A stretch of DNA of 63,198 nt, the filler included, from Hausera hauseri (lineage: Eukaryota), in NCBI GenBank assembly GCA_046269625.1. It is 12 parts of 12 records of this genome, joined end to end, with 100 filler letters (N's around TTAATTAATTAA, not from the genome) between each part and the next. Parts side by side here need not be neighbours in the genome. Positions count along the whole stretch, not along the records: positions 21,498 to 28,476 come from JBJURY010046887.1; 11 more parts are not named here. One strand, written 5' to 3'. The notes under the pieces were generated by a model. That model saw nothing but the letters and a program-made list of their open reading frames with translations. It was not told the DNA's origin and did not search any database. The translations under genes were made by a program, and so were the position numbers. Positions 1 through 63,198 of this stretch are shown one piece after another (the first letter of the stretch is position 1; every line of letters starts with the position of its first letter).

Positions 1-639
1 TCGACAGTTCTCATTCCTTATACCTGAATCGGCTTTATGTAGACTGAATCGTGTTTGAAACACATCGCACTAGATAAGTAGCAAGGCAACGACATTTCGG
101 GTTGGATTTGACAGGTGGTGGATATACGGAGTAAAGCAAAATGCGGGGGAGGGACGTATATACAATTTTATTAAGGGGCTATAATCGATTTCGTCTTGTC
201 AGGTGCTTGTTTTTTACGCAACCTCAGCATTTTTATGACAATATTTTGATGACGTAATTAGTTAATTAAACACTTAATTACATTGGATTTGTACGTGCCG
301 TTTTAATGACGTAAGATATGTAGTTAAATATTTGTGTAGTTAGATGGGTGAGATAAGTAGTGACCGTTTGTTTCTTCGGGTGTACGTATCATCATCATAT
401 GCTATGCCGTATAAGGGAGGAGCGTTGTTAGTCCATCATTTATCAGTGACCAAGACATTCCGACACGTATATAAGGGCGAGGTGGGTGTTTTGTAACTAT
501 TCATACGGTGGGTCTCTGATCTTCAGAAGAGGTGGATGCCTCTAGGCTTCTTGGGTGTAGGTATTAATTATCTGTTAGTGACCAAAACATTCCAACACCT
601 CCGTAACTAGGATATATTGTTCCCCATGATAGAGGGATG

Positions 640-1320
640 GTGAATGTCTTGGTGGTTATTCAGGGTCTAGATATAGGGGAAGATAACAGTCATGTAAGCA
701 GAGGTGGATTTCTTATGTATAGGTGCAGCAGGATGTGGTTCAGTCTGGGAGCTATATGTTAGCACTGACGTACGGCAACATTTTTGGGCTAAAGGTCAGG
801 TGCCCATTTGGGATGGGGCGGAAAAGACAATTTCAGATTGAGTTGCCGATTGTCAGGGGATAGGGAACTAGGGGTCTTCTTCTTCCTCTTCAGGTGTAGC
901 TATTAGACACCATTATCATGCGTCTTGGTGGTTGAATATTCAGGTTTAGATACGGAAAGTATTTAGGTGGAAGATAGCAGTCATCATCATTATGTGCACT
1001 GCCTAATAATGTTGGGATGTCATCAGCTGTCGGAGGCGCCGCTTGGGGCTGCTGGTCATGCTCAAGGGTCGTTTGAAGAGTCCAGAGAAGCATCATCGAC
1101 TGTGGCTGAGTGTGGGAGCTGAGCGTTAGCAACCACATGTCGGCAAATGTTTTGGGCTAGCGGTCAGATGTAAATCGGAAATGGGGCAGAAAAAACATAA
1201 CAAGTTCGGGAGGGGCTGCTGATTGTCGGGATATAGGGAGCCATGGCGCCTTCTTCTTCTTCTCTTCTTCTTCTTCTTCTTCTTCTTCGCGTGTAGCTAT
1301 TAACCATCATCTTCATGTAC
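640..1320. repeat. Diverged tandem duplication, ~0.3-0.37 kb unit
   Basis: The block gttagca...tttttgggcta..ggtcag...gattgtc.gg.at.ggg...tcttcttc...gtgtagctatta occurs at ~759-920 and ~1126-1320. The block tggtggtt..ttcagg..tagata occurs at ~650 and ~927. Confidence 0.65.
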
Positions 1321-1470
1321 CATGCCTTGTAGTAGGTGATGGGCGTTGTTTCTCAAGTTAACAATAAGCTAGGTTCGAGGGCGTGTATAGACTGGTGAAG
1401 TATGTTTTCTTACTCTTCTTCGGGTGTAGGCATTAGTGAACATCAGCATGTAACCAGACAACTTTTTCGT

Positions 1471-1657
1471 GTTGGCAACTTTTCATGTCGGCAACTTTTC
1501 ATATCGGCAATTTTTCATGTCCACAATTTTTCATGTTGGCAACTTTTCATGTCGGAAATTTTTCAAGGCAGCAATTTTTCATGTCATTTTTTTCATGTTG
1601 GCAACTTTGCATGTCGGCAAATTTTCATGTATGTGTAGGTGTGTGTGTGTGTGTGTG
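1471..1657. repeat. 16-bp minisatellite (~10 copies of GTYGGCAAYTTTTCAT) followed by a (GT)n microsatellite
   Basis: Tandem units are directly visible and explain the repetitive ORFs at 1402-1770. Confidence 0.9.
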
Positions 1658-1971
1658 TTTGCCTCAGGAATTGTTGAGGTAGTTAGTGAAAATAGACTCA
1701 AAAACACTGCCATTATACTGAGATTGCTCGCCGAAATTAGTCGAACTACTGTTGTATAAATATACTTCACAAAAGACTAGTTTGATTAGATTATTGGCAT
1801 TACATAACAATTCGTAGATGATTGCATAATATGCCGCTTATTTTGGCAGAAACGAAAATCGCCTCATCGGAGGTAGTCAGAGCCGTATCTAAGTGGGAAA
1901 TTGTATATTATTCCCAGCAGCCAGTGTAGTTCCATCAAAGGGATCTGTTAGTATAACGGAAGATTGCATAT

Positions 1972-2829
1972 CAGATGCTCCAGGAGTCAGCAATGAGGTT
2001 CGTTGAAATCTTTGTGTATGTTGAGATATTCGACTGTTGACAGAATCTTATTGTTGAAATAACTGATCGAGATCCTAAAGTGGATCCACGTGTCATACCA
2101 TACCGATTGTTTGTGGAGGCATTCGTACCAGGTATTGATACGAACACCGTATCATCTATATTCGAGGAACATCGAGTTTGTGAGAGTCTGAGTATGATGC
2201 ACAAGGATATTTATCAGGTTGTTACCTTATCATAGACACCACCTTAATTGACATATGTGTAGATTTGTTCTGGTGGAATATACGGTAAGAGCGAGAATTG
2301 ATTTCTATTCACAAATGTGCTCGTCGGATCCAAGGTTGAGGCTCGTTTTCGATTGGACAACCCATTCAAGGTTCCCTGTGAAATCGGACTGAGTTTAAAA
2401 CCCCTTCAAAGTGGCAGAAGTTCAGTCGGAGGTCGTGGGTCGGCATCAAAAAGTGACATATTCGAAGTTGAACCCGTAAAAGCTCAAGTTGAACCGAGAA
2501 GTTTCCTCTACATCACTGTGGTATTCAGTCCAATTTCTATGCAGGTACCCCAATGGAAATCAATGAGAATAATTTATCTCATTTTCATTCAGCAATATTT
2601 ATCTGTACTCGAATGTGTGATCGAAGGACTACCATCGAATAGCCCGTATAAATCTAAGGCATTATCCTTTGAAATTTGCGGCGAAGGATATTTACCAAGA
2701 ATCAGTGTTGTGAAACCAACTCTTCGCAACAAGAAAGGACAATATCTTTGTTTGTTCAAACGATCATTGATTGGTCGTTCACAAAGTCGAGAGATAGAAT
2801 TGTACAATAATGGGGCGTTGCCTTGTAGA
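1972..2829 (+). pseudogene. HYDIN: HYDIN (axonemal central-pair protein) internal fragment, 3 exons, with in-frame stops
   Basis: Spliced translation includes ITDRDP..PYRLFVEAFVPG..IFEEH / FLFTNVLVG..ARFRLDNP..FEVEP..FSPISMQ / LSFEICGEGYLPRISVVKPTLRNKKG..LFKRSLIG..LYNNG. GT-AG introns lie at 2218-2262 (45 nt) and 2545-2592 (48 nt), with a further donor at 2830. TGA stops fall near 2038 and 2299. Confidence 0.8.
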
Positions 2830-3484
2830 GTTAGTGAAATTTTGAATATGTCGTCTAAAATACCAAAAATATCATAATGAAACATGGGGTAATTCCGTGA
2901 AATAAAAATGTTGCCAAATTCATGGCCAACTAGGCAGGGGGTGAGTCAAAATTACGTAATGGAGTTTGTTCTGATAGTAAATGATGATGATTTGACTAAC
3001 AATTTCATTCAACCTTCAGATAATAAATCATTTCAAAACGCCGTCATATATTTATTGATTATAGGTTAAACATAAATCTATCATATTAACTGGTCATAGA
3101 ACACAGTTTATCAATTCCTTATTTGTCAACTGATATCGGATGCATATATACAATTATAAGGACGGCCATCAACGTGTATGTTGAATTGTTTTGTTAATGG
3201 GGATTTTGGTCATAAATTTGACAATCTATACTTTGATCTCACTGCTAATCAGAGTTTTACAAGTTCTTCAAGTACAAAATTTTATGATCATTAATAATAT
3301 GAAAAATATTTTTTTAAACAAAGCTCACATCATGCAATATACGCTTCTTAATGTTACGTCATTTCGTACTTCTTCAATTTTCCCCTTAACATGCAAATTT
3401 TCGTTTATTTTTCCAACTAATATTTTATAAATGGATATTTATTATGTCGACAAAACATCAACAAAACACCTTTAGTCAAATAAG

Positions 3485-3922
3485 TAGGGGAAAAATGGCG
3501 GTTTGGTCCCACCTGGGAGGTGTGCGAATCGATATTGCACATGTGCCAATCGGTAGTGCACACGGAGCACTATCGATCGTTAGAGTGCTAGGCAACGGTG
3601 CTATTGGCACTTGCACTTTTGACAAATCAATCGCTGCACAGTGCACTACTGATCGAATCGATCAGGAAAAGTGCTAATCGATAGTGCACATCAGTGCGCA
3701 TCGATTGGTGCACAGTCCAAGTGTACAGCACATGTGGAAGTGTGCAAAAATCAATAATATCGAATTTCCGATAATCCCAATATTGATGATTAGCACTCGG
3801 CATCGGGTGAAGTCGGTAGCCCGTGTGATGCGCTATGTGAATGTGCAGATGGAATTTAAATCGGTTGATTGGTTTTCGAATAATTTCCAAGTGGGACCAA
3901 ACCGCCACAGGCCTTTCCGCTA
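3485..3922. mobile_element. MITE-like element with terminal inverted repeats; a diverged tandem copy of its interior lies at ~3930-4325
   Basis: TGGCGGTTTGGTCCCACCTGG (3496-3516) matches the reverse complement of 3887-3907 at 20/21 positions. Interior blocks (aagtgctaat.gatag.gcacatc; aatcaataat; gaatgtgcag...gaatttaaat) recur ~430 nt downstream. Confidence 0.7.
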
Positions 3923-4588
3923 TAAATTTTAAATCAATAATATCAATATGGCACATATACTGGCGGGTGCAGTACTTGATGTACTATCGTTCAGTACAAT
4001 ACTCGATATTGGCGTGCTCTTGAATACGGTTGCCAGGGCACTTTTTCACTTTGCACATTTTTGTAGTTGTGCAGCGTAGGAGTGATGAAATTGATCGGGG
4101 TCAAGTGCTAATGGATAGAGCACATCGAGGTGCACCTTGATATGTGGTGTGCAGTGCAAAAGCATGTGTGCAAGTGTGAAAAAAAAATCAATAATAACAA
4201 ATTTCCAATATTTCCAATATGGATGATTAGGACATGTGACCGAGTGCATTCGTAATGGAAACTTGGTGAGGTATATGAATGTGCAGTTAGAATTTAAATT
4301 TATCGATTAGTTATCGATTAATATCTATACCAAAGTGCAAAATTGGGCGATTTAGCATATGCTTTTTACGCTCTAAGGAAGCAAAATTCGACATAAACTT
4401 GAGCGGGGACAGATATGAAATTGACTATGGCGAACTCGAATCTCGAGTCGAAAAGTCGAAATTCGAAGATTTTGTGGCTCGAATATCGAATATCGAACTA
4501 TTCGAAAAATCTCACAGGGGAATCGATTCCTCGTTTTCGAAACCCCTATGTACATAAAAATTATTCCATGAAAATGTACTATATAGGC

Positions 4589-4828
4589 ACAAAATCAAAA
4601 TTTTTAATTAAGCAAAATGTACATTTGAAGCCCAGTGAAGCGGAAACCGATAAATCTAATAGCGGGTCTGGATAGAAAGTCATGTATGCCGAATCGGAAT
4701 ATGGCATCAGATATTCAAAATCGAGCTTACAAGTCGAATACTTAGCTATTCGAACTCTAAAACTCGATAGAGCATGCATTATTCGAAGAATCTAATGACG
4801 GCATTCGATTTTCCATTGTTGAAAACCT
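4589..4828. repeat. Dispersed repeat shared with 28577-28817
   Basis: Clear collinear similarity, e.g. aagcccagtgaagcggaaa and caagtcgaatacttagctattcgaactc in both places. Confidence 0.9.
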
Positions 4829-5018
4829 ATACAATAATTAAGATTAATGCGGTGCAGTGCATTACAGTGTATAAAAACAAGGTTTTTCCAATATGCTAAA
4901 AGTACTTGTTAAATGCTAAGTAATTCTTATATTGATTAAGCAATTGAGGTGATTTTGAAGGTGAAGAACACTGAAATCAATAAATCTTTAAGCCCACATG
5001 GATAGGAAAGCATATGTG

Positions 5019-5118
5019 NNNNNNNNNNNNNNNNNNNNNNNNNNNNNNNNNNNNNNNNNNNNTTAATTAATTAANNNNNNNNNNNNNNNNNNNNNNNNNN
5101 NNNNNNNNNNNNNNNNNN
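5019..5118. other. Artificial contig linker (44 N + TTAATTAATTAA + 44 N), first of 11 identical linkers
   Basis: The same 100-nt spacer with stops in all six frames also occurs at 9333, 16165, 21398, 28477, 33021, 37106, 43847, 48302, 54937 and 59021. ORFs ending in 'XXX...LIN' are linker artefacts. Confidence 0.99.
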
Positions 5119-5141
5119 GCCCCTCTGACCCTGAGCTGCAG

Positions 5142-5874
<733 letters not shown>

Positions 5875-5957
5875 GTGCAAACAAACTAGTGTCTGAATGC
5901 CTTTTGGTAGCAGTCGATCGTCGCTGAAACTAGTGTTCACAACAGTAGGATAGTTAT

Positions 5958-6148
5958 CGTACATGTACGATATTTTACCGACCTGTTCGATAAAAGATAG
6001 AGACCCTATTATGTACGATAATTTCCGGAAATCGTACGATAATTTCTTACTTAAGTCTCCGGGAAAAGTGTACGATAATTTTTCCCCAAATACGATAATT
6101 TTCGTCTTCAAATACGATAATTTCGTGTCCGAGGGTTGGCAACGCTGG
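5958..6148. repeat. Cluster of TACGATAAT motifs ending in a TIR-like GAGGGTTGGCAACGCTG; probable DNA-transposon end
   Basis: About 6 copies of TACGATA(A/T)T. The reverse complement CAGCGTTGCCAAC resembles termini of non-autonomous DNA transposons. Confidence 0.45.
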
Positions 6149-7520
6149 CGACAGGCCTTGTAACACCCTCTACACGGTAAAAAAAAAACGGGAAAATAAC
6201 AGCACAAAATGCTGTAATAATATGATTTCAGACATTGAACTAGCGATTACAGTATATTTTGCTGTATATTTTTGAGAAAGACGCACAGCGCCATCTGTAT
6301 CAGAAAAATTACAGCTTGCGGAACAATCTGCTGTAATTTGCTAAAAGAATCTTTATTACGTGGCAACGACGGCGACATCGTTACAGAATCGGGAACATTC
6401 TTCGGGAACTTCTCCTACGTGAGGTAAGGATAATTATTTTTGTTTTTCTCCATTGTAGTTTGTAAATTTAGTTTTATAAGTTATTTATATTCACATATAA
6501 AGCTTAACATTTCTTTTACAAGAAATTAAAAGTAAAAGATTTTCACCGAAAATTAATGTAAATGACTTGGCTGTTGCATTAAGCATTCAGAAAGTAAATA
6601 ACAGAAATCTTATTTCATTAGTGGATTTGCTGTTATTTAGAATCAAAAGTACTAGAAGTTGTTTTGTTTCGAGCATTATCGGGCAAGGTTGGCGATTTTT
6701 TTTTTTTTGACAAGCAGCGTTTTGGAAAGAAAAAGGGTGTAATCCCGAAATGTAAATAGTCGCCATACAATGTGTTTATATCCCCATTAATATGTTTTGC
6801 AATTTTCAACGAAATTTAAAAATTTTTACAAGATAAAAATACTTAAAAAAAGTATGGGTGATCCGTAGAATCTACCCCTTATTCGCCAACGCGCCAAATA
6901 TGACTAACTTTGTTGTCAATTTTTTAAATTTATTTTCATAGTTTTTTTTTCCGTATTTTACATTTCTCTAGTTCAGAATTCCGCGTAACTGAACGAGATC
7001 ACTTGTGTGTTTCTTTAATAAGCTTAAATTGAAAATTTTTATCTAGCGTAGCGAGTTGGCGATTTTTGAAAAGTGCGCCAAGCGCCAAAAAAGTATTCTT
7101 ATGAGATGTGTTAGGATCAAGTTTTTATGAGTTGTAAATATGGAAATAGGAAGAAATATAATCCCTCTTATAACTTGTAAAAAACTGCCCGTAATATAAC
7201 TTGTAAAAAAAATTGGAACAGATGCATCGTACACTCCCCCCAGTTTTTTGGCAGTTTTTTTGGCGACAACTGATAGTCTCCAAGCTGTCGCGAGTGTACA
7301 TAAGACGTATGTAGCACACGCTATGGCCGCCATTTTTTTACGAAACTCGAAAAATCCCCACATAGCATAGTTAACAAAAAGTGAAAAACAGAAATGGCAC
7401 TTTTCAATATAAAATAAAAAACTTTTAGCATGAAACATATAGCAAACATAAAACATTTCAGGGTTAAAAAAAAGGAAATATGAAATAAATTTCAGATAAT
7501 GACAGTTCTGCTCCGTATCT

Positions 7521-7712
7521 ACCGCTGGTCTTACGTTACCTAAAAAAACTTCAGTGTATCCACGCGACTCAAGGTACACCATCGGTGGATCATATGCACC
7601 GCTGGTCTTACGTTACCTAAAAAAACTTCAGTGTATCCACGCGACTCAAGGTACACCATCAGTAGATCATATGCACCGCTGGTCTTACGTTACCTAAAAA
7701 AACTTTAGTGTA
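7521..7712. repeat. 77-bp tandem repeat, ~2.5 copies
   Basis: accgctggtcttacgttacctaaaaaaac starts at 7521, 7598 and 7675. Confidence 0.95.
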
Positions 7713-8059
7713 TTAATCCAACTCGAGCTACGCCGTGAATATGCTGACTGTAGCATAAGTATTTGACATGTACCGCTGGTTTTAAAACCAAAATGGGCGT
7801 ATTATTCGAAAATTTCATCCTGAAATTCTCTAAAAAAAATCCCCTAAAACTTACTGACAACAGTAAACACTGAAGACAATTTCAAATCGCAAAAATTAAA
7901 ACGAAAAGTAAAAAAATCAATACAAAAAAACCTTACCTTGGAAGAAATCGACTTACTATCCCCGAAGCGTCCGCCAAAGTGAAATCAAACCTAAACTAAA
8001 AATTCCACTTAACGAAACTGAAACATGACGTCAAATCGAAACTCAGCACATAGCAAAAA

Positions 8060-8217
8060 TCAAAATATCCCTAATATCAAAATCTAAATATCCCTTACAC
8101 ACAAAGCAAAACATGAAAATATCCCTAATATCCAAATCTAAATATCCCAGTATAATATCCTTAATATCGGTAACAACAAACTCAAAATATCCCTAATATC
8201 AAAGCTAAATATCCCTA
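8060..8217. repeat. Degenerate tandem AAATATCCCT(AATATC) repeat
   Basis: About 7 copies of aaatatccc are visible. Confidence 0.7.
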
Positions 8218-9567
8218 CAGTAACCCACAATTACGTAAAGTCACTTCGCCGTGTAATGCTCGACAATGCCGCCATATAAATACGTTTATCTTTCACTTGG
8301 CGAAAAAAAAAACTCGTAATAACAGGGGGAGTGTACAGTGCATCTGTACCAAAAAATTTTGTATTTAAAAATGTTTTAATTTTTTTTTTTTTTGTAATTT
8401 GCAGTAATTTTTGCATTGTTTTGGTTGCTATCTTGATTGAGTGTGAGATTTTGCATTTTTCTGTGATAAATATGTGTATTTTACGTGTTAGGTTTAACAT
8501 TCTTTATATACCTAAACCTTTCCTTATGTGATACATATGTTCCCATAAATTGAATGTGTATATAAAGAATTGCTGAAGAATTTTACAAAATTCTCAGAAT
8601 TTACTTGAATTATGGTGTTTTTGTAACGTATACTTTAAGTTGGTCGCATGAAAGTGAATAAACTTGCATAAAAAAAATTATTAAAATTATTATTTAATCC
8701 AGGCGCGCCAGGATTTTTTTCGGGGTGGGCGGAGGCGGGTATTTGCCACCCGGTTGCAAACTTTTATCACTCCTAAACACTGGCGAAAATAAGGTCCGTG
8801 TCCCTCCACAACTTCTTTTCGAGATAACTTTTTTAATATTCCATCACATGGGCTTTTGAGGCTTTTGAATTTCCTTTTTTCCCTTCCCAAGAGTTTTCTG
8901 CCTTCTTTTTCTTTTGACTACCAGGCGGGGGGGGTAATATTTCCCACAAGACTTTTGAACACTTTCCAAGGCTTTTAACTTGCACATCCTCCTCCAGGAG
9001 ACTTTTAGCTATATTTTTCAATCGACAACGGGGGTGGTAACACTTTCTCAGGAGACTTTTGATTTTTTCTCTTTTCCTTCAGACTTTTGACCCTCAAATT
9101 TTCACTATTTCTTCTCCTTCAAGGGGCTTTTAACAAAGTTTCCCGAGACTTTTGACTTTTTAAACCCTTTACCTCCTGCCACCCCTTCCACCCCCGAGTT
9201 CACATGGCTTTCGGGGAGGGCTGAGAACTTCAAAAGTGTCTGTGTATACATACTTTCCTATCATACAACGAGCAAACTTTCCAAATTTATTCATTTCGGG
9301 GGGGGGGGGGGGTAGGCCCCCAACCACCCCCCNNNNNNNNNNNNNNNNNNNNNNNNNNNNNNNNNNNNNNNNNNNNTTAATTAATTAANNNNNNNNNNNN
9401 NNNNNNNNNNNNNNNNNNNNNNNNNNNNNNNNCCACAAATCTGGAGTTCCAAAGCCACTCAATCGATAGTTATTAAAAATAACAATAAGATTACTGCAAC
9501 AAAAACAGATGTTTCAGTTGTTCGGAGTAAATCAGCAATCAGTGATGATAAATCTGACGAACAAAAC

Positions 9568-10050
9568 ATAGTTATTCACGTCTGTGATGAACCGAAAAAA
9601 TTGTAGAAAGATTTCGTTTGTACAAAGAAACTCATTGTGAAAGAAATACGTTGCTTCGCTGAGTATTTGTCAGCGGAAAATGAGTTATATGCAGATGTTG
9701 ACATCAGTCCATTGTGATATCAATATATTTGACTGGCTCATGACGTATGTTAAAAGAGAACAGTTGTCAAAATGCGACAAACTATCAGTTTCATCATTAA
9801 AGCCAAATAATGTTGTTTCGATATTAATATCTTCCGACTTTTTGAAAATGGACACTTTAGTTGATGATTGCATCGAATATATTCATTCGAATATAAATGA
9901 TCTGCTATCGACATCGTGCGACATAAATTGTGTAAATTCTTCGCTTATCGAAAAGAATGCAGAACGATTCACTGATTTAGAAATAAATGCCATTGTCTAG
10001 AAAAAAAATTAAAATAAGAAGTAAATTATTTTGAATCAAAATGGAGCAGC
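9568..10050 (+). pseudogene. SANBR: SANBR/KIAA1841-like BTB-domain (DUF3342) fragment, intronless, with stops and a frameshift
   Basis: IVIHVCDEPKKL*KDFVC..L.VKE...FAEYL / ISVHCDINIFDWLMTYVK / LKPNNVVSILISSDFLKMDTLVDDCIEYIH are hallmark motifs of this family. Confidence 0.85.
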
Positions 10051-10369
10051 TAAAGCCTGATGACAATATTCCTGGTGATTTGTACGTTATTACTGAATAT
10101 CCCCAAGAAGATGGACACTTTATTAAACTTACTGATTGTGGTGCCCACAGCGGCCGGCGCCCTCTGGCCCATTTGGTTGGACACGGCCGGGCGTCCGTTG
10201 TCGCCGCGTCGGGCCCATAAGCGGGTCCCGATCTTCCGCCTCGAAAACTTCTCCATCCAAAAGTTTTATCAGAAAAGCGAACTTTTCCAGAAGACGATAA
10301 AGAACACGTTCTCCAAATACGATCTAATAATAATTCCGTTAAAAAGCCCAGACTGACTTTAGTAAAAAA

Positions 10370-10830
10370 AACAAACATCACAAAGTTCCATGACATCTTT
10401 CTACAAATTTGAAGAAAAACGCAGAAAAGTTATAAAACCAATCATGTAAATATGAGAATAACGCAGCAATTCCAGTTATAACGAGTTGTTCCGCATTTTA
10501 AACAGCAATCCGACAACAAGTGGTATAACGGCCATTAACGACACAACTGATGTTAGATAGTAATAAACATTAATCAATTTATGTTCCAAATAAAATTCCT
10601 CCAAAACAAAAAATCCACAGAGGTATCATCACTAAACCCAACAGTAAATTTGAAAACGTAACTGCAGCACCAATATGGCAATGTCTCTTCATCCGTACAC
10701 TGTACAAGTTACTCACATCGCCACCCGGACAACAACCAATCACAATAAGTGAAAAACAAAACTCCTTGTCCAACGATGATAACAGAGTCAGACCCGTAGG
10801 GAGGAATGGCATAATGAAGTACACTTTCAA
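10370..10830 (-). pseudogene. SLC10 / sodium-bile acid symporter family fragment
   Basis: FIMPFL...LIVIGCCPGGDVSNLYS......AAVTFSNLLLGLVMIPLWIF, then in a shifted frame SVVSLMAVIPLVVGLLFK. GCCPGG..SN is the SBF-family signature. Confidence 0.7.
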
Positions 10831-13800
10831 TGGAGTTAAATAATAAGCTGAACTGTAATCAGTCCATGAGCATGTAGATAATTGAGTATACAAGACAATA
10901 ATAAAGTGGGCAGATGTAAATTTAAATTGATTACTATTGATAATGACCTTTGACTTCATACTTCATTAACATTTTGAATTTTATACGTTTCATTTCATTA
11001 CAAATGTTGTATGATATTTTAATAACACTTGGTCAATTATATTTGGATACATACATGGAATCACATGCCATCATACAAATCAGAACAATATCCTGAAAAA
11101 CATTGACACCTTTTATTCGACTACAAATAGCATCGGATTCAGATCTTCGAGATTCGTTTTTAATTGCTGAAAAGCTTATTAAAGCTATTATAAAAATTTT
11201 GCCGTCTACAACGTTTCAAGAAAAAACCGAATTGACTACAATGTGGAAAAAAATTATTTGCTAAGCTCTGATAATTCAAATGCCAATGATTGATCACATT
11301 CAATTGGTTTTCACTCATTTTATTTCAGATATCGATAATCTTTTTAAGTGTGTGAAACAAAATGCTGTGTTCTGAGTACAAGAAAACAAACTTGACTGTT
11401 TTACACTTTAGATGACTAATATGAAACATGTAAATAAAAAAATTGAAAAAATCAGTTTCGGTTTCAAAAAAAGCCAATCCGACATTTTACAGATCACAAT
11501 CTTGCGAATATCTCGATCACAACCCTATTGATATTTCATCCAGGTCAGAGTTAGTGCAACTTACAGAATTTCTCGACGTTGAAATCTCGCGTGCAATTCA
11601 AATTTATTCTCCGAGGCATTATTAGCATTTTGCAGTCAGGTCTGTTGTTTGTTTATTAAAACGTTCAGTTCTCATTTACATTTTGTAAGATACTCTATTG
11701 AGTCATTTTTGAAGCATTTGATCGTTAATTCCACGTGAGCATTGTGAAGTGAAATATTTTCTTTAATTCTCAGTCGCTTTGTTTTTCTGGTGTTTGAGGA
11801 GTTTTGATGCAAAACAAGAATTTTCATCATTTGTATAGATTTTTGCTGCCAGAACTTTGATTCAAACTAATCCATTATAGAAATTTCGGGAACAGTTGCT
11901 AAATTTGCTCATACAGAACGATCAGTTTACCCTCATCAACATATCAGCTACATATTCTGGTATTTAACAACTTTTTCTGTTCGGCATACATACATTACGA
12001 ATATTACAGCACAGTGACTTTTGTACATCTCATTTGATTGATGTGATTATCCATTTCGTTTTTCTTGTAACATTTTGAAGCGTCTACGTGAATTGCGTTA
12101 ATTCTGAATTAATTCAGTTTCCTGTATCATTCTGAATTGGTAAAATTTTTTTTGAATTCGAATTTTTGTTTACCATATTGACTATTTAATCTTCAATTTT
12201 CGTTCACATAGTTTAGCTAAAGCTTTTGGGCGGTTTTCAAATAATGAAACGAAAGACAAAATCCAAAGAATCAATGTCTGAATATGGGATTTCAGAGTGC
12301 CCAGTCCGTATTGAAGGAATTGTTAAAGATTTTATTCCAACTCATGATAAATATTACTGGGACACGATTTCTAGTCTTGTTTTGTCGCGTTTCGAAATGT
12401 TTTTTGATTCCTTGCATGTTCAGAAACTTGAAAGATTTATTGCAAAGCTAGTGGATAATTTTGGGCTGACATGCCAGGGACTGATCTCACTCATTAAGAA
12501 AGAATTGGTTCCTGAACGAGCTAGGCCTTTGCGACGAGAAATTGATTTATATCTACTAAACGATTGCAGTGAAAAACCTGCTTATTGAGTATTTTCTTAC
12601 AATTGGAAATCATGGTAGCAGTGAGTTTACCATATTTAATAACGAAACATTGACAAAACCCAATATTGCACCTGCTCTTATCACAAATTTACCAATGACG
12701 TTTCATATTAATTCTTCCGATCTCACCAACGCATTTAAGATGATTTTTATCGAATGTATAGAAAATTGTGATTCAGCCATTTTGAAAAATGAGCAGGATA
12801 TACTTGAATACGTTATGGACTCAATATGAGCTAAGATCAGTATTCTGCCTATTCGTGTTCATGAGGAAAATGCTGCTACCGGAAAGCCAAAAGTAACTTG
12901 GGCACGCTGCGGACCCAGTACGCTTTATTCAACAGGGCGACACTGAGACATTTAACAATAATTAATAGGTGGTATATTACTATTACTGGGTGTTAATTCA
13001 ATTTGATAATTAGTTGTTATAACATTAATGAGTATTACCTTTATGGGCATGTCCGAATGATACGAATTTTCCTGACACTATTTATCGAATTCGGATTTAA
13101 CGTCGCACTGTTGATAATTACGTACTTGATCCGCGACGTGACCAGGTGCACGCATTGTTACTTTTGGCATTCTGGTAACGTTATTCGCCTCATAATCACG
13201 AATGAGCTGAATATTGATATTGGCCAATGTATTATCAATGGCATAATCAAGTATATCCTGCTTGTTTTCCAAAATCGTTGAATCGCTATTTTTTATCAAT
13301 TAAATAAGTCTTCTCAAACGTGTTTAGGAAATTCATGATATTTGAGGCCAACGTATTAAATAGATAATTCAATATGAATACATCAGAAACTAGGTCATTA
13401 TACCATCCAAAAAGAAATGCCATTGATATAAATCCATAAGATGATAGTAAAATATCATAACATTGCATCAGTTGACGAAATATAATTTTTTGTTGTTAAT
13501 AGTGTAATTTCTCTATGTAATAAAGATCCCTGAGAATTAACTGGCGTAGTAAAAATAGAGTAGAGTACTTGGACTCAAATATTCCTCATAAATATATTTT
13601 GAACTAAGAAATTCGTCAATATGGGGGAAAGATTTAAGTTAGACATAAAATGTGCTTTATTAAAACAATCAACGATTTTTCTCAAACGCATAAAACACGT
13701 CACAACAAAGGATAAAAAAGGGGCCAGGAAATCCGGCAACATTTCAGCATGTCAAAATACAAATATACCACACGTGCTAAATATTGTGCAGAACATTAAA

Positions 13801-16264
13801 CAAATATTCATAGAGCATGTGTGGACAGAAAGTTATACGACAAAAATAGTTACAAAACGCACCACTGATAAAACTTTATGAACAAATATATCAGCAGCAA
13901 TGAAAGACCACATACTCATTACGATTGATGGATTTTAATTGACATCTTTCACAATAACCGGATGCTTGCCCAAAAATAATCCGTACAAGATACAATAGTA
14001 CGACGCGGGATTGTTTCCATGTTCATAACTTCTATGTAATTCGGAGATCCATTCTTTAATCTGAGACGCCCAACACATTTGCATTTGTTGCTTAATGATC
14101 ATATGTTTGATAACATTCTCTGCATTGGATAATACTACCAACTTTCTTTGGCTCCTTGAAAATCTGAAAGGAAGTCTTGAGGGAAGCGATATCGATAAGG
14201 ATTGATTTTGACTAAACTTTTCGGTTTTTATTTTAACAAAAGGCCAATTTGTTATGTAAGTCATTTTCATCAATTCTCGTACAGACTACAATTAGTGTCT
14301 TGTTGTCTGGTGCTTAGCCATTGATGATTGGCCTTTGATTCGGTAGAATTAAATACAGGTGTTCTGTTTTACATGCAAATTAGGTTTGTCATAAGGTTCA
14401 TATTTCAAATATTCTTTTAAAATGACGTCATACACGAACGAAAGAAACAAACTTGTGTCATGTTGCACGAATCTAAATTCATCATTGTAACAAAACCTTC
14501 AATCATTTCAAGTCCACTATGCAGCCAACGCAAATTGCATGTTTCTCGTGTCAAACGACATGTATAATCAAACGACTGTGCAAATGAACGTGTGGCCCTA
14601 ATTCCTGTTGATACCGATTCAGAGGTAATTTCGGGTAACCAAGACCGTCCCAGCTGAGATAAAGTTTTGAAATATGTAACACGTTCTTGTTTAACGTTGG
14701 ATGGAACGGTCCATCGTTCTCCAACTTCCTCAATTCGGACAAACGTATTTCGACATTGAGGGATGATTGACGGTGGTGGCGCATTAATTTGCTCTAGTTT
14801 AAGTTTGGTAATTTGATCTTTTACTTCGATCAATATTTGGTAGTAAAATTTGAAAATCTGATTCAAAGAACAATACGACTTTATTTCGATTTTACCGATA
14901 AGTTGAAAACTACAGTGACAAGGCAAAAAAACTGTCTAGTGTACGGACAGTTGAATTAACTGTTGTTCGAGAAGTGCTTTGTGAACTTCTAGCGGACACG
15001 TACAAATTAAATGATTCTGTGTCGGTTTTATATGATTTTGCATCTGATGAGCCAAATATTGGCTAATATGAATCTGCGGTGGAATGGGGAATTGTTGAAT
15101 TTTCCATTGATTCAACGAACCGGTATGATTAAATGGCGGATTAATTAAATTATCCACTTTCGTATTCGACATTTGATGGCGATTATTTGACAACTGTGGA
15201 GACATTTTAATATTACTCCTGTCAATGTATTGCTGTTTATTGTTTCCAACACTTCGCACTTCGCTCACAAATTCATCTAAAGTATGATTTGTAAAAATGT
15301 TTTAAATGGAAAAATCCTTCATTTGAGAACATTCTAAAATTGGCCAAATTTCGTACGCAAAAATTAAGAATGCAAAATTGAAAATCATTCAATGAAATTG
15401 GGAACGTCTAAGTAATGTAATGTTTGCTATTGAAATGCTGCTCAGAAAATTGGTTATAATCTCATGCGCATGCAACTCCTTCACGACATAAGTAGTAGTC
15501 AAAAGCAATTATGCAAGTCGAATGATCGTTCATAGGAAAATATTTTCTGGTCCTTTGGATTGTTTGTCTGTCCGGACAATACTTACCTCAGCAAGTATGT
15601 AGTTCTTAATTTCCATACATTAAATGTGTCCCGACATACACACAAACACACCAACACGACTACAAAAGTCGGTGTGTGTGTAAATTTGTGTCTACCAATA
15701 CATACTGGACACAACCAACATCGTATGAATCAATATGCTAGAGTCATAATGATTTTCTTCGTATCTCCACAAATATTTATTTTATCTAACCACTTTTGAT
15801 GTTGGATTCCGTATAATGTTTCAGTAATTTTTTGATTTAAAGTTTCTTAATTTTATGTCATCGTCGTCATACTCACAGACTTATTGTCATTTCTAATAGA
15901 AGCCAAACGTGGAGTTATTTAGATTTCTTAAACAAATCTAATCGTTCAATTTCCATTAAGAAAATGGATCAGTTTGAAAATAAATGATTGGCTTGATGCG
16001 TATATCCAGACGGTACAAGCCACTAACACTCCCACCTCATTTTTATTATATCTTTGTGAGAGGAAACTCCTATGCAATCTAAGCAAAGAGATCTGAATAC
16101 TTTTCCTTTCATAAACGAAATGTTTTAGTTATACGCATCTATTTTACACTAAAAACAAAACTACNNNNNNNNNNNNNNNNNNNNNNNNNNNNNNNNNNNN
16201 NNNNNNNNTTAATTAATTAANNNNNNNNNNNNNNNNNNNNNNNNNNNNNNNNNNNNNNNNNNNN

Positions 16265-16715
16265 CACGCACAAACTTTCTCCATTTTCGTTTATTTGTCC
16301 CAAGTCCATTGCAACCCATTATGTCTTCATATCCCTTATTTTCGTCTCCAATGTTTGCATTCAGATCTCCCATTATGAAGTTTACATATCTCGATAGGCA
16401 TTTTGTGCATACAGATTCCAGCTTGCTGTAAAATTCTTCTTTAGTTGTTTCATCACTTTCATTTGTTGGTGTATAACATTGGATCACGTTCATGTTGATT
16501 TTCTTTCTTCTTTTTGCGAAAGGATGCAATTATAATTCATGGGCCTTATGCTTCCCATCCAATGAGCGCTTTATGTGCTAGTCTCAAAAACATCAGTGCT
16601 ACTCCCTGGGCATGCGATGAAATGTCCTCTTCATGACCTGAATATATGATTTGTTCCCCTGCGCTCTTCTGTCCTGATCCTAGCGCCTTGTTTCACTAAT
16701 TCCTAATATATTCAC
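16265..16715 (-). mobile_element. RTE-clade LINE, AP-endonuclease fragment (degenerate)
   Basis: NILGISETR...IYSGHEE...IQCYTPTNESDETTKEEFYSKLE...IMGDLNANIG. Confidence 0.85.
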
Positions 16716-18554
16716 CAAAATGACCACCACATAAGATTCCAAATGGGTTAAATTCAGAGGCGTACTGACACTTTCGCCAACTGGGGCGAGGTAGCCTTCC
16801 AAATTTACCCAATAACGTTTACATTTGTTAAAAAGCAAACGTTTACAGGAGTTTCAGCTCACTACGGCAAGGATTGTGTTCATTTGGCTGACTGATGTTT
16901 CTTATCAGTAAGATCAGAAAGAGACAAACATCTATGATTGGCCATATTTTAAGCTCTGGAGAACTTGCTCACCACGGGCAAAGTACCAGGAAGTAGAAGC
17001 AATGGACGACACAGAATGAAGTGTTTGGTTGGTTTGAAAGAATGGCTCGGAAGTAGGTCAAGAGCAGAGATGATTGGGACACCAGGAATCGCGAGAAATG
17101 GAGATCCATGACAGCCTACCTTCGAGGATGCTACCCGATGATGATGATGCTATGACCACGAGGTTTTCGTGCAACAAATAAACACGTAGGAAGCACACAA
17201 CTGGAAACACACTGCACTTACCATCTAAAGTAAATCCTTCAGCTGCTAATTCCCGTGTGCTTATCCCACAAATCATGCGATTGTTTCCGAAAGTGGAATG
17301 ACGCCTTTCTTCTGTCATGAAGATTCCTGTAGGTAAAGCGATCCTGTCATCCTCGCAAAATGCTTCTGACAAACTCCTGCCTGGCTTCAGTTTTACAACA
17401 GATTCCAGCTCAGATTTTGATTCTTGATGAGAATGCTCGGAGGTATGTGTGTTCTGGTCCCTGCTAGCAGGTGTACATGGTTCAAGTGACTGTGAACTAG
17501 AGGCTGCCATTCCTGTTTTAAACCTATTTCTATTTTAACAAGATCAGTTTTTCTTGGAATATGTTGCTAGTCAAATGTTACTCCCTGAAATGTTTATTAT
17601 TGTACAGCTCTTCATATTATTAGTAAGATGTCAGAGCTGGTGTGTTTTTTTTTAATTAGTTAGATTATGTTTGAGGAAATATCTACGAAATCCCCAAGAC
17701 AACAGTTTTAGAGCTATTGGATTTACACTATATGTCACACGCCTATTCTTGTGTTGGATTGAAACAGTCTGTACCTGCTATGCTCTCTTATTTATGCACT
17801 TAATCGTATTACATTTTTTAGCCCACTCAGTCCCAGTGTTAGTATTCAATGTTTCACGTGACCTGAATGTTTGCCTCTTGTGCCCTGCTCTCTCTTTTGA
17901 GTGTGGTTAAAAGGGTCCTGCAGTATAAATTCTGAAACTCAAGTGGCTGTCAGCATTTACAAACCGATCAGCTTTATGAAACTGGGTGTAACAAACTATC
18001 GACATACATTGTAAAAACTGGAAAATTTACAAATTTGTAAAAAGTGCTAATTAAAAAAAAATGTTCACATTGACTTTACGTATGACAGTCTTTCTACTAT
18101 CTTGAAAACTACTAGAGTGTTCGACGAGGTAGTTAGCAATCAATCCATATCACACGGTGCGCTCGGTTTGTTAATTGTTCAATGTCTCATTCTTACATTA
18201 TCTGCTGGAAGTCTCATTGACTTGGAAAGACTGATGGTTACCCGATGGTCAAAATGGAACCGCACTGGCTTGTGAATTCGGGAATGAACGTTTTAAATTG
18301 TTTATCTTACACGCTCTTAAATCTCTATCTCATCTGTACTCTGTGCTTGGTTACAACTTTTCTTGTCTTCTGTTATGTCTTTTCTACACCTTTTCTAAAC
18401 TTGTTTAAATATTATTGTAGATTTTTTAATCTTATAAAATTAATGATCAGCTGTATATAGTTGAAGAAATACAAACAACAACAACAAAATAAAAACTCCA
18501 GCAGAAAACGTAAATAACAAAATGAAACATATATTCGATAACTTTACTGAAATG

Positions 18555-19974
18555 CAGTGGCGAAGCATGGAATGTTTCAAAGTGTTAGCGTATTACATTA
18601 TTTGTCCAATGTTAACCCATAGATTAAGAACAGTTTTTACCAGAGGATCTTGAAGAAAAAATTCCAATGCTTTCACCAGGATTTGAAATTATTTAACTAT
18701 ATAACTTGAATTAAGAAATAGTTTACCCCTGTCCTCTTGTGGTTTAAACTTCTTAAAGGAAATGAGTGACTAAATAACTTCTATGACTCAGTCCCACCTT
18801 TCCCCATAATAATTTTTAAATACCTAAGCAACAGTAAGTACACATCCGTTCGTCTAAACTCCGACCTGTCAACGGTCGGCGAACTGCTAACAATGTATAC
18901 ACTTCGGCAGTTAATTTTAAGAATAAACATTTTACGGGAATGACTGATAATCACAACAATACCCTAGCGCCCTCCCCTTCAGTGTTAGCAGACAAGAAGT
19001 GTGATTTCGTAGGCTAGCAGTAGGGCTGAAAACAAAGCTTTTTTTTCCTTTTGAAATTGAATGCTGCTTGCCGTAAAATTCTCATCGTTTACAAGAGTTT
19101 TTAAATTTAATTTTTTACATTTAACATTATATATTACGCTCATCTTTTTTCCTTTTTGTAAGCATTGCTAACGCTGTGAACACGGGGGCCTCGCTACCGC
19201 TGAAATGTTCAGCATAAATCCACTTAAATAGACTTAAACGAAGAGAGGCATATACAAAGTGACAGAGAAAGACAGACTGACAGAGAGATGTTTGAATTGT
19301 TAAACGCGTCAACTTTATTTCTACACTTACTTGCGCCTCCATGTTCACAAATTTAGCAATGCTGACAAAAAGTAAAAATAGGAAAATAATATATAATGTC
19401 AAACATAAAAAACTAAATTAAAACAATCTTGTAAACGACGAGAATTTTACGGCCAGTAGCTCTCCACTGAAAAAGGAAAAAAAAAAGCATTGCTGTTAGC
19501 CCGTGTCAGCACTTCTCCCTCGCCCCTTTCTATCAACGTTAGCATGTTAACTTGGATGCGGTGGTGTGCTGTGGGTATTATTGTGATTATCGCTCATTCC
19601 CGTGACGTGTTTCCTTTATAAAAGTAGCTGCCCGCAGTTAACTCAATGTTAGCGAGCTTAGGAAATGCTTACAGGTCAAAGTTCAGTTCAATGCTTGCTG
19701 CGTTTAAAAATTATCACGAGGGAAAGGTGTGACTGCATTATAGGAGTTACTTGGTCCCTCATTTCTTTCAAGAAGTTTAGACCAGAAGAGGACATAGGTA
19801 AACTATTTCTTAATTTAAGTAATATAATAAAATATTTTCAAATCCTGGTGAAAGTACTGGAAATTTTTTTTCTTCTCGATACTCCAGTAAAATCTGTCCT
19901 TTGATCTATGAGTGTGACATTGGACAAACAATGTAATGTGCTAACACTTTGAAAAACTCCACGCTCCGCCACTG
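18555..19974. mobile_element. ~1.4-kb non-autonomous foldback DNA transposon with CAGTGGCG termini (hAT-like)
   Basis: The left arm from 18555 aligns to the reverse complement of the right arm ending at 19974 over most of the element. Examples are ctttcaccaggatttgaaa, aattaagaaatagtttacc and gccgtaaaattctc.tcgtttacaaga. The 8-nt flanks match only 5/8. Confidence 0.85.
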
Positions 19975-20364
19975 CTTACTTGCAATACATGTTGTCATCA
20001 AACAGTGCATGGATCTTGCATATGTGTGTACATTAATAACATGTGGCCAAACAAAAATCAGAAAACATCTGTTTCACATATCATATCACACACTACCATT
20101 TCTGTTAATTTCTTCTAATTTCATTCTAACCTCTAAATTACACTGGGCTAATGATTTATTTTTCAGAAGAGTACTTACAATCACATCCCATAACTGTTTA
20201 TATTCATTTGTCCTGGTTTAAGCATACGGTTCTTTAAATAAAACGGAATTGTTTTAAGGAAAGGAAAGAATCACTAATGACAGTTTTTTTTTAAATGTGT
20301 CGTAATACACAGTGCTTGGAGAGAATTCCGGGGTGCTATATTATCCCTCTGCCATCTGTGCTTA

Positions 20365-20580
20365 TACCTTGACGTGGTTTGGCAGCTTGCGTACCCTGAC
20401 AACCCCCAGAGCTATGCCAGCGGGAGTTTTACTCCTGGTAGGTTCAACCAAGCTGGACAGGTCTGCGTGGGGTAGGGGTCTGACAAAAGTAAGCACACTG
20501 GTCCTCCAGGTTGGGGGTTGGTGCACAGGGCTGACGACCCGGTCACTGTAAAAGATTAACTGTTACGGAAACAGCAACTG
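20365..20580 (+). mobile_element. Probable 5' UTR of an RTE-clade LINE
   Basis: The motif series gcttgcgt..c.ga..acccc.agagctatgc..gcgggagt...actcctgg.agg...ggtcctccaggttgggggttg...gggct.ac.acc...tgttacggaaac resembles RTE-family 5' ends as I recall them. No ORF follows. Confidence 0.5.
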
Positions 20581-21497
20581 AAAGTACATAACGGACAAGA
20601 AGTCATTACTAGTAGGTGAATCGCCGTTGAATCTCGACAGCAACAAAAGAAACGTGTACGTATTGTTACAGAGAAACCCGTAGAAGATGTCATGGTCCCA
20701 GTGTTACGCACTGTACCTATTTTGGATAGGAATTAGACTTGCATGCTTTGGATTTACATCAAACCGCATTACCTGCCACTGAGTCGTTTTTCCTTTGATA
20801 CCGTGAAATACTTTTAACCAACGAGATGGCCAAAAGGTTCCATTTATGAGTGGAACATCGGTAGTCACGATACATTTTCGAACGAAGAGACATCCTGATT
20901 TCCAATAAAGATGGTTAGGCACAGCCCTTTATGTCGAAACGCCGATGTATGCGGAGACTTTTACTGCAATCACGCCGGAGACGGGATTCTCGTTTTTGTC
21001 GGTGGTAGATAGCAAAGGGGAAGAGGGATTGGAAGTTTCTTTAGCGGCTTGGGCCGAGTGGTCCTCCTATGGCTAAATACTAGATATAAAGCATTATTCC
21101 TGGAAGAAGTGATCACTGGTTGTTAGGTCGCTCAGGACGCCTTAGCCGGCGGAAACGTCGGATAATCCTTTAGAGGCCGATTCAAAGCGGCCGGACAGAG
21201 ACTGCTGCAAGGAGAAGTGAATCATGTGGCAGGCAACCAATCGGATAGCGGCATCCGACATAAAAGAAAAGTTGCCATGTCAAGCGAACCTTTCAGAAAA
21301 AGGATAAACAGACAGCCACCTCGAATATTTCTCACACCTAGTCGAAGTAAAACCGGGGGGGGGGGGGGGGGAATTCAAACATCTTTTCTCAAACACCNNN
21401 NNNNNNNNNNNNNNNNNNNNNNNNNNNNNNNNNNNNNNNNNTTAATTAATTAANNNNNNNNNNNNNNNNNNNNNNNNNNNNNNNNNNNNNNNNNNNN

Positions 21498-22344
21498 ATC
21501 TCGAACCATCAGAAGATATCTAGCACTGATGAATTTGAAGAGTCATATGGCTGTAAGAAAGCCATTTGTAAATGCATGGCAATTACTCAGGCATATTAAT
21601 TGTGCAATAGCTTATCTCCAAAAGCAAATGTGCTTTTGAAAAATACTTTGTTTATAGATGGGTGTTCCATTCCACTTTTCAGTTGTGGAAACGAGTATAC
21701 AGAGGCCCTAATGAGACTTTCTTACCACAGCATTTCCGATCCACGGTAAGTCATGACGGATCTGTTATGGTATTGGGATCGTTTTTCTACAAAGGTGTAG
21801 GACAAATGAGGATTCTTGAGCCCGGATGCAGAATGAATTCTGCTTGGTATTGTTCAATCCTACAAAAGGAGGTGTCTAACACCTTGGAGGAACATTCAGG
21901 TGGGTCTGCCAGGGCTAATTTTCAAGATGACGGGGCACTCGGCCATTGATCCCTGTTGGTGAGGAGAAAGTGCCGACAGCTTGGAATTTCGCAAATACTT
22001 TGGCCAGGGCAAAGCTCCGATTGTAATCCGATTGAGAATATGTGGTCATTCCTCAAAACCAAGGTGCAAGCGCATTGTTCACGAATTTTGAATGAACTGA
22101 ACTCAGCGATTCTATGTGTGCGGTCTCACAAGATTCCACTATGATATTGCTAGGGCCTTGTAAATTCCATGCCTTCTCGATTGAAACTCGTCGTCCAGCG
22201 ACAAGGCTTCCCAATAAAGTATTAGGCATTTGTACCATTCTTTATTCATTACTTAAAGATTTGCTTGTTTGGTGGCTTAAATTTTCTGAAATTACAGAAA
22301 ACTTGCATTTTGGCTTGATGTTCTTAATTTAATGTCCGGCACTG
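21498..22344 (+). mobile_element. Tc1-like transposon, 3' part with degenerate DDE transposase and right TIR
   Basis: SRTIRRYL..RKPF / TVSHDGSVMVLG.F..KGVG / FQDDGALGH / WPGQSSDCNPIENMWSFLK. The element ends ...AATGTCCGGCACTG followed by TA (22345-22346). Confidence 0.9.
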
Positions 22345-22346
22345 TA

Positions 22347-22420
22347 AATTTCGATGATTGATCCCGCATCAATTAGTGCACAGACTTCCCAGACGTCAAT
22401 ATAAATTTTAGTGAAGGCCT
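22347..22420 (-). pseudogene. Retropepsin-like aspartic protease N-terminus, truncated by the Tc1 insertion
   Basis: GRP[frameshift]FTKIYIDVWEVCALIDAGSIIEI. The DAG codons GAT GCG GGA (22362-22370) are one transition from DTG. Confidence 0.6.
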
Positions 22421-22789
22421 TCCTTCTATTATTGTACCTCGCATTTCATTCATTTTCCATCATACACCATAGTGTTTTGTTACTTCATAAGGGTCCTCAA
22501 AATTAGATGGTTTTCTACAGATTTCTGTTTGATACGATCGCTTATCACAGTCTTCGAATACTGATGCGGTAGAAAGTAAGATTGGCAACAGAGGTTTTAT
22601 GATGGAATATGCTTTATGTCTATTTATTCTGAAGACGGCGTTTCCTCCCTTAGGCTCGTCATTATCTGAAATATTTCTTCGCGTCATTGATTTCTCAACC
22701 TTGCGTTTCAGTCGAAATATGAGTCTTGCTCGAAGTTTATAATTATAGTAGCCGACATGGCGTTCAACGTCATTTTTCCATCGATTTTC

Positions 22790-24581
22790 TTCGTATGCTT
22801 TAAGTATTTTACCAAACGGTATGATAATTGCTGTTAAAATGTTACAGGAAAATTCTGTTAGCGTGAATATTTCGTACCCATTTATAACCGCTTTAATTAC
22901 CAGATGTAGCTTGTTCAAAAATTAAAAATCTTCCCCATATTTTGTAGAGTATTTCTGTGGTTACCCGTTGGTAATGGTTCTCACCAAGCAAGGATTCCTA
23001 TTTAGCCTAATATCGGGTATCGTCTACTACTGATGCCAAGACTCGGTTTAATTGGTGTGTTTGCTGTCGTGCAAAAGCAAGAAATTGTCGAAAAGCTTTG
23101 ACCTCTTTTGGTCGATAAATGTTTTTTGAAACGTATCTTGGAACTTGTCGTCAGTAATGCCTTTTGCTAAATTAGTTCCAGTTAGTTTTTTTAGGAATAA
23201 TAGTGACACTTCCATTGGGTAAGCTAACCCAATCCGTTTCGCTACGCCTAAACATCGGTTCACCCAAACTTGCTTTGTAATCCTTTAATATTGTAGGTTG
23301 TGTTGCGTTGTCTAGCAATACTATAGTGAGAGGCATGGCTAATCGTGGAGTGTTTTGGTGGATTACAGGTAACTCTTGTATACATCGCTTTTCTTCAACC
23401 TTAATTGGTACATCGCTTTTCTCGCATTCATAAGTTAGTAGAACTTCACCAGTAACTCGACCAAAAATTCCTTCTCTCATGGGAATGATCGGTGATGCTA
23501 ACTCCGAATTCTCATAAATAAGAGCTAATTTTGTTCTCATAATTTCCGTATCCAGCTTGCAGTCATTAGTTATCATTTTGTGGTATAGTTCGACTATTCC
23601 GACTTGTCCTTTATAATAAAAATAATCGTTTCGGTTTTTCAGATAGTCTTCGATTCGAATGTTTTGCGTTTCTAGGTTGTATGTTTTTGCGTTTATCTCC
23701 GTTTCTGCGACGAAAAACGCTTCGTAATTAGTGGTGAACATTACTACTTCACATCTTGAAATCATTTCCTTTCTGATGAATTTCAATCAATGTTGGTCAG
23801 GGACTAATATCGTAGGTGTATAATGCTCTGATACGTCTTCACGTGCTCTTGAACTGATGTCGGATTTATCTACGTATGGTTTCTCGGTAGTTTCCTTAAA
23901 TTTCAATTCTTTGATCTTAATAAATTTACAGGCTTTCCCGGTAGGCGGTTCCCATATGACGACAGAACTTCTGAAGGCAGAAGTTCCGTCTTGCATGTGA
24001 CATTTTTGATTCTCAGTATATAACTTAGTGATGCTATGGAACATTACTTTTTGGACTCGAATCTTGGATTCGTAAAAGTCTACTACTACTACATTTACTT
24101 CCAATCCTTTTCCGGTATCGTATTCCGTTCCAATACAGTGCCCGTTATTCATATTTAGCCTTCCGGCTACAATCTTATACGCTCTGATTATTTTTCCGGG
24201 CTGCATTTCTAATTCCATGCTATCGCATTTCAGTCTTCCGGTTTCTCGGGCTTGCTTACAATGTTGTCTTTCCACATATATTGGAATTGAAAGGGTTGTT
24301 GGTTTGATTAATGAGAAATGTCCGTGCATCAGTCCACAATGGAAGATGCTACAAGATCTTCTCAGCATACATCCCATGCCATCCAAAGATATCAACTCTT
24401 GTTGTTGGTATAGAAAATAGGTCTTCTCTTTTGTTTCCAGTTTATGTGGTCTGGCATCTTCACATGCTTCTAAGTCCATTAATGAATACTTTTGTCCAAG
24501 TTTGAATCTATCACAATCGTAAACGGTAACAGCACCCATTTGTTTTATTAACATCATTATGGTGAGCAAACTGATTAACCA
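22790..24581 (-). pseudogene. Chuvirus/Jingchuvirales-type fusion glycoprotein (env-like), ~600 aa, decayed
   Basis: Signal-like WLISLLTIMMLIKQMGA|VTVYDC..YSLMDLEAC, then C.L.RS.SIFHCG..H.S, C..A...G, GHCIG, VIW......C, C....TTNY, Y.....C.L, GEVLLTYEC...V......CIQELPV......P.T, PMF.....W and KIWGRF.IF...SG / INGYEIF....FS..ILTAI. This matches the cysteine and motif pattern of chuviral glycoproteins. Confidence 0.8.
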
Positions 24582-25299
24582 ATTAGATTAGTTCTTCAGG
24601 TTGTTGTTATTTGTTGTCGTCAAGTTGCGTATGACGTTTTCGAGTCTATTGTTATTTCTCTTGTCTTCTTCCTTGTCAAACAATTTTGGCCAATTTACTT
24701 CACACGGGAGTTTTCTAGACTTTTTACGTGCCAAACTCGTAGCTCGATTTAGTTCATTTTCTCGATTAGGATTTGTCTTAATTGCCAAATACAATAATAC
24801 TTTTCTCAGCTCTTCTATCGCATTATACACCATGATCTTCTAGACTATTGCGTCTTCAGTTAGGCTACTTTTTGACAGTCTGAAACGCGAACTTCTCACT
24901 GTTCTAGCTGAGTTAAATATTGCCTTTTCTTTCTCGTCTAATGTACCTCCGCGGAGACTCGAATAATTTACGATACGTATTAAATTTTTTCACTAACTCG
25001 CTTAATTCTTTATTATCTGTACTGAGAATAGGAATCGACACTTATCTTAATTCTCTAATTAGTTTTCCGTTATAGTCAATTTCTTCTCGGGTCTACGTGG
25101 GTCTGCCTACTGGGCGTTTCGGTTTCGGAGCATTCGTTGGCATTCAACTTAATGGTACTAAATTCTTGTCATATTGCTCTTTGTCTTCATCCGTTTGTAA
25201 ATACTCGAAATACATTGCAGGGTCTCGTACTCCCCAGATTTGTCCTACTCATTGTTCCGTTTTAGCCTTCCGTGTGGCTTCTTCTTTCGTCTGTTTATT

Positions 25300-25525
25300 G
25301 GCTATTATTGCTATTATCCGATTTGTTTTGTCGGGAATAATTCCGACATCTATTAACTGTTCTAAATCGTCGAGTATTCTTCCGCTAAAGTAAAATCTGT
25401 AATTTAGCTCATTTGTTCCGCCATTATTTAGTAACCATTCTCTTACATCCTTTACGTAGGACTGAGTAGTTAACTCATTCTTTTTTTTCCATCCAGTCGG
25501 ATGATATCATTACTTTTATCACTAC
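25300..25525 (-). other. Ubiquitin-like domain within the retroelement polyprotein (copy 1)
   Basis: VIKVMISSDWMEK[fs]NELTTQSYVKDVREWLLNNGGTNELNYRFYFSGRILDDLEQLIDVGIIPDKTNRIIAII, compared with ubiquitin [21 protein letters not shown]. Confidence 0.65.
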
Positions 25526-28126
25526 ATCAGGTTTAGTTCTCAGAATATTCGCATACTTCTTTATCAGGACTTTTGCAACCGTGTTGTAAATTGCATTCTC
25601 ACTAGATAATTTAGTTAAGGTCTGAGCTTGTTTTCAGTCATTCACATTAATTGATTCCATCATGTCCTTCTCGGCCAATGCTAAGTCTAGGATCATCTAT
25701 ACATTGAATTTCCTGTTCTGCGGATACCTTTATATTTCTTCTAGGTTTACTGGAGTTCCCGAATTTTCGGCCGTTATTTCTTCTAAATAAGCATCCCATT
25801 CTGGTTTATTCGCAATATCTGGAAGTCCATAGTCTACTAGAGCTGTATTCGTCCTTTGGACATTTTCTCGAATTTCTCTAAATTTTGGTTGTATTTCTTT
25901 CATCTGCGTAGTTCGGAATCCTATTCCGCTTCCACAGGCATATTGAATCATTTTCAATAATTCGCCTAACTCGTTAGCATTGATAAATCTCTTTTGGTGA
26001 TAGTCGGTTAATTCCATAATTACATCTCTTTGCCATCTCTGCACAAATTATTGTTTATTTTTAATTTCTGATTCCGTAAAAGTGTATTTGTTCCGGTAGC
26101 TTTCGAATTCTTTTACTAGTTCATCTAGCCTTGTTGCTCTTTGTTTCGTTTTAATGCATGATTCTTCAACTTGTTGTAGTTTGGGAATTAATTGCCTCAT
26201 TCTTTTATCTAAGATTTCGATGTCTTGGGCAGAGATCTTATCGATTGGTTTTTCCGTTAAGTATTGGATTCCTTCTAGTCCAGCAACCTTCAACTTTGAG
26301 TTTACATCGTAAATCATGTTCCGCTTTTCCATGAAGTTCGGCTCTTCGATCAATTTATAAATCTCCAATATCGACGTTTCTTGTTTTCTTTTCATAAATT
26401 TTAGCCGTCTTAACGCTTCGAATTGGGTGCGGATATCTATTTCTATTTTCATTGTGCCTAGATCATGTGCATTTTCTTCTAGCTGATTCTTTACCATTGG
26501 TTCGCTTTGCGGAAATTCTTTTTTGCGGTCTTCTACTAACTTGCTTAGTCTGTTTACTAACTCGGACCATTCTGGCAATTGATTTCCGATAACTGGTTTC
26601 GCCATTATAGCCTTATCTAACATCTTATACGCGTTTTTTAACTCATCGTCGGGCCCTCTTAGGAAATTCATAATCCGACCGACATAACTAAACTCATCCT
26701 TATATTCGTCCAGTTCTACAATACAAGCTTTTATTACGTATTGAGTTTCCTCATGGTTTGGGAACATAATTCGGTTTCTTAAACTATTAATCTGTGATCT
26801 TTATCATTCTGCATTTTGATGCGGCTCTCTAAGTCCGCACATCAACTGTTTTCGACAAAGGCAAATTTTATCATCTCCATTAAGGGAGGAATATCTATCA
26901 GGTCTACACCCAATATCTCAAAATCGATACAACTTCGATCGCTAACCGTTTTTCCCTAAGCCGATTAATCATTGCACAGCGAATTTCATCCATCATACGT
27001 TCTAAATTACGGACTACTCTCTTCAGTTTTGGGTTTGTTTCCAAGGTAGACAGTAGTGTTTGAGCCTTAGCAACTTTCACATCAATACTATCTTCATTTT
27101 TACTCCATCCTTCTGAAAATTCTACACCACTTTTAATCCACTAGTCTAATTCGTGGTTCCATTTTGTCAACGTATCTTGTGGTACCTCTTTCGGTTGTCT
27201 TACTTCAATTGCTTCATCGAGTTTCCCTTCACTCCACAATCTTAAACTCTTGTATAATTTCTCCGCAAATTGTTGTTCCTTGCCAGATATATCTGTTTGT
27301 TTACTAATCTGCTTGAGCCTTTTCAAATTGTGTCTGAGTATTTCTGGATTGTGACATTTACTTCTCATCCTCTTTAATTCTTTAGCATTTTTTCATGAAC
27401 GTCGAACTTTCCATTTTCTCGCATCATGGTCATTATTATTGCCCGTTTCTTCTTCACTAGCGGGAAGCGGACAAATTTCGTTTATTTCCTCATTAACATT
27501 TTCCATCTCTGGAGTTTCTAACACTTCTGGAATCCCTATAGGCGCAATAGAAATCCCTGAGGGCGAGTCATCTCTTAGGATAGCAGTATGGAAATCTTTT
27601 TTTCTTCTGTATCCCTTTTAATGGGAGATTGTGAACGAGTCTTAGATTTTCACTTAGGCGATGGGCTTCTACCTCTATTCTTCGTTATATTGAGAACTAA
27701 GGGCCCAATAAATTTACTTTTGACTTCGTCTATTTTTTCATCTGGATTATGCGTCGCGGCTTCTATTTCCGTATTTAAATTTACATTTTTAGATGTCGAT
27801 GGTTTCTCCGATTGTGATATTCCTTGCGAAATAGACTTCTTACGCTCCATATTAGTATTATTTGGCGCCAATGCCCATTCTTCTTCGGTCTGTGGTTCTT
27901 TTAATCTATGATAAATTTCCATTAGTCGTAATTTCTTTTCATATTATTTTCTAGCGTTCATGACTTGAGAATTAGTAGTTTCCCTTAGATTTCTTACAGA
28001 TATGTGTAAATTTTGCATTTCGATAATCAGGCTTATATCTCCTCGTTTGCCATAGATGGCTTCCAAGTTATTCTTGATCATACTTGTTTTGTTTGGTTCA
28101 GTAAATGTGACACTTCTAGGATTTGG

Positions 28127-28168
28127 GCATGACCTAGCAATATGACCTTCTTTTTCACATGTAAAGCA
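28127..28168 (-). other. Gag CCHC zinc knuckle (copy 1)
   Basis: CFTCEKEGHIARSC, preceded by an R/N/D-rich nucleocapsid-like region. Confidence 0.95.
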
Positions 28169-28576
28169 AATTAAATTTTCATTTCGACTAATCCTTTTCT
28201 GACATCTTTATTCACGGGTGATTTTGACCTATTTGTGTTCTTATTCTGACTCTGGGATATTTGTCTGCTATCTCCATCATATCGATTTTCGTTACTTCGA
28301 TTCTCAGTGTGTTTAGCATTAGGTCGGTAAACACTTTGGTTTTTATCTCAACTGTAACTCGGTTTATTATACGAGTTGTATATGTTTCAATTACTAAAAT
28401 TTCTATCATTTCTTTGATTTCTATTTTGGGCATTTCTATTATCTTTTCTATTTCGATTATTGCGGTCATTATTCCTNNNNNNNNNNNNNNNNNNNNNNNN
28501 NNNNNNNNNNNNNNNNNNNNTTAATTAATTAANNNNNNNNNNNNNNNNNNNNNNNNNNNNNNNNNNNNNNNNNNNN

Positions 28577-28817
28577 ACAAAATCAATATTTCGAATTAAG
28601 CAAAATGTGCATTTAAAGCCCAGTGAAGCGGAAATCAATAAATCTAATAGCGGCACTGGATAGGAAGTTATGTACGTTAAATTGCAATATGGCATCAGGT
28701 ATTCGAATTCGAGCTCACAAGTCGAATACTTAGCTATTCGAACTCAAAAACTCGGTCAAACATGCATTATTGGAAGAATCTAATGATTTCATTCGATTCC
28801 TTGTGGTCGAAAACCTT
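28577..28817. repeat. Dispersed repeat shared with 4589-4828
   Basis: Collinear similarity to 4589-4828. Confidence 0.9.
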
Positions 28818-29394
28818 AAATTTGGCGCCGCCTTCAATTTAATTTAATTTATGTATTAAAACAAAGGCGATTTAAAACTAATCAATAAGCGAGGCAGTAT
28901 ATGGTGATATGGCAATGTTTTTCATAATTTCCAAAATAACTTCAACGATTGGTAAGTTTTTATTTGTGCTGCTCAAATAGTTGGTTGATTTTAGATGTGC
29001 AAACTTTACAGCAAATGTTTGGCTAAATCCACGAGCCGGAAAATTTCCACAGTGTTATGAAGTACTTTGGCCATATGTACAACAGGGTTCAGTATTATAT
29101 ATGCCCTACATGTGTGGCAGTGTGCCAAACCGATTATGAAGACTTTTACAATGTCCATAAACAGTACTTGATTTCCTTCACTAAGTCGAAAAAACAAATA
29201 TTCAGTACCAATATGCCAATAACGAATTTCGTGCCATAGGAAAATCAAAGATACAGTTCATATGTGTATTGCACATGTGCAATACACAACCCTCAGAATT
29301 GCCACAATGCTATGAGGAGCTATGATGAATACAAATTCAATAGAGCCCTTATTATATTTGCCCAAGATGTGAGGCTGTATATGATGGAGAATAC

Positions 29395-32300
29395 ATGCAG
29401 TTTTACAAAGATCATATTGCCCATTTGGCAGAATTCAATTCAAAGCCAAAGAAGGCAATATTTAATAAGCAGCATCTTGCTGTGACAGCACAGCTAGTTG
29501 TACAGCCTGCTTTAGCAGCAAGGCCTGATGCAAGACCAAAACGCCTATCAGAAGTAGCAGCAGATGCTCAATCAAAAAGTCAAAGACAGCGGCCAGTTGA
29601 TGCAGTTGCACTGAAGAGCAAAGTTCGGCGATACTTTGTATCAGCAATGGGGCAGACATCGCTTTATGAATTCCTGCAATATTCAAAGGAGGTGGCAGCA
29701 GGAATTCTCCAGGACAACTTGTTGGAGCTGAAAGCCCTTAAGGTGAACTTTAAATTGGAAGCCACCTTCACCAATGTTAAAGGAGAGCTGTCTAATAAAA
29801 CATTCAAGACAAAGAACAGGACACTATTGAAATCCTTTAATATTAAGGATTTAATTACTGAGGACTATGCAAGGCTCATTCGCAAAGCCGAAGAAGGCCA
29901 GGACAAGAAGAGTGATGGGACTTTAGCAATAATAAATGGGTTACTTGTGCATGTGCAAAAGTATTCTCCCATGAGAGACAGGGTACTACATACCGCTTCC
30001 TGAATGGATAGTTAAGAAAAAGGCATGTATCCGTGTCCATAATAATGACAACATGTGTTTCATGTATGCCATTTTATCAAAACTAGTCCAGGATTAAAAT
30101 AATGCTTCGCGAGTTTGGATATATGACAAAGTGCAGCACACATACGACTTCAGCTGTATTTCATTCCTGCCGAATCTAGATGAAGTCGTGAAATTTGAAA
30201 GCGTGAACATCTCAATCAATATCTTACGATTGGAGGAGGAAATATTTTGTCCATTACATGTGTGCAAGGAGGAATTGGAGGATCATAGGAATCTACTCCT
30301 GCTAGATGATGGAGAAACGAGGCATTTCATCTGTATCAAGAATTTTGAGCTCCTCGTAGGATCCCAAATATTCAAGCATAAATCAAGGCTGGAAATATGC
30401 AAGAGATGCTTTTCCCATTTTAATGGGGACACAGCCGCAGAAAGGCTGGTGGAGCACAAGACTTACTCTAATACAAACCACTGCATCCGAGCAAAATTCC
30501 CCAAAAAGGATTACCTGGAATTCAAGGAGTTCGAGAAGATGCAGAAGGTGCCGATTGTCGTCTATTGTGATTTTGAGACCATTCTCAGCCAAGTTCACAG
30601 CTGCATCCCTAATCCTCAACATAGCAGCACAACAGCATACCAATATCATGAACTCTCATCATATTGTATGTATGCCAAAGGACTGGACAATGAACCATTT
30701 CTATTCAGAGGGTCCGACGCAGCAGCACATTTTATGAAGAGATTAGACGACATGGCTCATAGGCTTGAAAACATTCTTCAGCAGCATAAGGATACAATGA
30801 GCATGTCGAAGAAACAAGATGAATGGTGTAAGGCAACAAGTTAATTGTGCGACAAGTCCTTCACGAAGGATAATTATAAAGTCAGGGATCATTGCATTTT
30901 ACAGGCAAATATCGAGGTGCAGCATGCAACAACTGCAATCTACGTTGCAAAACATACACATATGTGCCTATAGTGTTCCACAATTTCAGCGGTTATGATT
31001 CCCACTTCATTGTTCGGGAACTGGGTAATATTGAGGGGAACATTAATGTCATTGCAAACAGTGAAGAAAATATATCACCTTCACTAAGCATGTGGGCCGC
31101 ATTAAACTTTGATTCATAGACAGCTTCCGCTTCATGAGCTCGTCACTGGATAGTTTAATGAAGAACCTCCCTGCAGAAGAACTCAAGGAGACGAAGTGGT
31201 TCTTCCCCACTGCATCTGACCTCGTCAAGAAAGGCGTGTTCCCCTATGACTATGTAACGTCATGGAAAGAACTGGATGAAGATGCATTACCGGCCGAGGA
31301 GGATTTCTATAGTCAGTTGTCATCCAGTCCTATTAGCGATGCTGACTATAAGCATGACCAAAGAGTATGGCAAACCTTCCAGCGCAGGACAAGAGGAGAA
31401 TACAGTGATATCTATCTCTTCACAGATGTGCTGCTACTTACAGATGTCTTCTAAAGCTTCCGGGATGTGACCCTTAAGACCCACAAGTTAGATCCAGCCC
31501 ATTTCTTTACAACTCCAGGAATGAGCTGGGCGGCGATACTGCACTATACGGGCATAAGGCTCCAGATATTGAAGGATTACAATATGGTCCTCATGGTTGA
31601 GAGAGGCATCAGGGGCGGAATCAGCCAGGCCATTCACAGCTACAGTGAGGCCAATAACAAATACATGGCAGATTATGATCCATCAAAGGAATCCTCATAT
31701 ATGTCATATCTGGATGCCAACAACTTGTATGGATGCGCAATGAGCAACCCATTGCCCTATGATAACTTCAAATGGGTCAAGAATCATGAAGACATCCCAA
31801 TATTGAACCTAGATTCCATTGGAGATACGGGCTATATACTGGAGGTGGACGTGGAATACCCACATAGCATCCACGCAAGGCATGAGCAGCTGCCATTTCT
31901 GCCGGAAAGCAGGCCTCTGCCCCATGGAAAGCATAAGAAGCTGCTCTATTACCTCGAAAACAGGGAGAGGTATGTAGTCCACTACATAAATCTCCAACAG
32001 GCCATCCAAAATGGACTCCGAGTCATCAGGATTCATCGGGCCCTGCGGTTCAGCCAGTCCACATGGCTGAATCCATACACAGACCTCAATACCCAGTTGA
32101 GGGCCAATGCCAAGAACGAGTTTGAAAAGGACCAATTCAAGCTGTATAATAACTCAGTATTTGAAAAACTATGCAGAACATCCGGAACCAGATAAACATC
32201 CAGCTGGTATGTGACTGGAAGAGAACAAAGAAACTCATCGCTAAGCCCAATTGCCACAGCTGCACAATCTACACAGAGAACTTGGTGAACATCCATATGA

Positions 32301-32885
32301 ACATCCATCACTTAAGTTCAACAAGCCTATATATGTGGGCATATCCAAGAGCTTGATGTATGACTTTCATTACAACATCATGGTCCCCACATTTAAGGAG
32401 CTCCAGCTAATGTACATGGACACGGATAATTTCATATACCAGATCCATACAGATGATGTCTTTGAAAAGTTTCAAAAATTGGCGCAGCATATTGATACCA
32501 CGGACTATCCCAAGGATCATCCAAATTACTCAATCGTCAACAAGAAGGTTCTCGGAAAGTTTAAAGACAAGGTGAATGGGAAGATCATCACCCGTTTCGT
32601 TGCTTTGAATTCAAAAATGTACGCCATCGATTTAAGTGGTCAGGTAAAGAAGCGGGTTAAGGGAGTTCAAAGGGCCACATTAACTTAATACATAGGTTTG
32701 TGGATTTTGAGAGATTGTTGCGGGAACAAACTCACATCGTCAGCGAGATGAAGAGGATCCAGTTCCGAGAACATCAGATTGCCACGATTGCACTTCGGAA
32801 GAAAAGCCCCGATTGGTTCGATGACAAAAGGCACATTCTTGAAGACAAAATCCACATACTACCTCACGGACATATGGCATTGTAA
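29395..32885 (+). pseudogene. Polinton/Maverick (adintovirus-like) protein-primed family B DNA polymerase, decayed
   Basis: Motifs include NNDNMCFMYAILS, exonuclease VYCDFET and FHNFSGYDSHF, endonuclease-VII-like RDH.HFTGKYRGAACNNCNL, KGVFPYDY, GIRGGIS, YLDANNLYGCAM, KLYNNSVF.K, YMDTD, KKVLGKFKD, KGV and DDKR..L....TLPHGH-like. There are multiple stops and frameshifts, and AATAAA at 32915. Confidence 0.92.
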
Positions 32886-33607
32886 ATATTGTTATTCATT
32901 GTTATTCTTTGTTTAATAAATGTTGTATAGAAATACTGTATTTTCTTCTTGATCAAGTAATGTGGGATATAGGATAAGGCCAAGTAAAACTAAGTAACTA
33001 CTATATAGGATAAGACCAACNNNNNNNNNNNNNNNNNNNNNNNNNNNNNNNNNNNNNNNNNNNNTTAATTAATTAANNNNNNNNNNNNNNNNNNNNNNNN
33101 NNNNNNNNNNNNNNNNNNNNTTCATGTTCGTCTATGTACTAACTATCTTCCGAAGGAATCTCTTTAAGACGGTCGTTTCAGCCTTGCTACCTACAAACAG
33201 AGGTTCGTAATTTATACTAGTTCCGATTAATTCGGTTTCATTCTTGTCGTATTTGTCTTTCACATTAACCAGGTCCATTGATCGCAATTCTTGCATTAAT
33301 TGTGGTGTTGTTAAGAACCATAACTTTTGCAGAATTATTAATTTTTGTTCCCGTTTGTGAGGAGGAATTGAAACGGATATTGACGTTTAAATTCAATTCA
33401 AAGTTAATTCAATAAATAGCCAATAGAAAGTCAGGAAATTCAGAAAAGAAAGAAAATAAGTCTCATTTCCCCAGTGAAGGAGATAAATGTTATATAAAAC
33501 TTATAATAAATCTCTTATGGATAATTCTATTTAACAATCTTCAAGTGACGTTGAGGTCGGGATGGCAGAGACTCGATCTACTTACATAACTTTTGCGTCC
33601 CCATAAA

Positions 33608-33833
33608 TATTAGGGTTCCCAGACTTCAAGAAGGAATTTATTCTGGATACCGATGCTAGCTTCAATACGATTGGAGTAGTTTTATCACAGAAAGGCATTA
33701 CCGGGTATGAAAGAGTGATTGCATACCGGTCACACGGAATAAATAATTACGAAAAGGGCTATTGCATTACACAGAACAAGTTTCTGGATATGTAGTACTT
33801 CTGTCAACATTTTAATCATTACTTCTCTGAGTA
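33608..33833 (+). mobile_element. Ty3/Gypsy RNase H fragment
   Basis: ILGFPDFKKEFILDTDASFNTIGVVLSQ....ERVIAY.S......EKGYCIT. Confidence 0.9.
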
Positions 33834-36242
33834 GATAGAATGGAGCGCATGAGCACAGTACTCCTCCTGGAAGAAAAAAAAATGCACCATAGCGCAGACG
33901 TTGACCAATCAGAGCACAATATGTGTGTACGGGGAAGGAACTAACCAATGAGAAGACAATATGTGTGTAGCAGAGAAGACATTGTGGCTCGGATTGGGTT
34001 TCACTATTCCCAACCCTTTTGTTTTAATTTCGCGCCAAAAATTTCTTTTCTTTAAATTTTGGTATATTGGTAGCCGGGTATAAATATAGGTGTGAAAATA
34101 CCATGACATTATTTTAATAAATAGTACGACAAATGATATGTTTTTATAATTTTGTTCTCCTAAATTATCTATTTACTTAGAATTACAAAATAGATAGATA
34201 GAGGCTCACATATGAAATATTCAGTGGGAAAATTGATTGTGTCCAATTTCTAAATAAACTGGAGAATGAATACTTTTTATCAACGGAAGACTATGTAGAA
34301 CTTGTAAAGATCTCATTCAAGTCAATGATAGAACTATAGATTTCATGGAAAATAAATGACGAGAAATGTAGTCGTATCCATGTTTATATTGCCATAGAAG
34401 ATCATAATGATGTCCATTGTAAAAGTGGAGATGCAGTGGCGTGTGATAGGCTACCTCCCGCATTTTGTAATGGATTTTTGCATACATCAAAATGTCACCA
34501 TTTAACAACGGTACTACAGCTACATAGCCGTTCTGTTGTGTTCCTTGTTGTTGTACGATCTCTGCGGAACTATTGAATATCTCTATGGATACCACGTGGC
34601 GATTTTTATGTCCGGATTCATTCCGAATATTTTCTGTACGAACTTAAATATATTTCATTGCTTTTAATGATCCATAATTTGGCATAGACAGTTTTGAAGA
34701 CTGTGTGGAGCAGCACAGGTGGTATAATATTTTGTCATATACCGAAATAAGATCGGCTGTCCCAATACATAAATATGTGAGAGGTAGCCAGTCAACATTG
34801 CCAAATATTCGTCGTAATATCTGTCAGAATCGTGACTTTCTTTCACAGAAAGACTGCCCTACAGTACGGGATTATGAACAATGCAGCATTCTATTTTGTT
34901 CAAAACTAATAGCCAGAAGTGCCGAATATTAAAATTGATTTGAAAATGAAATATATCTTAAAATGAAATTTAACTTAAAATCAACTTTAAACTAAATTTA
35001 AACTCAATTTAAATTAAACAAAAACTTGACAAAATTGACGAAAACTTTGTTAAGGTTCACATTTTTAAACGTTGTTGGTAGAACCTTGGACAAGTGCAAA
35101 AACCGATCATATTCAAAAGCTCCAATCGCCGTATTTTGACTTCATTGGCAAAAGGTTTTTTCATATCATTATTTCATACGTATTTGACTATTTCTTATAA
35201 AGATCCCCGTGACAGTTAGAAATGTTCCCTTATTGGTAAAATTTATAATTCAACAAACGACTTATATACGTATAATATGGAATGCGTACTTTTCAAATAG
35301 ACACTGAATTTTGGTGGTTAAATGAAGTATAAATATAAAGTAGCCTATAATCGTGACCGCTACTTACAGATGTGGTAATTCTATGGATCAGACTCCGTTA
35401 GAATTTGAACCGAGAATAATAATTTGCGGTTATTACCAATTTTGAACTTTGTAAAGGAAAAAAAACAGCTATTAATTTTACGATTTTCGAATGTCAAGAA
35501 AATTTAGCTCAGTGTTATTAACTCATTAACTCAATTTGTATGCAAAATGATTTACTTGGCAACTCTGCCAAACAAGTGATTTAAATTTGCATAAAACGTA
35601 ACTTTTTATGACTTTCCTTTATTTTTATGTAACTACCTATATTATTGGTGCCAGTCTTCATGTTATTGATTGGAAACTACATATAGCAACATAATATTGT
35701 ATATCATGAAACATTTAATGGTGCATGGAAAATTGTTACTTTTTGTATCTAAGAGTTATTATGTAAAAAGCTTATGATTAGCCGGGTATAAATACCCGGC
35801 CATTCTTGGTAGAGACACCATAAAAACTGTTAGCTTGAACTGCTATATCTCTTCTTGAGTATTGTACAATCAGTGAGTTTTTGTCCATTTTATGATCATC
35901 ATTGTTAATTTATTTCTTTTGAAAATATTATTTTATTTTTGCCATACTTTGTTCTTATTCTAAGTAAATAAATAAGTAAATAACTTCTAAGTAATTTTGG
36001 AAAGCTAGCCGTCCAGGTCGAACCCTACCTGACGGCAACCTGTTTAATTTTAAGTAAAGAGAGCTAAATTATAACCTTAGTAAGTAAGAGGAACCACAGG
36101 CCCACAGCCTACTTGCCCCCGACACACAGACATAGGATAGCTTAGGTAAGGTCCTAGAGTCTGTTCTTGTTCAACCCATATTTCACACGTATAAGAAAGT
36201 TAACAGTCTCTCCCAGGTGAAATATTGTGCAGATTGAACAAC

Positions 36243-36260
36243 TGGTGCCGTGACCCGGGA
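36243..36260 (+). promoter_or_regulatory. Primer-binding site, tRNA-His type, immediately after a putative 5' LTR ending ...TGAACA (36240)
   Basis: TGGTGCCGTGAC(C)CGG is complementary to the eukaryotic tRNA-His 3' end (PBS TGGTGCCGTGACTCGG). It lies 2 nt after CA and ~160 nt upstream of gag. Confidence 0.8.
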
Positions 36261-36400
36261 ACGACTACTCTTAGATAGTAAACGAAGAAACCGTTAAGAT
36301 AACGACCAGAAGAGGGACACCATACAAGTTAGGTTCGGACGACAATTTACCATTCGGGTTAGAATTTTTAAACAACTTAAGCGAAGAGGAAGAGAACGGA

Positions 36401-37105
36401 ATGGCAAGAAACGAACACAACGTAGAGCAGGTGATACAGTCAAAAGCTGACTTCACCTTGCCCATGAAGAAGTTTTCAGGAAAAGAAGACGTACAGGATT
36501 TTATCATGGAATACGAGGTATATTCAAAAAGTTTTGGATGGAATGACCAACAACGAATGGAGAGGTTACCTCTCCATTTAAAGGGAACTGCATTAACGAT
36601 TTACTTCCAGATGCCAGAAGAGGATAAAAAGGATTGGAAGACTGTCAAAGAAAAGTTACCTCAAAAATTTCTGGTAGATCCTTCTGGTAAAGGAAGGATA
36701 GAAGAATTTATACGAAGGAGGCAACGAAAAGATGAGACAGTACAGGATTTTGTCTGTGCATTGGAAAAGTTAGCCGCAAGGGCTTATCCGGATGCAGTAA
36801 TAAGAAGTAACGCGTTGTTGGCCCAATTCCAATATGGATTAGAAGCAAGGTTAAGAAGTATTATACTACAAGCTGATCCCTCCACGTTTCAAGAGGCAAT
36901 CAGGAAAGCCCGAAAAGCTGAGCGGGACGCGGAATTATATAAATGGACCAAGTCGAAAGAAAATACAAATAATTATAAACGAAAAAACAATAATAGTACT
37001 CAAAGATATCAGAGATACGATAGAAACCGAAGCCCTTCGCAAACGTCAGCTACAGAGGCTGAGTCAGATGTGGAGAAGAAGGTAAGGTTTAAGTTAAAGA
37101 ACCAT
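36401..37105 (+). CDS. Ty3/Gypsy gag (capsid) ORF, open to the contig end
   Basis: FSGKEDVQDF..YE......GW......LPLHLKGTA...F / RRQRKDETVQDF...L..LA..AYP / QF..GL...P.TF.EA...A..E. Confidence 0.9.
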
Positions 37106-37339
37106 NNNNNNNNNNNNNNNNNNNNNNNNNNNNNNNNNNNNNNNNNNNNTTAATTAATTAANNNNNNNNNNNNNNNNNNNNNNNNNNNNNNNNNNNNNNN
37201 NNNNNTAACAAATAATTGTAAGCATATAATATAATATAATATGTAATATTATATAATAGATTTTATAATAATGTAAAGGCCTGTCTCATCCGTTTATTAA
37301 TATGTACATATGTAGTAATAATAATAACAAAATTTCAGG

Positions 37340-37443
37340 ACAAATGGCGTTATACATCGCGACATAAAGACTAAAAATTTGGTCATCGATTATGATTACA
37401 ATGTGAAATTGGTAGATTTTGGATGGTCCATGCATTCTCCTAG
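37340..37443 (+). pseudogene. Aurora-like protein kinase fragment (catalytic loop to DFG)
   Basis: GVIHRDIKTKNLVIDYDYNVKLVDFGWSMHSP; DFGWS.H.P is characteristic of Aurora kinases. A tttcag acceptor precedes it. Confidence 0.75.
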
Positions 37444-37810
37444 AATGAATTTTCTACCGAAAATCCTGAAGGGTGGAATTGTCGGTATTGTCGGCGTGAT
37501 TTGTGTTTATTCCATCGATTTGGTAAAGACTCGATTACAGAATCAACAAAAGGGAATGTGAATGTATAAAGGAATGTTTGATTGTGCAAAGAAGACGTTT
37601 AAATCGGAAGGATTTTTTAAAATGCATAGTGGGCGTGGTGTTAATTTATTGTTGATAATGCCGGAGAATTCGATCAAATTGGTAGATAATGATTTCTTTC
37701 GATATTTGTTGAAACCAGAAGGAAAGGAATTACCGCCATTTCGTAAAATGCTATTCGGTGGCGGTGCTGGTATGAGTCAAATTATCGCTACGACTCCAAT
37801 GGAATTGTTG
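37444..37810 (+). pseudogene. Mitochondrial glutamate carrier (SLC25A18/22-like), N-terminal fragment
   Basis: FLPKIL.GG..GIVGV.CVY.IDLVKTRLQNQQ..*MYKGMFDC.KKT.KSEG.F.M..G..VNLLL..PE..IKL..NDFFR...GGGAG..QII.TTPMELL. Confidence 0.85.
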
Positions 37811-37889
37811 ACCAATAAGTATTGCTTGAAATCTGGTAGCAATGTCGGCCCAAACATATGAACTGATGCTGAGAGTGAATACAAACAGC

Positions 37890-38145
37890 CTCAGATCAAT
37901 AGCAACTCCTTCTACAAGGTTCCAACCAGATTAGCAATTTAATCGCCAAGAAATCACCAGGTTAATAAAGGAAGGCATCATACAGCTCAGTGTTTCATGG
38001 TTGACAACGAAAAAAGAATATAATAGTTATCGATTTTTCTAGTACCATTTATAAGTTCACAAAGCTGAACACACCCATGTCCACAAATCGACGATCACGT
38101 CGAAAAGATAGTTTCAACCAAATTTTTCAGCACCATCGATTATTT
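37890..38145 (+). mobile_element. Highly degenerate Ty3/Gypsy reverse transcriptase fragment
   Basis: IATPSTRF...QEITRLIKEGIIQ.S / IVIDFSSTIYKFTKL / P.ID / FFSTID, read across frameshifts. Confidence 0.6.
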
Positions 38146-38553
38146 GATCAGTGTCTGTATAAAAAATTACAACTATCATTTGCAGATACTCTTTTCGTAC
38201 AACTTACGATGAAATTTACATTTCTGATTTTTCCGCGGCATTACTTACCGGACAACCGATAAAATACTCATTGAAAAGTGTGAATTACAAACTATTCTGT
38301 GGAACTTGTTTTGTAAGATTTCCTATAATTACGAAATAGTATATACAACGCTGATGACCAAAAGGATATTCGAAAGGTAACCAATAAAAAACAAATTTAA
38401 TGTTGCCCTCGGATAATTCTATACAAGAATCATAAAGTAACAATATTAGGCAAAAAGTAATTATAATTATAATCAAAAGTAAATAATTAACGAAATTCAT
38501 TATTTACAAATAATATATTCAAAAACAATAATCAATGACTGTATAACAAAAAC

Positions 38554-41271
38554 TTATTTCTTTGAATTTTGCGTTTTTCTATATTTCTTATCACTATCGA
38601 AGTCTGAATCCTTGTAAACGTGTGGAGCAACTTCTGTCAACCAACGGGGCTCAATGCGCAGACAAGTTCGCATGAATTCTTTCTCCGTTTCCACTATAGT
38701 ATTATAAACTACGTATCGAGGAGAATCTCGTGGATGGTCTTCGATTATTTTGAAAACACACGTTGGATGCATGTATACGCAATCTTTTGATTTGATTCTC
38801 CGATAACAATCGCCGCTGAATCGAGCCGTATTTATAAAGAATCCGGCTGTTATGGCTTTTCTGATATTGATGGTGTTGTCCGGATCTGACGACAGTTTCA
38901 ATTCCAAACGATCAGCCAATCCAATCAGCTGGTCACGAATGTTTCTGGCCATTTTCATTGACCGTGACTGAATATAGTTTTCTTTGCACCATTCACTGGA
39001 GAACTCACTATGTGCATAGCCATTGTACACATTCAGAAGAGTCAAGTGATCACCGTCTTCGTTGAGAAATGCCCGATGAGCTTGTGATGCAAATAATTTC
39101 TTGTCTTTCGGTGAATAAAAAATCGTGTTATCCAAACTTAGCATGGCTGCGATCGTGATGATTTCCTCCGAACAATTGTACTTTTCTGATGAGATAATCA
39201 TCTTGGAAATCATAGGATCGCAGGGGATCTCTACCATTTTTCTTCCACACAATGACAATGCTCCTTTCGGATTGATAGCGCCGAGATGATATAATTCAGA
39301 CAATGCTGCGAAGATATTTCGTTCGCTGGGCCGATCGAGAAATTCAAACTGCATTATATCGTCGATACCCAAACTTTTCAGCAGTAAAACGACGTTAGAA
39401 ATATTCGTCCGTTGAATTTCCGGAATGGGTTGGTCTTCAAACTCTTCTTCAAATGTGCATTTCTTGTACAGACGAAAACATTTTCCTGGAGCAACTCGTC
39501 CAGCTCGACCAGCACGTTGAATTGATGATGCCTTCGATATCGGAATGACTTCCAGTGCGTCCATTCGAGATTTTGCATCGTAACGCTTCTGTTTGCAGTA
39601 ACCGCAGTCAATTACGTATTTGATACCGTTGATCGTAAGCGATGTTTCCGCGATATTCGTCGCTAGTACTACTTTTCGAGCACCGGGTGGCGTTGGCATG
39701 AATATTTTCGCTTGTTTCTCACTGGGCAGTGATGAATAAATCGGCAGAACAATCAATTCTCTAATCTTATTGCCAAGTGCCTTAATTCTGTCCTGAATTT
39801 CATCCATAGCTCGTTCTATTTCTTCTTGTCCGGTGACAAACACCAGTATATCTCCTTCTGGTTGTGTGATGTGAATCTGGAACACAGTTATTACTGACGC
39901 ATCAACGTAATCCGGCTCCTGATCTTTTGTGTAATAAATTTCAACGGGATATCGACGGCCGGGGATTCTGAATATCGGCCCATGGAAATAATCGGCGAAT
40001 TTCTGTGTATCGCACGTTGCCGAACTAATGATCACCTTCAGATCTTTCCGTTCCTCCATGATTTCCCGCAGTAAACCAAAAATGACATCGGTCTGCAGAG
40101 TCCGTTCATGTGCCTCGTCAATGATAAGTACCGAATAAGTACTCATCAATGGGTCAATGAGAAATTCCCTGAGCAACATTCCATCAGTCATGTATTTAAT
40201 CAGCGTATCGTCCGATACTCGCATTTCAAATCGTACTGAATAACCAACTTTATCGCCAAGTTTGACATTCATTTCTTGTGCTACTCGTGTCGAGACAGAC
40301 ATTGCAGCTACTCGTCGTGGTTGGGTACAGCCGATTTTCATGTTGTTTGCACAGAATCCTTCTTCGTAAAGGTACTGAGGAATTTGCGTCGTTTTACCCG
40401 ATCCGGTCTCTCCCTCGATTATGATTACTTGGTTCTGTCTTACCATTTCGATTAATTCATCTTTCAATTTGTATATTGGCAGGGATTTGCGGATTTCCTC
40501 AATTGTCATGTCTTTTTCCTGGAAGACTTTTTGTTTCTCTTTCCCGTCGTCGCCATCATTGTTATCCACTAAATTCACATCACCAAAGTTAATAAATTCG
40601 TCCAATAAAATATCGTATTCGATGTCACTTGTCTTCTTCGGTTTCTTCTCTCCGACACCAGTTTTCATCTGTCGGGCTTCCCACTCATTCAGTCCCCCAC
40701 GCTTCGATCTATCCTTTTTCTTTTCATCCCCATAATCATTTAGAATTGTCGACTCATTCGAAGGCATCGTGTAGTATTTTTCCTTCGTTGATTTGATTCC
40801 TTCTTGCTGCAGTTTTGCAACCCTCAGCAATAATTTCTTCGTTTCCCGATCATCTTCTTCTCGTTTCGTCAATTTGTCATTTTTAAAATAAATATCTTCT
40901 TCTTTCAGTTCTTGTTCCAAATCTTCCAGTTTGTCAATCCGTCGTTTGTCCAAATATTCGAAACGAGATTTCTTACGCAGTTCTGTGGTTATTACGTCCT
41001 TTTCGGCATTTTTCGACAACAATGTGCGATTTCGCTTTTCATCAGTGTAACTGGGAACGTACGATTTGGATTTTGCTTTATCTTTGCTTGTAATTTTTTT
41101 ATCAAATTCTTTTACCTTCTCGGATTCTTCTCTGTTTCGCTTTTCTTCGGCAATGTAATCGTCATCCAAATTCCCAGTGTCGTATTTTCGTTTCCTAAAT
41201 AAAAGTAATGAAATATTGAAAATAAAGAATGATTTAACTTACGTATATCTTTTTTCGTTATATTCGTTCAT
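38554..41271 (-). CDS. DHX16: Pre-mRNA splicing DEAH-box helicase DHX16/Prp2; exons 41271-41243 and 41194-38554 (~890 aa)
   Basis: Helicase motifs are GETGSGKTTQIPQYL, TQPRRVAAMSV, DEAHERT, SAT, LATNIAETSLTI and QRAGRAGR. The DHX16-type N-region reads RKKSRFEYL.KR...KLEDLE. A 48-nt GTAAGT..TTTAG intron (41242-41195) joins ATG 41271 in frame. Confidence 0.92.
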
Positions 41272-44004
41272 TTAAAGTGAATCAACGAATTGTTATACAA
41301 ACGTAAATGTTTGAAATTCGAATATTATAAGAAGAAATTTAGATTGTTGTATAAATATTAAAATGCAAATGTTTTCTATATTGTTCAATTTTATAATTTA
41401 CTATTTGTTTTATCCTAGGGTAAGTACAGCAATGATCAATAAACCAGCCAATTAATTGCTGTAATTGTTAAGAAAAGTTTTTAATATCTAAATAATGCAC
41501 ATAAAATTACATATAACTAATACTCCTATCTAATGGTTGACTGAATTGGCTAATAAATTACTGATATGTTGATTTTCCTATTTTTAAATAACCAAATTAA
41601 ATTTAGACACTTTTGCTTCGTTTGTCAATGCATAATTATTAACTAATTTTTAAAAGGTACAACAGAGTTTTCATTTATTCTGAAATAAAATCATATTATA
41701 TTTTAATATTCAAAAATTTACTTCAGACACACATGTCAATATACACACATACTAGCAGAATTTACATATTTGTTTTCAAACTTGGTTTCAAAGGAAATTA
41801 TTATTTTTTGGTCACCTGATAATTTTAAAATTTTTAACGAATGTAATGATTAAATTATTTTACACCGAAAATAGTTTTCATTGTGAACTGTGATTTGAAT
41901 TTATTTTAAACCATGAATACTAATAATCGAGGTTTGTTTTTATTACGATAACCATTTAGAATATCCGATTTAGTTGATTTAAGTCCTCGAATACCTAATC
42001 AGACAATTACTGCAAGAAATCGTCCTCAAACAGTAGTCATTAATCATCGAACGTATTAAATTTATGGATTGTTTATTTAGAATCCAAGATTCTTATATGT
42101 AAGTCAAAATAATTTGGCTTCAGTTCCAACGAATATTAGTTCGGCACAAGTCGTTCCTGCCCAATGTCCAGTTAATCGTAAGTTTAAATTAGATTTTATT
42201 GAGAAATTATGAAAATTTTGTTGATTTGTTAAAATAAATGTTTCAAAGGAAATTTGTTTTCCGAATTTTTTTTAAGTTCTCTTTGGAGTGAATTATAGAT
42301 TTGTACAATTTATGTTAAGCAGAAATTGGAAGTGTTGTACGTTGTCCATTTAAATGTTTTGATAATATTTTAGAATATTTATGGAGTATCAACCGAGTAT
42401 GTTCGCCTTTAAAAGGTGTTTTAGCTTCATGTATTACTTTTCTAGGTGGAGATTTGTTTTTTATGCAATATTATTTGGTATATACAGAGTGAACATGGTG
42501 TAGTATCAAGGGGAGATTGGATCGAAGTTTGCTTAGCTATTAGCTATGGTTTTGTATGTTAATTCGTTTTACCAGTACAAAATTTCCGCAAGCAAAGCTA
42601 AAGTTATACAGCCAGAGCTTTGTTACGTCGTTTTGGTACTTCTTCACTTTACGCCTAACTTGTACAAGACATTTAAGATTTGATATCATTTTTTATCATT
42701 CAATTAATGTTAGATTTCCACAGTGGCGTTCATGTTATACGAAGTAACGTTTCTTCGCTTATGTAAAAATTTTGGTTTCCAATGCGAATGATGATGGATA
42801 ACCAGCCGATTATTTAACAGATATTTATTAGTTCGACAGAGCATTATGAAGATACTTGGCGTCAAATATTTACGGTTGAAAAATTGGCGAGTATTTTGTC
42901 AAATCTGTAAATTATGTGGGGGTGGGGGAAAATTGAAGAAGTGCCAGATGACGTAACAATTGAAAGATCTTTATTTTTTGTCGGTATAAAATTTAGTAGT
43001 TGCATAAGTAATTTTTGCAAATTCGGCATGAAATAAATGAAAGAAAACACCAGGTATCATTTTATATTCAGTCTACATAGCTGTGGAAATTTGCAGTGCA
43101 GTTAGCCGTTCAAAGGTACTTTTTAACTGATCCAAATCGATCAAGCCAATTATGGTTTTAATCCGTGGTTTTTATTCTTCCGAGCAAGACGCTAAGGTTT
43201 TATATACCTTTGATTCCATGAAGCCCCACAACAGTCTAATAATCATATTCCAGATCCGGATTCGTTTGTCCAACGACGAAGATTCTGGAAGATTCTTATT
43301 CATTAAACTTGTGGTACGAAAAATGTTTCCAGAAAAAAGTTCTGTCCAATAATTGAATTTCTACCAATGACACAGAATACGTTTGGGGATTATTGGTCAT
43401 GTTCTTGGCTTTTCTGTATTTCGCATTGTATTATTATTTCGATAGATATTCCGTCATAGATGGAAAAATTATTTTCCTTTTTCGTTAAATATGGAAATGG
43501 ATTGTTGACTTGACCATGACAGAGATTTCCTAGCACTTGTCTTGTAGGCTTCCTCAATAGTACTCACATTTCCATCGGACAAATTTGGCTGCACAGAACC
43601 GTGACTGTTGTCTAAACGTTCTGTCGGTCTAAATTTATGGTAAAATCTTTTGATAGTTCGGCAATATGACGACTCCTGATCATATTTTTTTCTAAATATT
43701 TAATACAGTAGGAGCGTTCATTTTGCGAAACTATCAGGGACTTTGCAATAAAATTTAGACAGACAGTATGTTTACGCAACAAATGCGTTCTAGGCGGCAA
43801 AAGGTTTTTCACATTATTATCATCATTATATTTTGTACGTCTCTTTNNNNNNNNNNNNNNNNNNNNNNNNNNNNNNNNNNNNNNNNNNNNTTAATTAATT
43901 AANNNNNNNNNNNNNNNNNNNNNNNNNNNNNNNNNNNNNNNNNNNNATGGGAGGGAAACATAAATGCACCTAAAAGCACTTGACCCCTAAGGTGGAAATA
44001 GGGA

Positions 44005-44230
44005 AATCCAAGCTACACTAAGCCAAACCAAGCCAAACAAAGCTAAATACTAGCCATACCAAGCTAAACCAAGTTAAACAAAGGTAAAACCTAACCATAC
44101 CAAGCTAAAAGAAGCCAAAGCCTAGCCACATCAAGCCAAAGCCTTACCACACCGAGCCAAACCAAGACACACTTGGCCACACCAAGCCAAATCAAGTTAC
44201 ACCAAGCCACAGCAAGCTTATATACCAAAC
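44005..44230. repeat. Degenerate short-period (CCAAG/CTAAA-like) satellite
   Basis: Repeating ccaagc(t/c)aaa(c) units. Confidence 0.75.
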
Positions 44231-45214
44231 TGGGGGATCATATTTTGTTTCCCATTGGCCAATTTTCTTATCCCACAATGACTCATCCGGCAAAGAAATT
44301 TTTTTCTTCCACGGGGAGGGGTCTTCAGATTGTTGAAGTTATGGTCACATTGTAGAAGTTATGACGATCCGGTTAAAATCAATGAGGAGACGGAGTAATT
44401 GAAATTTGGAACAGAATATATTTGAAAAAATACAAATGTGTCAATTTGTGAATATTCAGCCAATATTTTTATAGTAAAAATTCAAAGCCTAATATGGGCA
44501 AATATGCGTCACAACAGAACCTTAAAATGTATAAATTGATTTAATATTTATATCAATTTTACTAATTCTCTCACATTTTACAGGCGTGAATTTAAGTGAA
44601 TTGTAGGTTATTGGCAACGGGCTTGGTCGTTGTTGAGAATGCACGACATCGGGTTTGGTTATTACTTAGAATACCATGGTTAAATGCATACCTCCTTTCG
44701 ATTAGTTTGCTCCTCTTTCACTTGCTTCATTCTGTGCTACTACATTTACAGCCACCTTTTTGCATTTGAAAGTCTATCCTCGATGTGCGTGAGTTCGTCA
44801 TCGGTACGGTAACGGACGTTACCTGCGTCTGTATGAATGGAACGGTACGTAAGTATTCGGTCTGCTGTATTGTTTGACATGTACAGTTCGAGCAGATCAC
44901 AACTAATAATAACTGTAGTAGTTACACCTAATATTCCCTTGTCGGCTGTACCATACTTTCTCGTGACAATTTCGTCCTGGATGGTAGATTCAAACCTCAA
45001 ACCTTTGATGTCAGGACTGCGGAGTACACACCTTCTGAGCCTTGTCTCCATTGGTAAACACATTAAAATACACTAACCAACGTTTGCTTCATTTTTGAAA
45101 ATTAAAGAAACACGCAATGGAAATATAAATAGCTAAAGTTGGGATAAAAGGAACAAATCTCAAGATAATGAAATAATAAGAATTACTAATGCTGCAAATA
45201 AAATAGGAGATCAA

Positions 45215-45802
45215 ATGAAAAAAATTGAAAAAGAAATAGCTGAATTAGATTTGAATTTTGAAGCGACAAGGAAAACAATTGAAAAAGATTTAACCAATAA
45301 AGTAAACAAAATTCAAAAAGAAATTATGAAACTTAGTGAAGATTATGAGACATTAGTCAATCGACTTAACTTAAATATGGGAAAATTTAGAGAAAGAAAT
45401 TTAGATTGTGAAACCCAATTAAAAACGTTACAAAACGTTGCTAAAAGAGTAAATACAAACAATACTTTCCTAAGTTCAATTTCTAATGATGTAGATGATA
45501 TTAAAAAATTATTATATGGAGATAGAAATAAACCATTATATTTTACTAAATATGATTCGCGAAAATGTTTGATGACAAATTTGTGTGAAAAGTTTGAAGA
45601 TGTTGATTATAAATTTAAAAAGTTGAGAACAGAATTAGATAAAAATGAATCTAACATTCAAGAATTGTTCAAACTCTATAATTTAATAAAACCAAAAATT
45701 TCTAACATTCCAGAAATAAAACAAGAAGATGAAACTTCAATTTGGCTACCTGCTAAGAAATATAAAGTTATTGCAAATCAGACTTTATTATCTAAACAGT
45801 AG
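45215..45802 (+). CDS. Hypothetical coiled-coil protein (195 aa)
   Basis: Uninterrupted ORF in AT-rich DNA with K/E/L heptad character; no family recognised. Confidence 0.35.
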   Translation: MKKIEKEIAELDLNFEATRKTIEKDLTNKVNKIQKEIMKLSEDYETLVNRLNLNMGKFRERNLDCETQLKTLQNVAKRVNTNNTFLSSISNDVDDIKKLLYGDRNKPLYFTKYDSRKCLMTNLCEKFEDVDYKFKKLRTELDKNESNIQELFKLYNLIKPKISNIPEIKQEDETSIWLPAKKYKVIANQTLLSKQ

Positions 45803-46797
45803 CATTAAATCTAAAGTTGATGATAAATCAATTTCTCAATTATTGAGTTTCAACATGTAGATGGATAAGGGGTTTGTTTGTGGGGCCGAGGTGATCGACG
45901 GGCTGATGGGAAGATAATATGCCGAGAACGACAACCAAAAGGGACCTTGAATTCATTCATTGTGACGATAATGAATTTGAGAGAAAATCCTCGTGTCTGT
46001 TCATTAGCTATTGAGGCTGGATGACACAGCCTTCCTGGAACTGTCAGTCGCAGATGGCCGCCACTGAAGGATTCTGCAGCACCTGAGTCCTTCCTGCCTC
46101 ATAAGGTTGTAATTAGCACGGCACCGAGACCCTGAGACAAGCTTCTCACTTTGCAAAGGAAGTAATCTACTTGTTTTTTAAAATCGAGGCTACTCTGGCT
46201 CCTCTCAGAGACCCGTGTGCAGTTTGTTCGTACGTGCAAACGTTCTGTTTCAGTCTGTCTAAGATGAATGCTTGCCCACTCTAAAATTCAACTGTTTAAT
46301 TGAAAGCAATGCAGTTCATTTATACATTCTTAAAAATTATGCACATTCACCTGAAATGTTATTGTTTCAAAGGATCAAAAGTACTATTTATTTGTCTGAG
46401 CTTCAGAGCTCTACTGTAAAAGGAATGGCCAACACAATTTTGGTTTAGTTCTAAATTCAGCGCAATTAAAAAACAAAAGTATGTCATTGGATAGCACTGA
46501 TCTAAGTCTTCAGTGAGAAAGTGCCTGTCTATGTTTCCTCTAAACTGCAAGCATGAGAACATACATTTGTACAGAAGAGCAGCATACATTCATTCAGTAT
46601 CTGCAGTTGTCTGCTGTAGCAAGGCACAAATTACACAAGAACGTGTGTGCATTTGTCAAATGTTGTTGCCGAGGCGCATAACTGATGAGTGCACGCAAGA
46701 AAAAAAAATCTGAGGGAATACTGTTGTCTACCATATGTTGTTTGTTCGTCTAACAGATGATGACATGACTATGTTCTTCACCAAGGAGTCAATGAAA

Positions 46798-47535
46798 TCA
46801 TGAGGGATAGTCACTAGAAGTAGGAAGGGCAGTAGAAATGGAACGATGAGTGCGAGAATGGCTAATCAGGGCAATCCTGGCTCGCAGGACCCTGCCACAG
46901 GTTGGACATGTAAATGCAGGTTTTGTTGGTACTTGAAAGGCGAGTCGATTCTTGCGAGTGTTTCGCTTTTCCTGGGCGACCATCATTCTGTTGTTATGAC
47001 AGAAGGTAGATCCTTGTGTAACTTTAGTGCGCCACTTGGGGCGGTTCAAGGCCAGTGTCTCCCATGAATTTACATTGATGTTAAAGTCCCTTAATGAGGA
47101 TTTCAAGGTGTCTTTGTATCGCTTCTTTTGGCCTCCTGTTTTTTAGTTGCCTGTCCGCAGTTCCCCAAACAGAAGCTGCTTTGGGATACGACTGTCACTC
47201 ATTCTAACAGTATGGCCACTCCAGCGTTGTTGTGTTTTCTTTTGGAGTGTATATATGTAGCTGGATTTCGATAAGGCAAGAGCCTCATACCTGGGACTTT
47301 GTCATACCAATTTATCCGCATGATATGATTCAAACAGCTCATATGAAAGTGGTTTCTTTGTCGTGACTAGCATAGACTGTCCATGTTTCACTGGCATACA
47401 AAAGTGTTGTTAAAACTGCAGCCCGATACACCTTAATTTTGGTGTTTATACTGATACCACTTCTGTCCCAGTCTGCCAAATGCTGTGCTAGCTTTGGCCA
47501 ATCTGACATTCACTTCTGCATCATATTTACTGATC
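46798..47535 (-). mobile_element. RTE-clade (BovB/RTE-1-like) LINE, 3' end of the ORF with a C2H2 finger
   Basis: TKIKVYRAAVLTTLLYASETWT / RWSGHTVRMSDSRIPKQLLFGEL / GGQKKRYKDTLK / WETLALNRPKWR / CPTCGRVLRARIALISHSRTH. Confidence 0.92.
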
Positions 47536-47643
47536 TGAAAAAAGAATAACACATAAACAGTACACATGATTGTACATATTACTGTGTACATTTAACACCA
47601 GAAATAAAGAAGCAGAGGCAGTTATATGACATTTTGCAGTAAC

Positions 47644-47733
47644 TTTTACTGAGAGAAGAAATCACTGATTTTGTTTTCTGAGAGAAGAAATCACCGATTT
47701 TGTTTACTGAAAGAAGAAATCACTGATTTTTTT
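47644..47733. repeat. 29-bp tandem repeat, 3 copies
   Basis: ttt(a/t)ctga(g/a)agaagaaatcac(t/c)gattttg repeated. Confidence 0.9.
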
Positions 47734-48529
47734 TAACTGTGACAATTTAGAAATGGGTTTCTTGGCTTCTAGGTCTCTGATTCAGGCAAGCAACTTCGTA
47801 TAAGTGACGTTTATGATAAATGCTTAGAGTATCGGATAATTGACGTCAAGGACAACTGATTGTCGGATAATCGACGCTGTGGTGTATTTTATTTGTTTAT
47901 TGAAATAGTGCAACATCATTCGGGATATTCCATTAACTTTTCAAATAGCCACCGGAGAATCTTCTTGCTTACTCTCCCAGTACCTCGTTAACTAAGGGCC
48001 CGTCATGTTTTACCTGTCAGGTAACATTTCCTTTCTATACCACTTTGCGCAACCACCCTCAGCATCGTTATTGTATACACATTCCCCAGCCACGCCATCT
48101 ATCTTTCTTGTATCAATCTGGCTTTTGGACAAGTATTTGCAGCCAACGTGCTTGCAAACCTCTTTTTCTTCCACCCCTTTTCATTTACGCAGAGTTTATT
48201 CTTTTCTGCACTCGATGATTTACCGTGCGCGCAGTCACGGTCAGTCTTGTGTGTGTTCGCACACACACTGCCCGCATGACTCAGAAAGTATGTTTCAGCA
48301 ANNNNNNNNNNNNNNNNNNNNNNNNNNNNNNNNNNNNNNNNNNNNTTAATTAATTAANNNNNNNNNNNNNNNNNNNNNNNNNNNNNNNNNNNNNNNNNNN
48401 NAACCTTGTTTGCGTGTATCATTTTTTCTACCCCATGACTCATCCGCGAACCACATCGATTTTTCTCCGCGGGGAGTTGATGCCATGCGCTCATTTCCCA
48501 CCAATCCACTTATATCGTTTTCTCATCAT

Positions 48530-49070
48530 TCCAACAGTTAATTTAGCTTTCTTTCTTTGTCTGCGAGAAAATAAGTCAAATTCAGTCTTTGACGAATTCT
48601 GTGCTTCCTAGCTACAACATCGTGTTCAACCCATAGGTTTTGGGGCTGTGTAGACGTTAGCCTTCTATTCTTCATCGCTGCCCTTCTTAATATTTGATCA
48701 TCAAGAGGATTTGACAACCTTCTTCCACAAGTTCCATTTCTTCTGCTTTTAACGCCAGACCCTTCACCCAAGCTTTTCTTTAAACACTGAATACTTGGAG
48801 AAATTAACAATTAACGCAATTTCACTCTGTTTTATTGGTATGTTGAAGAAAAACTTGAATTTTAGAGACCTCGGATTGCGTTAAATTATGAGACTTGCCC
48901 ATTATTCAACAGAAAACAAAATAAGTTTTATCTGCCTTAAATATTTAAATAACATTTGCTGTGAATCTAGACAAAATTAAATTTGTATGGTAACTAAACT
49001 GTTAGTAATCAGTTACTATCTACAATAATTGCTATTTTATGCCTTGATTGTAATAATTTGGCCACCTCTG
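48530..49070 (-). mobile_element. Tc1-like transposon, 5' part (TIR plus degenerate DNA-binding region)
   Basis: The terminus reads TA|CAGAGGTGGCCAAATTATT. The translation includes CGRRLSNPLDDQILRRAAMKNRRLTS...RIRQRL. Confidence 0.75.
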
Positions 49071-49071
49071 T

Positions 49072-49178
49072 ATATAAAGCGGTAGTGGTTTCTATATAAC
49101 GGGGCAGTGGTTTCTATATAACGGGGCAGTGGTTTCTATATAACGGGGTAGTGGTTTCCACATAACGCGGTAGTGGTT
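49072..49178. repeat. 22-bp tandem repeat (~4.5 copies), probably subterminal to the pogo/Tigger element
   Basis: GGYAGTGGTTTCTATATAACGG units. Confidence 0.9.
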
Positions 49179-49329
49179 GATAGTGATATTTTAAATTCAA
49201 ATTTTAAATTTAAAGCCATAATCGAATCACAATCCAAGCTTAACAGTAACTGAAGTAACAATCAGCACATTTTCTTTGTAGAGTTTAGAGGACAAGAGAC
49301 ACAATACAACATTCAGTAGAGAAAGATAA

Positions 49330-50618
49330 TCAGTCGCATGTTAAAAATTTATCAAGAGTCGTTTGTGTTTTGCTATTAAATGTTGCGTTAGTAACAGAAA
49401 TTTTCAAATTGTCTAAGTGACAAAAATCATCCGCAGAAGAATGCTTCAAAAGATAGAGGCGAATTTGATGTAGCATTTGAAGAGTCTCAGCGTGTAACGG
49501 AATATTTTCATCATCATCATCATCATCATCATCACAGATACTGTTATCATCATAACGATCACTCATGATGGTCTCACCAGTTGGTGGCATCAGAGAATCG
49601 ATGATGGCAGATTCACTTGGAGTTTCCACTGTGGAAATGTCATCGTCAGTCGATGTGAACAGCCCTGTGCTCACTGCACCCGGTAAAGAGAACGCAGAAC
49701 ACGGGCGCTCAAAAATGTTTCCCACGCTAGCAGAATCGTCTGAAGAAACAATTCCATCGGCGGAAGTTGTGAGAAGATAAACGGAGTCATCACGAAGGCC
49801 AGAAGAACGGAAATAATTGTCGATTGTTTCGACTTAAACGCGATTCCATGCTGTTTTCAGCCAATAAGGTCTGGCTGGAAGGGTGAAAAGATATTCAAGT
49901 TCGAAAAAAATTTTTTCGAAAAATTTTTTCTAATAACACCATCGTGTACAGAATTCAAAAATAGACATTTTTCATCTTTTCGAAATTTGCACCAAATTTG
50001 AATAGTGCTGCACACTTTCGAAGTGCTAAAATCAATAGTGCACTTTGAAAAAAAATAATTGAAAATGTAAAAATTTAAAAATTCAAAAATTTAAAAAAAT
50101 TGATTATTGAATATTGATCATCGATCATGGTTGAGGTTTGGCCTCATGCGCTCCCTTCCTTCTACTGAATGAAGCTTGAAAACCAGTGGTGTGAGGCTTC
50201 TTCAAAAACAGCACCACTTTCACCACACGTCAGTTTCGATGTGATGTGGCGATGTTTCCATATTTGGATCCATGACATGGAGATTGTCGAATCTCCCTCT
50301 GATGTCTCGCCGTTTCGAAGATGCGATAGAAACGACTGAGCTTTGGTCTTCAGCAATTCGTCACTAATGACTATTTTGGAAGTGCGGCACGTCTTGAACC
50401 ATTGGAGGAGAGCGTTGTTAACTTCAGCAAACTTGTCCGAACTCAATCCCTTCTTACCCTTCCATGACAGCAGAAAGGGTGCATTGCTTTATTCCAAACT
50501 CTTCAACAATGTCACCCAGTTTCCTCTTGAGACCTGCTGCTTTCTTGCCGTTATCGTCGACAGCTTGAAGAATTTTTAGCTTTACATCAGTCGTCAGTGA
50601 CTTGCGCTTGATATCCAT
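49330..50618 (-). mobile_element. pogo/Tigger (CENP-B-like) transposase relic; DDE core missing and replaced by a ~290-nt insert (~49870-50160)
   Basis: MDIKRKSLTTDVKLKIL / VNNALLQWFKTCR.....S..LLKTKA..F / SW...WK.RH......GES, then a C-terminal WLKTAWN.V..TI.N.F and an acidic tail ending QTTLDKF. Confidence 0.8.
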
Positions 50619-50703
50619 CGTGTAGTAAGAATGACACCATTTTTAAATCGTTTTGGTAATCGTGGGGGTTAGAGAATCAGGCAAATGTACACGGGCTGCT
50701 GGG

Positions 50704-52470
50704 TAGGCTGGTTCAAAATAATGTTATTCCATTTCGTTTGAGGCACATCGCGGTTTAGTGTCATTCACTATGAATTACTTATGTAAGAAATTTTAGCAGT
50801 CTACATTAAAGTTTAGGGGACCCTCTTAACTACTTTATCTTTAATATAGGAAAACTGAAATGAACTCCTTTGAACGTTTGATATAATTATTTATTACTGC
50901 GCAATTAGACGTATTACAGAGAATAAAGTGTACAGAAACAGAAACATTTACAGCACTATTGTCAGAATAAGATATATCATATAGTAGATATTAACTAGCG
51001 ACTGGTCCAGAATCAATAAATTTAAATGAAAACTGATTGTGAAATTGAAGGCATATCTTTGCGGTGCTTTGCAACCACCTTCAGAAGATACTGTTTCTGT
51101 GACTCGTCCTTAGTTAGAAAACTGTTAAATTCAGTAGCAAGAGCAATTATACGCTCTGCAGTATCATTAACGACCTTCATATCCTGCACAGCATCCCTAA
51201 ATTCATGATAAGTTGCATCATCCTCCTACGTTGCTGGTGATGTTGCGAGAAAGGTTAATGATCTTTGTTGTCCATCGGAAAGAATACTGTCAAAGAAACA
51301 TCTTATTCGCTTGGTAACATAGTCAGAAATGCATGTTGCTGTGAAAACGTTCTTGTCAAGCCTTTTTAGTTTCTTGCCATCTTTATGCTCTGGAAGGTCC
51401 AAGTTCTTGACCATCTGTAGCTTTTCCTCTGGGCAGATGCGACTGTCAAAGAATGCCAATGCTACCAGCTCTTCTGACAGATACCAGAGATGTCTTTTAA
51501 AGGCATTGAGAGCCACAGAAATCAGTGCTGGATCATGTAGGCTTATTTGCAGCTCCTTTATAAAGTCTAAATCGTTTTTTGGAGCATGAGAAGCAATTGG
51601 TGCCTCATTCCAGTAAAAACAATACAGGAGACTAACGAAGAGGCTAAGGTCTGTTACAACTTTCAGTTCACTTGAGACAGCTGCATCTGATTTCGGAAAA
51701 GGAAGATCTTAAGGGCATATATTGCCTTTGCCATCCACCTGGCCTGACGGAATGAGCCGGGCGATCTGATATGCAACCTTCCTTCTGGCTGTGCTCCTAA
51801 AATTGCATAGGAAAGGACTAGCAGCTCTTTGTAATCGTCACGTGTATGGTGAAGTGATTCGATTGCTGACTTGAGGTATACCACTGCTTTTTCTTTCAGC
51901 TACACAAAGTCCCCTGTTTCTGAGAATCATCAAAACAGGATCATCAATTTAGGAACACCAGTCATCATGGTCAATCGAATGCCATCTTTCCTCGAACTTA
52001 ATGAAGAATGGTATGTTCGGACCTTTCGAGGGACCATATGCAGACTTGAATACATCTGAAAGAATGATTTCTTGCATATGGTGTCTGCAAGCAATCCCCA
52101 AGAGATCCCGGCCTAAATGTTGCTGAATTTTGACACAGGCTCCTTGAGGAAGACCTGTATTGGATGTTGTTGCGTCGAACACTAGCTCCTTTACCTGATC
52201 TTCTATGACCTATTCCCTGAGTGATGTACAACAGGCTTCTGCATGATTTGTTTCATTGTTACTTGACATTTTGGGAACACCAATCAAGAATTCCTTTCCA
52301 CTGCCTGTGACAATCAATGCAATCCAGTCAATTTTGGTGGTTTGGTCGATGTCAGGCAAAAGCTTTGTATCCCAGTGCAGGGAAAGCGGCAATTCTGGCT
52401 ATATGCCTTCAATAGTAGCTAGCTGCTGAGCAACAGTTTCTCTGTTTTTTATACGATGTCGTCGAATTGA
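50704..52470 (-). mobile_element. hAT-superfamily (hATm-like) transposase relic with TAGG.TGG terminus
   Basis: LHWDTKLL / FDATTSNTG...GAC / ACRHH..E / RDDYKEL / PG....ARWMAKAIY.LK / APKNDL / RHLWYLSEELV / VVNDTAER. Confidence 0.8.
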
Positions 52471-52899
52471 GCTAGTAGAGAGGGTTTTGTTCTGAATGCT
52501 CTGTCCAGTTGCTTTTGCCACAACTCCGATCGCAGTCATGGCTTTGCAGTGAGATATATATCACTCCTGTAAAATACAGGGAAAATTTCAAAAAATTTAT
52601 CCTTAACGTTGCAAATTGACATGTGCATTCAAAATTTCCAAATTTTATAAGAATAAGGATAATAAAACACATTAATTGCTGATCAATTATTTTAATTTCC
52701 GACATTTCGATGCTAATAAATAAATGTGAAAAGTACATAATCAAAAATGACATGCAAAGGTAATAAAATGAAGTTATATGAACAAGTTATACATATAGGT
52801 ATAAAATTCAAATTTGCCTACTAATTAGTTGTTTGTATAGTAACAGGTTAACTATGAGAAAACTGTGTCGCAAAAGGATGCTGTTCCGGCCCTTCTTAA

Positions 52900-53385
52900 A
52901 GATGGTATACATTTTGTTGGTGACATCGCCGAACAATAGGAATTTGTGCAAGGACCGTGAAGCGTATCAAGAAACAAGGTTCCAAAGGTGTCGGTAGGTT
53001 GCATGTGGTTAATGAAACAATGAACTCCGATCAATATATCGACGTTCTCACAACTGAGATGATTCCCGAAGCCCGTGAGTGGTTTCCTACTAGTGATTTT
53101 GTTTATGCAAGATGGGACACCTTGCCACATCAGTAGGAAATCCATGCAAAATCTTGTTGATAACCATGTTACAGTTTTACCATGGCCTGGCAATAGACCC
53201 TCTGGGCTATTGTCAAGCGCAGACTTCGGAAGCAAACAATCACCACAAGGCAAGCACTCATCACTTCTCTCATGTCTGCTTGGTTCCGGGATGCCTCTAT
53301 TGCTAATACCTGTCGAAAGTTAGTGGAATCTATGCCACAGCGCGTGCAAGCCGTTATTGCAGCAAAAAGTGGTAACATCAAATTG
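52900..53385 (+). mobile_element. Tc1-like transposase C-terminal fragment
   Basis: FMQDGTPCH / VLPWPGN.P / CRKLVESMPQRVQAVIAAKSG. Confidence 0.85.
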
Positions 53386-53723
53386 ACTTCCATGTTATCT
53401 GTTATTATGCCATTATTCATGTGTTGTATTTTCTGCAAATTGCTTCTAAATCTTGGGAATGATAAATAATTAAACGGCTTGTATTGTGTTTTACTATATG
53501 GTTTATTGTTAAGGATGCAAATTTGCAATGCAGATGTCGATATGAAACGTTAAGGACAAAAGTTTTGAAATTTACCCCACATTTTACACGGGTGACTATT
53601 AATTTGTATCCTACTGAGCACTCTTTCATAGAAAAACTTGTTTATATTTTAATAATTAAAGTAAAATATAAATAGGTGTAAGATAAACAAAATGAAAGTA
53701 GTAATTATGTAATTTTTATATTT

Positions 53724-53993
53724 TCAAATAGCTTTGTTTGAATTTACAACCGATGACAAATTCGAATTTTTCTTCTTCAATTCTTTCATCCATTCTGGAG
53801 TATTTTTCTCTTCATTTTCCTTTTCTATCTTCTTTTTACAAACTTCCTGTATCCATGGTGCCTGTCCTTCACCATTTGTTCTCATATGAGATTCCCATTG
53901 TTTTGCAACGTCTTGTTCTTGTGCTCTTTTGTTTTGGATTTTTTTGATCTCTTCTTTCCATGATGAATTGGTTGTTTCAGATTTATTTGCCAT
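53724..53993 (-). CDS. Small hypothetical protein (89 aa) with repeated W-x-x-E-[ILV]-x-K motifs
   Basis: ATG-initiated ORF with AT-rich flanks containing SWKEEIKK, PWIQEVCKKK and EWMKELKKK. Confidence 0.35.
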   Translation of the reverse strand: MANKSETTNSSWKEEIKKIQNKRAQEQDVAKQWESHMRTNGEGQAPWIQEVCKKKIEKENEEKNTPEWMKELKKKNSNLSSVVNSNKAI

Positions 53994-54104
53994 TGTTTGT
54001 GAAATTATTGATTTGTTAATTTTAATTTGGAAACAAATTTTGTGAATATGGCGTAATAGTATTTTATTTTAATAAATTTCCTAAAATACTAGTTTGAATG
54101 ATTA

Positions 54105-54395
54105 TAGTGGAACTTGCCTAATGCGGACGCCTGAATATTACGGACGTTTACCGTGGTCCCGGCAATTCTTGAGAATAATATAATGTTTTGCGATTTACGA
54201 ACGATTGGTGAAGAGATAAAGTTAGCAAACTGGAGTATGACGAAACGCAGTGTCATTACCTATTACCTACATGTCGTGTACTGATCTTTTTATTTTGTTT
54301 ATCATATTTCCGGATTTTCTTCATAATCAGGACAATCGGATGATACGGACAAAAATTATGGTCCGGAGCATGTCCGCATTAGACAAGTTCCACTG
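54105..54395. mobile_element. Tc1/pogo-type MITE with ~24-bp TIRs and TA target duplication
   Basis: TA|TAGTGGAACTTGCCTAATGCGGAC ... GTCCGCATTAGACAAGTTCCACTG|TA. Confidence 0.9.
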
Positions 54396-55119
54396 TATAT
54401 GTTTTGAATTTTTGATAATAGGTTCAATTTTATTAATCTTACTAGTCCGGATATTTTTTAAATGAAAATTCCTTATACAAGCACTGAATTCTGTGCGAGA
54501 AAAACCACAATTACATAATGCGAGCTTTTAAATATTATGCAATTTTGCACTTCTTCAATTTCCCCCTAACAATCAAATGAGTTTTGAAATTCATGTTATG
54601 CCGAAGGACAATGTATTTGTCTAACAAGAACACGAATTTTATTGTAAATTTAGATTTTAGAGATGTAAAATATGTTGATTCATATAAGGGTGTTGCAAAT
54701 GTTACCGGGGACTTTTACATAAAAATTACATTTTACAAATTCTATGGTCTTATAGAAAATTCTATACCTTTGTTTAAATGTATCAATTACATTCTTAATT
54801 CTAGAAATTGCAATTGCAACCGTTGCTTATTCGTTTTACAGTATCATAGTGCGTGATGTATGTAAGATGGCTAATAATTTGAGATTATTATTATCAAGTG
54901 TGTTTGTCAGCATGATTGAGGGTTTGATGAGCATTANNNNNNNNNNNNNNNNNNNNNNNNNNNNNNNNNNNNNNNNNNNNTTAATTAATTAANNNNNNNN
55001 NNNNNNNNNNNNNNNNNNNNNNNNNNNNNNNNNNNNCACCGCCAGATGCCACTGCACACTCTGGTAGAGGCACTACCGCTAAATCTTCTGGCCGTCTTAA
55101 CACCGCCTTTGCAATTTTT

Positions 55120-58100
55120 TTGTTAAAAGCTGCATTGCTGCCCAAGAATGATTCACACATCGACTTCCTCATCGATTCAGGAGCTGTCTTTTCGCTGCTT
55201 CTCTTGTCCTTCACTCCTACATTCACTATAATTTCCTCTCCACCGCTCTTCATTGTCAGTGGTCAACCGTTGCACGTCGCATGTACCACGGAACTGATTT
55301 TCACATTCCCCAACTTGCCAGACAAGTTTTTCTGGAAACTCCACGTGGCTAATATTAAATCCCCCATAATCGGCTCAAATTTTCTGGCAGCACATGATCT
55401 GCTAGTTGACTGCAAGTATCGCTATCTGCTGTGCAGTAACTCCGTCGTGGATGCTAACAATTATCTACCAAACAGCCCAGTAGAAACTCCGTTGTTTTCG
55501 GCTGTCAACGCACGTGTGAATTTAAAAACTTGTTCGTCAGCTAATAACGGTGCAGTTAGTAATTCATCCATTTCTTCCATCATATCAAACGTATCTAAGT
55601 CGGTTTTAAAACAAGCGAGCAAACGGAGTGTTGATGGTAGCAGTTACGGTTATTATTCGCCAATACCATCCAATGTCGCTTCTGATGATATGCCTGAATC
55701 ATTCCCACCGCTGGATTCCAATCTCAAATCCTGTGTCGCAATTTCTTGTTTCCACATACTCAAAAAGGACGTCAACTTCAAGCCGCCTTCTACAACGTAT
55801 CACCACATAGTCACCGAACACCAAAGACCTATCAGACAAAAGGTCAAACCACTGTCACCGCGTCGGCGGAAAGCCGTTGAATCAGAGTTCAATAAACTCG
55901 AAAAGGCTGGCATCATTCGAAGATTAAAATCACCATGGGCTTCACCATTGCATGTAGTAACAAAGAAAGATGGTACTTACAGACCATGTGGTGACTATCG
56001 GCAGTTAAATAACCTAACAGCCCTGGATGCTTACCTTTTACCTCTCATAAAGAACATCCTGCACAGTCTTACCAATACTAACACGTACTCCACAATTTAC
56101 TTGCATAAAGCTTAATATCAAATGCCAGTTGCATCTGATGATATTCCAAAAACTGCTGTTATTACCCCATTTGGCCTTTATGAATATATCTTTATGCCAT
56201 TGGTTTACGTAGCGCTTCCAAAACCTTTCAGCGACACATTTATACCGTCCTCTCAGGCCTTGACTTTGCTCATCCATACATTGACGACATATTAGTTGCT
56301 TCTACATCTGTTAAACAACATCAAGAACAACTCCGTATTATCTTTCACAGACTACATCACATCAATTTGCAAGTCACTTTCTCCAAGCATCATTTCTTTC
56401 AAAAACGTGTTAATTTCCTAGACCACGTGATCACTCCTCACGGCCACTCTCCACAACCGGATCGACTACAACAATTAAAAAACATAACGCTACCAACGCC
56501 CACTACGGATATAAGGAGTTTCTTAGGCACGCTATACTTCATCCACAAATACGTACCGCATGGTTCTGAGCTTACAGCACCTTTCGCATATTTATCATCC
56601 GGAAAAAAGAAGCAGTTGATCCACTGGACGCCTGATTTAGTAACCAAATTTGATCACTTACGCAAAAGGCCGAAAACCGTCGAAATACTGACCTATCCAA
56701 AGCCCAGTGCAGATCTTATGCTTACCACCGATGCCTCTACCACAACAACCGGTGCAGTGCTACACCAAATTTCTAACGGCGTCGATGAATTATTAGAATT
56801 TTACTCCCGAAAACTCACACAACCCGAAAGCTGTTACTCTACATTTGACCGTGAGTTACTCGCCATAGTTCTGTTAGTTAAACATTTCAAACACCTACGT
56901 CTCTCCCGTCCAAGCCGCTCCTGCATATCATGTCGTTAAAACAGCCATCACTGAGGCAAGAACGACATATATCATACTTGTCTACATTCAGTTTTGTTTT
57001 ACAATACATTTCGGGCACAGATAATTTGAAAGCAGACTTTCTATCGAAATCGGTTGGCTCCATTACAGTTGAGCCTATTTTCTCATCCGAGGCAAATCAA
57101 GGCAAATAAACCGTCTGTTGACTTCCTTAGCATTTCAAATCCTTCGAAATCTTTGATGGTATTGCTTCTGATACGTCGAATTCCGGTAATAAAAAAGCCA
57201 TTCTAACTCCACCTTTACAAAAGCAAGCCTTCCTTCATACGCATTCACTCCATCATCCGAATTCGAAAGCAACCTTTCGCCTGCTTCAACGTAATGTAGT
57301 TTGGCATCAGTGTGCAAAGATGTACAGGGTTGGGTTAAAGAATGCGTGGAATGTCAAAAATACAAAATCAACAAACATTTTAAACCGCTGCTTTACCATT
57401 TCCCCTGTACATCAGGCTTTCATACAGTTCATCTTGATCTCGTTGGCCCTTTACCTTCGGACAGCGGATATCAATATCTTTACTATGATGGATCGTGCTT
57501 CTCGTTGGCCTGACGCCGTTCCTCTTTGTTCAACGAACACTGATTCAGTAGCCGACGCCTTTATAAAAATCTAGATCAGTCGTTTTGGTTCCACACGTTA
57601 TATAATAACGGATCAAGGTCCGCAATTAGAATCGGAACTTTCCACATCACTTGTTAAATGCTTGGGAATATCCCATTTCCGTACTACACCATATCATCCT
57701 CAAGCAAATGGCCTCCTTCAAAGGTTCCATCGAACAATGAAAGTTTCTTTAAAAATCTTGGCTGACAGTCATCGTAACTGGACCTCCATTCTACACACCC
57801 TCAACCACTACCGGTTGTGCTCCAGCCGAGGCACTGTTTGGGACCCCGTTTTGGGCCTTATTTGAACTTTCTGATATCGACGACAACCTCACAGACCAAA
57901 ATATTTGTGCAACACAATCTCAATTTGTCGAGGTCCGTTCAGACTCATTTTGCCGTCTCTTCAACGATAACAAATCATACATTCCGAAGGATTTATACTC
58001 CGCCAAGTTTGTGTGGCTGAAGGATCAATTGCCTTCGGGTTTTAGACCTCAATATGTTGGCCCATACAAACTGCTGACTCTCTCATCTCATACAGCTACC

Positions 58101-58160
58101 ATCTTACGCCAAGATAAACCTTACAACGTTCATATTTCAAATCTGAAGCTCGCTGTCTTC
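55120..58160 (+). mobile_element. Ty3/Gypsy pol (PR-RT-RH-IN), decayed
   Basis: Protease FLIDSGA; RT SPWASPLHVVTKKDG.YRPCGDYRQLN and YIDDIL; RNase H TTDAS and YSTFDRELLA; integrase C..CQ..K, VHLDLVGPLP, TDQG and TTPYHPQANG...RFHR..K. Confidence 0.95.
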
Positions 58161-58605
58161 ATTGATGACAATCCGGATGCCAGCTCCACCTCCAATTTAA
58201 ATTCAACTCCTACTCCTGGTCTATCTTCAAACTTTCTCCACGACTTTGAGCCGTTTCAGCAGTCATTGTTATGTCACACTCAATTATCATTATTTCCTCC
58301 ATCCATTTTGGTCCATGTCTGTCATCATCTCCACCACTTTCATCAACCCGTTATCTAAATCTATTGAACCAGATAATCTCACAAAATTGTTATCACATAA
58401 TGTCGCTCAACAGCCAGGCACAAATCAATCAGGTAAGGCACGCATAGTGACATTTAGTACCTACAGCAAAAAGTTCTTTGAAGGTACACAACACCTGACA
58501 CATACCAAAACCGAATAGGCACATTGTTCCTTGCTTACTTCATCGTTTTCATCTTTATTATCCTTTTCATTCATTTTTACCTTTATATAGTCTCTCTTCT
58601 GCCAC

Positions 58606-58620
58606 GGGGGGGTGATGTGG
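58606..58620 (+). promoter_or_regulatory. Putative polypurine tract and start of the 3' LTR (TGTGG at 58616)
   Basis: GGGGGGGTGA|TGTGG lies downstream of the integrase. Confidence 0.55.
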
Positions 58621-59120
58621 TGCCGTGGTTGTGGGCACAAATCGTGACCCACAAAAATGCTGATGGAATCATTTCTTCTCGAAAAATATTATTATGCCGA
58701 CCTGCGATCCAAGCATGTCAATGGCTGACAGAATTTTCCTGATGTCTCTGCATATTGGCAGGTAAAATCGCAGCATCTACCAACAAAAAGTCCTGTTTAT
58801 CGAAACTCAGATGGAAATTTTTTTACTAACTAATCGATGCACATATTTACCTACAATAAATCAATATTTATCACCATAAAACATTTCTAAACCTATATTT
58901 ACCAGTTTTCAACCAATTTTTCCCACTATAACATGTTTCTTAACCGATATTTTCCATGGTAAACCGATTATTACCACTTTAAAATATTTTCTAACCAATA
59001 TTTTCCAGCTTTCCACCAATNNNNNNNNNNNNNNNNNNNNNNNNNNNNNNNNNNNNNNNNNNNNTTAATTAATTAANNNNNNNNNNNNNNNNNNNNNNNN
59101 NNNNNNNNNNNNNNNNNNNN

Positions 59121-62100
59121 AACTTTTCTTTTTTGTTTCTAATTTGTGTGGTCTCGCGTTTTCGCACATTTCTAAGTCCATTAATGAGTATTTTTGGCCA
59201 AGTCTAAATTTGTCACAATCATATACTGTAACTGCACCCATCTGTCTTATTAACATCATCAAGGTCAAAAAGTTGATTAGCCAGTTCGATTCATTTCCTC
59301 TGTGATTTCCGGTTACATTTCGTAGCAGATCTTCGAATCTATTGTTACCCAAGATGAATCTACTTTGATGTTATTCTTCTTTTTCGAATAACTTCGACCA
59401 GTTCACTTCCCAAGGTAGTCTTCTTATAGCCCTCCTTGCCAAGCTAGTGGCCTTCTTGAATTCATTTTCTCGGTTTGGGTTAGTTTTGATGGCCAGATAT
59501 AGCAACACTTTTCTTAATTCTTTCATGCTATTTTCCGCCATAATTCTCTCAATCACCACTTCATCGCTTAAGGTACTTCTGGATAATTTACACCGAAAAC
59601 CCTTCATGGCCTTGGCGGCATTAGATATGGCCTTCTCTTTTTCGTCTAATATATCAGCGCCGAGACTAGAGTGGTTTACTAGTCGTATCAAATTTCTCAT
59701 AAGTTCGAACAGTTCCTCATTATCCGCACTGAAGGTTGGTATGGACATTTGCCTCAACTCTTTGATTAGGTCTCCATTATAGTCGATTTCTTCTCGTGTC
59801 TTCCGTGGTCTACCGACAGGACGCTTCGGTTTTGTTACAATGGGTACACTGCCATTGATAGGTACTAAATTTTTATCGTATTGCTCATTATCTTCGTCTG
59901 TCTGCAGGTACTCAAAATATACTGTCGCATCTCGGACTCCTACTATTCGTCCTACCCACTGTTCTGCTTTAGCCTTCCTTATAGCCTCCTCCTTTGTTTC
60001 GTCGATAGTAATGATTACCACTACCCAGTTTACTTCAACTGGAATAATTCCGACTTCTATTCATAATTCCTATTCATCTAGTATCCTTCCTCTAAAATAA
60101 AGTCTATAGCTCAGCTCATGGGCGTATCCGTTGCTCTTTATCCACACTAATACATCTCTTATAAGGGAACGCGTAGTGAACTCTTGTTCCTTCTCGTCCA
60201 TTCAATCAGATGTTATCTTTACTCGGATCGTCTCCTCTGCCTTTGCCTTTAAGATTTTAGCATATTCTTTGAGTAAAAGCTTAGGTGCCGTACTATAAAT
60301 CGTACCTTCGCTAGCCAGTTTAGTTAGTGAGGTTTACTTCAATCAACTTAATTAAATCTTTCTCGGTTTGTGCTGGGTCCAGAAGAATTCCTACATAGAA
60401 TCTTTGGTCCGAAAAATATACCTCCATTTCATCCAATCGTATGGGAGTTTTCGGATTCTCGGCCATCATTGCGTCTAAATATGCCTGCTATTCTGGTTCG
60501 TTTTCCTCATTCGGCAGTTAATAGCCCCTTGACGGTATATCAGTTGGTCCACCCACACCTGCAATCTGTATGGTTTTTCTGAGTTCTTGTAGCTTCTGTT
60601 GCAATTGGACCATATTCGTCGTTCGGAAACAGTGCCAATTAGCAGAAGTTTGGTGTAGCAATGTTAACAACGAACATAATTCTTCAGCCGGGATCAGTCC
60701 TTGTTCTTGATAGCCTGTTAGTTCGGAAGTGACATCTCTTTGCCACCTTTGCACAAATTGTGACTTGTCAGCCCTTTTTGCTTCTGTAAGGGCGTATTTA
60801 TTTTTATAGACTTCGAGTTCTCTAGTTAGTTCGTCTAATCTCATCGCTGTCTGTTTGGTCTTAATGCAAGTTTCTTCGACTTTCTGTATCTGCTGAAACA
60901 ATTGCCTTAATTTCTCGTCACTAATTTCTGCCATTTCCGCCATCAATAGTGTTAATTCATACATCTCGTTAATTCTTTTCGAATCTGGATCTATCGCATC
61001 TAGTAACTTTTTTACAAATTTGGTTTCTTCAAAGCTAAGGTGGTGGTCGTTCTTTATTTTAATGAGCTCAGTGTTATGCCTTTAATATGTTCCTTCCATC
61101 CATCCTTGTGGATGGTGTAAGAGCTTCACCATTTCTTCAACGACTGACCGATATTCGGGACAAAAGTCCAAGGTTTTAAGATCTCGAATCGAGATTTCCT
61201 CGATAGGCTTGGCTGTCAAATGTTGGATTCCTTTTAGGCGGATATCTCTTAATCTCGGATAGAAATCGCAAGTCGCATTCCATTTCCGCATGAAGTTTGT
61301 TTCTTCGATCATCTTATATCCATAAAGCCCAATTGACGCAATGCCTCGAATTGAGTTCGGATGTCAATTTCTGCTTTCAAAGTGTCTAGATTTCTGGCGT
61401 CTTCTTCTAATCGCTTCTTTACTGTAGGTTCGCTCTCCGAAAATTCTTTTTTTCGACTATTTATTAATTTACTCAACCTTGTTATTACTTTGGATCATTC
61501 GTTCAACTGATTAGCGATTTCTGGTTTTGCCCATATGGCCTTGTCTAACTTTGTGTGAGCGTCCCACTTTTCATTCAGACTCCCAGTTCGCGTTTCCATT
61601 TGACTAGTGTTTCTTTTGTCACTTCCTCAGGTTGATCTAAGTCTATAGCTTTGCTTAGTTTCCCTTCACTATATAATTTCATCTTTTTATATAATCTCTC
61701 TACAAACTGTTGTTCATTGCCAGAAATATCCACTTGTTCACTTATTGCTTTGAGTTTCTCTAGATTCTGTTGGACTACCTTTGGGTTGAGACAATTTATC
61801 CTTATTCTTTTTAATTCGTCGGCATTTTTCCACGAGCGTCTGATTTTCCAGTTTTTAGGGTCGAGTTTCTCCTTTTGTTCTGTTTCCTCTTCGCTATTAA
61901 GTAATGGACATATATCGTTTATTTTGTTTACAGATTTCGTTAGCTCATCCGTTTCGCCGGACGTAACTAAATTAATTTCTGGAGTGTCTAAAGCGAATTC
62001 TGTGTCGTTCCCCAACGCGATTTCAGTCTCTCTCCTTGTCTCTGATTTCTCCTTGATCATTGGGGATCTCAAACGATCCTTACGTTTCCGTCTCAATGAT

Positions 62101-63198
62101 GGACTACGACCTCTATTCTTGGTAATTTTGAATATTAGGGGTTCCAAAAATTCTTTTTCTTCGTCGATCTCTGTCTTTTTGCTTACCCTTTTCATCATAT
62201 GTTCTGGTTCTACATCTAAATCTACTTCATCCGGGATCTCAGGTTTTCCTGTTTCGTCTAACTATTTGCTTGTCGTAGGAATGTTCTTTTTCCGCGCTAA
62301 ATTAGTAAGACTTGGTGGTGCAATGGAGCATTCATATTCCGTTTCCGGTTCACACAAGCCATGGTAAACTTCCAGTAATCGTAATTTATGTTCATACTCG
62401 TTTCTGGCTTCTAAGACTTTAGGATCTTTAGTATCAGGTTGGGCCTTCAAAAAACGTCGCAAGTCCTGCATCTTAATAATCATACCTATGTCCTTACGGA
62501 CACCATAAATTGCTTCTAAGTTTTCGTTTTTAATTACACTAGTTTTGCTAGGTTCCACAAACGAGAAACTTCGCGGATTTGGACAGGATCTCGCTATATG
62601 TCCTTCTTTTCCACATGTATAACAAATTAAGTTGACATTTCTATCGACCCTTTGCCGACCATCCTCATTTAACGGAGATTTCGATCTACTCGGGCTTCTA
62701 TTATAACCTTGATGTGACGGGAGTTGCCTAGGGTCTCCATATTGGTGATTATCGTAATTTCGGCTGTCATTCTGTCGATTTCCATTATTAAAATTTTTGG
62801 AGCCATCTGGACGTTTATCCGTATGATAGTTTGATTTACTAGAAGAACTATTTCAACTGTTATCACAATTCTGACTATTATACGATTGTTTCTGCGATCA
62901 TAATGCACGTTCTTGTTCCGATCCCCATAATTCTTATTAAACCGTCGATCATTTTTGTCGCCCCGATTTCGATCGCCCCGATCATTATCTCTATCGTTTC
63001 TGTCACCGTCTCTGGCATATTTATCCAATGCCATTTCTAAGTTCTGAGCTAATTGCAATGCTCGGTCAAAGTTCTCTGGTCTGGCCAGGATCAGTTGCTT
63101 GACTATATCTTTAGACCAAATACCATTTATTAACTGCGTCATCATCATGACGTCCAGATCTGGAGGACTTGTCTTTTCTGCGGCTTCACATTCTGCTT
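59121..63198 (-). mobile_element. Copy 2 of the gag/UBL/AT-hook/chuvirus-glycoprotein retroelement (truncated by both edges)
   Basis: Contains Gag QLINGI....VKQLILARPENFDRALQLAQNLE, CCHC CYTCGKEGHIARSC (62583-62624), UBL ~60010-60232, AT-hook KRPVGRPRK ~59797-59832 and glycoprotein start MGAVTVYDCDKFRLGQKYSLMDLEMC. It is collinear with 24430-28476. Confidence 0.85.

Follow-up and report, generated by a model that had tools for sequence, protein, structure and literature searches.

The minus strand of positions 22347–28476 very probably carries a decayed Burro-like GAG-ENV-POL Ty3/Gypsy element with the order gag-X-env-protease, whose ancestor would have encoded one polyprotein likely continuing into reverse transcriptase (RT), RNase H (RH) and integrase (IN). 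This element (copy 1) lies in a window of 63,198 nucleotides of Hausera hauseri DNA, in which separate contigs are joined by N-linkers; a second, diverged copy (copy 2, 59121–63198, also on the minus strand) is found on another contig. The order recurs in the two diverged copies, selection has acted over the whole stretch, and relatives carry env before pol in a single ORF.

The initial annotation had proposed a Ty3/Gypsy-type order gag-X-env-protease(-pol) as a candidate new architecture. The order is supported by relatives in which env is followed by PR-RT-RH-IN in one ORF, while its novelty must be given up, as the architecture is already catalogued in the excerpts of two reports (PMC6431247, 2019; PMC13524379). 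Copy 1 is a decayed member of an already described gag-env-pol layout, of which flatworm elements were published in 2019. Because the architecture has been in print since then, it adds little in itself; what the element does add is a divergent high-copy lineage, with less than 30% env identity to anything found, and a long conserved insert.

Preserved parts of the two copies

Read along the minus strand, to which all coordinates of both copies refer, copy 1 consists of a Gag knuckle, a helical stretch, a ubiquitin-like domain, an AT-hook, a signal-like segment, env, a tail and the start of a retropepsin. It is heavily decayed: there are about 22 in-frame stops and at least seven frame changes, the membrane anchor is damaged and a Tc1-type element has inserted in the protease; because of these stops and frame changes, the single polyprotein is one that we infer. 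The preserved lengths are 6.1 kb for copy 1 and 4.1 kb for copy 2, both copies being cut by contig or window ends.

Since its contig begins at 28476, copy 1 does not include the capsid, and its first preserved part is an Arg/Asn-rich low-complexity Gag segment (28180–28476), similar to an R/N-rich segment in relative P0016. The knuckle annotated at 28127–28168 was confirmed as a CX2CX4HX4C zinc knuckle (Pfam zf-CCHC, E 2.1e-5). Copy 2 reaches further upstream: it contains the capsid C-terminal helices (63029–63157; capsid profile, E 0.066), the knuckle (62583–62624; zf-CCHC, E 2.7e-7), the helical region, the ubiquitin-like domain, the AT-hook, the signal segment and the start of env, and aligns with residues 501–840 of relative P0025 (E 1e-7). 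The capsid at 36275–37102 gave no BLASTP alignment with the first frame of copy 2.

Between knuckle and ubiquitin-like domain lies a charged, largely helical or coiled-coil-like stretch (25480–28126 in copy 1, interrupted by stops and frame changes), which measures about 880 codons where some 850 had been estimated. The two copies share 47–64% amino-acid identity over this stretch, as against 42–49% at third codon positions. Pfam returned nothing at E 0.1 and only weak coiled-coil-type matches at looser thresholds; in copy 2 there was one weak coiled-coil match (BLOC1_2, E 9e-4). The stretch had no match in the Atlas, none under E 0.09 in the PDB and none under E 0.02 among 159 relatives. The knuckle-to-env distance is about 1215 codons in copy 1 and 1133 in copy 2, compared with 234–626 in the six relatives having both landmarks.

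Comparison of the two copies, which are 67–71% identical at the nucleotide level, points to one ancestral reading frame, because no stop is shared in the aligned columns (16 and 10 are private) and the copies have diverged under purifying selection (dN 0.27 with saturated dS, over 787 codons). From knuckle to env, the frame of the other copy stays open at every frame change except one; the exception, within 26656–27128, is not controlled by this comparison because that stretch is absent from copy 2. The test of a single polyprotein thus draws on two copies from knuckle to env, with one junction uncontrolled, and on the relatives only from env to protease. The family is a multi-copy one, judging from the two diverged copies in the window and from 16,018 contigs of sequencing run X1 that fall on the stretch, of which 12,641 are less than 95% alike, although these figures give no copy number. 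X1 was the one sequencing run listed as containing the stretch; no RNA run was among those listed, which carries no information about expression.

Envelope, flanking domains and protease remnant

The ubiquitin-like domain, of which the C-terminal part is found at 25300–25476, would be a weak assignment by Pfam alone (PF00240, E 0.051, below cut-off). A profile built from the relatives recognized it in copy 1 with E 1.7e-4, and HHalign matched it to the same domain of five relatives with 78% probability (E 1.8e-5), compared with less than 0.3% for four controls; by sequence comparison, the domain is homologous to that of the relatives. Further downstream, the AT-hook-like motif RPVGRP (25096–25125) is directly followed by a stop in copy 1 and is intact in copy 2 (59791–59826), its Pfam score remaining below cut-off (PF02178, E 0.19); GRP(K/R) motifs also occur ahead of env in relatives P0010, P0011, P0015 and P0025. 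Next comes a helical segment (24590–25090) at the site taken up in Burro and in four relatives by a Bcl-2-like domain; a MAFFT alignment agrees with this placement. For the window copies, its HMM and HHalign scores against Bcl-2 were no better than those of controls, and an AlphaFold model of the segment from copy 2 was unusable (pLDDT 41). A literature search returned no paper on a flatworm retrotransposon polyprotein with both Bcl-2 and an envelope. Neither MATH, BIR nor ankyrin domains gave a Pfam match in the scanned segments, and there is one knuckle per copy; such features may have been situated beyond what is preserved, as with the ankyrin of relative P0163, which sits after env.

The hydrophobic, internal signal-like segment is present as annotated (24522–24578, hydropathy 1.82) and adjoins the N-terminal YDC motif of env. 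The same placement was seen in 12 relatives whose env start was found by motif search, out of 18 tried. The Cys-rich glycoprotein is a class III fusion glycoprotein ectodomain of the herpes gB/Monjiviricetes type (22905–24533; PF24664, E 2.4e-39; five in-frame stops), about 545 aa long up to a break at ~22905, where about 600 aa had been claimed. In every relative checked, 12 of its 14 cysteines are kept. When the env family profile was compared with known structures, herpes gB provided the only matches at E < 0.02 (33 of 35; best E 3.4e-4), and single-sequence PDB searches returned nothing significant. The best relatives reach only 21–29% identity. The description of env as chuvirus-type holds at the level of the Pfam family only: in the env tree, copy 1 groups with the envelopes of polyproteins (UFBoot 96, the inner branching of this clade not being settled) and is set apart from the glycoprotein of Tacheng tick virus 4, the sole named chuvirus in the tree. 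The same clade includes P0115, which bears a motif known from the published env of Smed_errantivirus_1. Searches of metagenome contigs gave 62 pattern matches with env and 43 with P0025 as query, and a scan of viral contigs gave 14; none of these was confirmed.

Past the ectodomain, a damaged membrane anchor and cytoplasmic tail (22430–22921) contain a frame change at ~22905. The tail is therefore there as annotated, but not with the length of about 120 aa assigned to it: in copy 1 the catalytic Asp lies ~184 codons past the pre-membrane motif, compared with 128–388 in the relatives (128–211 in nine out of ten). The retropepsin-like motif is likewise in place, although statistically weak. It belongs to an N-terminal remnant of about 24 codons (22347–22418), in which the motif ALIDAGS (22358–22379) has DAG instead of D(T/S)G; with a profile of the relatives' proteases this remnant scored only E 0.89, yet was the best match in the six frames of the window. 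The env-to-protease junction is preserved in one copy only and spans two frame changes.

The protease is cut at 22346 by a Tc1/mariner-type DNA transposon inserted at a TA (21498–22346, plus strand; DDE_3, E 6e-6, below the curated cut-off), whose TA-CAGTG end lies at 22345–22346. Pol is missing from copy 1 because only five codons separate the protease motif from this transposon, which runs to the contig end; any pol would lie outside the contig. Profile searches for RT, RNase H and integrase gave no match between knuckle and env, confirming the annotation, nor anywhere in the copy 1 contig, and neither contig contains these domains or an LTR of the element, both contigs ending first. A contig at 55037–58400 that encodes RT-RNase H-integrase was weighed as a candidate for the missing pol but discarded, as it has a different protease motif of its own and its coding strand contains 28% A, versus 38–40% in the element.

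Gene order in relatives and competing explanations

Nineteen long matches, picked from the 150 listed of a total of 389, were scanned for gene order. The protease follows env in the same ORF in at least ten of these 19 relatives, and RT-RNase H follows env in at least five; among the matches listed, the 14 closest all lack an RT ahead of env. P0014 and P0026 read knuckle-env-PR-RT-RH-IN in a single ORF, two further members of the cluster read env-PR-RT-RH-IN, and P0025 reads capsid-knuckle-ubiquitin-Bcl-2-env, its ubiquitin and Bcl-2 matches being below cut-off. Because the closest relatives have env and then PR-RT-RNase H-integrase in one ORF, the element does not appear to be a deletion product, and the possibility raised in the initial annotation, that pol had been lost from between gag and env, was not borne out by them. 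A canonical gag-pol-env element with pol deleted, or a chance insertion of a chuvirus glycoprotein into a Gypsy copy, is extremely improbable. It is true that chuvirus glycoproteins belong to the same Pfam family as env and that two distant matches, P0040 and P0044, have pol sequence ahead of env; these two, however, belong to another clade, whereas env of copy 1 groups with polyproteins having env before pol. In addition, a protease remnant lies past env, and two lineages separated by saturated dS have the in-frame junction in common. This explanation is largely refuted by the gene order of the relatives and by the comparison of stops.

There is only a small chance that the order is correct but that Gag-X, Env and Pol each had an ORF to themselves or were linked through recoding, by frameshift or read-through. 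Env lacks a start of its own, and in both copies its signal segment continues the frame of the conserved sequence upstream; env and protease share one ORF in at least ten of the 19 relatives scanned, and X1 contigs differ from copy 1 by small indels near 26800–26950 and ~22900. What speaks for separate ORFs is that the copy 1 frame changes at ~26900, ~22905 and ~22420 are not controlled by copy 2, and that Chary and Hayashi, in the excerpts of their report, let ENV and POL lie as much as 2000 nt apart in their search and described a GAG-ENV-POL arrangement of ORFs (PMC13524379). Very improbable, too, is a non-autonomous lineage in which gag, insert and env were selected, pol having been lost before insertion and the enzymes borrowed from a partner. 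Such a lineage would agree with the lack of any visible pol and with the X1 contigs, which are dense from knuckle to tail and thin below ~22630 (on the protease remnant, at 80% likeness), so that many copies there may part from copy 1 ahead of the protease. Sparse X1 cover below 22630 is nevertheless no evidence of absence, contig depth is not copy number, and a rapidly diverging tail would give the same picture; moreover, the protease remnant sits at the expected distance and is cut by the transposon end.

If the ancestor did encode a single gag-X-env-protease-pol polyprotein, its translation would start in the cytosol with Gag and the accessory domains, and the internal hydrophobic segment would then send the ectodomain into the ER lumen. 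Signal peptidase could cut past the small residues of this segment, leaving Gag-X tied to the membrane, while the anchor past the ectodomain would bring the chain back to the cytosolic side with Pol hanging from the Env tail, to be freed by the element's own protease. Gag, Env and Pol would thereby be made 1:1:1 with neither frameshift nor splicing. Budding particles could be equipped with a class III fusogen and move from cell to cell. In a decayed, truncated copy, ER threading, Pol packaging and infectivity are no more testable than with the intact elements in the published excerpts. We also put forward, tentatively and as rather doubtful, that the element is a distinct in-frame gag-env-pol lineage, possibly in an uncatalogued host group, and that its ~880-codon helical module, kept under purifying selection, acts as a coiled-coil tether between capsid and membrane, standing in for a matrix by way of a signal anchor left uncleaved from Gag.

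Comparison with described elements

According to the excerpts of Arkhipova and Yushenova (2019; PMC6431247), the planarian giant Gypsy-like element Burro is over 30 kb long, with an ORF of ~4900 aa and a dUTPase between PR and RT; its env, matching mononegavirus glycoproteins, lies in frame between gag and pol, after Ubi/SUMO-like and BCL2-like domains. Decayed Burro copies with stops and frameshifts are described there from Dugesia japonica. Copy 1 has in common with Burro/GYPSM1, as they are described, the CCHC knuckle, the Smc-like or helical region, the ubiquitin-like domain and then an env of mononegavirus-type likeness between gag and protease. It differs in having one knuckle per copy instead of two or three, in giving no match to the MATH, BIR and ankyrin domains of Burro, and in an AT-hook that is absent from the Burro account in the excerpts. 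It should be noted that the likeness to Burro rests on the published description and not on a direct sequence alignment.

In the literature searched, the expression "gag-env-pol" retrotransposon was traced only to Chary and Hayashi (eLife; PMC13524379), whose excerpts describe gB-type GAG-ENV-POL errantiviruses in Platyhelminthes, Nematoda and Bryozoa. Copy 1 resembles these in gene order and in a gB-type env with signal segment and conserved cysteines; by eye, its env is nearer to the six Schmidtea "C1a" sequences of their supplementary file 2 than to the ten bryozoan ones. As described there, those elements are intact and LTR-flanked, whereas copy 1 is decayed and truncated. Nematode non-canonical metaviruses (Sacco et al., 2022, J Gen Virol, as cited in the excerpts of PMC13524379) have env before pol, a likeness known by citation only. 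Membership of Troyka, for which the excerpts of PMC12440569 give a CX2CX8-10HX4C finger and no env, was rejected, as the element has the standard CX2CX4HX4C knuckle and an env.

The glycoproteins of Anakin and of Chuviridae belong, like copy 1 env, to Pfam family PF24664 and have the same 12 cysteines, but form a separate clade with ~19–20% identity to it, and in P0040 and P0044 env comes after pol. Anakin elements were reportedly described by Dezordi et al. in 2020 as BEL/Pao elements with a chuviral glycoprotein. The relatives of copy 1, unlike BEL/Pao Anakin, carry a Gypsy-type Pol, and assignment of copy 1 to the env-bearing BEL/Pao elements was discarded because its env precedes the protease and falls in a separate clade.

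As a separate observation, a HYDIN-like coding piece is present in the window, and such a piece argues against a nematode host.

Layout and conservation of the element

The window is made of short contigs (approximately 4–7 kb) strung together by 11 linkers (e.g. 21398–21497 and 28477–28576), each composed of N runs flanking a 12-base all-frame stop linker; because these joints are artificial, adjacency across a linker carries no meaning. The decayed retroelement considered here (copy 1) occupies most of the contig at 21498–28476, on the minus strand. Translation of this strand, with stops written as X and read past, begins with an R/N-rich segment and then a CCHC knuckle (28127–28168; Pfam E 2e-5). 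Some 880 codons with no Pfam match come next, followed by a ubiquitin-like segment (E 0.051) and, after an AT-hook-like motif and a helical segment, by a hydrophobic stretch (24522–24578) directly preceding a Monjiviricetes_fusion domain (env; E 2.4e-39). A damaged membrane anchor with a tail and, last, the protease motif ALIDAGS complete the series. This layout is real and well supported, and it bears out the order described in the initial annotation (knuckle, helical stretch, ubiquitin-like domain, AT-hook, signal-like segment, glycoprotein, tail and protease motif).

A second, diverged copy (copy 2, 59121–63198), situated on the window's last contig, shows 67–71% DNA identity to copy 1 in four blocks. 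Over 787 aligned codons, dN was 0.27 and dS was saturated, and the copies were 77–85% alike at second codon positions as against 42–49% at third positions, which indicates that the entire stretch from knuckle to env has been maintained as protein in two lineages. In the aligned columns no stop is common to both copies (16 are private to copy 1 and 10 to copy 2), and frame changes sit where the other copy reads through, except in 26656–27128, which is missing from copy 2. Contigs of a single sequencing run (X1), possibly the source, differ from copy 1 by small indels within this interval and at about 22900. A total of 16,018 X1 contigs map onto the element, with thin cover below about 22630, and most of them are less than 95% alike; the element is thus a large, diverse family.

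In copy 1, knuckle and env lie 1215 codons apart, a distance two to five times as long as in six relatives. The helical insert had no match among 159 fetched proteins, nor in Pfam, PDB or Atlas; this conserved insert is the only part of the element that could repay more work.

Relatives with env before pol

The env region gave 389 matches (phmmer, 1.84 billion representatives), and 19 long proteins picked among the 150 of these matches that were listed were scanned for domains. A retropepsin follows env in 10 of the 19, RT and RNase H in five and integrase as well in four, and RT preceded env in none of the 14 closest relatives among those scanned. Two cluster members (4844 and 3003 aa) likewise carry their pol domains after env. 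The knuckle lies before env in six relatives, and in P0014 and P0026 the knuckle, env and the pol domains up to integrase share a single ORF. P0014 (HBK71150.1) is filed under a Flavobacteriaceae MAG; this Gag-env-pol polyprotein most likely comes from an animal contig placed in the bacterial genome by binning.

P0025 can be aligned to copy 2 along 340 residues (E 1e-7) and has the order capsid, knuckle, ubiquitin-like, AT-hook, Bcl-2-like and env, its ubiquitin and Bcl-2 scores being below the Pfam cut-offs. The ubiquitin-like domain of the window matches the corresponding domain in five relatives (HHalign 78%, E 1.8e-5); for a Bcl-2-like domain, the window copies scored no better than controls (HHalign 0.3%). 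A Ty3-type capsid on the plus strand (36275–37105; Pfam E 4.5e-8), 44% identical to the P0025 Gag and A-rich like the copy 1 element, probably belongs to the 5′ end of another, related family that carries env; a linker truncates it.

Compared with known structures, a profile of 98 env family members matched glycoprotein B of herpesviruses (best E 3.4e-4), and the env is therefore predicted to be a class III, gB-type fusogen. Twelve of its 14 cysteines are retained in all polyprotein relatives and in all nine chuvirus-side sequences checked. In two trees, of 75 and 31 sequences selected among the matches by rank and length, the copy 1 env clustered with polyprotein envs (support 0.91; UFBoot 96), separate from both the glycoprotein of Tacheng tick virus 4 and the env-after-pol sequences; branch order inside the clade gives no clear support for the position of copy 1. 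The same clade holds P0115, the only one of the collected proteins that has one of six motifs drawn from published Schmidtea elements. Its env fragment is nearly identical by eye to Smed_errantivirus_1 and is fused to unrelated N-terminal sequence; P0115 is probably a chimeric gene model.

In four relatives (P0163, P0010, P0015 and P0166), one ORF contains multiple retropepsin-like domains (from two to five or more), and in several of these proteins integrase is followed at the C-terminus by a second signal-plus-anchor membrane protein that belongs to no Pfam family. No description of either feature was found in the available text of the literature on these elements.

Known systems, missing pol and proposed processing

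The initial annotation had presented the architecture as a candidate for a new one. Elements with the order GAG-ENV-POL and a gB-type env have, however, already been reported from Nematoda, Bryozoa and Platyhelminthes, as stated in the available text of Chary and Hayashi (PMC13524379), who for nematodes cite Sacco et al. 2022. The element shows every feature of this group that could be tested, and it appears to work like these published elements. For Burro, the giant planarian element, Arkhipova and Yushenova (2019, PMC6431247) had described an env that shares the reading frame of gag and pol and lies between the two. The element was not assigned to Burro itself because it has one knuckle, no MATH, BIR or ankyrin was detected in it, its Bcl-2 domain is putative, and the preserved parts, 6.1 kb in copy 1 and 4.1 kb in copy 2, lack pol.

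Searched with a pol profile built from four relatives, the copy 1 contig gave no match. Five codons past the protease motif lies the end of a Tc1-type element (TA-CAGTG at 22345–22346), which has its transposase remnant on the plus strand and extends to the contig end; pol is absent because this element fills the rest of the contig. In copy 1, 184 codons separate the pre-anchor motif from the first Asp of the protease; in nine of 10 relatives the figure is 128–211. This agreement supports the weak protease remnant. Copy 1 contains about 22 in-frame stops, leaving out one further stop in a frame other than that of the protease, and at least seven frame changes.

The order, the selection on the knuckle-to-env stretch and the single ORFs of relatives are observed; membrane-protein biology suggests how an intact polyprotein might be processed. 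The internal hydrophobic segment would act as a signal sequence directing the ectodomain into the ER lumen, signal peptidase would cut this segment, and the anchor would bring the chain back to the cytosol. Gag would be kept at the membrane via the signal segment, and Pol would remain on the Env tail until freed by its protease. Gag, Env and Pol would in this way be made in equal amounts without splicing or frameshift, yielding enveloped particles capable of fusing with other cells. Copy 1 itself is incapable of such processing and particle formation.

Other features of the window

A decayed ordinary Gypsy pol of a different family (protease, RT, RNase H and integrase) lies on the plus strand at 55037–58400, and a retroelement RNase H fragment at 33560–33850 (plus strand). 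A decayed protein-primed DNA polymerase B (29344–32688, plus strand; Pfam E 4e-11) probably belongs to a Polinton/Maverick-type element. A long imperfect inverted repeat, foldback or MITE-like, spans 18554–19975 (arms of about 640 nt, 73%), and a Tc5/pogo DNA-binding domain is found at 50165–50488 (minus strand).

As to host-like sequences, an uninterrupted DEAH-box helicase ORF of 894 codons, presumably Prp2/DHX16-like and with no apparent intron, is present at 38554–41238 (minus strand), either as an intronless host gene or as a retrocopy. Pieces of a SANBR-type BTB protein (9641–9997, plus strand) and of a bile-acid symporter (10582–10962, minus strand) were also seen. The plus strand at 2302–2877 holds a HYDIN-like coding piece (PDB match E 1e-29) interrupted by a short insert, perhaps a tiny intron; this piece points to a host that has motile cilia and argues against a nematode host.

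Follow-up and report, generated by a model that had tools for sequence, protein, structure and literature searches.

Does the glycoprotein gene of this retroelement stand ahead of pol, and is the short coding stretch that separates it from a neighbouring Tc1 transposon the beginning of a protease? The locus lies on one contig (21498-28476) of the window, by which we mean the whole 63,198-nucleotide stretch of Hausera hauseri DNA that was analysed, in which spacers separate 12 short contigs. The retroelement takes up 6.1 kb of this 7 kb contig, the edges of which fall within gag and within Tc1 (Table 1). In the first-pass annotation, a protease motif at the transposon border was offered as the key evidence that env precedes pol. 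We agree that in this Ty3/gypsy element env comes ahead of pol, but not on that proof: the motif does not establish the order, which follows instead from the polyproteins of relatives in the same clade, since all that are long enough carry protease, and seven also reverse transcriptase (RT), behind the glycoprotein in one polypeptide. We consider it very likely that the locus is a decayed Burro-type Ty3/gypsy copy that comprises gag, accessory domains, a chuvirus-like env and a likely protease start, and that was likely interrupted by Tc1 at a TA dinucleotide.

Table 1. Features of the retroelement, the adjoining Tc1 element and the paralogous element, in window coordinates.
Feature	Position	Strand	Basis
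Tc1/mariner transposase, broken, 5' part beyond contig	21499..22141	+	HTH_Tnp_Tc3_2, Transposase_1, DDE_3
3' terminal repeat of Tc1, outer end	22336..22344	+	Sequence; partner end beyond contig
TA at the junction, likely Tc1 target site	22345..22346	.	Sequence; one TA copy on contig (contig starts 21498)
Likely first retropepsin lobe, Asp codon 22370-22368, non-canonical middle triad residue	22347..22415	-	Matrix rank 1 of 126,260
Glycoprotein tail and linker; stop 22462-22460; frame break near 22413-22415	22413..22921	-	Stop tally; profile match
Frame break at the relatives' membrane-anchor site; anchor absent in this copy	22899..22910	-	Profile positions 16-25 unmatched
Env, a chuvirus-like glycoprotein; 563 codons with 5 stops	22899..24587	-	PF24664 E 8.6e-17 and 3.4e-17; tblastn of relatives
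Ubiquitin-like accessory domain	25252..25506	-	PF00240 E 0.0099, under cut-off
Long frames of the accessory region (250 and 105 codons), probably coiled coil	25733..26800	-	Weak coiled-coil-type Pfam matches only, E >= 0.09
Gag C-terminal part, CCHC zinc knuckle 28168-28121	27947..28207	-	PF00098 E 5e-6; matches gag of relative P0011, E 2e-5
Paralogous element: gag knuckle, accessory region, glycoprotein start	59121..63198	-	67-71% DNA identity, 4 segments; PF00098 E 1.8e-7

A search with the glycoprotein against 1.84 billion representative proteins returned 130 matches, the best relatives being polyproteins of up to 3243 aa (cluster members reach 4844 aa). Among the 89 proteins of at least 400 aa, 87 match the window's glycoprotein, and the 68 that score above 60 bits entered a quick tree of 69 rows. 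In this tree the window's glycoprotein falls within a 20-row clade that holds 19 relatives (SH-aLRT 99); its branch is long (1.66) and the relatives are distant, at 23-31% identity. A protease motif stands behind the glycoprotein on the same chain in 14 of the 19 clade members (11 after three near-identical pairs are merged), and the remaining five end 29-184 residues past the glycoprotein match, too short to tell. The motif is found behind the glycoprotein in none of the other 68 of the 87 matches. According to Pfam, seven relatives extend to RT and RNase H and six to integrase; six show all four pol domains in the order protease-RT-RNase H-integrase, which is the Ty3/gypsy order, an array that is absent from this contig. 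No BEL/Pao-specific Pfam family was among the matches of the 14 env-protease relatives. In 5 of 13 relatives, the chain also includes a gag knuckle ahead of the glycoprotein.

These proteins are almost anonymous: no name is attached to 15 of the 16 cluster members listed, and none of them is a named Burro sequence. One 2627-aa env-pol polyprotein (P0003) is recorded as hypothetical in a Flavobacteriaceae metagenome-assembled genome, where it is likely animal DNA. In four relatives (P0131, P0011, P0004 and P0005) there are up to seven protease lobes per chain, some of them behind integrase, together with further hydrophobic segments. Longer glycoprotein-bearing proteins were sought by shared words and found among none of 863 candidates, and none of 14 stretches matched viral contigs. 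A metagenome contig (L001), hit by 1 of 78 stretches, was rejected as a relative, being a 23-base chance match in DNA of 57% GC with no match to the 89 relatives.

The stretch at the junction runs for 23 codons without a stop on the minus strand (22415-22347) and is cut 7 codons past the Asp, ahead of where a retropepsin has its flap and C-terminal Gly-x-Asp helix. Its reading frames are as the first-pass annotation had described them: the tail frame (22921-22463, minus strand) is open for 153 codons, meets a single stop at 22462-22460 and continues to ~22413, and the protease-like stretch sits in the neighbouring frame, with a non-canonical middle residue in its triad. The tail-frame ORF thus exists in this copy, but it has no counterpart as a separate ORF in the relatives, where glycoprotein, tail and protease form one chain; for this reason, the stop and the frame break seen here are likely decay. 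The odd triad residue, together with the occurrence of one to seven protease lobes per relative (13 relatives), might mean that in the same element the protease directly behind env is dead throughout the family, a pseudo-protease with a structural or regulatory role, and that the active protease lies further on. We regard this as improbable. All 30 true lobes in the 13 relatives are canonical (the last of 31 lobe-like matches is likely a false match), a count that, like the scoring matrix described below, was built on lobes first chosen by the canonical-triad pattern and is therefore biased toward canonical lobes. Moreover, in a copy with at least six stops and two frame breaks between 24587 and 22347 (minus strand), one more substitution is to be expected. 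Given the canonical triad in the lobes of the relatives, the odd residue is most simply explained by decay.

A second alternative is that the motif arose by chance, in which case the locus would be a piece with gag and env, its pol having been lost or located elsewhere, and Tc1 would merely border it. The expectation that protease profiles would recognize the peptide was not borne out, as the 34-codon piece matched no Pfam family at E <= 1, and it matched no PDB sequence at E <= 10. Under a HMMER profile of 24 lobes from the relatives, the stretch ranks first in the window, but with 4.9 bits, a score reached by 3 of 40 shuffled windows. Chance would accommodate these results; it fits poorly with those from an ungapped matrix of the same 24 lobes, in which the stretch scores 18.8 bits and ranks first of 126,260 positions, a score that no shuffle reached (100 of the whole window, 2000 local). 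On this matrix, 23 of the 24 true lobes score 18.5-45.4 bits when left out. Most of the signal comes from 13 residues around the Asp, the 15 residues ahead of it being weak on their own (they place 30th, and their score is reached in 100 of 2000 local shuffles). Chance would also have to place the motif at the spacing predicted by the relatives: it lies 176 codons past the anchor point at which the relatives' glycoprotein alignment ends, compared with 119-202 codons in eight of nine relatives and 379 in the ninth, and a protease is present there in every clade member that is long enough. We therefore give the chance explanation very little credence. The lobe motif alone is weak evidence; matrix score and position taken together indicate that it is likely real, and we read 22347-22415 (minus strand) as likely the first lobe of a retroviral-type aspartic protease.

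The least probable alternative, that env and pol occupy separate frames in the living family and are joined by programmed read-through or frameshifting, finds some encouragement in the stop and the one-base frame change just ahead of the protease, where other retroelements recode, but it is contradicted by 14 of 14 long relatives that are uninterrupted from glycoprotein through protease, by similar breaks throughout this copy, and by the test for slippery sites: its sole match falls within the protease stretch, beyond the break, and the frame break has no heptamer of the tested form. Stops and frame breaks alike are probably decay of one long reading frame rather than recoding, and this copy would formerly have been such a frame, now dead.

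On the contig, a gag knuckle stands ahead of the glycoprotein, stops and frame breaks interrupt what follows, and the end of Tc1 meets the retroelement at a TA. A single gag knuckle was detected in this copy, and the distance from knuckle to env is ~1215 codons here versus 233-625 in five relatives. Between the two, the long accessory frames share 69-71% DNA identity with the paralog, and the ubiquitin-like domain is the window's best match to a profile of three relatives' segments (E 0.017), the paralog ranking fourth. A BCL2-like match was found in relative P0010 (PF00452, E 0.001); the window yielded none, either with Pfam or with a two-sequence profile, the region being broken. A hydrophobic, signal-like segment lies at 24578-24522 (minus strand), and the glycoprotein was traced by tblastn with the relatives down to 22899 in one frame. 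The membrane anchor that is present in 11 relatives is absent near ~22900, where the frame shifts, and at this site two contigs of sequencing run X1 have 39 letters more. Just beyond, the tail (22909-22793, minus strand) matches the post-anchor segment of 11 relatives (E 9e-4), and tail and linker together have no Pfam match. Since the paralog stops at the start of env, at a contig edge, the junction is not covered by it. The paralog also holds a 229-codon open frame (59374-60060, minus strand) that separates its ubiquitin-like domain from env and has a weak AT-hook match (E 0.13); AT-hook-like motifs occur ahead of env in 4 of 13 relatives.

The protease-like stretch does run straight into a TA and a Tc1 end, as had been claimed, but the coordinates needed correction: the Tc1 end is at 22344 and the TA at 22345-22346. 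The terminal repeat was identified from its sequence; Tc1 ends read CAGTG inward. The transposase on the plus strand matches HTH_Tnp_Tc3_2 (E 0.042, 21499-21636), Transposase_1 (E 0.2, 21611-21946) and DDE_3 (E 4.2e-6, slightly under the curated cut-off, 21950-22141). No sign of an LTR end was seen at the junction, and a cut within a coding domain without such a sign fits Tc1 having jumped into the retroelement. Judged from the sequence of this junction, Tc1 was likely inserted into the retroelement at this TA. In run X1, 16,039 contigs match the contig at 21498-28476, mostly at below 95% identity (one run, possibly of the source organism itself, 0.33 of words), suggesting that the family is large and diverged there. 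Summed depth in the run is ~1,000-23,000 over the retroelement versus 36-141 over the Tc1 side, depth not being equivalent to copy number; the bin that holds the junction (22197-22429) has a low depth of 36, and among the 6 loose ends listed of 1,735, none falls at the junction.

Several described elements resemble this one. Burro/GYPSM1 of planarians is a giant gypsy-like element (over 20-30 kb) with env in frame between gag and pol, an env like mononegavirus fusion glycoproteins, ubiquitin-like and Smc-like domains, a BCL2-like domain immediately ahead of env, and an ORF1 of 4,873 aa with ankyrin repeats (PMC6431247). Here, too, a mononegavirus-like env lies between gag and protease, gag is of the CCHC type, and a ubiquitin-like and coiled-coil accessory region precedes env (the ubiquitin match being weak in two tests), and relative P0131, at 4844 aa and with an ankyrin match as well as a C2H2 match, is comparable to Burro ORF1 (PMC6431247). 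The two differ in that Burro has two or three knuckles where one is found here, and in its BCL2-like, MATH and BIR domains, which were not found here; the section on Burro does not mention several protease lobes, and the comparison is one of description, not of alignment (PMC6431247). By analogy, the element would work like Burro.

Chary and Hayashi describe GAG-ENV-POL errantiviruses with an HSV/gB-type ENV in Nematoda, Bryozoa and Platyhelminthes, the nine flatworm rows of their data being Macrostomum, Prostheceraeus and Schmidtea (PMC13524379). These share with the relatives the Ty3/gypsy pol order and a gB/chuvirus-type env before pol, but they are described as ORFs; a term search of the text finds no "fused" or "single ORF", a point on which the figure supplements may bear (PMC13524379). 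The same paper cites Sacco et al. 2022 for non-canonical nematode ERVs in which env precedes pol in a metavirus (PMC13524379); the host here is not placed with nematodes. In arthropods, gypsy fragments are described beside Jingchuvirales glycoproteins (PMC10084718), and the Anakin BEL/Pao elements and Jingchuvirales glycoprotein EVEs likewise tie a chuvirus-like glycoprotein to an LTR retrotransposon (PMC10084718, PMC7642597). The relatives found here differ from Anakin in carrying RT, RNase H and H2C2-integrase of the Ty3/gypsy type, and stand-alone glycoproteins fall outside the window's clade. Unusual though it is, the env-before-pol order is already in print (PMC6431247, PMC13524379), and the locus is likely one more, broken, example of it.

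Other contigs of the window carry unrelated features. A DHX16/Prp2 gene (38554-41238, minus strand) is an uninterrupted, intron-free frame of 894 codons that shares 50-56% identity with named, full-length proteins of animals and 70% with a single unnamed protein; this intron-free gene indicates an animal host. A quick tree of 37 rows, built with 36 of the 120 listed matches, puts it on a very long branch and, at a split with SH-aLRT 86, on the side of the flatworms, a placement that is not reliable. A separate, broken gypsy pol with protease, RT, RNase H and integrase (55037-59020, plus strand) lies outside the env-pol family and was rejected as the missing part of our element, as it has its own protease start and its RT-RNase H is 29-42% identical to that of the family, whose seven members are 47-79% alike. 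A DNA_pol_B_2 match (31455-32192, plus strand, E 3.6e-11) is likely a Polinton/Maverick piece. One further contig holds both an RNase H piece (33592-33825, plus strand) and a Ty3 capsid gag (36275-37102, plus strand, E 4.5e-8) that is 25% identical to that of relative P0006. A 660-base inverted repeat at 73% (18554-19975) and a 560-base decayed palindrome (12747-13307) are likely MITE or foldback relics.

How would the intact family produce and separate its proteins? On a simple hydropathy scale, exactly one hydrophobic 19-mer lies between the glycoprotein start and the first protease in 12 of 13 relatives. A hydrophobic segment is also found just ahead of the glycoprotein in 7 of the 13, as well as in the window, and extra segments occur deeper in pol of several relatives. 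In membrane proteins, an internal signal leads to entry into the ER, and a single anchor leaves the downstream chain in the cytosol. In the env-pol polyprotein, the internal signal segment would route the glycoprotein into the ER, where signal peptidase would cut it from Gag, and the one membrane anchor would return the chain to the cytosol, so that protease and Pol would at first be the cytoplasmic tail of the glycoprotein. The element's own protease would then free protease and Pol. Retropepsins act as dimers, and the tandem lobes might therefore pair intramolecularly.

A literature search returned no report on tandem proteases or processing in such elements, subjects that Grohme 2018 and Sacco 2022 may cover. 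We raise it as a tentative idea that the clade packages its polymerase via Env and not via Gag, that up to seven lobes could pair in-chain to release Pol without a Gag-Pol lattice, and that the clade reaches beyond planarians into a fast-evolving animal in which it may be very abundant.

Overall, the locus itself is less useful than the clade to which it leads, a well-supported group of env-pol polyproteins, nearly all unnamed, that carry one to seven protease lobes. We suggest that the predicted topology would force a route of Pol into particles other than the usual Gag-Pol fusion.

Follow-up and report, generated by a model that had tools for sequence, protein, structure and literature searches.

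A broken chuvirus-type env downstream of Gag and cargo in a decayed, likely Ty3/gypsy-type retroelement of the Hausera hauseri assembly

Introduction

The question raised by this locus is in what kind of element a chuvirus-like fusion glycoprotein lies, and whether its signal peptide was an internal part of a longer protein. The window, i.e., the whole stretch of 63,198 nucleotides analyzed, is made of short contigs joined by artificial N-spacers, on account of which the reading of neighbouring contigs as genomic context was rejected. The true context of the Env finding is positions 21498-28476 only (JBJURY010046887.1, Hausera hauseri, GCA_046269625.1). On that contig, as observed directly, an Env of defined family and fold lies after a Gag zinc knuckle, is preceded by an internal hydrophobic segment and bears stops, frame changes and a deletion in its anchor. 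It is highly probable (about 0.82) that the locus is a broken gB/chuvirus-type env placed after Gag and cargo in what remains of a retroelement, likely Burro-like and of the Ty3/gypsy group, the intact ancestor of which would have encoded a single Gag-cargo-Env-Pol polyprotein. An assembly artefact was rejected because the layout is common to two divergent subfamilies and to many relatives. The features are collected in Table 1.

Table 1. Features of the two env-bearing elements, with positions along the window
Feature	Positions	Strand	Evidence
Gag C-terminal part: low-complexity N/R/D-rich stretch and CCHC zinc knuckle (28127-28168); contig starts at 28476	28127..28476	-	zf-CCHC E 2.2e-05, translation
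Unannotated cargo, ~800 codons, charged, partly coiled-coil-like, with stops and frame changes, common to the second copy	25625..28126	-	tblastx
Short helical segment, then weak ubiquitin-like domain	25300..25621	-	Pfam ubiquitin E 0.034, below cut-off
AT-hook-like basic motif	25093..25122	-	motif 25099-25116; counterpart in copy 2, 59806-59823
Probable degenerate Bcl-2-like helical domain, ~140 residues, split by a frame change near 24989	24666..25083	-	Pfam matches of relatives
Internal signal-peptide-like hydrophobic segment	24531..24584 (about)	-	peak 11-residue hydropathy 2.8
Class III (gB/chuvirus-type) fusion glycoprotein ectodomain, pseudogenised	22899..24530	-	PF24664, model, Foldseek
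Rest of membrane-proximal region and cytoplasmic tail, after the transmembrane-helix deletion	22460..22900	-	frame change, hydrophobic core missing compared with relatives
Aspartic-protease-like motif, weak, where relatives have their first protease	22332..22412	-	local profile of relatives' proteases
Tc1/mariner-type DDE transposase remnant	21602..22099	+	DDE_3 E 2.7e-06
Element of a second, divergent subfamily (different contig), with the likely end of the Gag capsid, a zinc knuckle, cargo, UBL, AT-hook, Bcl-2-like domain, signal, first ~40 Env residues	59121..63198	-	

Results

The fusion glycoprotein and its decay

Two open minus-strand pieces of Env matched the family PF24664 (Monjiviricetes_fusion) above its curated cut-off, with E values of 8.6e-17 and 3.4e-17. 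When the stretch 22899-24581 was read with X at the stops, the match had E 1.6e-40 (139 bits versus a cut-off of 27) and covered profile positions 8-553 of 653. The motifs that had been called chuviral in a first, sequence-only reading were all located: YDC at 24513-24521, FHCG at 24333-24344, C..ELPV at 23364-23384, W.RF..F at 22917-22937 and NGY at 22865-22882. The model of Env, folded with 60 relatives, reached a pLDDT of 86.5 and displays a long central helix (310-357), as in a gB-like fold. In the Foldseek comparison, which that reading had proposed, the best viral match of the model was the glycoprotein of Tacheng Tick Virus 4 (E 8.1e-32, TM 0.60, 18% identity); the glycoprotein of Wenling crustacean virus 14 gave E 4.5e-29, and the best solved structure was herpesvirus gB (E 8.6e-12). 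The Env sequence profile run against the PDB yielded gB chains in 36 out of 36 matches, all of them weak (best E 0.003). By profile and by model, Env is thus a chuvirus-like class III fusion glycoprotein, which bears out the family assignment made beforehand.

Concerning the state of this copy, stops occur in the ectodomain, seven being counted over 22899-24980, and a local pair of frame changes is probable near 23120-23190. A cut at 22899/22900 interrupts the transmembrane helix; the frame changes at this point, and the hydrophobic core seen in relatives is missing. The motif that precedes the helix could be located in nine out of 13 relatives, and in all nine it is followed by a full hydrophobic helix. 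A partial deletion of this helix near 22900, already noticed by eye, is hereby confirmed. With no open frame and no intact anchor, this Env copy is a pseudogene and does not qualify as a functional class III fusogen.

Organization of the element upstream of Env

In the order of the element, the zinc knuckle of Gag is followed by cargo of about 1,200 residues, the internal signal, Env and a weak protease-like motif. The cargo probably includes a weak ubiquitin-like domain, an AT-hook and a probable Bcl-2-like domain. The second copy is about 67% identical to the first one in DNA and 34-73% identical in protein blocks. This DNA identity, between elements placed on different concatenated contigs, argues that they are separate subfamilies and not recent copies. 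The zinc knuckle is present in both (E 1.8e-07 in copy 2), 3.3-3.6 kb before the signal. Copy 2 likely shows also the end of a gypsy-type capsid, as it gave a C-terminal match (iE 0.15) to a capsid profile built from five relatives. With segment ends taken approximately, roughly 24 stops plus several frame changes were counted in copy 1, and 11 stops in copy 2. Neither copy is open from Gag to Env, the continuity of both parts being likely from the two copies considered together with the relatives.

The unannotated part of the cargo displays 36-61% amino-acid identity between copies (tblastx blocks), and Pfam gave no family at E<=0.1 for 25481-26929 and none at E<=1 for 26905-27578. The ubiquitin-like region has an equally weak counterpart, at the same place, in the relative P0015 (E 0.031, also below the cut-off), while the AT-hook was matched by Pfam AT_hook with E 0.2 in copy 2.

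The helical domain that precedes the signal was considered separately. Pfam Bcl-2 was matched by the four aligned relatives (best E 2.1e-05) and by neither of the two window copies. Four relatives have a BH2-like motif 30-60 residues before the signal, the GGW of which is absent from the window copies. Residues 50-192 of P0007 align with copy 2 over the Bcl-2-like domain and the signal (E 2.8e-07), and a six-row profile of the domain compared with Bcl-xL gave E 0.06-0.5. The structural model was poor (pLDDT 50) because the alignment had only six rows; a search run with this alignment recovered only three of its own members among 7,991 candidates, and the alignment stayed at six rows. Members of the Bcl-2 family took ranks 1 and 2 in Foldseek, but with E>1. 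A wide VIA search of the model returned generic helical proteins first; three viral Bcl-2 chains (Z 5.0-5.1, rmsd 5-7, not significant) were among the few matches aligned over most of the model. No usable match was obtained in the ESM Atlas for 59374-60060. The domain is probably Bcl-2-like and degenerate, unproven as it stands in these copies.

Organization downstream of Env

The protease-like motif gave a local iE of 0.0047, which was equalled by one out of 300 shuffles, and a whole-window iE of 1.8; it had no Pfam match. Past about 22250, nothing else of the element could be recognised. Neither of the two element-bearing contigs contains a reverse transcriptase, an integrase or an LTR, both ending before such parts and before a primer site or target duplication. 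In the sequencing run X1, which may come from the source sample, 9,264 short contigs fell on the window, with a summed depth, which is no copy number, of 498-18,989 over 22432-28470 versus 14-41 over 21500-22431. This step hints at a multi-copy family whose close similarity stops before the protease-like motif. No related loci were found in the metagenome or viral contigs searched.

Position of the signal

The signal-like segment, formerly placed at 24531-24581, was recovered at practically the same position, and its counterpart in copy 2 (59233-59286) has a peak 11-residue hydropathy of 2.4. According to the sequence-only reading, this segment shares its frame with the UBL/AT-hook region in each of the two copies. 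This holds for copy 2, where one frame, with four stops, runs from 60333 to the contig end (59122) and takes in the ubiquitin-like region, the signal and the first part of Env. It does not hold for copy 1, where the AT-hook and the signal are in different frames (the change is near 24989) and a stop occurs just before the signal. Both copies lack an ATG in frame with the signal over the roughly 130 nt that precede it, and neither matched a simple polypyrimidine-AG acceptor pattern.

Thirteen long relatives, which are predicted ORFs from metagenome contigs, and two of which share one 90% cluster, were inspected for the same feature. In every one the hydrophobic segment lies inside the ORF, 124-1,340 residues in. 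This argues that, at the level of the family, the Env signal is internal and not separately initiated, so that the former claim in this sense stands as far as the family is concerned.

Relatives and tree

Relatives of Env were obtained from a HMMER search, and the rows of the tree were picked by hand from 150 listed matches. Among the listed matches, 17 relatives had E<=1e-30, with 12 of them longer than 1,000 aa. The identity of the window Env was 24-31% to polyprotein-borne Env and 14-20% to named viral G. A word-based homologue search with the glycoprotein at near lengths gave none among 2,237 candidates, the relatives being longer. In the 14 relatives scanned for domains, a protease follows Env in ten, and RT/RNase H, integrase and a Pfam Gag marker before Env were found in five, four and three, respectively; none of the 14 had a BEL/Pao marker. 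Several relatives are single long ORFs that run Env-PR-RT-RH-IN.

The tree was computed with FastTree from 71 Env rows (61 from alignment A2 and 10 long relatives); it is unrooted and was drawn with midpoint, and P0015, the Env part of which was too short, was excluded. The window Env grouped (SH 100) within a clade that comprises 16 rows drawn from the top 17 matches, apart from the row P0053, which bears DUF5641, a domain that we take to be BEL-associated. Its branch is long (1.54), with a best identity of 29%. In this tree, Env nests in a deep retroelement clade.

The Ty3/Gypsy-like rather than BEL/Pao context initially proposed agrees with these data, i.e., with the lack of BEL/Pao markers in the 14 relatives and with the separation from P0053. 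For Env, a gypsy context is likely; the membership rests on the relatives, as neither contig carries the parts of pol or the LTR. On the other hand, a distinct capture from a negative-strand RNA virus is not shown by this unrooted tree, in which the Env clade is deep, and neither are its donor, direction and date.

Some relatives display further features. After the integrase, two hydrophobic segments 240-400 residues apart occur in the four long relatives checked (P0003, P0004, P0012 and P0153), which is consistent with a further membrane protein, with a second signal and anchor, made likewise. Repeated aspartic-protease domains occur in P0153, P0008, P0003 and P0007, with up to seven stretches in P0153, which has also ankyrin and C2H2 domains. 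The region about 110-290 of P0012, before the Env signal, has by eye the look of a DEDD exonuclease, for which Pfam gave no match at E<=0.1. P0004, although a retroelement polyprotein, carries the label of a hypothetical protein from a Flavobacteriaceae MAG, and is probably animal DNA binned into a bacterial assembly.

Discussion

Proposed mechanism and alternatives

In an intact element, one RNA would give one chain, the Gag and cargo parts (ubiquitin-like, AT-hook, Bcl-2-like) being translated in the cytosol. The internal signal would then direct the chain to the ER and be cut by signal peptidase, with the ectodomain entering the lumen. The transmembrane helix would stop the transfer and leave protease, RT, RNase H and integrase on the cytosolic side. 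Enveloped particles could then move between cells by class III fusion. The polyproteins of alphaviruses and flaviviruses, with a capsid followed by an internal signal and glycoproteins, resemble this mechanism. The copy at 21498-28476 can no longer make such particles.

A doubtful extension of this mechanism is that the Env signal, after its cleavage, remains attached to the Bcl-2-like module, the end of which lies 30-60 residues upstream, and serves as its C-terminal membrane anchor, mimicking a tail-anchored Bcl-2 protein, so that an apoptosis modulator would be made 1:1 with the fusogen. Here the GGW of BH2 is lost, the module lies behind about 800 residues of undescribed cargo, and the host is possibly outside planarians. 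Other relatives have an internal signal without a BH2-like motif, which counts against a Bcl-2 origin of the signal. This double use of signal and anchor was not found in the literature searched, including the available part of PMC6431247. If true, a signal that anchors a Bcl-2-like protein would tie particle entry to the control of host cell death in a transposon.

The weakness of the protease-like motif and the absence of pol before the Tc1 remnant would be expected also if the family were here mostly a non-autonomous Gag-cargo-Env derivative, with pol lost and borrowed in trans and with the motif as chance or remnant. This seems improbable, as the motif sits where relatives have their first protease and locally beats 299 of 300 shuffles, most of the scanned relatives (10/14) continue into protease, and the Tc1 remnant together with the contig end is enough to explain the absent pol. 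A different objection concerns the signal: as happens in Drosophila gypsy, Env could come from a subgenomic message, either spliced or initiated separately, in which case its in-frame position would be incidental. The stop and the frame change upstream of the signal in copy 1 would fit with it, and so would the in-frame Met codons inside the hydrophobic segment; but a start at these inner codons would lose most of the segment, which is not preceded by an in-frame ATG or, by the simple pattern, by an acceptor-like site. Besides, no stop separates the upstream domains from the signal in any of the 13 long relatives, and a single frame is kept in copy 2 even though the DNA has diverged by about 33%. 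A separate message as the source of Env is therefore very unlikely, although it could coexist with the polyprotein route.

It is hardly credible that a chuvirus glycoprotein was inserted recently and separately, as an EVE, into a gypsy element, as the heading of the sequence-only reading implies, even if the best viral folds are chuvirus glycoproteins and the available text of PMC10084718 reports gypsy fragments beside Jingchuvirales glycoprotein EVEs. The identity to named viral G is well below that to polyprotein-borne Env, the window Env nests in the deep retroelement clade, and a scan of 25 window ORFs turned up neither a viral N nor a viral L family.

Comparison with known systems

The reading as a Gag-cargo-Env-Pol element has close precedents. 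In the available text of PMC6431247, where the work of Grohme 2018 and Jurka 2007 is cited, planarian (dugesiid) Burro/GYPSM1 is a giant Ty3/gypsy element in which Gag-CCHC is followed by coiled coil, Ubi/SUMO-like, BCL2, in-frame Env and PR; its env matches mononegavirus fusion glycoproteins, and decayed fragments with stops and frameshifts occur in Dugesia japonica. Compared to Burro as described in that text, the present element coincides in the Gag CCHC knuckle and in a region that is partly coiled-coil-like, and may coincide also in the Ubi/SUMO-like domain (weak here), the BCL2-like domain (probable here) and the in-frame env placed before the protease (here, a weak protease-like motif). 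It differs by having one knuckle versus two or three, by the degenerate BH2-like motif, and by the MATH domain, which was not found here. The pol, BIR, ankyrin, dUTPase and LTRs given there for Burro are not on the present contigs.

According to the part of PMC13524379 available, gB-type errantiviruses with the order GAG-ENV-POL occur in Nematoda, Bryozoa and Platyhelminthes, and chuvirus-like gB-type Env lies beside gypsy pol in 114 arthropod elements; an ancient acquisition is argued there. The Schmidtea 'Platyhelminthes_C1a' elements Smed_errantivirus_1-6 of that source have, as here, a gB-type class III ENV, which in them lies before pol, but they are intact while the present one is decayed. 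In its supplement 2, the Schmidtea ENV domain I-II rows share the cysteine and motif pattern of the window Env, in a comparison made by eye only; by eye too, the bryozoan, nematode and Daphnia ENV rows lack the pattern. The words Bcl, ubiquitin and polyprotein do not occur in the main text of PMC13524379, in the version available.

As a discovery, such an Env is not supported: the available parts of PMC13524379 contain both the order GAG-ENV-POL and chuvirus-like glycoproteins next to gypsy pol, and those of PMC6431247 the in-frame env of Burro. The layout of the element being already published, the present locus is a divergent, dead addition to the published group. The sequence-only reading was right in the family of the glycoprotein; it missed that Env occupies the central place of a Gag-cargo-Env-Pol layout and that the signal is preceded by a probable Bcl-2-like domain. 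With a best identity of 29%, the locus extends the little-studied retrovirus-like elements with a class III fusogen inside one Gag-Env-Pol chain, and the cassette of ubiquitin-like domain, Bcl-2-like domain, signal and Env appears to be kept across distant subfamilies. Its importance would be greater if the host is not a flatworm.

Two other known systems were considered. The Anakin elements, which in the available text of PMC7642597 are mosquito BEL/Pao elements with a chuvirus glycoprotein, have in common with the present one a retroelement-borne PF24664 glycoprotein, but on a BEL/Pao backbone, whereas Env comes here after Gag and cargo. From the domain scan and the clade separate from P0053, the locus is not a member of this BEL/Pao group. 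The Jingchuvirales glycoproteins belong to the same Pfam family and are the best structural matches, but are only 18% identical to the window Env. The Jingchuvirales glycoprotein is a stand-alone viral gene with an N-terminal signal, not a part of a retroelement polyprotein. Judging from its embedding after Gag and cargo in two subfamilies, with polyproteins as nearest relatives, the window Env is not a solo chuvirus EVE.

Other features of the window

Other contigs contain further coding and repeated sequences. A Ty3-type capsid ORF occurs at 36275-37105 (+; E 5.3e-08), 44% identical to the Gag of P0015 and with an iE of 3e-50 to the capsid profile of the relatives; it probably marks the beginning of a third element that belongs to the same broad group and is truncated where the contig stops. 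A decayed gypsy-type pol on its own contig (55037-58358, +) has RT and RNase H matches, an integrase by tblastn, and is 30-39% like the pol of the relatives; there was no evidence of a link to the Env element. The stretch 29344-32688 (+) contains the remains of a type B DNA polymerase in decay (DNA_pol_B_2 E 3.6e-11), presumably Polinton/Maverick-like. An open frame of 894 codons at 38554-41238 (-) encodes a DEAH helicase without introns and with a divergent N-terminus (three homologues, best 48%), which we take to resemble DHX16/Prp2; it may represent a retrocopy or belong to another organism sequenced along with the host. HYDIN coding sequence was found at 2302-2877 (+), with E 1.4e-29 in the comparison with a solved HYDIN chain, and a short intron seems to be read through in frame; this exon points to a host with motile cilia, if the contig is from the same organism. 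Repeats were seen at 4589-4828 and 28577-28816 (dispersed, 240 nt, 85%), 18554-19975, 12747-13307 and 7516-7746, a set that comprises also two long inverted-repeat structures and one 77-nt tandem repeat.

Follow-up and report, generated by a model that had tools for sequence, protein, structure and literature searches.

This locus raises the question of whether a Gag-type zinc knuckle and a class III fusion glycoprotein, lying on one strand with stops between them, were once encoded by a single continuous reading frame belonging to a replicated element. The window, by which we mean the whole stretch of DNA analyzed (63,198 nucleotides including filler, from Hausera hauseri, GCA_046269625.1), is made up of 12 short contigs with 11 N...TTAATTAATTAA...N linkers between them; contigs on either side of a linker are not linked. 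The arrangement occurs in it twice. Copy 1 is on the minus strand of the contig at 21498-28476. Copy 2 is on the minus strand of the contig at 59121-63198, where the window end cuts inside Gag and the other contig end truncates the glycoprotein after approximately 56 codons of signal and glycoprotein.

The two copies are decayed copies of one retroelement, with approximately 67% nucleotide identity overall and 67 to 78% in local alignment blocks that extend between the Gag tract and the beginning of the glycoprotein. Their domain order is Gag, CCHC knuckle, long helical spacer, likely ubiquitin-like domain, AT-hook, helical domain, signal, PF24664 class III glycoprotein, and a weak protease remnant. 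Counting stops over all frames, we found 22 in 1841 codons of copy 1 and 11 in 1335 codons of copy 2, which implies that, once dead, the copies changed at roughly 9% (copy 1) and 6% (copy 2) of their sites. Because synonymous sites between them are near saturation, the copies are separately decayed members of two old subfamilies rather than recent duplicates. Both contigs end inside coding sequence, and no reverse transcriptase (RT), integrase, or LTR was found linked to either one. The Pol sequence on the contig at 55037-59020 was rejected as the Pol of copies 1 and 2: it lies on a separate contig and strand and is 29 to 38% identical to the RT/RNase H of their relatives. Elsewhere in the window, the best full-length matches of a DHX16 sequence include neodermatan flatworms (60 to 62%, barely above molluscs), and in a tree this sequence forms a long branch outside these neodermatans.

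Coding constraint and private lesions

We compared the copies codon by codon over 21 gap-free alignment blocks of at least 29 nt, leaving out shorter blocks and picking the phase of each block by score. Over the resulting 1067 codons, the mismatch between copies was 0.30, 0.21, and 0.53 at the first, second, and third codon positions, with pS of 0.72, pN of 0.24, and pN/pS of 0.33 (bootstrap 0.30 to 0.37). The shifted phases, used for comparison, gave pN/pS of 1.01 and 1.34 and 90 to 119 stops each. The ratio was below 0.5 in each of six sub-regions; with synonymous sites near saturation, the value of 0.12 obtained for dN/dS after correction is an approximate one. These values agree with the sequence-only reading, which had described many of the differences as synonymous or conservative and had named a dN/dS near 1 across the region as evidence that would speak against it.

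A stop or frameshift conserved between copies would likewise have counted against a continuous ancestral frame. Within the 1067 aligned codons, 13 stops occur in copy 1, eight in copy 2, and none in both; this excludes a conserved stop, but zero is also the expectation under independent decay (13 x 8 / 1067, or approximately 0.1). In each of the 12 gap-free blocks that reach 120 nt, every stretch of 72 nt favored the same phase; therefore, no shared frameshift is present inside the aligned blocks. With regard to Env lying in frame with Gag, no stop or shift is common to both copies in these codons, a comparison that lies outside the 0.5-kb segment discussed below. At the junction with the glycoprotein, the stop of copy 1 (24590-24588) faces open sequence in copy 2 and that of copy 2 (59373-59371) faces open sequence in copy 1, so the complementary pattern noticed originally is real and both stops are private. 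The CCHC knuckle also runs into the spacer in the same frame in both copies, as had been claimed, with stops private to each.

The copies differ by two large length changes, both of which had been noticed from the sequence and were recovered by alignment. Copy 2 has 83 in-frame codons that are absent from copy 1 (60910..61166, minus strand; an alignment offset of 249 nt, close to the approximately 80 codons first reported). These codons hold one stop and have no other match within the window, and a 412-nt contig from a public sequencing run (X1, described below) spans 60940-61319. Copy 1, in turn, has a 0.5-kb segment that is absent from copy 2 (26624..27126, minus strand). It is here that the argument for one ancestral frame from complementary lesions, which stands within the aligned blocks, does not carry through, given that both copies are broken at the deletion: within the segment, the frame of copy 1 shifts at ~26950 and again at ~26790, that of copy 2 shifts at the deletion point, and each copy has a stop at the segment edge, in neighboring codons (27143 and 61577).

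Because both copies are broken there, an ORF boundary at ~26624-27143 is compatible with both, and we infer polyprotein continuity across this interval. An element with two ORFs, in which Gag and part of the spacer end in the 0.5-kb segment and spacer, Env, and Pol are reached by programmed frameshifting or readthrough or form a separate ORF, would account for the concentration of breaks in this interval and for the paired frame changes of copy 1. It would also fit the six related proteins that begin between Gag and the glycoprotein (P0001, P0002, P0003, P0005, P0010, and P0151), although these are protein records alone and may be artifacts of start calling or decay. However, a model of codon usage, trained on sequence beyond this segment, gave a coding-like signal across its whole length, with no gap and only the best frame changing twice; the two stops fall in different codons; and CCHC or Gag is found with the glycoprotein in one ORF in six relatives and in the planarian element Burro. 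We consider the two-ORF arrangement unlikely.

Domains of the copies and their relatives

The signal and class III fusion glycoprotein (G; chuvirus/mononegavirus-type, HSV/gB-type) of copy 1 occupy 22884..24575 on the minus strand (PF24664, E 7e-41), with stops and a frame change at ~22900 near the membrane anchor. Both the signal and the C-terminal anchor are visible as hydrophobic segments, the signal-like one, at 24578, with a Kyte-Doolittle value of 1.83 (cutoff 1.7). The N terminus of G in copy 2 (59121..59235, minus strand), detected by tblastn with relatives and cut by the contig end, is preceded by a hydrophobic, internal signal-like segment (59236..59285, minus strand) that aligns with the same segment in relatives and falls below the 1.7 hydropathy cutoff. 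Over the 56 codons of signal and glycoprotein start, the copies are 82% identical in amino acids, with pN/pS of 0.13. Downstream of G in copy 1 lies a probable remnant of an aspartic protease N terminus with a decayed catalytic motif (22302..22415, minus strand), for which an HMM of the relatives' protease gave an E of 0.023 as the best of 24 frames; it has no Pfam match. A Tc1/mariner-type DDE transposase remnant (21929..22072, plus strand; PF13358 DDE_3, E 8.4e-6, below the cutoff) lies next, on the other strand and in the place expected for the rest of Pol, followed by the contig end.

An exhaustive protein search with the copy 1 glycoprotein returned 339 proteins at E <= 0.001, 17 of them at E <= 1e-30. 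In a Pfam scan of all 17, G is followed in frame by an aspartic protease in 11, and RT/RNase H continues after the protease in five. Gag or CCHC is in frame before G in six of the 17, four detected by Pfam and two more by CCHC pattern (12 of the 17 were pattern scanned). Two proteins, P0004 and P0015, carry CCHC-G-PR-RT-RH-IN within one ORF, and P0151 (4844 aa) carries G-PR-ankyrin-RT-RH-IN. The relatives' Gag matches an Arc2/Ty3-type capsid. P0012 combines Gag (Arc2-like, E 0.007), CCHC, weak ubiquitin and Bcl-2 matches, and G; it aligns to copy 2 in the order CCHC, ubiquitin-like domain, AT-hook, helical domain, signal, and G, so that its domain order up to G is that of the window copies. 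The nearest relatives of the copy 1 glycoprotein are the polyproteins P0012, P0013, P0006, P0004, P0002, P0005, and P0151, at 25 to 31% identity. In a quick tree of 39 rows, with SH-aLRT values only and no bootstrap, the copy 1 glycoprotein is a long branch inside a clade of polyprotein-borne glycoproteins (SH-aLRT 99), in a subclade bearing ubiquitin-like and Bcl-2 domains with P0012, P0013, P0002, P0004, P0005, and P0006 (SH-aLRT 96), and apart from the glycoproteins of Chuviridae (P0041) and of a BEL-type element (P0044). Word-indexed protein searches gave no matches for a glycoprotein query among 2520 candidates or for a pre-G junction query among 198; with the copy 1 glycoprotein as query, 0 of 103 pattern matches among metagenome contigs were confirmed, and with P0012 as query, 0 of 1 among viral contigs.

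Related nucleotide sequences were abundant in one public run, X1, which contains half of copy 2's sampled words and may be the source sample rather than an independent one. In this run, 6824 contigs aligned to copy 2 at 80% identity or more (331 at 99% and above, 825 at 95 to 99%, 2352 at 90 to 95%, and 3316 below 90%), covering 30 of 30 bins of copy 2. Summed depth was 458 to 45,217 per bin, compared to ~5 to 25 for single listed contigs, and is not a copy number. The family of copy 2 is therefore present in many copies in run X1. Together with the pN/pS of 0.33 and the intact single-ORF relatives, these contigs bear out the earlier claim of a replicated family under coding constraint as opposed to a chimera or misassembly. 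Contigs of run X1 have extra letters at 62882, 61319, and 60326, which correspond to three of the four frame changes of copy 2; therefore, those three lesions are not family-wide. The junction of the 0.5-kb deletion was not among the joints listed for run X1 contigs; these contigs have 46 joints beyond those listed.

Upstream, the C-terminal end of the Gag capsid of copy 2, followed by an R/D/N-rich low-complexity tract, lies at 62900..63198 (minus strand) and is cut by the window end; a profile of the relatives' Gag gives a weak match (E 0.0094, with 24 frames compared), and no Pfam match was found. Each copy has one zinc knuckle of the pattern CX2CX4HX4C on the minus strand, at 62577..62624 in copy 2 (PF00098, E 3.9e-7) and at 28121..28168 in copy 1 (PF00098, E 1.7e-5), where a frame change lies just upstream (~28200). 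The long, partly coiled-coil spacer of copy 2 (60330..62576, minus strand) has frame changes at ~61560 (the deletion), ~61319, and ~60330-60360 and a pN/pS of 0.29 to 0.47 by sub-region; in Pfam, the spacer yielded weak coiled-coil-type matches only. The distance from CCHC to G is 1132 and 1214 codons in the two copies, approximately twice that of the longest CCHC-bearing relative (~625), and the polyprotein relatives have shorter spacers in general (~230 to 625 aa). For the ~700 codons that directly follow the knuckle, no homolog was identified in Pfam, and an ESM Atlas search with one copy 1 spacer ORF gave no usable match. For the most part, the region that the sequence-only reading called unknown, like the layout, is already familiar from Burro elements.

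Between the spacer and the signal, in the last third of this region, a ubiquitin-like domain likely precedes Env, a moderately supported assignment for which modeling gave no confident structure. In copy 1 it lies at 25300..25520 (minus strand), with a frame change at ~25478 (Pfam ubiquitin, E 0.038; HMM of relatives, E 2.3e-5), and in copy 2 at 59990..60240 (minus strand), with three stops (HMM of relatives, E 0.015). A profile of both copies matched the relatives' ubiquitin-like domain in hhalign with a probability of 64 and an E of 6e-5, compared to 0.3 or less for five controls. Against PDB sequences, seven of eight matches of the copy 1 domain were ubiquitin chains, with a single-domain score of only 1.8 bits. 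An AT-hook-like motif follows in copy 2 (59791..59826, minus strand; PF02178, E 0.16, below the cutoff), with its copy 1 equivalent near 25105, and a GRP[KR] motif occurs upstream of G in 5 of 13 relatives scanned.

The all-helical domain of copy 2 (59374..59760, minus strand) is at the position of the Bcl-2-like domain in relatives and Burro, and for copies 1 and 2 the label Bcl-2-like is positional only. A Bcl-2-like domain occupies this place in relatives (for P0005, E 0.001 with Pfam and 0.01 with Bcl-xL), and P0005, P0012, and P0002 have a clearer Bcl-2-like domain than the window copies (Pfam E 0.001, 0.055, and 0.2, respectively). The hhalign probability between the helical domain and the relatives' Bcl-2-like domain was 0.8, similar to that of controls; an HMM built from the Bcl-2-like domains of four relatives did not match the window copies; and the W-x-x-x-x-GGW (BH2-type) motif of relatives is absent from both. 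A first structure model was helical, with a pLDDT of 61 for the best of five models (41 to 43 for the others), from an input alignment in which four relative rows were misaligned onto G. It matched generic helical bundles only (best Z of 8.6, with 88 aligned and an rmsd of 3.3), and Foldseek gave no match at E <= 0.001; the matches listed did not include Bcl-2, an absence that does not exclude Bcl-2. A second model had a pLDDT of 41, and an ESM Atlas search with the ubiquitin-like to helical part of P0012 gave no usable match. Bcl-2 matches obtained with another alignment (A3, E 0.27 to 2.5) were discounted, as they were mainly driven by the motif of the relatives.

Known elements, rival explanations, and a possible mechanism

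The Gag-Ubl-Bcl2-Env-Pol layout has been published for Burro, and the passages compared describe its ORF1 as a single frame for Gag, Smc, Ubl, BCL2, a mononegavirus-like env, and PR (PMC6431247). According to the same passages, Burro/GYPSM1 are giant gypsy-like LTR retrotransposons of planarians that share with the window copies a CCHC Gag, a coiled coil, and a ubiquitin/SUMO-like domain; their mononegavirus-like fusion glycoprotein lies in frame between gag and protease, in an order similar to that of the window copies, and they reach high copy number, with decayed copies in Dugesia japonica that carry stops and frameshifts, as the window copies do (PMC6431247). Compared by description only, the elements differ in that the window copies have one CCHC where Burro has two or three, the AT-hook-like motif is a feature of the window copies, and a Bcl-2 domain is demonstrable only in Burro (PMC6431247). 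Of other Burro features, which also include a length of >25 kb and a planarian host, MATH, BIR, ankyrin, and dUTPase had no Pfam match in the scanned pieces of the window copies, which are decayed and partial.

A second comparison is with the GAG-ENV-POL errantiviruses that have an HSV/gB-type Env, recorded by Chary and Hayashi in Nematoda, Bryozoa, and Platyhelminthes, with 10 bryozoan and nine flatworm rows in their supplementary file 1 (PMC13524379). These share with the window copies a Ty3/gypsy-type Gag, a chuvirus-like class III glycoprotein, and the gag-env-pol order; they are intact and classed by Pol, unlike the window contigs, which lack Pol, and the passages compared do not describe ubiquitin-like or Bcl-2 domains or an in-frame fusion for them (PMC13524379). 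Both window copies have the CCHC Gag upstream and an HSV/gB-type glycoprotein downstream of it. Copies 1 and 2 likely work like Burro and GAG-ENV-POL elements, with Pol and LTRs lying outside the contigs and the likeness to Burro being one of description. Troyka was rejected as a counterpart; as described in part of PMC12440569, it has no envelope and a different knuckle.

Two further explanations concern what the arrangement is rather than how its frame is divided. If Pol had never been part of it, the arrangement could be a non-autonomous Gag-Env element or a domesticated Gag-Env gene; this would be consistent with contigs in which no Pol is physically linked and with the weak protease signal, yet the protease remnant is at the expected place and strand, and a protease follows G in 11 of the 17 close relatives. 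A domesticated gene, moreover, would not be broken at 6 to 9% per site, nor would it occur in thousands of contigs. We regard this explanation as quite improbable, somewhat more so than a division into two ORFs. Less credible still is that a gypsy gag and an endogenized chuvirus glycoprotein were brought together by a chance chimera or misassembly, or that the copies come from a BEL/Pao element of the Anakin type, in which the same glycoprotein family has been captured by an LTR element (PMC13524379). The window assembly is fragmented, and PF24664 also spans chuvirus and BEL-borne glycoproteins. Against this stand the same order in two copies approximately 33% diverged and under purifying selection, the one CX2CX4HX4C knuckle, the Arc2/Ty3-type capsid match of the relatives' Gag, and the separation of the glycoprotein in the tree from both Chuviridae and P0044. 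Anakin elements have a BEL/Pao backbone, and in P0044 the glycoprotein follows an integrase-associated DUF5641 and belongs to another clade than that of copy 1, where G comes after Gag and before the protease remnant; we rejected an Anakin identity on these grounds. The reading as a chance chimera or misassembly is largely refuted.

Copies 1 and 2 very probably descend from a high-copy Burro-like Ty3/gypsy element, each being a dead member of a different old subfamily; the active form of this element likely encoded one polyprotein of Gag, accessory spacer, Env, and, likely, Pol. In such a polyprotein, Gag-CCHC, the spacer, and the ubiquitin-like, AT-hook, and helical domains would be synthesized in the cytosol. 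The hydrophobic segment would then serve as an internal signal, directing the class III glycoprotein into the ER for release by signal peptidase; the C-terminal glycoprotein anchor would return the chain to the cytosol, so that the polyprotein would cross the ER membrane twice; and a cytosolic protease would cut out Gag and RT/RNase H/integrase. The outcome would be an enveloped, possibly infectious particle with fixed Gag:Env:Pol ratios. The steps of topology, cleavage, and particle formation follow the general behavior of signal peptides and retroelement proteases.

A more specific version of this reading is tentative. Here, the copies would represent a separate, once very abundant single-ORF Gag-Env-Pol lineage in a non-planarian host, with ~700 aa of accessory sequence without a known homolog and a captured Bcl-2 domain that has drifted until only the fold and tail anchor are left, the tail now serving as the internal signal peptide of the envelope. 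If true, this would be a retrovirus-like particle built in the manner of a flavivirus or alphavirus polyprotein, with two ER membrane crossings.

This layout was published as early as 2019, and both copies are dead; polyprotein threading and cutting, and the roles of the ubiquitin-like and Bcl-2 modules, are better studied in intact natural relatives. What is new here is a divergent, high-copy lineage with a long uncharacterized spacer, which adds range, not mechanism. The copies also bear out the unusual single-frame Gag-accessory-Env-Pol design as genuine, under selection, and widespread, and not an accident of assembly.

A further Gag reading frame and a separate Pol

We found a further Ty3-type capsid ORF (PF19259) in the window at positions 36275-37105 on the plus strand, which runs without stops until the end of its contig truncates it. 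The Gag of P0012, a natural relative that shares the domain order of the element copies up to the glycoprotein, aligns with this ORF at 43% identity (E 6e-47); the ORF and the Gag of copy 2 (62900-63198, minus strand) are distant from each other. The plus-strand ORF may represent the 5′ part of a different Gag-Env-Pol subfamily.

The contig at positions 55037-59020 carries, on the plus strand, a decayed gypsy-type Pol comprising RT, RNase H, and integrase. A polypurine run lies downstream near 58605, and an LTR likely starts after it. This Pol is on its own contig, separate from both element copies, and is not linked to the Burro-like element.

Other mobile-element remnants and host-type genes

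Positions 31455-32195 (plus strand) encode part of a protein-primed type B DNA polymerase (PF03175), likely of Polinton/Maverick type. Two long, diverged inverted repeats, at 18554-19975 (73% over 661 nt) and 12747-13307 (65% over 582 nt), are likely old foldback or DNA-transposon remnants.

Among host-type genes, we detected an intronless DHX16/Prp2-type helicase of 894 codons (38554-41238, minus strand), which has a very long branch and whose closest sequence is a Logan protein at 74%. This helicase points to an invertebrate host whose sequences evolve fast. The ORF at 2302-2877 (plus strand), with a weak Ig-like CFAP65/Cep192 match (E 0.0007), is likely a host exon.

C-terminal extensions of related polyproteins

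Several natural proteins related to the element's glycoprotein (P0001, P0004, P0010, and P0151) continue for hundreds of residues C-terminal to integrase, and by eye these parts contain additional hydrophobic segments that are signal-like or anchor-like. Several protease-like repeats were also noted by eye in each of P0001, P0006, and P0151. These natural polyproteins may include a second membrane protein within the same ORF.
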